A stretch of DNA of 18,417 nt, from positions 1 through 18,417 of the forward strand of contig NZ_SNUY01000074.1 of assembly GCF_004376175.1 (NCBI RefSeq). The letters are read 5' to 3'. The position numbers and the translations under genes were made by a program. The DNA is from Halalkalibacterium halodurans (GTDB taxonomy: Bacteria; Bacillota; Bacilli; Bacillales; Bacillaceae_D). This document shows, piece after piece, positions 1 to 18,417 of the stretch. Position 1 is the first letter of the stretch. Each line of letters starts with the position of its first letter. The notes beneath the pieces were generated by a model. It made no database searches. It was not told the DNA's origin and worked only from the letters and a program-made list of their open reading frames with translations.

Positions 1-1478
1 CTCTCCTTGGTAGAATCATAGTCGACAAAAACCCGATTCAAAGGAGAAACCCTATGCAAAAGAATAACACAGAATACCCAACTTTAAAAGAACTTGAACA
101 GCTAGTTTGGAGGAAGTTACAGGAAACCTTCTCAAGTGTGATGACCTGCATACTAGAGGAATATGACGAAGAAATTATGCAACAACGTGATAAGCAACGC
201 TTCCATTATAAAGATAAACGGCCTCTAAAAATAGACAGTTTATTTGGTGAGATTGAGCTGAAGCGTTCCTACTATCGAGATCGTGAAACAGGGAAATATG
301 TTTATCTCCTTGACCAGTACCTGCAATTTGAGGGGATAAAAGGTTTTAGCCCTTTGGTAGAAGAAGCCGCGATTGAGCTCGCTGTGACAAGTCCTTCCTA
401 CCGAAAGGCATCGAACACGCTTGAGACTCTTCTTGGTTATCGTGTCATTAGTCATGAAGCCATTCGCCAACATCTGTTAGAAGTAGAAGCGACGCAGAAA
501 GACCGTCAGCCTATCACACATCCAGTATTGTTTATCGAGGTGGATGGACTGTATCTAAAGCGACAAGAGAAACGAATCAAAGGGAAAGAAGAGAAAATCG
601 CAGCGGTTCATCAAGGCTGGGAGGTCAACGGAAAAAGGGTGAGTTTAAAGGAGAAGCGACATTATGTTCATCGGGGGAAAGAACCGTTTTGGGAGGGGCT
701 TGAGACTTTTCTCATGGAGGCGTTTGACTATGATCCAGCGGTGCATCGACTTGTCATTAACGGGGATGGAGCGACTTGGATTACCGCTTGTCGAGACTAT
801 TTTCAAGGACGAGCCTTCTTCACGATTGATCGTTTCCATGTGGCACGTGATATCAGGAGACTGTTTCGAGATCACAGGCGTTATCGAGCCATGCAGAAAG
901 CCCTCGCAAAGTATGATGGAGAAACACTTATAACAGAGCTCAACAGTGCAGTGGGAACGCTTGAGACAGAAGCGAAAGAAGAGCGTTTAGAGGCGTTGAT
1001 TCATCAGCTTGAACAGTACCCCGAAGCATTGGGAGATTACAGACAATGGCTGAAAGATCAGGGGATTGATCCGACAGGGTTCCGCCCAATGGGAAGTGCT
1101 GAGGGAACCATGAGTGTTTTTGCGAAACGTTTGAAGAATGGACGAAGTTGGGTTGAAAAAGGCGCTAGTGCCATGATGACAGCGATGGTTGCGTTAATGG
1201 ATAAACTCCCTCTCAAAACACTAATGGGACGTGTTGAAGAATGGACAGAGCCAAAGGAAGAACGTCCTCCCAAGTACTTTCTGGAGAAGGTCGAGAGTAC
1301 AATTGGTGAAGCGACACGAAATAACATCATGTATCTCAAACAAAGAGCGAATATTCCAGTTTACCGAGCACTGAAAGACTTGAAAGGCTTTTAAAAGCCC
1401 TAAGATTCTTAACAGAGGAGAACCCTAACATTCTGAATTCGCTTACACCTATGAGAATGGAAAATATTCCTCCCACAA
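1..1478 (+). mobile_element. ISLre2-family insertion sequence. The left terminus is off-window and the right terminus is approximate.
   Basis: The transposase ORF at 54-1394 has an SD (aaaggag). There is an imperfect subterminal inverted match between 1-21 (ctctccttggtagaatcatag) and ~1401-1421 (ctaagattcttaacagaggag). CheY-like coding sequence resumes only at ~1482, so the right end lies between ~1425 and ~1481. Confidence 0.55.
54..1394 (+). CDS. ISLre2 (UPF0236) family DDE transposase
   Basis: The 446-aa ORF starts at ATG 54, 7 nt after aaaggag. The segments FIEVDGLYLK, VINGDGATWI and IDRFHVARDI, and the overall size, match my recollection of ISLre2/UPF0236 transposases. This was not searched. 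Confidence 0.7.
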   Translation: MQKNNTEYPTLKELEQLVWRKLQETFSSVMTCILEEYDEEIMQQRDKQRFHYKDKRPLKIDSLFGEIELKRSYYRDRETGKYVYLLDQYLQFEGIKGFSPLVEEAAIELAVTSPSYRKASNTLETLLGYRVISHEAIRQHLLEVEATQKDRQPITHPVLFIEVDGLYLKRQEKRIKGKEEKIAAVHQGWEVNGKRVSLKEKRHYVHRGKEPFWEGLETFLMEAFDYDPAVHRLVINGDGATWITACRDYFQGRAFFTIDRFHVARDIRRLFRDHRRYRAMQKALAKYDGETLITELNSAVGTLETEAKEERLEALIHQLEQYPEALGDYRQWLKDQGIDPTGFRPMGSAEGTMSVFAKRLKNGRSWVEKGASAMMTAMVALMDKLPLKTLMGRVEEWTEPKEERPPKYFLEKVESTIGEATRNNIMYLKQRANIPVYRALKDLKGF

Positions 1479-1481
1479 AAG

Positions 1482-1757
1482 GTTGACACAATCGCGGAAA
1501 ACGGAAAGGTTTCCGTGGAATTGTATGAGGAATTAAGACCGGACCTGGTGACGATGGATATTACTATGCCGGAAATGAACGGGGTAGAAGCCGTCAAAGA
1601 GATTAAAAAAATTGATAATAACGCAAAGATCATTATGTGTTCAGCCATGGGCCAGCAAGGGATGGTTGTAGAAGCCATTCAGTCCGGTGCAAAAGATTTT
1701 ATCGTAAAGCCTTTCACCCCGGAAAGAATAGCTGAAGCAGTGGGTAAGTTATTTTAA
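1482..1757 (+). pseudogene. cheY: CheY-like response regulator, 5'-truncated by the IS
   Basis: The translation VDTIAENGKVSVELYEELRPDLVTMDITMPEMNGVEAVKEIKKIDNNAKIIMCSAMGQQGMVVEAIQSGAKDFIVKPF is colinear with Bacillus CheY from about residue 40 onward. The frame is closed by TGA at 1452-1454, and the sequence upstream of 1482 is not CheY-like. The N-terminal acidic pocket is missing. The track ORF starts at an internal GTG at 1515. Confidence 0.8.
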
Positions 1758-1805
1758 ATATTACTCCTGGAAGAACTGCAAAACTTGAACAGAGGGGCGA
1801 AGGAA

Positions 1806-1895
1806 ATGAAAAAGTTATTTAATTTCAGAAGTATCCGAGCGAAAATTTTGTCCGGTTTCTCAGTAGTTATTCTATTAGTGCTTTGCTTAGGGTGA
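1806..1895 (+). pseudogene. N-terminal stub (29 codons) of a methyl-accepting chemotaxis protein
   Basis: ATG 1806 gives MKKLFNFRSIRAKILSGFSVVILLVLCLG*. This is the typical MCP N-terminus plus first TM helix. It ends at TGA 1893-1895, and no sensor, HAMP or signalling domain follows. Confidence 0.6.
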
Positions 1896-3428
1896 ATTGA
1901 TCGCACCCACACTCGCCGAAACGAATGACTGCATCAGGGAAGAGAACTGGCTGAGATCTTCTTCGACCGCTGCCATCATTGTTTCATGCACTTCTGCATC
2001 AAGGTCGTCCCCTTCAAAGGTATACTCTTTCACATTGTCGCCGATAGAGCCCCAGGAAGATTCCACGTTGCTGATGAGCCACGTGCTGTCATCTTCGTCA
2101 TAAGTCAGGGCATAAGTCATGTTATACAGTTCATCATATATATTCGGAGAATAGCCGCTGTAATAATCAGCTTCTTTCCAGTTTTCCGCGGTGGAAACAG
2201 ATGCCTGCCATCTGCCGTCCTGTTCGTATACAACAATGGAGTCCAGGTCGAAGCTGGTGGTTAAAAGGCTCCCGATATAAAGCTGGTCATTCCTGTTCAT
2301 GGAATTGATCGTCCTTGTAAGCTGTTCCCTAAGTGACGGCCCCGCATGCTGTACAGAAGACATGCTTCGTGAAATCTTAGCTTCTTTCCAGTCATGCAGG
2401 TATTCATTGACTGTTTCAAAAACGGACTCGGCGTCTTCCTCGCTCAGTGTAAAGCTGAATGACATATATTCAGAGTCCACTGTCCGCGGCTGGCTCTCGA
2501 TCGTACCGAACGGAGTTTCTTTTTCAAGGTGCATAGTTAATGACCCGTCAAGCAGAAGCGGCCCGAAATATTCCCCTTCTGCAGGGACTGAAGCACCAGT
2601 ATTTTCCCCATTTAAGAATATGTCTGCCCCGGCAATAGAGGAGTCGATTTCTGTATAGCTGATGCTGAACCAGAGATCGGCATAGTTTTCATGGAATAAT
2701 TCAACATCCGTTTCTACTTCCAGTTCCATGAACTCGCTGTCCAGTACGGCCTTCACATTATGGACGCCTGGAGGGAAGGTGCCGAGCGTAACCATGTCCT
2801 CGTGGGTATATTGCGGTTCTGTTTCGGTTCCGTTCACGAAAAACTGCACGTCGTGGTAATTAGTGTATACATGCAGCTCCTGGGGATGGACGGTAAACTC
2901 ATAGTTATCATAGAGGAAGAATTTTTTCCCCGTTTTCTCAAAGGTAATGAGCGGAATTTCCCAGTATTCATCGTGCACCGGCTCTTCGGCGGCAAGGCTG
3001 ATATTCCCTTTGTAGGAACGGGCCTGCTCATGGAAAGCATGTAACATTTCGTCTTTTAAATAAGGGTAGTCGTTGAAATAGGCTAGAATAGCTGCTGCAG
3101 ATTCCTCTGTGAAATCTTCTCCGTCGCCAGCATAGTTGAGGTAGCTCATAAGTGCTTCTGCGTCGCCTTCACTCACTGCTTCTGTGAATTGATCCAGTCG
3201 TTTTTCCGGATCTATATATGCTTCACCTGCTTTATACAAACCGAAAAATAAGGAAGCGGCAGCAATCACACTTCCGCCGATGACCATTGTTTTTTTCGAA
3301 AAAGAAGGCAGGGATTGCTTTGGCCCGGGAGCGTCCGGCGTGCCGGACACTTTCATTTCAGAGCCGCATTCCGTACAAAAACCAGATGAAGTCTCATGCT
3401 TTGCACCACATTTTGTACAAAAATTCAT
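1887..3428 (-). CDS. TcaA/YvbJ-like membrane protein (N-terminal zinc ribbon, one TM, large extracytoplasmic domain with NTF2-like module)
   Basis: ATG 3428 has a strong SD (aaaggagaa). The protein has CTKCG..CTECG at the N-terminus and a TM helix (MVIGGSVIAAASLFFGLY). An all-beta/PEGA-like middle follows, then an NTF2-like segment (LYIGSLLTTSFDLDSIVVYEQDGRWQASVSTAENW...TWLISNVE). This architecture is recalled from S. aureus TcaA and B. subtilis YvbJ. Confidence 0.7.
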   Translation of the reverse strand: MNFCTKCGAKHETSSGFCTECGSEMKVSGTPDAPGPKQSLPSFSKKTMVIGGSVIAAASLFFGLYKAGEAYIDPEKRLDQFTEAVSEGDAEALMSYLNYAGDGEDFTEESAAAILAYFNDYPYLKDEMLHAFHEQARSYKGNISLAAEEPVHDEYWEIPLITFEKTGKKFFLYDNYEFTVHPQELHVYTNYHDVQFFVNGTETEPQYTHEDMVTLGTFPPGVHNVKAVLDSEFMELEVETDVELFHENYADLWFSISYTEIDSSIAGADIFLNGENTGASVPAEGEYFGPLLLDGSLTMHLEKETPFGTIESQPRTVDSEYMSFSFTLSEEDAESVFETVNEYLHDWKEAKISRSMSSVQHAGPSLREQLTRTINSMNRNDQLYIGSLLTTSFDLDSIVVYEQDGRWQASVSTAENWKEADYYSGYSPNIYDELYNMTYALTYDEDDSTWLISNVESSWGSIGDNVKEYTFEGDDLDAEVHETMMAAVEEDLSQFSSLMQSFVSASVGAINSP

Positions 3429-3490
3429 TGGATGTTCTCCTTTATTGTAAATTGAAGTTATGTTTTTTTAGCAGGAAGCCGTTGGTCTGT

Positions 3491-5038
3491 TTAAGCTGCC
3501 TGATGTGAAGCAGTATTGCTGTTTACCCGGCTTGTGAAAAACATAGCGCCGGCATATGTGCCAATAAAGGCAAGGACCGAGCTGAACAAAAGTACAGCGA
3601 AGGTAGAGAAGCCGAGAGTCATCGTAAAGGCATCGCTAATGTTGGTAGTGACCGAGAAGCGGGTGATGGAAACGAGTGCCGCGTTAACGATACCAAAGGC
3701 AAGGGCGTAGGCGCCGATTTCATAGAGCAGGTTTCCGGAGCTTGCTTTCAAGAGTACCCCTCCCGTCCAGAAATGGATGGCCAGGGGGATCAGGACAAGC
3801 AGCCATAGATATCCGCCGAAAACTTCCTTCAAATCTTCTTCAAGGTAAGGGTCGTACGGTGTCACCTTGACTCCTCCGAGCACGGAATAGCTTGCACTCA
3901 CCTGTTCATAGTCCATCTGTGCATCAAAGCTGAGGGAAGCCAGCTGGGACAGTGACCAGAAATAGCCGCCTGTCTGTGATGCTACGAGCGTCCGCTCTCC
4001 TGTAGTGGCAGTGCTGAATTCATCATGTGCAGATATGGTAATGAACGCTGCAAAAAACATGATGGTCAGCCCGGCCACTGTGTTGACTGCTGCACGGGAT
4101 ATAGATACACCGTAACTTGTGTTTTTCCCTGGGCTCACTGACCTCGGAACGGAGAGTACAGCCCCTGCAGTGGTGAAAATCAGGCTGATGATTAAGGCAT
4201 TTATAAAAGTAGCGAAGAAACCGTAGCTTGCTGACACCGTTATATCGCCAATGAAGCCTGAAGGGTCCGGTACACTGATGGAAGCACCGCCGAACAGGCT
4301 GATGAATGCGATCAATACAGCGTAAACGAGTGCAAAGGAAAGATTATTATAAAGGCGTGGCAGCATTGCCGAGCTCTGCTGGTTACGGTTCATCAGGTAA
4401 CCGGCCAGGATAAGGACAACTGCGGGAATTGTAAGGAACAGGAAAAGCCCACTCGTTGTTGTGAGATGAAAGCTTGCAAACGCAATATCGGCACCGTAGC
4501 TTACCCCTGACATATGGCCGAGAAGCAGCAGGTCACTGGCAGTGATAAGTTTCAGGTTCTGCAGGATGTCCGGAGAAAGTAACATTCCAATTTCACTGGA
4601 AATCTCGTCCATGATCAATCCTTGGATATAACTGTTAAAGGTGGAGCTGATGATGAAAGTAAGAATGAATAACGTGGCAGCTGCCATACCGCTCCATTTA
4701 GCTGCATGGAGCAGATTATCTTTCTGGAAAATGTCCTGTAAACTTTTTAGTGCCCCTTCTTGGGAGTGGAGGTAACCGCTGCTGTTATCTGATCCTGCCG
4801 CTGTCTGGTGGAAGCCTGATTCTTTATGGGCAGCGCTGATTTTTTCAAGGGAGTGTCCGCAGCCGGTACAATAAACTGCCTCTGTTGAATGCTGTTCGCT
4901 GCAGTTACTGCAGTACTTGCTTTCACTCCGTGTAACCTGGGCGCCGTAAGTAGTAGTTAATGGCATGCCGTCATTAACACAGTAGAGGGCACCTTGTTCA
5001 TTTTTTGTTCCGCAATGTGTACAATGCAAAATATTCAC
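3491..5038 (-). CDS. Double zinc-ribbon polytopic membrane protein, family unknown
   Basis: The 515-aa ORF has an N-terminal CTHCG..YC (degenerate ribbon) and CSNCS..CTGCG (complete ribbon). About eight or more hydrophobic helices follow. The GTG start at 5038 has only a short spacing to aagga, so the true start may be a few codons downstream. Confidence 0.65.
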   Translation of the reverse strand: MNILHCTHCGTKNEQGALYCVNDGMPLTTTYGAQVTRSESKYCSNCSEQHSTEAVYCTGCGHSLEKISAAHKESGFHQTAAGSDNSSGYLHSQEGALKSLQDIFQKDNLLHAAKWSGMAAATLFILTFIISSTFNSYIQGLIMDEISSEIGMLLSPDILQNLKLITASDLLLLGHMSGVSYGADIAFASFHLTTTSGLFLFLTIPAVVLILAGYLMNRNQQSSAMLPRLYNNLSFALVYAVLIAFISLFGGASISVPDPSGFIGDITVSASYGFFATFINALIISLIFTTAGAVLSVPRSVSPGKNTSYGVSISRAAVNTVAGLTIMFFAAFITISAHDEFSTATTGERTLVASQTGGYFWSLSQLASLSFDAQMDYEQVSASYSVLGGVKVTPYDPYLEEDLKEVFGGYLWLLVLIPLAIHFWTGGVLLKASSGNLLYEIGAYALAFGIVNAALVSITRFSVTTNISDAFTMTLGFSTFAVLLFSSVLAFIGTYAGAMFFTSRVNSNTASHQAA

Positions 5039-5119
5039 CGTCCTTAATTATGTAGGGTTTTAGTTGTGTAGATTTGTAAAAGTTCCTGGTGGGTAGGACC
5101 GGTTTAAAAGCTTTCCGGC

Positions 5120-5620
5120 TTATACTGCAACAGGGACTTTTTTACCGCAGCATGGGCAGAAATTAGCCGAGGCAGGATAGGAGGTTTCACATGCAGAACA
5201 CGAGCGAGCCGTTGATTCCTGGACAGTTTCTTTCTCCAATTTACTGCCGCAACCGCCGCAAAACTTATCGTCGGGACCGTTTGCTGCACTGCAGGAAGTA
5301 CAGATTACCTGACCCTCCGCACTGCTCTGACTCAACGCTTCTATGTTTTGGTTTGCCGAATACATCTGTTTGTCCAGCTCTGCGATGCCTTCTGCTGTTT
5401 TGGAAAACTCTGAATCTGTTATTTCACCTGTGCGTAACTTTTGGTATGCAAGCTGGCCAAGCTCAATTAAAGCTTCGGACTTCTTCAGGGCGCTCTCCTG
5501 AACCATTTTTTTCAGACGGTTGATTTCCTTTGTGGTTTGCAGCTTTTGCTTCCCTTGTTCAATACCTCCCTGAAACTTTGACAGACCTTCGCCGATTTTG
5601 GATTGTAAGTCGTTTGACAT
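5120..5620 (-). CDS. Soluble coiled-coil protein with two C-terminal zinc ribbons
   Basis: I chose ATG 5620 (MSNDLQSK...) over the track start at 5677, because gaaaggaagg lies 8 nt upstream of it. The N-terminal ~110 aa are heptad-rich. The C-terminus has CTSCS..CGGCG and CSACE..CPCCG. Confidence 0.7.
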   Translation of the reverse strand: MSNDLQSKIGEGLSKFQGGIEQGKQKLQTTKEINRLKKMVQESALKKSEALIELGQLAYQKLRTGEITDSEFSKTAEGIAELDKQMYSANQNIEALSQSSAEGQVICTSCSAANGPDDKFCGGCGSKLEKETVQESTARSCSACETSYPASANFCPCCGKKVPVAV

Positions 5621-5771
5621 AATGCGATCCTTCCTTTCTGTTTGTATGGTGGAGCAGGCTGCTAACTTCCCCCTCAACCTTTTGTAATGATACTTTTTTC
5701 TTATTTTGGGTTATTTAGTCGGAGGCGGGAGGATAGGTATAAGTAAAAAGAACTATAAAGGAAATTATATA

Positions 5772-6407
5772 TTATAACTCAACTTTCGCACCACAAAATA
5801 AGCCTATAACCCTTGATACGCCTTAACCCAAACCAAACGAACTATGCAGCTTGCGCATGAAATTCACCATCACCAAGAAATGTCTTCTGTAGAAATTGAG
5901 GAAGACTATCAAACAGCTCATCGATGATGGATTGGACTTTTTCTTCAGAAAGCACGGGTTCCTTGGAAAGTGTTGATTTCAATGCATCTATGACCATCAT
6001 AAATGCCTGGGCGAACCGAACATCTTCCATTTCATCGCAGCACAAATAGAAGAGCTGTCCAATCGTTTTTGGATCCTTCTCTTCACGGGAACTTACGGCA
6101 AGCATGATATAGCGTGCGAAAACGATGGTGGTATGGGCAACCAGCGCATCATAATGGCGCGATTGGCATTCTTTCGCCAAACGAAGGTGGGATTTAGCGA
6201 CTTTGAAAAAACATTCGATATCCCAACGCTTCCCATAGAGACGAACGACTTCTTCTTAAAATACATCCCTTTCTGGTTTAGTTGTGGTGACTATATTTTA
6301 CCAAATTGGGATGTATTTTTGTGTGATTTTTTAATACTTTTTTCCGAAAGACCCCAGTCATATCAAGGGGTGGTTAATGTTTTTTAGATGCGAAAGTTGA
6401 GTTATAA
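5772..6407 (-). mobile_element. Internally deleted (non-autonomous) IS4-superfamily element, 636 bp, with intact termini
   Basis: There are perfect 19-bp terminal inverted repeats: ttataactcaactttcgca at 5772-5790 and its reverse complement at 6389-6407. Similarity extends imperfectly to ~50 bp and includes cccttgata/tatcaaggg. Inside, only the C-terminal third of a DDE transposase remains. Confidence 0.8.
5842..6255 (-). pseudogene. C-terminal remnant of an IS4-superfamily DDE transposase
   Basis: The frame is open from 6255 and preceded by an in-frame TAA at 6256-6258. The translation is EEVVRLYGKRWDIECFFKVAKSHLRLAKECQ.... It carries the Y-x2-R-x3-E-x6-K signature of the third catalytic region. 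The N-terminal DD region is absent. Confidence 0.8.
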
Positions 6408-6427
6408 ATAGTCAAAAAAGAAGTAGG

Positions 6428-6472
6428 GATTTTTCGGGTGGTGACAGGCACCGCCCGAAAAATCTTGTTAGC
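6428..6472 (+). repeat. Repeat family R, copy a (palindromic form), left part
   Basis: A 16-bp stem pairs gatttttcgggtggtg (6428-6443) with caccgcccgaaaaatc (6449-6464). It has one T.G pair and the loop acagg. The stem is followed by ttgtt. The segment caccRcccgaaWaatcttgtt matches copies b and c. Confidence 0.7.
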
Positions 6473-6501
6473 GATTTTGAAAGGGGCTGTCTCAAAAGCC
6501 C

Positions 6502-8175
6502 TTAAAAAGAAAAGCCTGAAGTGACATTTATAAGTCGCTTCAGGCTTTTTGTCTCCGATGATCGGTTTATCTCTTCCTGAAACAGGCGGATGGTCTTCGC
6601 CTGTTTCAGGAAGTTGTGGGCGATTGCGATCAGCCCAAACTCAATGTTCACCTTGTCAAGGCCACGAAGGTGAAAACGACGGAACGACCGATTGCCCTTG
6701 ATATGACCGAACACGCTTTCGACCTCTGTTTTCCGTTTTCGATAGGTCTTTGCGCCTTCTTCCGTATCAAGGGCTCGTTTCATTTTTGATTTTCCTTCTT
6801 CATATACCGGATTATAGTGAATCTGGCGATTGCCTTTCGCTTTTGTACAATCCGTCTTGAATGGACACCCGGTACAGTCTTCACATTCATATATTTTGAA
6901 GTCTCGTTCGTATCCGTAGGCATCCGTTCGTTTGCGGTAGTATCGAAAAGTCACTCTCCGGTTATTTGGGCATATATAGGTATCATCATGTTCCAAATAC
7001 GTCCAGTTCTGTACCTTCCATGGGTCGTTCCGATAGACCCGGCTTTCTTCTTTTCTCATCGTATGATAAGGGATGAGGGCATCCCATTCGTTTTCAGCGA
7101 TATATAAATAGTTGGGCTCACTTCCATAACCAGCGTCTGCGATTAGCTTCTTTGGAAAGGGAAGTTGGCGTTCTTCAAGCATACGAAGGTGTGGAATCAA
7201 ACAACGAGTATCTGTTGGGCGTTGATGAATGGAATAACCGACAATGAATTGATTTTCGGTCCCTGCCTGTACATTATATCCGGGTTTCAGTTGACCGTTT
7301 TTCATATGATCTTCCTTCATACGCATAAATGTGGCATCTCGATCGGTTTTGGAGAAACTATTTCGATCACCGAATGTCGCTAATTGATTTTCGTATCTTT
7401 CTAAGCGTGGCAGATAGTCTGTGTTTAACTTCTTATGTAATTGGCGCCAGTGACGAGCTTCCGCTTTTTTCTCTTTTTTCAGAACCGGATCTTGTTCGTC
7501 ATGAAGGGCTTGTTCCGCTTGATTCGCCTGTTTTTCCACTTGAGTGACAGCTTCACGTAACTGTTCAGAAGTCACACGCTTGTTTTCCCCTTGATCATTC
7601 TCTACCTGCTGGTTATCGGAATCAATCGTCTCTTCAATGTGGGCGAATAATTCTTCGAGCTTGTCCTGTAGCCGCTCCTTATACTTCTGGACGGACTTTT
7701 TCCAAACAAACGTATATCGATTGGCATTCGCCTCGATTTTGGTTCCATCGAGAAAGTAGTTGTCCATGGTGATGTAGTTTTGGTCGAGCAGTAACTGAAT
7801 GAGGGACGTAAACAATGGCTCAATGATGTCTTTCATTCGTTCCGAGCGAAAACGATTAATGGTGCGGAAATCTGGTGTTTGACGAGCGGCCAACCACATC
7901 ATCGGAAGATGTTCACGCAGGGACTTGGCAATGTCGCGACACGAATATAATTTTTGCGTGTAGGCATACAAAATGATTTTCGTCATCATCTTTGGGTGGT
8001 AGGCACTCCGGCCGCCACCTTTATATGGGGCGTAGAAGAGATCTTCATCCACCATTTCCACCATGTCATTCACCACACGCGCCACATGGTCTTCGGGGAT
8101 GAGATCGCTAAAATCCATTGGAAGGACTAATTGGTCCATGTTATAATGAATGAAAGTAGCTATAGAGTTACTCAA
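6502..8175 (-). CDS. IS1182 family transposase
   Basis: The 557-aa ORF starts at TTG with SD ggagg 8 nt upstream. The N-terminus (LVLPMDFSDLIPEDHVARVVNDMVE, GGRSAYHPKMMTKIILYAYT, FLDGTKIEANAN) and the C-terminus (VESVFGHIKGNRSFRRFHLRGL) are as recalled for IS1182/IS5-related transposases. Confidence 0.9.
   Translation of the reverse strand: MSNSIATFIHYNMDQLVLPMDFSDLIPEDHVARVVNDMVEMVDEDLFYAPYKGGGRSAYHPKMMTKIILYAYTQKLYSCRDIAKSLREHLPMMWLAARQTPDFRTINRFRSERMKDIIEPLFTSLIQLLLDQNYITMDNYFLDGTKIEANANRYTFVWKKSVQKYKERLQDKLEELFAHIEETIDSDNQQVENDQGENKRVTSEQLREAVTQVEKQANQAEQALHDEQDPVLKKEKKAEARHWRQLHKKLNTDYLPRLERYENQLATFGDRNSFSKTDRDATFMRMKEDHMKNGQLKPGYNVQAGTENQFIVGYSIHQRPTDTRCLIPHLRMLEERQLPFPKKLIADAGYGSEPNYLYIAENEWDALIPYHTMRKEESRVYRNDPWKVQNWTYLEHDDTYICPNNRRVTFRYYRKRTDAYGYERDFKIYECEDCTGCPFKTDCTKAKGNRQIHYNPVYEEGKSKMKRALDTEEGAKTYRKRKTEVESVFGHIKGNRSFRRFHLRGLDKVNIEFGLIAIAHNFLKQAKTIRLFQEEINRSSETKSLKRLINVTSGFSF
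6511..6548 (-). terminator. Rho-independent terminator-like hairpin at the 3' end of the IS1182 transposase ORF
   Basis: A 15-bp stem pairs aaagcctgaagtgac with gtcgcttcaggcttt, with one mismatch and an 8-nt loop. On the minus strand it is followed by tcttttt. It overlaps the last ~15 codons. Confidence 0.55.
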
Positions 8176-8326
8176 AAGAATCGCCTCCGTTTTCTTATTT
8201 TGTTTGTGTGGGTACTTACATTATAACGAACGGGGCGATTTTTTTGTATTCAAAAGGGCTGCCCATAAGTCAATCATTTTGACTTATGGGACAGCCCCTC
8301 CAGAAAGCTTTTAGCGTGGTAAAAAA

Positions 8327-8391
8327 ATCCTCGCTTCATGGTAAGATAAAGTAGGTTTCCCGACCGCACCATCTCACCATAGAAGGAGGAT
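8327..8391 (+). promoter_or_regulatory. Leader stem-loop occluding the tnpA SD
   Basis: atcctcgcttcatggtaagat (8327-8347) pairs imperfectly with atctcaccatagaaggaggat (8371-8391). The stem segments are 6+4+5+4 bp with small bulges. The 3' arm contains aaggagg. Confidence 0.5.
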
Positions 8392-8397
8392 TGCCCA

Positions 8398-8868
8398 ATG
8401 AAGGACAAGAACAGTTTAGCACACACAACATGGAATTGTAAGTATCACATTGTGTTTGCGCCAAAGTATAGAAGGCAAATCATTTATGGAAAGTACAAGA
8501 AAAGTATCGGCCAAATCATTAGGGAATTGTGTGAACGAAAAGGTGTGACGATACACGAAGCTAATGCATGTCCGGATCACATCCATATGCTAGTAAGTAT
8601 TCCACCAAAGTTGAGTGTATCTCAATTTATGGGCTTTCTAAAAGGGAAGAGTAGTCTCATGATATTTGACCGACATGCTAACTTAAAATATAGATATGGA
8701 AATCGGAAATTTTGGTGTCGAGGGTTCTATGTTGATACGGTGGGGAGAAATAAGAAACAAATACAAGAATACATTAGAAATCAGCTAAGAGAAGACTACA
8801 TGGGAGATCAACTGACGCTGTTTGAAGAGTATGACCCATTTACAGGCGAGAAAAATGAGAAGAAATAA
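8398..8868 (+). CDS. tnpA: IS200/IS605 family Y1 (HUH) transposase TnpA
   Basis: The 156-aa ORF has the HUH motif in PDHIHMLVSIP. It also has KYHIVFAPKYRR and FWCRGFYVDTVG (the catalytic Tyr region). The SD aaggagg lies 8 nt upstream of the ATG. Confidence 0.92.
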   Translation: MKDKNSLAHTTWNCKYHIVFAPKYRRQIIYGKYKKSIGQIIRELCERKGVTIHEANACPDHIHMLVSIPPKLSVSQFMGFLKGKSSLMIFDRHANLKYRYGNRKFWCRGFYVDTVGRNKKQIQEYIRNQLREDYMGDQLTLFEEYDPFTGEKNEKK

Positions 8869-8995
8869 GAGATTCTTTAGAATCGGTGAGTAAATGTGGT
8901 GCAGAAGGGAAACCAATTCGGTGGGCCTTTTAGGCCGAGGCCGGCAACAAAGGCTTTTAGCCGAAGAGCAAACCACCAGTTCACACTGGTGGTTT

Positions 8996-9021
8996 TGATT
9001 TCACGGCGAATGTTTCACGCT
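8996..9021 (+). repeat. Repeat family R, copy a, right part (tandem tttcac half)
   Basis: tgatttcacggcgaatgtttcacgct matches the 3' half of copies b and c (ttgtttcacagcaaatgtttcacgggg). It lies immediately after the IS200 3' hairpin. Confidence 0.55.
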
Positions 9022-9132
9022 GCGGCATTATTAAATGAAATATCTCGAGCTGTAAAATCGTCTGTTCTTCCTGAAACAGAATCTTTATTTTTCCCCACCG
9101 AAATCATCAAGTGAAAGGGCAAGTCTTTTTAT

Positions 9133-9161
9133 TTTTCATAGGAAAATAGTTGGTGTATATT
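9133..9161 (+). promoter_or_regulatory. Candidate sigma-A promoter of the amidase (pseudo)gene
   Basis: The -35 is ttttca (9133-9138), followed by a 17-nt spacer and the -10 tatatt (9156-9161). It lies ~40 nt upstream of ATG 9203. Confidence 0.4.
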
Positions 9162-9166
9162 CGAGT

Positions 9167-9180
9167 TGTGAGCGGTAACA
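9167..9180 (+). promoter_or_regulatory. cre-like / LacI-family operator-like site
   Basis: tgtgagcggtaaca fits the cre consensus TGWAANCGNTNWCA at 13 of 14 positions. It resembles E. coli lacO (ttgtgagcggataacaa) minus one base. It sits between the -10 and the SD. Confidence 0.45.
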
Positions 9181-9202
9181 AAACTTGAGGGAGGCGAGGA
9201 AA

Positions 9203-10493
9203 ATGAAAGGGAAAGAGACGATTCTGGTTAATGAGTTTATCAATGGGGTGCTGGATCCTGAAGATGAAATGCTGGGGCCTGTGAAAGACGGGGGACATAT
9301 TGTTGCCAACACAACACCAGGCTGCTAGGGGCCGATGATCACTCCATGTCTTCGTGGCGGACATGAAGTTACGAAGCCTGTGTATGTGGAGGGTGCTGAA
9401 GTTGGTGACGCAATAGCGGTAAAAATCGAGTCGATCCGTGTTACTTCCATTGCTACTGCTTCTGGTCATGATCAGCCGGTGGAGGGGCGTTTTAACGGTG
9501 ATCCTTTCGTTGCGCCGAAATGTCCTAATTGCGGTACTGTGAATCCGGATACGAGAATAGAAGGAATCGGCCAGGAAGCAATCAGATGTGCCGAATGCGG
9601 CGAGGATATTACTCCTTTCAGATTTACGAATGCTTATACGATGACATTTAATGATGGAAAGCAGGTTGGGATTACATTAAACCAGCAGGGTGCTGAGAAA
9701 ATCGCCCATGATGGGAAACACTATATGTTGACTCCGGCAAACTCCGTTCAAAACCCGATTGTGACGTTTGCTCCCCATGATATTGTCGGGGCTATTGCGA
9801 GGCTTCGGCCATTCCTTGGTCAGCTGGGGACGACACCGGCAAGACCTATGCCTGATTCTCATAATGCCGGGGACTTCGGTTCGTTTCTCGTCGGTGCCCC
9901 CATGATTACACGTTAACGAAGGAAGAGCTGGAAGACCGGACGGGCATATGGACATTAACCGGGTCCGTGAAGGGGCGGTCCTCATTTGCCCGATGAAAGT
10001 TCCAGGCGGCGGTATTTATTTAGGTGATATGCATGCCATGCAAGGGGATGGGGAAATAGCCGGCCATACGACGGATGTTTCCGGCATCGTAACTCTGAAG
10101 GTGGAGGTTTTGAAGGGGCTCACGATTGACGGGCCAATTCTGCTGCCGGTGGAGGAAGATTTGCCATACTTGGCAAAACCGATCACTGCATCTGAGAGAA
10201 AACAGGCGGAACAGCTTGCTGCAGAGTGGGGAATGGAAAAGCAGTTAGAAGAGTCTCTGCCGCTGTCATTTATCGGTACGGGAGAAAACTTAAATGCTGC
10301 TACAGATAATGGAATGGAAAGAGCAGCTAAATTACTTGAGATGAGTGTGCCGGAAGTCATGAACCGGGCAACTATAACCGGATCCATTGAAATCGGCCGC
10401 CATCCAGGCGTCGTGACGGTAACCTTCCTTGTGCCAGTCGAACGTATAAAGAAACTAAAACTTGAAAAGTATGTTGCGGAGCAGTATATGTAG
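9203..10493 (+). pseudogene. Acetamidase/formamidase (FmdA_AmdA) family gene, disrupted
   Basis: ATG 9203 has SD ggagg. An in-frame TAG at 9326-9328 sits where the family has Trp (PGC*GPMITP). The reading frame changes from frame 2 (ends 9916) to frame 0 (track ORF from 9948). A C5 run at 9897-9901 is a candidate slip site. The conserved GDMHAMQGDGEIAGH lies in the last segment. Confidence 0.8.
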
Positions 10494-10494
10494 C

Positions 10495-10547
10495 GGTGGC
10501 CTGTCACCACCCGAATAATCTTGTTTCACAGCAAATGTTTCACGGGG
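10495..10547 (+). repeat. Repeat family R, copy b
   Basis: ggtggcctgtcaccacccgaataatcttgtttcacagcaaatgtttcacgggg starts 2 nt after the amidase stop codon. It is ~90% identical to copy c. A ggggcgg/ccgcccc hairpin follows at 10544-10572. Confidence 0.8.
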
Positions 10548-10731
10548 CGGATCTGGTGATACCTGCCGCCCCTATTAGTGTACATAATTTTTTTGGTGTT
10601 ATGGATTGAGTTAAACTTAAGTTTAGGGGTAGTGAAAGGAAGGACAACGAATGCCGCTGACTTATAAAAACTTCAGGAAATGATAATTATTATTTGCATA
10701 GTAAGTTGAACGGATTTTCATAATGCAACTC

Positions 10732-10750
10732 ATTCTTAGCAGCTAAGAAT
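10732..10750. promoter_or_regulatory. Perfect 19-bp palindrome, possible operator
   Basis: The sequence is attcttagc-a-gctaagaat. It lies 8 nt downstream of a possible -10 cataat (10719-10724). That -10 pairs with a -35 ttgcat (10694-10699), but the spacer is an atypical 19 nt. Confidence 0.3.
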
Positions 10751-10842
10751 AAGGTGCTGCCGATTTAAACCAGGTGCCAGGCGGGGTTGATATTTATGGA
10801 AATCCTCTTGGTCAGCATACAGCAAAATCTCCGCCAAAATTC

Positions 10843-10879
10843 TGGATATTAAAATGTATCGGTCGTATTATGGTATTAT
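10843..10879 (+). promoter_or_regulatory. Candidate sigma-A promoter(s) for the Hsp70 module
   Basis: One candidate has tggata (10843-10848), a 17-nt spacer and tattat (10866-10871). It overlaps an extended -10, tg-g-tattat (10871-10879). Both lie ~55-70 nt upstream of ATG 10935. Confidence 0.35.
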
Positions 10880-10890
10880 AAACGATAAAT

Positions 10891-10929
10891 GGGGGACGAG
10901 AGACCTGTCCCTCTGCCTCAAGGAGGGAT
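10891..10929 (+). promoter_or_regulatory. Alternative-pairing 5'-UTR element around the SD of the first gene
   Basis: gtccctc (10907-10913) can pair with the upstream gggggac (10891-10897; 7 bp, one G.U). It can alternatively pair with the downstream gagggat (10923-10929; 7 bp, one G.U), which is the SD. Confidence 0.35.
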
Positions 10930-10934
10930 TATTG

Positions 10935-12299
10935 ATGGACTATGCTCGGGAAAAGGAAAAATGGTATAAACAATTTATGGGTTCGTCCGTAGCTGAGCAG
11001 TATACTTTGGTTATGGATTTATTGAGAAATCAGCCGGATGATGAGATGTTAATAAATGATGATTTCGGGATCATCCTTGTGGATTTAAAAGAGGGCCTTT
11101 TCAGAAGGAAACGTTTCGATGACACGATTGAATTAATTGACGTATTAAAAGTGAATACGCCTCAGTTTTATGCAGAAGAGGTTAACTATCTTTCTGACGC
11201 GCCTATACAATATTATTTATATAAAAATGATATTGAGAAGGTAAGGGAATATTTTCAGGCGTATATCGGCAATCCTTCCAAAGCACCAGAGGTATTTATT
11301 CATTTATTTAACAAACTGCTGTTATACAAACAAACGGATTTAGCGATAGAAATTGCGGAAGCTGTATGGAGGAAAATAGCGGAGAGTCCGGATTTAATCT
11401 ATGGAGCGGAAGGAGACTTCAAAGAGGCAATTATCAATCAGGAATTTCAGGAATACTATCTCAGCCTGTTGAGTGATAGTGGTAATTCTGACGTGAAACT
11501 TATTCAGATGAAGAAGAAATTTGAAGGATTAAATGTCGCGCCAGGCTTTCTGGATAAAAGTTTGCCCCTTGCTTTAACAGCTCTTAAACGAATATCCGAA
11601 CGGGAGGCCGGCCCTGTTTTTGAGAAAAAGGATTGGGATACACACCTTGAGGCTGCTCCAAGTGATGCAGTTTATCAACTATCCTGGGCGTTCGCCGCAT
11701 ACATGCTTTTCGGGAAAAAAATCCCATTTACAGCCAGCCTGAAGATTTGGCGGGAGTTCCTGAAGGTTCTGACTGTAAGTAAAGCAGGAGGTGTTTCCTT
11801 TGACCTGAACACCTCAGATTTTAAGCAAGAAACCGGCGATTTATTAACAGGTATAGGCACCGGGGAAACAGGATTTATGCTCCTTTGGGGACTACCATAT
11901 ATTTATGACTTTTTGGAACAGGAGCAGTTAATTGCTCAAGATGTAAAACAAGAGGCGTTAAACACTATTCAGGCTGGAAAAAATGACGCGATTAAATATT
12001 ATAGCAGCCAACTTTGGAGATTTAATTTTGTACATGTATGGGAAAAGCCGGATTGTATAACTGAGGAAGAATTTACCGGGGAAAAAGCGATGTTCAGAGA
12101 AACCTTTACATCTCCTCCAGAGATGGACGATAAACCAGCATTCAGTAACTTTAACGGTTATTTATCCAGTGAAAGCAAGTCTTTATTTGACAATGCGCCC
12201 TTTGGAAATAAATCAGGTTCGAAAAGAAAAGGACCATCGAAAAAACAAAAAACAAAAAAAAGGAAGGATGCGAAAAAGCAGCGGAGAAAAAATCGTTAA
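10935..12299 (+). CDS. Hypothetical 455-aa all-helical protein with a poly-Lys/Arg C-terminal tail (first gene of the Hsp70 module)
   Basis: I preferred ATG 10935 to the track start at 10854, because aaggaggg lies 7 nt upstream of it. I recognise no motif. The last 30 aa are KSGSKRKGPSKKQKTKKRKDAKKQRRKNR. Confidence 0.75.
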   Translation: MDYAREKEKWYKQFMGSSVAEQYTLVMDLLRNQPDDEMLINDDFGIILVDLKEGLFRRKRFDDTIELIDVLKVNTPQFYAEEVNYLSDAPIQYYLYKNDIEKVREYFQAYIGNPSKAPEVFIHLFNKLLLYKQTDLAIEIAEAVWRKIAESPDLIYGAEGDFKEAIINQEFQEYYLSLLSDSGNSDVKLIQMKKKFEGLNVAPGFLDKSLPLALTALKRISEREAGPVFEKKDWDTHLEAAPSDAVYQLSWAFAAYMLFGKKIPFTASLKIWREFLKVLTVSKAGGVSFDLNTSDFKQETGDLLTGIGTGETGFMLLWGLPYIYDFLEQEQLIAQDVKQEALNTIQAGKNDAIKYYSSQLWRFNFVHVWEKPDCITEEEFTGEKAMFRETFTSPPEMDDKPAFSNFNGYLSSESKSLFDNAPFGNKSGSKRKGPSKKQKTKKRKDAKKQRRKNR

Positions 12300-12370
12300 T
12301 TGGTTAATAAACATGCTGTTGATAATCGAAGCCTTCAGTCAATCTTCATACAGAAAGAAGGAAACAGGGA

Positions 12371-12922
12371 ATGAAATTTATGTTCTGGAAAAAAGAAGAA
12401 AGTCTGCTTATACAAGAGCTTAGGGAAGCAAGGGAACAATTTTCTTCCATGGAAGAAAAACTTTCTGATATGGACAAGCAGATTCAAAAGGCGACCCGGC
12501 TCCAGTATAAAACAGGGAAAAATATCGAAGGGAAACTCGGCGATATAGGAAGTTTATTAGACGCGAGGAAAGAAACCGGAACCGTTCCTCTGAGCGATGC
12601 AGCCATTGAGAAACTGATCCGGCAGGTGGATGATATGGATCTTGTCCATGCCGGTTTGGCTGAGGACACACAGTGGGCTGAGCTATTAATAAAATGGAAG
12701 GATTCTCTATTATCGCTCCTTGCTGAAGCGGGAGTGCGTGACAGCGTCCGCCCGGGAGACATGTTCGACCCTGCGTTAGCGGAAGCGGTGGAGGCAGTCG
12801 AACTTGCTGAACCGCACCGTCCTTTTGAGGTATTTCGCGTTTATAAAAGGACTTTCACAAATTCATCTGGAGAAGTAATCAGAAAAGGACAAGTTGCAAC
12901 TGTAAAGGAGGAAAGGAAATGA
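12371..12922 (+). CDS. GrpE-like nucleotide exchange factor (divergent)
   Basis: The 183-aa size is GrpE-like and the N-terminus is a coiled coil. The C-terminus [24 protein letters not shown]...[26 protein letters not shown] aligns by eye with B. subtilis GrpE [24 protein letters not shown]...LQKGYKLKDRVLRPAMVKV. Its stop overlaps the hsp70 start (ATGA). Confidence 0.7.
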
Positions 12923-14769
12923 CACCAACAAAAAATTCCGCAGAGAACTCGTTTCGGCCGATTGTAGGTATTGATTTAGGCACGACAAATTCCGCGGCCG
13001 CCTATATTCACAAACAGAAGCCCAAAATGCTTACGCTGAAAAATGGTGAACGTTTGATGCCCTCCGTCGTACTTTTAAATCAAAATGGGCAGATAATCGC
13101 CGGAGAAGAGGCGCGGAACGCCCTTGTTGCCATGCCTGAGCGAACGAAAGCGGCTGTGAAAAGAAGCATGGGCGAAAAGATAACTTTTTCCATGGGGGAC
13201 CAGGCATATACTCCCGAAGAATTATCTGCTTTTATTTTAAAAGAAATTAAAAGATCGGTTGATAAAGAGCTTGGAGAAGGCGATAAGGAAGCTGTCATCA
13301 CTGTGCCGGCCTATTTTACGAATGCCCAGCGGCAAGCTGTTAAAAAGGCTGGCGAGCTTGCAGGCTTTGTCGTGGAGAGAATTATAAATGAACCGACTGC
13401 CGCGGCTCTCGCGTACGGTCTGCAGCAAGGGGATGAAGACAAGCATATTCTCGTTTATGATCTGGGTGGAGGCACCTTTGATGTTTCTATCGTGGAGCTT
13501 ATGGGGGGAATCATGGAGGTCAAGGCTTCCGCCGGAAATAACCAGCTTGGGGGCGAGGATTTTGACTGGCTTCTTGTGGACTGGCTGGCGGATAAAGTGG
13601 TGGCTGAACATGGCACAGACCCACGGGAAGACATTCGAGGGAAAGCACGTTTGAAGGAAGAAGCGGAGAAAATAAAAAAGGACTTATCGTTTCAAAGCTC
13701 TGTTGACGTATCGGTTCCGGTTATTACTGTGAAAAATAACGCGCCTGTTGGACTGGATTGCACTATACAAAGGGAGGAATTCGTCTCACTTATCACTCCG
13801 CTGCTGGATGAAACAAAGGAAAAACTTAGTCATGTTTTAGAGGATGCCGGCCTCGCGCCAGGTGATGTGGACGAGATTCTCCTTGTTGGCGGATCAACGA
13901 AAATTCCTCAAGTGCAACAGCTCATCACCTCATTTTTTAATAAGCAGCCAAAAACGGATATTAACCCGGACGAAGCGGTAGCATTAGGTGCTGCTGTCCA
14001 GGCGGGAATAAAATCCGGGGCGTTTTCTGATAATGGGCTCATCGTCACTGACGTTGCCCCATTTTCGATGGGAATTGCTGTGTTAAGCGCCCAGCCAGGG
14101 AACGTTGGTAAACCTGGGGCGTTCCATGCGATTATTCCCCGCAATACGACGATTCCCGTGACTCGGACGGAAAGATATACGACAACTTCCCATAACCAGC
14201 CGGGGGTGGAGATTGAAATCTATCAAGGGGAAAATAAATGGGTCAAGGATAACTACTTTCTCAATGAGTTTCTGCTGGAGGGGCTTCCTTTAAAGCCTGC
14301 AGGCGAAGAAGCGGTGGATGTCACCTTCCGCTATAACCTTAACGGAATACTTGAAGTAAGCGCGAAGAGTGTGAGCACCGGGGCGGAAATGAGTGTTACT
14401 ATTGAAGATGCTTTAGACAGAAGTTCAGAAGAGGCGTTTTATGACAGCCTGGCTAAAGTGGAAGCGGCTTTCCAGCCGGAGGAGCACGAGGATGCATCCG
14501 ATGAAGAGCTTAACTTGTTCACTCCTTTGGAAAATGACAATCAAGAAGAAGGCAGAGAAAGACCGGACTCTCTTCAGGACCTTATTAAAGAAGCGGATGA
14601 ATGGAAAAGACGTTTTACAAAAGAACTGGAAAATCGTGACGGCGAAACGGAAAAACAGATAAATGCGGTGATTAACAGATTAGCTGCGGCGGCAGAAGAA
14701 AAAAACACGGAGGTTCTTAACGAAGCGATTGAGAGCGCCATCGACTTAGCTGTCGACCTGGAACTGTAA
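12919..14769 (+). CDS. Hsp70 family ATPase, non-housekeeping DnaK paralogue
   Basis: The protein has [52 protein letters not shown] and [14 protein letters not shown]. The SBD ([13 protein letters not shown]...) is present. It has a divergent N-terminal extension and an acidic C-terminal region. The SD aaaggagg precedes the ATG. Confidence 0.92.
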
Positions 14770-14918
14770 TATGCCTCTGGAATTTTAATAAAAGCATATT
14801 TTCTAAAAACCCGAAGTTTCCAGGAGGAAGGCTTGCTTTTTTAGAGCAGGAGGCATATCCATTAAAAAAAAACGGTTTTGATTCTGAGAATAAAGAGTAT
14901 ATAGAAGGAGGGTTTTCT

Positions 14919-16160
14919 TTGGCTGTAACTCCGGACGAAAGTTTATATAAGATTTTGGGGACCACCGCAAAGATCAGCCAGCGGAGGATAAAAGAAAAAT
15001 ATATTGAGGCAGTTAAAAAACATCCCCCGGAAACTGACCCGGACCAATTTGAAAAAATACGCCAGGCATATGAAGTATTAAAAGACCCGGTGAAGCGGAA
15101 AGAGTATGATATTTCCAGAAAATACGGCGGGAAAATAGAGAATATCCTGAGGAAAGCATCGGAGGATGTGGAAAAAGGGAATTTTCAAAAAGCCCAGAAA
15201 AAGTACAACGAGTTACTGGCCATCGATCCTGACAACTTGTCAGGGAAAATTGGCGTCATGTTCTCTTCCATTGGTTTAGATGACTTGGAGAGCGCATATG
15301 CCGTGTTTGATGATTTGAGCAATAATGTTTCTGCTCTGGAAGAAGAAGGGCTTGAGCTTGATTTTATTTACTCTGTTTTTTCAAAAATGCTGATAGAAAA
15401 GGGATATACAGCGGAAGCGTATGGGATTCTGGAAGATGCATTAAAAGAATTCCCGCGTTCTGCTGGTTTAGCTGAGCCTATGATATTTCTCTGTCTCGGT
15501 ATGGATAAGACTGACAAGGCTCTGGACGTTGCGGAAATGACTCTGCCGGCAGAAGGCGAAGAAAGTTTTGAAGATATTGATTCTTATATCCTCTGGGTCC
15601 ATACTATTGTGAGACTTGGGCGGTGGGCTGATTTGTCTAAAGCACAGACCCGCTTCAGGAAGTTTCTGAAAAGGATGGAAGACGAAGAAGAAAAGGACGG
15701 GGCCTTCAGTGTATTGATGGAGCAGTACGAAGAAGCGTATATCCACCAGAGTTACCGGGTTGCCGATATATTTATTGACTTAGCTAAAATAGTTAATGTG
15801 GGAATGTTTGACTTAAAAGAGCAAATCAAGGAAGTCAAGAAGTTAGTGCGGATAGAAAAGGATTTCAACCGGCTGTTTCGCGACACGGATTTATTTCCTC
15901 TCATCCTGCGCCAGGCTGTCCATTTATACTTTGATGATGAAGATCACCCGGCAATTCAGATGCTGGAGGAAAATTTTACTCCGGATATAATCAATGAACT
16001 GGAACAAGAAGCAGAGTACTATGCTGCGGGCATTCTGTACTTGAAAAAGAAATACCCGGCATTTTACTCCGAGTATAAACAAACCTGGGACCGTTTATAT
16101 GATGATTTGACACAAAACTTCAACCGGGAAATGAAGCGGGGGCTGCGGAAGCTCATATGA
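14919..16160 (+). CDS. J-domain protein with TPR-like/helical C-terminal region; HPD motif replaced by HPP
   Basis: The TTG start has SD gaaggaggg 7 nt upstream. The J-domain is SLYKILGTTAKISQRRIKEKYIEAVKKHPPETDPDQFEKIRQAYEVLKDPVKRKEYD. There is no Gly/Phe region or Cys-rich zinc finger. A TPR-like segment is present (GNFQKAQKKYNELLAIDPDN). Confidence 0.85.
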   Translation: MAVTPDESLYKILGTTAKISQRRIKEKYIEAVKKHPPETDPDQFEKIRQAYEVLKDPVKRKEYDISRKYGGKIENILRKASEDVEKGNFQKAQKKYNELLAIDPDNLSGKIGVMFSSIGLDDLESAYAVFDDLSNNVSALEEEGLELDFIYSVFSKMLIEKGYTAEAYGILEDALKEFPRSAGLAEPMIFLCLGMDKTDKALDVAEMTLPAEGEESFEDIDSYILWVHTIVRLGRWADLSKAQTRFRKFLKRMEDEEEKDGAFSVLMEQYEEAYIHQSYRVADIFIDLAKIVNVGMFDLKEQIKEVKKLVRIEKDFNRLFRDTDLFPLILRQAVHLYFDDEDHPAIQMLEENFTPDIINELEQEAEYYAAGILYLKKKYPAFYSEYKQTWDRLYDDLTQNFNREMKRGLRKLI

Positions 16161-16171
16161 AGGAAGCGCAG

Positions 16172-16225
16172 GGGTGCCTGTCACCACCCGAATTTTCTTG
16201 TTTCACAGAGAATGTTTCACGGGGG
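16172..16225 (+). repeat. Repeat family R, copy c
   Basis: gggtgcctgtcaccacccgaattttcttgtttcacagagaatgtttcacggggg starts 12 nt after the J-protein stop. It is a direct repeat of copy b. Confidence 0.8.
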
Positions 16226-16249
16226 ACATATTATTTATAGGTTATTCAT

Positions 16250-16288
16250 CGGGTACTCAGATATTTTGGGTACCCGTTCTTCTTTTGG
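16250..16288 (+). terminator. Candidate rho-independent terminator of the Hsp70 module
   Basis: cgggtac (16250-16256) pairs with gtacccg (16270-16276) around a 13-nt loop. The tail ttcttcttttgg follows. Confidence 0.5.
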
Positions 16289-16335
16289 ATGGGTTAATAG
16301 ATAGAGCATTTAATTTAATTTCCTTTTTAGAAGGG

Positions 16336-16440
16336 ATTCGCACGACTTTGACCATCAATCGCACGACTTCAACTGTGGTTCGCTCAACTGCCAAGGTCAT
16401 TCGCACAAGTCCCCCAATCATATGCACACATTAAACTTAT
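16336..16440 (+). repeat. Five tandem 21-bp units with a conserved 12-bp core (ATTCGCACRACT)
   Basis: The units start at 16336, 16357, 16378, 16399 and 16420. They read attcgcacgactttgaccatc, aatcgcacgacttcaactgtg, gttcgctcaactgccaaggtc, attcgcacaagtcccccaatc and atatgcacacattaaacttat. The last unit is degenerate. An AT-rich stretch follows at 16431-16496. Confidence 0.75.
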
Positions 16441-16496
16441 TATTATTTAAGATTCATCGTCATTTTCTGTGAAAAAGTTTTATAAACATGAAAAAA

Positions 16497-16557
16497 CTCG
16501 CTATTTCCTGGCAATCCTTTTTGTAGACCAATACAAAAAATAGGAGGAAATAGCGAG
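16497..16557 (+). promoter_or_regulatory. 13-bp perfect inverted repeat enclosing the SD and start of the ISL3 transposase
   Basis: ctcgctatttcct (16497-16509) pairs with aggaaatagcgag (16545-16557). The 3' arm covers part of aggagg and the G of GTG 16557. Confidence 0.45.
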
Positions 16558-17711
16558 TGAAAACAAATATATGTTTACCACTAGGATTGCCAGAGTTTGT
16601 AATTTTAAAACAGGAGATTCTAAAGGACTTCATCTATTTGGATGTCGAAACGAACGAACAGCCAAAATGTTGCATTCATTGTGGCTTCTCTATGCTTAAA
16701 AAGCATGACCAGCGCATGAGAAAGGTACGGGATTTAGATCTATTAGATAAAACTCTTTATCTGTTTGTACATGTAAAGCGCTGGCGTTGTCAGAATTGCC
16801 AAGAGGTCTTTTCTGAGCCACTATCTTCTATCCCTGCTGGTAAACATCAAACCTATCGGTTTCGTAGGAAGGTATTTGAAATGTGCATTGGTACAACAAT
16901 CAGTGATGTAAGCCGAAAGTTAAAAGTTAGCTATAAGACCGTTGAAAGAATCTACTATGATATCGCTTCGAAAGAAGTGAAAGAGCACTCTTGTTCAGGT
17001 GTCATTGGTATTGATGAAGTTGCTGTACGAAAAGGCCATAACTATGAAACGGTTGTGACAGATATTCAAACGGGATCTGTCCATCAAATGGGAGCGAATC
17101 GTGATTATGACTCCACAATCACTCTTCTAAAATCCTTTGAAAAGGCTCCTTCGGTGGTCGTAATGGACATGTGGAAACCTTTCTTTAGAGCTTGTAAGAC
17201 ACTTTTTCCTAAAGCCTCTATTGTGATTGATAAGTACCATGTTGTTCAAAAGATCAACCTAGCTCTTGACGCAGTCCGAAAGTCCAAAAGTAAAGAGATT
17301 AACGGAATCAAGAAGGGACGTTTCTGTCTGCTAAAACGTCGCTTTCGTCTAACTGAGAAACAGTTCAAAAGATTGGAAGCCTACCATGATCAATCCGAAG
17401 AACTTGCTCATGCGTACTATCTAAAAGAGTGGTTTTATGACTTATACCAGCAACCATCTTATAAAGATGCATCTACTTTTTTAGATAACTGGATAAAAGA
17501 AGCTAGGATGAGTCCTTTCCCCTCTTTTCATGATGTATGCAAGACCTTGGAAACATGGAAACCATTTATACGTCTCTTCACCACTTTCTGTGGTACACGC
17601 ACAATTCCAGAAATAAAGTTAGCGAGATTAGATACTAATCTAGTCGAACTCCTTCATCTGCTTAGGCACCATTCAGTTGGTAGGTTGAAAGCGGTCAAGT
17701 GGGTTCCTTGA
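16557..17711 (+). pseudogene. ISL3 family transposase, C-terminal catalytic region lost (copy 1)
   Basis: The N-terminal zinc-finger region (CIHCG...CQNCQ) and the core (VVVMDMWKPF, VIDKYHVVQK) are ISL3-like. After ...TLETWKPFI (~17569), the expected L.YF..SNG.EG.NNKIK.IKR.AYGFRN segment is missing, although copy 2 has it. The tail RLFTTFCGTRT... is unrelated. The left IR was not identified. Confidence 0.75.
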
Positions 17712-17755
17712 CGGGTTTCAACCTACCAACTACCCTTTGGCTAGCTGATGAAGGA
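17650..17755. repeat. Two ISL3 right-end inverted repeats abutting tail-to-tail, 7 bp apart
   Basis: The arm at 17650-17699 (tccttcatctgcttaggcaccattcagttggtaggttgaaagcggtcaag) is an imperfect reverse complement of the arm at 17707-17755 (cttgacgggtttcaacctaccaactaccctttggctagctgatgaagga). The spacer is tgggttc. Confidence 0.75.
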
Positions 17756-17767
17756 ATTTGTAAGCTG

Positions 17768-18417
17768 TTAAGCTGCCTGTTTTTCATTAGTTTTTCCCGT
17801 ACACTCCAAAAATACACGTAAGCGAAATCGTTGGATATTTCGAAAGCCATATGCTCGCCTTTTGATGTTTTTAATTTTATGGTTTGTTCCTTCAATTCGA
17901 CCATTAGTGTACGGAGTGAGAAAGTACTGAAGGATAGATGCTTTCCACTTCTCCAGTGTTCTGGCAACCTCTTGATAAGCTCTAAATGGGCTTGCTTTTG
18001 CTTCATTGATCCAGTTATCTAATAGTTCTTCAGCTGTGTCATAGTCACTGGCTTGGTAGAAGTCACGGAATGATTCTTTTAAGTAGTAAGCCAAGGCCAA
18101 TTCATCATGTTCGTCGAGCCATCCTTCTAGCTGTTGCTTTTGTTGTTCAGTTAGATTTTCGTAGCCTTTTAATAAGGCAAATCTACCTTTTTTAAGTGTT
18201 GGAAACCGTTTTCTAACTTGATCTAAAGCTTGAGTCACTTTTTGAACGACATGGTATTTATCAATGACAAGACAAGCAGCTGGAAATAGCGTTTGGATGG
18301 CTTTATGGAACGGCTTCCACATATCGACGACAACCGTTTCTACACACGACTGAGAGAGTAAGTTCTTTGTTAAAAGGAGTTGAGTGGATTCAAAGCTTCG
18401 GTTCTCTTCCATCGCTA
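17768..18417 (-). CDS. ISL3 family transposase (copy 2), 5'-partial, runs off the window
   Basis: The frame is open to the window edge. It has VVVDMWKPFHKAI, VIDKYHVVQKV and the complete C-terminus YTNGRIEGTNHKIKNIKRRAYGFRNIQRFRLRVFL. Confidence 0.88.
   Translation of the reverse strand, partial: AMEENRSFESTQLLLTKNLLSQSCVETVVVDMWKPFHKAIQTLFPAACLVIDKYHVVQKVTQALDQVRKRFPTLKKGRFALLKGYENLTEQQKQQLEGWLDEHDELALAYYLKESFRDFYQASDYDTAEELLDNWINEAKASPFRAYQEVARTLEKWKASILQYFLTPYTNGRIEGTNHKIKNIKRRAYGFRNIQRFRLRVFLECTGKTNEKQAA

Follow-up and report, generated by a model that had tools for sequence, protein, structure and literature searches.

A GrpE-like, Hsp70 and J/TPR gene set in Halalkalibacterium halodurans as a probable specialised Hsp70 machine

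Introduction

In Halalkalibacterium halodurans, a contig rich in insertion sequences (IS) carries four adjacent genes predicted to encode a protein of no recognised family (gene 1), a GrpE-like protein, a divergent Hsp70 and a J-domain protein with TPR-like repeats (J/TPR). These genes raise the question of whether they are a second general chaperone system, a specialised one or a defence system, and of whether gene 1 belongs with the other three. The window that we analysed is the whole stretch of 18,417 nt from assembly GCF_004376175.1 (contig NZ_SNUY01000074.1, positions 1-18,417, forward strand). We conclude that genes 2-4 (hereafter, the triad) probably form one operon encoding a specialised accessory Hsp70 machine that spreads horizontally and whose TPR co-chaperone selects the client.

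Layout of the locus

The ORF and spacing check agreed with the initial annotation of this DNA in identifying four co-directional genes (Table 1), with a 71-nt gap between gene 1 and the GrpE-like gene, a 4-nt ATGA overlap between the GrpE-like and Hsp70 genes, and a 149-nt spacer before the J/TPR gene; the predicted fold of this spacer is not significant (z-score -0.07). Gene 1 starts with an ATG behind AAGGAGG, in agreement with its conserved N-terminus including W10, and the J/TPR gene starts with a TTG behind GAAGGAGG, giving an N-terminus that agrees with those of homologues. The terminator proposed after the last gene was found as a hairpin, which is likely the end of the operon.

As the initial annotation had also claimed, direct repeats bracket the four genes. 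Within the left 49-nt copy are two TGTTTCAC motifs and a hairpin (GGTGG-N7-CCACC); a GC-rich hairpin comes after this copy, and Rfam gave no match to it. The repeat pair is also present at two other loci (L098 and L099). The decayed gene alongside proved to be a broken formamidase, whose two ORFs correspond to profile positions 56-164 and 213-369 of 373, with the N-terminus absent; this gene is likewise split at L099. The IS-rich context described earlier held up; however, the count of six IS copies did not, as the window contains five transposase ORFs (UPF0236/ISLre2-like, IS1182-like, IS200 and two ISL3) and one MITE-like element.

Table 1. Positions of features in the window
Feature	Coordinates	Strand	Basis or remark
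MITE-like element	5772-6407		Bounded by inverted repeats
Decayed formamidase/acetamidase gene	9335..10493	+	Pfam FmdA_AmdA matches on both fragments
49-nt direct repeat, left copy	10499..10547	+	Repeat search, family D1
Gene 1	10935..12299	+	ORF, no family
GrpE-like gene	12371..12922	+	PF01025
Hsp70 gene	12919..14769	+	HSP70, 528.7 bits
Hsp70-J spacer, 149 nt	14770..14918	+	Sequence read
J/TPR gene	14919..16160	+	DnaJ and TPR_19 profiles
49-nt direct repeat, right copy	16176..16224	+	92% identical to left copy
Terminator-like hairpin, 12-bp stem	16250..16276 (feature to 16286)	+	Followed by TTCTTCTTTT
ISL3-family transposase gene	16557..17711	+	Flank
Second ISL3 copy, partial, inverted	17768-18412		Contig end

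Conservation and distribution of the triad

The GrpE-like, Hsp70 and J/TPR genes occur in the same order and tightly coupled in at least eight Bacillota lineages, with different neighbours each time (the window and loci L011, L091, L096, L101, L102, L103 from D. reducens MI-1, and L104); this arrangement is therefore more than chance. In at least eight lineages the GrpE-like gene is translationally coupled upstream of the Hsp70 gene. Intergenic overlaps or gaps of ≤16 nt characterise the other triad loci, where the Hsp70-J spacer is 2-16 nt as against 149 nt here. In at least 30 of 79 J/TPR clusters, the longest contig is identical in size to that of an Hsp70 cluster. The earlier grouping of the four genes into one module thus stands for the triad and fails for gene 1, as no Hsp70 gene was found beside three of its homologues on the ten contigs examined.

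Lentibacillus sp. CBA3610 (L093) has the triad in decayed form, and in Oceanobacillus the J/TPR gene alone is left, indicating that the set is dispensable, a point that we counted against our main reading. All of the genes that were looked up were confined to short contigs in two H. halodurans assemblies. The triad region of H. halodurans is strain-specific, IS-rich and probably recently acquired DNA, and together with the patchy distribution and varying neighbours this bears out the horizontally acquired type of context that had been proposed. We found no published description of this GrpE-like/Hsp70/J-TPR set.

The Hsp70

The 616-aa Hsp70 combines, as described in the initial annotation, all ATPase motifs with an N-terminal extension (~11-14 residues, conserved motif SFRP), the sequence DVAPFSMGI and an acidic C-terminal region. 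The sequence VERIINEPT is invariant in the family, the linker reads LIVTD, and the lid contains an acidic insert of ~25 aa at the helix A/B junction (motif EELNLF) before the chain ends at lid helix E (IDLAVDLEL). Loop L1,2 of the substrate-binding beta domain (SBD-beta) has an insertion of 9-10 aa in the window Hsp70, and 6-10 aa are inserted at the same place in 16 of 16 aligned members. The equivalents of R167, N170 and T173, which lie at the interface of the nucleotide-binding domain (NBD), linker and SBD-beta, are kept. The subdomain IIB loop and the 245-275 region are of DnaK-like length, which is consistent with the use of a GrpE. The best match among solved structures is DnaK of Geobacillus kaustophilus (424 bits).

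NCBI names this protein "Hsp70 family protein," and it scores below both NCBIfam DnaK equivalogs (536.7 against 648 for NF001413 and 533.9 against 822.55 for TIGR02350). In a neighbour-joining (NJ) tree with 12 canonical DnaKs from Bacillota, Proteobacteria and Actinobacteria, the triad Hsp70s were set apart from canonical DnaKs in 200 of 200 bootstraps; their mean identity to canonical DnaKs is ~42%, whereas canonical DnaKs of different phyla share 64-87%. Based on these results and the lack of hrcA, of a class A DnaJ and of a CIRCE element (none within 3 mismatches at the locus), we rejected a canonical DnaK, and the claim that the system is a self-contained accessory set rather than the housekeeping one was supported. 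HscA was also rejected, as the score on its equivalog (441.5) is below the cut-off of 708.55, the two grouped in only 5 of 200 bootstraps, and no HscB or isc genes lie near the Hsp70 gene. Grouping with HscC was recovered in 148 of 200 bootstraps of this distance tree, in which HscC was represented by the single E. coli sequence and long-branch attraction is possible.

Our best reading, based on sequence, is that the Hsp70 is probably related to HscC, a paralogue in which the ATPase and allosteric apparatus is complete and the SBD is remodelled.

The GrpE-like and J/TPR proteins

The GrpE-like protein (183 aa) matches PF01025 over its full length with 36.1 bits (cut-off 25.8); however, its scores against the GrpE equivalogs, 16-21 bits, fall far short of their cut-offs. 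The orthologue alignment agrees with the earlier reading of FDPALAEA in place of FDPxxHxA: F-D-P and E/A are retained in this C-terminal motif, and the His is replaced. Other conserved motifs include DDMD and RKGQVxTVKE.

The J/TPR protein is a class C J protein of 413 aa in which an N-terminal J-like domain leads into a TPR superhelix and the C-terminus is basic and conserved; it lacks a C-terminal membrane anchor. Profile searches gave 42.8 bits for DnaJ (PF00226, cut-off 27.8) and 32.5 bits for TPR_19 (cut-off 25). The AF2 model (pLDDT 90.8 as a whole) places J-domain helices at residues 9-13, 21-34, 41-55 and 57-85 with pLDDT ~90, and Foldseek matched the model to consensus TPR, OGT-TPR and PilF structures with probability 1.00 (E ~1e-4). 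Sequence, profiles and homologue alignment all agree with the description of a protein that has TPR-like repeats, lacks the G/F and zinc-finger regions and has HPP (here HPPE) in place of HPD.

DnaJ cannot do without H33 and D35 of its HPD motif. HPD occurs in none of the 79 family members; a pattern search assigned HPPE to 30, FPPE to 23, YPPE to 7 and NPPE to 1, and the 18 members that it missed were read by eye as HPPE, FPPE, YPPE, HPQE, HPLE and HSPE variants. The typical family motif at this position is [HFY]P[PQL]E, within a J-like domain whose helix II is basic and whose P-x-E loop is invariant. A J domain in which Pro or Phe takes HPD positions may, like the J-like protein Pam16, bind without stimulation, which we counted against our main reading.

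The J domain aligns without gaps with those of E. coli DjlC and DjlB (HPETDPQGFKALRQAYE against (H)PPETDPDQFEKIRQAYE), and hhalign matched the protein to DjlB/DjlC in its J region alone (80% probability, E 1.4e-5). In pairwise comparison, the H. halodurans J domain scored 81 and 69 against DjlB/C and 103 against DnaJ, so that DjlB/C is not clearly favoured.

Comparison with known systems

The initial statement that the module has no described relative was too strong, as both the Hsp70 SBD and the J domain bear signatures of the E. coli HscC-DjlB/DjlC system. HscC (YbeW) with DjlB/DjlC is likewise a specialised, non-housekeeping Hsp70 encoded beside its own class C J protein. Throughout their family, the triad Hsp70s share with HscC the L1,2 insertion (+6 in HscC), T at DnaK position 392 and an aromatic residue at 399 in the SBD, the sequences YQGEN..VK.N and F.Y..NG.LEV, and termination at lid helix E; an L1,2 insertion of 4-8 aa is a listed HscC trait (PMC8215388). 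The triad J domain and DjlB/DjlC are alike in the short helix II-III loop, in PETDP..F..RQAYE and in having Glu in place of the HPD Asp (HPE in DjlB/DjlC). The E. coli HscC locus also contains genes with TPR-like (Sel1) repeats, and the distribution of HscC is sporadic and horizontal-transfer-like (PMC8215388), as is that of the triad.

Nevertheless, the triad Hsp70s are only 35% identical to E. coli HscC and are longer (597-625 aa, as against 550-580 aa), they still have a DnaK-like IIB region, whose counterpart HscC has lost, and they carry the acidic lid insert, whereas HscC has a 9-aa deletion in lid helix B. The triad encodes its own GrpE-like protein, whereas HscC is thought to need no nucleotide exchange factor (NEF). 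In the triad, the J protein is a soluble one fused to a TPR superhelix, whereas DjlB and DjlC sit in the membrane through a tail anchor, and the His of their HPE motif is displaced or lost in the triad.

The canonical Bacillota hrcA-grpE-dnaK-dnaJ operon resembles the triad in the order of grpE, hsp70 and J genes, in GrpE/Hsp70 translational coupling and in the DnaK-like NBD. It differs in the features by which canonical DnaK was rejected, in the low equivalog scores of the GrpE-like protein, and in a J protein that in the triad is without HPD and without G/F, zinc-finger and C-terminal domains.

Three further sets, HscA-HscB, DnaK3-DnaJ3 of cyanobacteria and SglK-GrpS of Myxococcus, are alike in principle, each being a duplicated Hsp70 and a co-evolved co-chaperone encoded alongside it for a narrow task; their clades and partner architectures differ from those of the triad. 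None of these three systems is known to combine a GrpE, an Hsp70 and an HPD-less J/TPR protein. Eukaryotic DNAJC3/P58IPK and DNAJC7 also fuse a J domain to a client-binding TPR scaffold, although with the domain order reversed, as the triad J domain is N-terminal, and Pam16/Tim16 shares a J-like fold without HPD. Unlike these eukaryotic proteins, the triad J/TPR protein is encoded in a bacterial operon that also supplies an Hsp70 and a NEF, and we detected no specific homology to them beyond the J and TPR folds.

Proposed mechanism

In the proposed cycle, the J-like/TPR protein would be a dedicated targeting factor whose TPR superhelix binds a specific client or site. By docking where NBD, linker and SBD-beta meet, its J-like domain would set off ATP hydrolysis and the capture of the client by an SBD remodelled through the L1,2 insertion and changed cleft residues; the GrpE-like protein, as a putative exchange factor, would then reset the Hsp70 cycle through ADP release. 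The sequence comparisons show which genes are present, that the triad is conserved as a unit, the clade of the Hsp70, the signatures shared with HscC and DjlB/C, the family-wide loss of HPD and the accessory, strain-variable status; we infer the physical partnership of the three proteins, ATPase activation by the altered J loop and client selection by the TPR domain. Judged by the HscC analogy, the task is likely narrow and related to stress rather than bulk folding. We rate as about even the chance that the triad represents a fourth, hitherto undescribed class of Hsp70 system in bacteria, one that is related to HscC, depends on a NEF and has a J domain able to work without HPD.

Gene 1 and alternative explanations

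Gene 1 encodes a 454-aa protein that, as initially described, is helical, of no known family and poly-basic at its end: it is all-alpha and solenoid-like with a Lys/Arg-rich tail, and it has no family match in Pfam, NCBIfam, PADLOC or PHROG. Its uncharacterised family comprises 365 representatives found here, and a SEC-C motif, often C-terminal, occurs in 11 of 48 members. The AF2 model has a pLDDT of 90, and the fold search gave no match, with P58IPK among the weak hits; P58IPK came up for gene 1 alone, the J/TPR model giving generic TPR hits.

The idea, raised initially, that in H. halodurans all four genes act as a single functional unit, gene 1 supplying the client or adaptor of the chaperone, draws on the 71-nt gap without a predicted terminator, on the 49-nt repeats that enclose exactly these four genes, and on the presence of all four on three other H. 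halodurans contigs. However, those contigs are 99.8-100% identical over these genes and are not independent observations, ten contigs (L001-L010) of three gene 1 homologues (26-35% identical) carry no neighbouring Hsp70, GrpE or J gene, and gene 1 homologues are missing from the seven other triad loci. We consider this idea improbable and treat gene 1 as an unrelated neighbour of genes 2-4, possibly co-transcribed with them in this strain. The analogy drawn earlier between gene 1 and the hrcA position is therefore coincidental, and gene 1 falls in no HrcA family. A second general-purpose DnaK system, serving as a back-up or stress-tuned proteostasis chaperone with broad clients (e.g., in alkaline or saline habitats), would account for the full set of Hsp70, NEF and J protein and for the many triad hosts that are alkaliphiles or halophiles. 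NEFs are believed to be important where clients are diverse (PMC8215388), and DnaK is duplicated in 6.4% of bacteria (PMC11019930), both of which we counted in its favour. This explanation is nonetheless unlikely, given a co-chaperone with a TPR scaffold instead of the client-binding domains of class A/B proteins, the remodelled substrate-binding cleft, the loss of HPD across the family, the distance of the Hsp70 from DnaKs and the absence of the CIRCE heat-shock operator.

The initial annotation had also raised a defence or conflict role. As we spell it out, the triad would be a mobile anti-phage module whose Hsp70 motor, aimed via the HPD-less J/TPR protein, senses, remodels or dismantles invader proteins, with gene 1 as effector or adaptor here; if so, it would be the first immune system of bacteria to be built around an Hsp70. 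The triad does lie in variable regions, its distribution is patchy, as horizontal transfer predicts, and its context in the window is IS-rich; a type III Wadjet system (JetA3, JetB3, JetC3) is directly upstream of it in Evansella vedderi, and HEPN/MNT or HicAB modules are nearby in D. reducens and Dehalobacterium. However, we found no positive evidence beyond such occasional toxin-antitoxin or Wadjet neighbours. In PADLOC-DB 2.0 the Hsp70 NBD matched PDC-M61B in part, with 23 bits, and this was the only hit, the other three proteins giving none; the conserved triad has no effector domain (nuclease, protease, pore or NADase), and gene 1 is not conserved with it. Searches returned no plasmid copy of the J/TPR protein or the 5.8-kb block and no close phage copy, phage Hsp70 matches being ≤43% identical. 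We therefore regard a defence role as very improbable and retain a specialised accessory machine as the preferred reading. Among the called genes, at least two of the eight triad loci are without defence-type neighbours: at L091 the triad lies between peptide ABC-transporter operons, and at L102 it lies among metabolic genes.

A conserved GrpE-like/Hsp70/J-TPR gene triad

The genes encoding a GrpE-like protein, an Hsp70 and a J-domain/TPR (J/TPR) protein, here called the triad, form a real, conserved and horizontally spread accessory Hsp70 system. The window, a complete Halalkalibacterium halodurans contig of 18,417 bp, contained these three genes and the preceding gene 1, all as listed in the initial annotation and at exactly the spacings reported there (a 71-nt gap, a 4-nt ATGA overlap and a 149-nt gap). 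The direct repeats, terminator and broken upstream gene were also found as described; the six IS copies, however, resolved into five ORFs for transposases plus a single MITE-like element. For gene 1, the start at 10935 was preferred to another ATG further upstream (10854) because the family's conserved Trp then falls at residue 10. The J/TPR protein is 463 aa long in GenBank (TES48952.1), where it reaches into the spacer, versus 413 aa in RefSeq; the match of its N-terminus to the homologue alignment favours the shorter form.

Features of the 18,417-bp contig
Feature	Position	Strand	Remarks
Two zinc-ribbon membrane proteins	1887-5038	minus	one with YvbJ/TcaA-like domains
MITE-like element	5772-6407		27-nt inverted repeats, 89% complementary, around 582 nt
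Formamidase gene	upstream of block		broken
49-nt direct repeat pair	10499-10547 and 16176-16224		92% identical, flanks four-gene block
Gene 1	10935-12299		ATG behind AAGGAGG, likely start
GrpE-like gene	12371-12922		Pfam GrpE, 36.1 bits
Hsp70 gene	12919-14769		Pfam HSP70, 528.7 bits
J/TPR gene	14919-16160		TTG start; Pfam DnaJ, 42.8 bits, and TPR_19, 32.5 bits
Strong terminator-like hairpin	16250-16276		downstream of right repeat
ISL3 transposase gene and second, inverted partial ISL3 copy	16557-18412		abutting; second copy at contig end

The J/TPR family comprises 79 clusters, all in Bacillota, with genera including Evansella, Lentibacillus, Salicibibacter, Oceanobacillus, Paenisporosarcina, Alkaliphilus, Dehalobacterium and Desulfoscipio. 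Close relatives of the Hsp70 form more than 120 clusters (54-72% identity), nearly all titled "Hsp70 family protein," which add Desulforamulus reducens MI-1, Gracilibacillus, Schinkia, Paenibacillus, Aneurinibacillus and Thermotalea. Triad loci were gathered by exact-protein contig look-ups; a profile search of contigs with the J/TPR alignment returned true family members at 2 of 80 loci, with generic J domains swamping the rest. Our literature search turned up no account of this operon.

Every long contig examined, except those of Oceanobacillus, carries the genes in the order GrpE-like, Hsp70, J/TPR. At the other loci, the GrpE and Hsp70 genes overlap by up to 17 nt or lie up to 3 nt apart; the Hsp70-J spacer is 2-16 nt in seven other lineages and reaches 149 nt only in H. 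halodurans (14770-14918). This long spacer was considered as a structured RNA and rejected (fold z-score of -0.07, no Rfam hits in the window). Upstream regions inspected for a sporulation or sigma-B promoter shared no common motif, and consensus promoter scans gave only background-level matches. The triad's neighbours differ at each locus. Lentibacillus sp. CBA3610 carries a decaying triad: within 7689-9987 of the contig, the GrpE gene is a remnant of 52 aa and the Hsp70 gene is broken into two ORFs, with J/TPR intact. Two Oceanobacillus contigs encode an orphan J/TPR protein of 441-448 aa (10001-11347) with neither Hsp70 nor GrpE adjacent. This subfamily has a Lys-rich insert of ~30 aa past the J domain and the motif HP[QL]E, and its members may partner an Hsp70 encoded elsewhere.

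Gene 1

Gene 1 belongs to a real yet uncharacterised family of 365 representatives (E ≤ 0.001). AF2 predicted the window protein to be all-alpha and generically solenoid-like (pLDDT 90). It matched no family in Pfam, NCBIfam, PADLOC or PHROGs, and had no sequence match in the PDB and no fold match in the PDB or BFVD. Among 48 aligned family members scanned, 11 end in a SEC-C zinc motif and 2 carry a fused PRiA4_ORF3 domain; in place of the SEC-C motif, the tail of the window protein is rich in Lys and Arg.

The four genes had been expected to travel together as a single chaperone unit that included gene 1. Synteny contradicts this arrangement: three gene 1 homologues, on 10 contigs, had no Hsp70, GrpE or J neighbour, and none of the other triad loci examined carried a gene 1 homologue. 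The co-travel thus holds across lineages for the triad only, and gene 1 is a strain-specific neighbour. Since the other three genes recur in order without it, among varying neighbours, the functional unit is three genes.

Identity of the Hsp70

Three full-length bacterial Hsp70 types are recognised, namely DnaK, HscA and HscC (PMC8215388). The triad Hsp70 family, widespread in Bacillota, matches none of them. The window protein scored 537 and 534 against NCBI DnaK equivalog cut-offs of 648 and 822, respectively, and 441 against the HscA cut-off of 708. We built a neighbour-joining tree (200 bootstraps) from 16 family members, E. coli HscA and HscC, and 12 canonical DnaKs, the last taken from dnaK-dnaJ loci met in the contig profile search, two PDB sequences and E. 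coli. The triad Hsp70s were monophyletic in 200/200 bootstraps, and their mean identity to canonical DnaKs was 42%, versus 64-87% among canonical DnaKs of different phyla. The earlier reading of this protein as a divergent Hsp70 is borne out by its own clade and by its failing both sets of cut-offs. With a single HscC in the tree, the family grouped with HscC in 148/200 bootstraps, with DnaK in 47/200 and with HscA in 5/200.

Several derived features are common to HscC and the whole triad family: position 392 of the linker (DnaK numbering) is Thr (xxVTD), position 399 is aromatic (AP[FY]S), and SBD-beta loop L1,2 carries an insertion (+6 in HscC, +6 to +10 in the family), which is a hallmark of HscC (PMC8215388). 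Triad motifs YQGE[NH].WVK.N and F[RK]YNLNGILEV correspond to YQGENHKVKNN and FSYDINGLLEV in HscC, and in both the chain terminates where lid helix E ends (IDLEL in the triad, AIEIP in HscC). The C-terminal "DLEL" was considered as an EEVD-like TPR-binding tail and discarded, as it aligns with the end of this helix and not with a disordered tail.

Unlike HscC, the triad Hsp70 (597-625 aa) retains the DnaK-like 245-300 region of the NBD, IIB loop included. At the site of a deletion in HscC, it carries an acidic insertion of ~25 aa that includes a conserved motif resembling EELNLF. Its ATPase and allosteric motifs are all intact, as are the equivalents of R167, N170 and T173, the J-domain contact residues of DnaK. 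Also unlike HscC, it is accompanied by its own GrpE-like gene, for which orthologues could be aligned; HscA and HscC have been described as doing without a nucleotide-exchange factor (PMC8215388). The protein thus reads as an HscC-like SBD on a DnaK-like motor that is predicted to be GrpE-dependent.

The "Hsp70 from Desulfotomaculum reducens" was the sole sequence with an SBD-beta indel in a study of DnaK indels (PMC8910936), and it appears to be the triad paralogue mistaken for DnaK. The triad Hsp70 of D. reducens MI-1 (8001-9860 of its contig) is named "Chaperone protein DnaK" in UniRef, which looks like a database mislabel. As a caution, some database "DnaK" entries, that of D. reducens among them, appear to be this paralogue.

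Identity of the co-chaperone

AF2 modelled the J/TPR protein as an N-terminal J fold running into a TPR superhelix (pLDDT 90.8), and Foldseek searches with this model returned only generic TPR proteins. The HPD tripeptide is regarded as indispensable for ATPase stimulation, and it occurs in 0 of 79 J/TPR family members, which read [HFYN][PS][PQL]E instead. Although HPD is lost, the replacement loop is strictly conserved, its first Pro and its Glu being invariant in a 24-sequence alignment. No gap is needed to align the J domain with those of E. coli DjlC and DjlB, which partner HscC and carry an HPE motif (the stretches aligned in this comparison are HPETDPQGFKALRQAYE and (H)PPETDPDQFEKIRQAYE), whereas DnaJ requires a gap of 5-7 residues. 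A relationship to the DjlB/C type is only suggestive because total pairwise scores separate DjlB/C from DnaJ unclearly.

At the hscC locus of E. coli K-12 (676000-684000), a cassette of a Sel1-repeat gene (ybeQ/ybeT), a DUF1266 gene (ybeR/ybeU) and a J protein gene (djlB/djlC) is duplicated. TPR-like (Sel1) and J parts are thus in separate genes there, whereas they are fused in the Bacillota triad. The triad is best read as an HscC-related, predicted GrpE-dependent variant with an HPD-less J/TPR partner.

Proposed mechanism and alternatives

We propose that the TPR scaffold would hold a specific client or site, and that the J-like domain would dock on its cognate Hsp70 and set off hydrolysis via a co-evolved P-x-E loop. 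Client capture would then fall to the remodelled SBD and ADP release to the GrpE-like protein. With HPD lost, the J-like domain may instead only tether the Hsp70 and not stimulate it. An active pair would provide a natural experiment on J-domain triggering of Hsp70, perhaps an intermediate in evolution from DnaK-type to HscC-type proteins or the reverse, and a handle on HscC-type function in Gram-positive bacteria. To our knowledge, HscC-type function is still unknown after 20 years.

Given how the co-chaperone is built and how the binding cleft has changed, a role as a general back-up DnaK is unlikely. A defence or conflict role, as raised initially, would fit the position of some triad loci beside a Wadjet system or toxin-antitoxin pairs; in Evansella vedderi (contig positions 1-7009), a type III Wadjet system (JetD C-terminal fragment, JetA3, JetB3 and JetC3) lies directly upstream of the triad. 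However, PADLOC gave no support for defence, and an effector domain is absent from the triad.

Accessory status and flanking DNA

The view of the system as horizontally acquired and accessory agrees with our results. The window has no CIRCE operator, and the genes looked up, those for the flanking zinc-ribbon proteins included, were confined to short contigs from two H. halodurans assemblies, with no long contig carrying any of them. The zinc-ribbon membrane proteins share 90%-identity clusters with proteins of Evansella sp. LMS18, a different genus; this points to recent transfer between genera and suggests recent exchange of the contig as a whole. Strain C-125 has an hrcA-grpE-dnaK-dnaJ operon. 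In published surveys, no derived Hsp70 paralogue was reported without a bona fide DnaK (PMC13580251), and 98.9% of bacterial genomes had dnaK (PMC11019930). A plasmid or phage origin found no support: there were no plasmid matches, and phage Hsp70 hits (≤43% identical) were no closer to the window Hsp70 than canonical DnaKs.

The 49-nt direct repeat had no Rfam match and could be a recombination scar bounding an inserted block or a species-specific intergenic repeat. Each copy starts 6-16 nt past a stop codon, holds a small hairpin (GGTGG-N7-CCACC) and two TGTTTCAC motifs, and is followed by a terminator-like hairpin. The element at 5772-6407 looks like a non-autonomous, MITE-like element; the small ORFs within it matched no family. 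The ISL3 transposase is 384 aa long in the window versus 401 aa on another H. halodurans contig, and a 25-nt near-palindrome lies at the junction of the two ISL3 copies (17675-17731).
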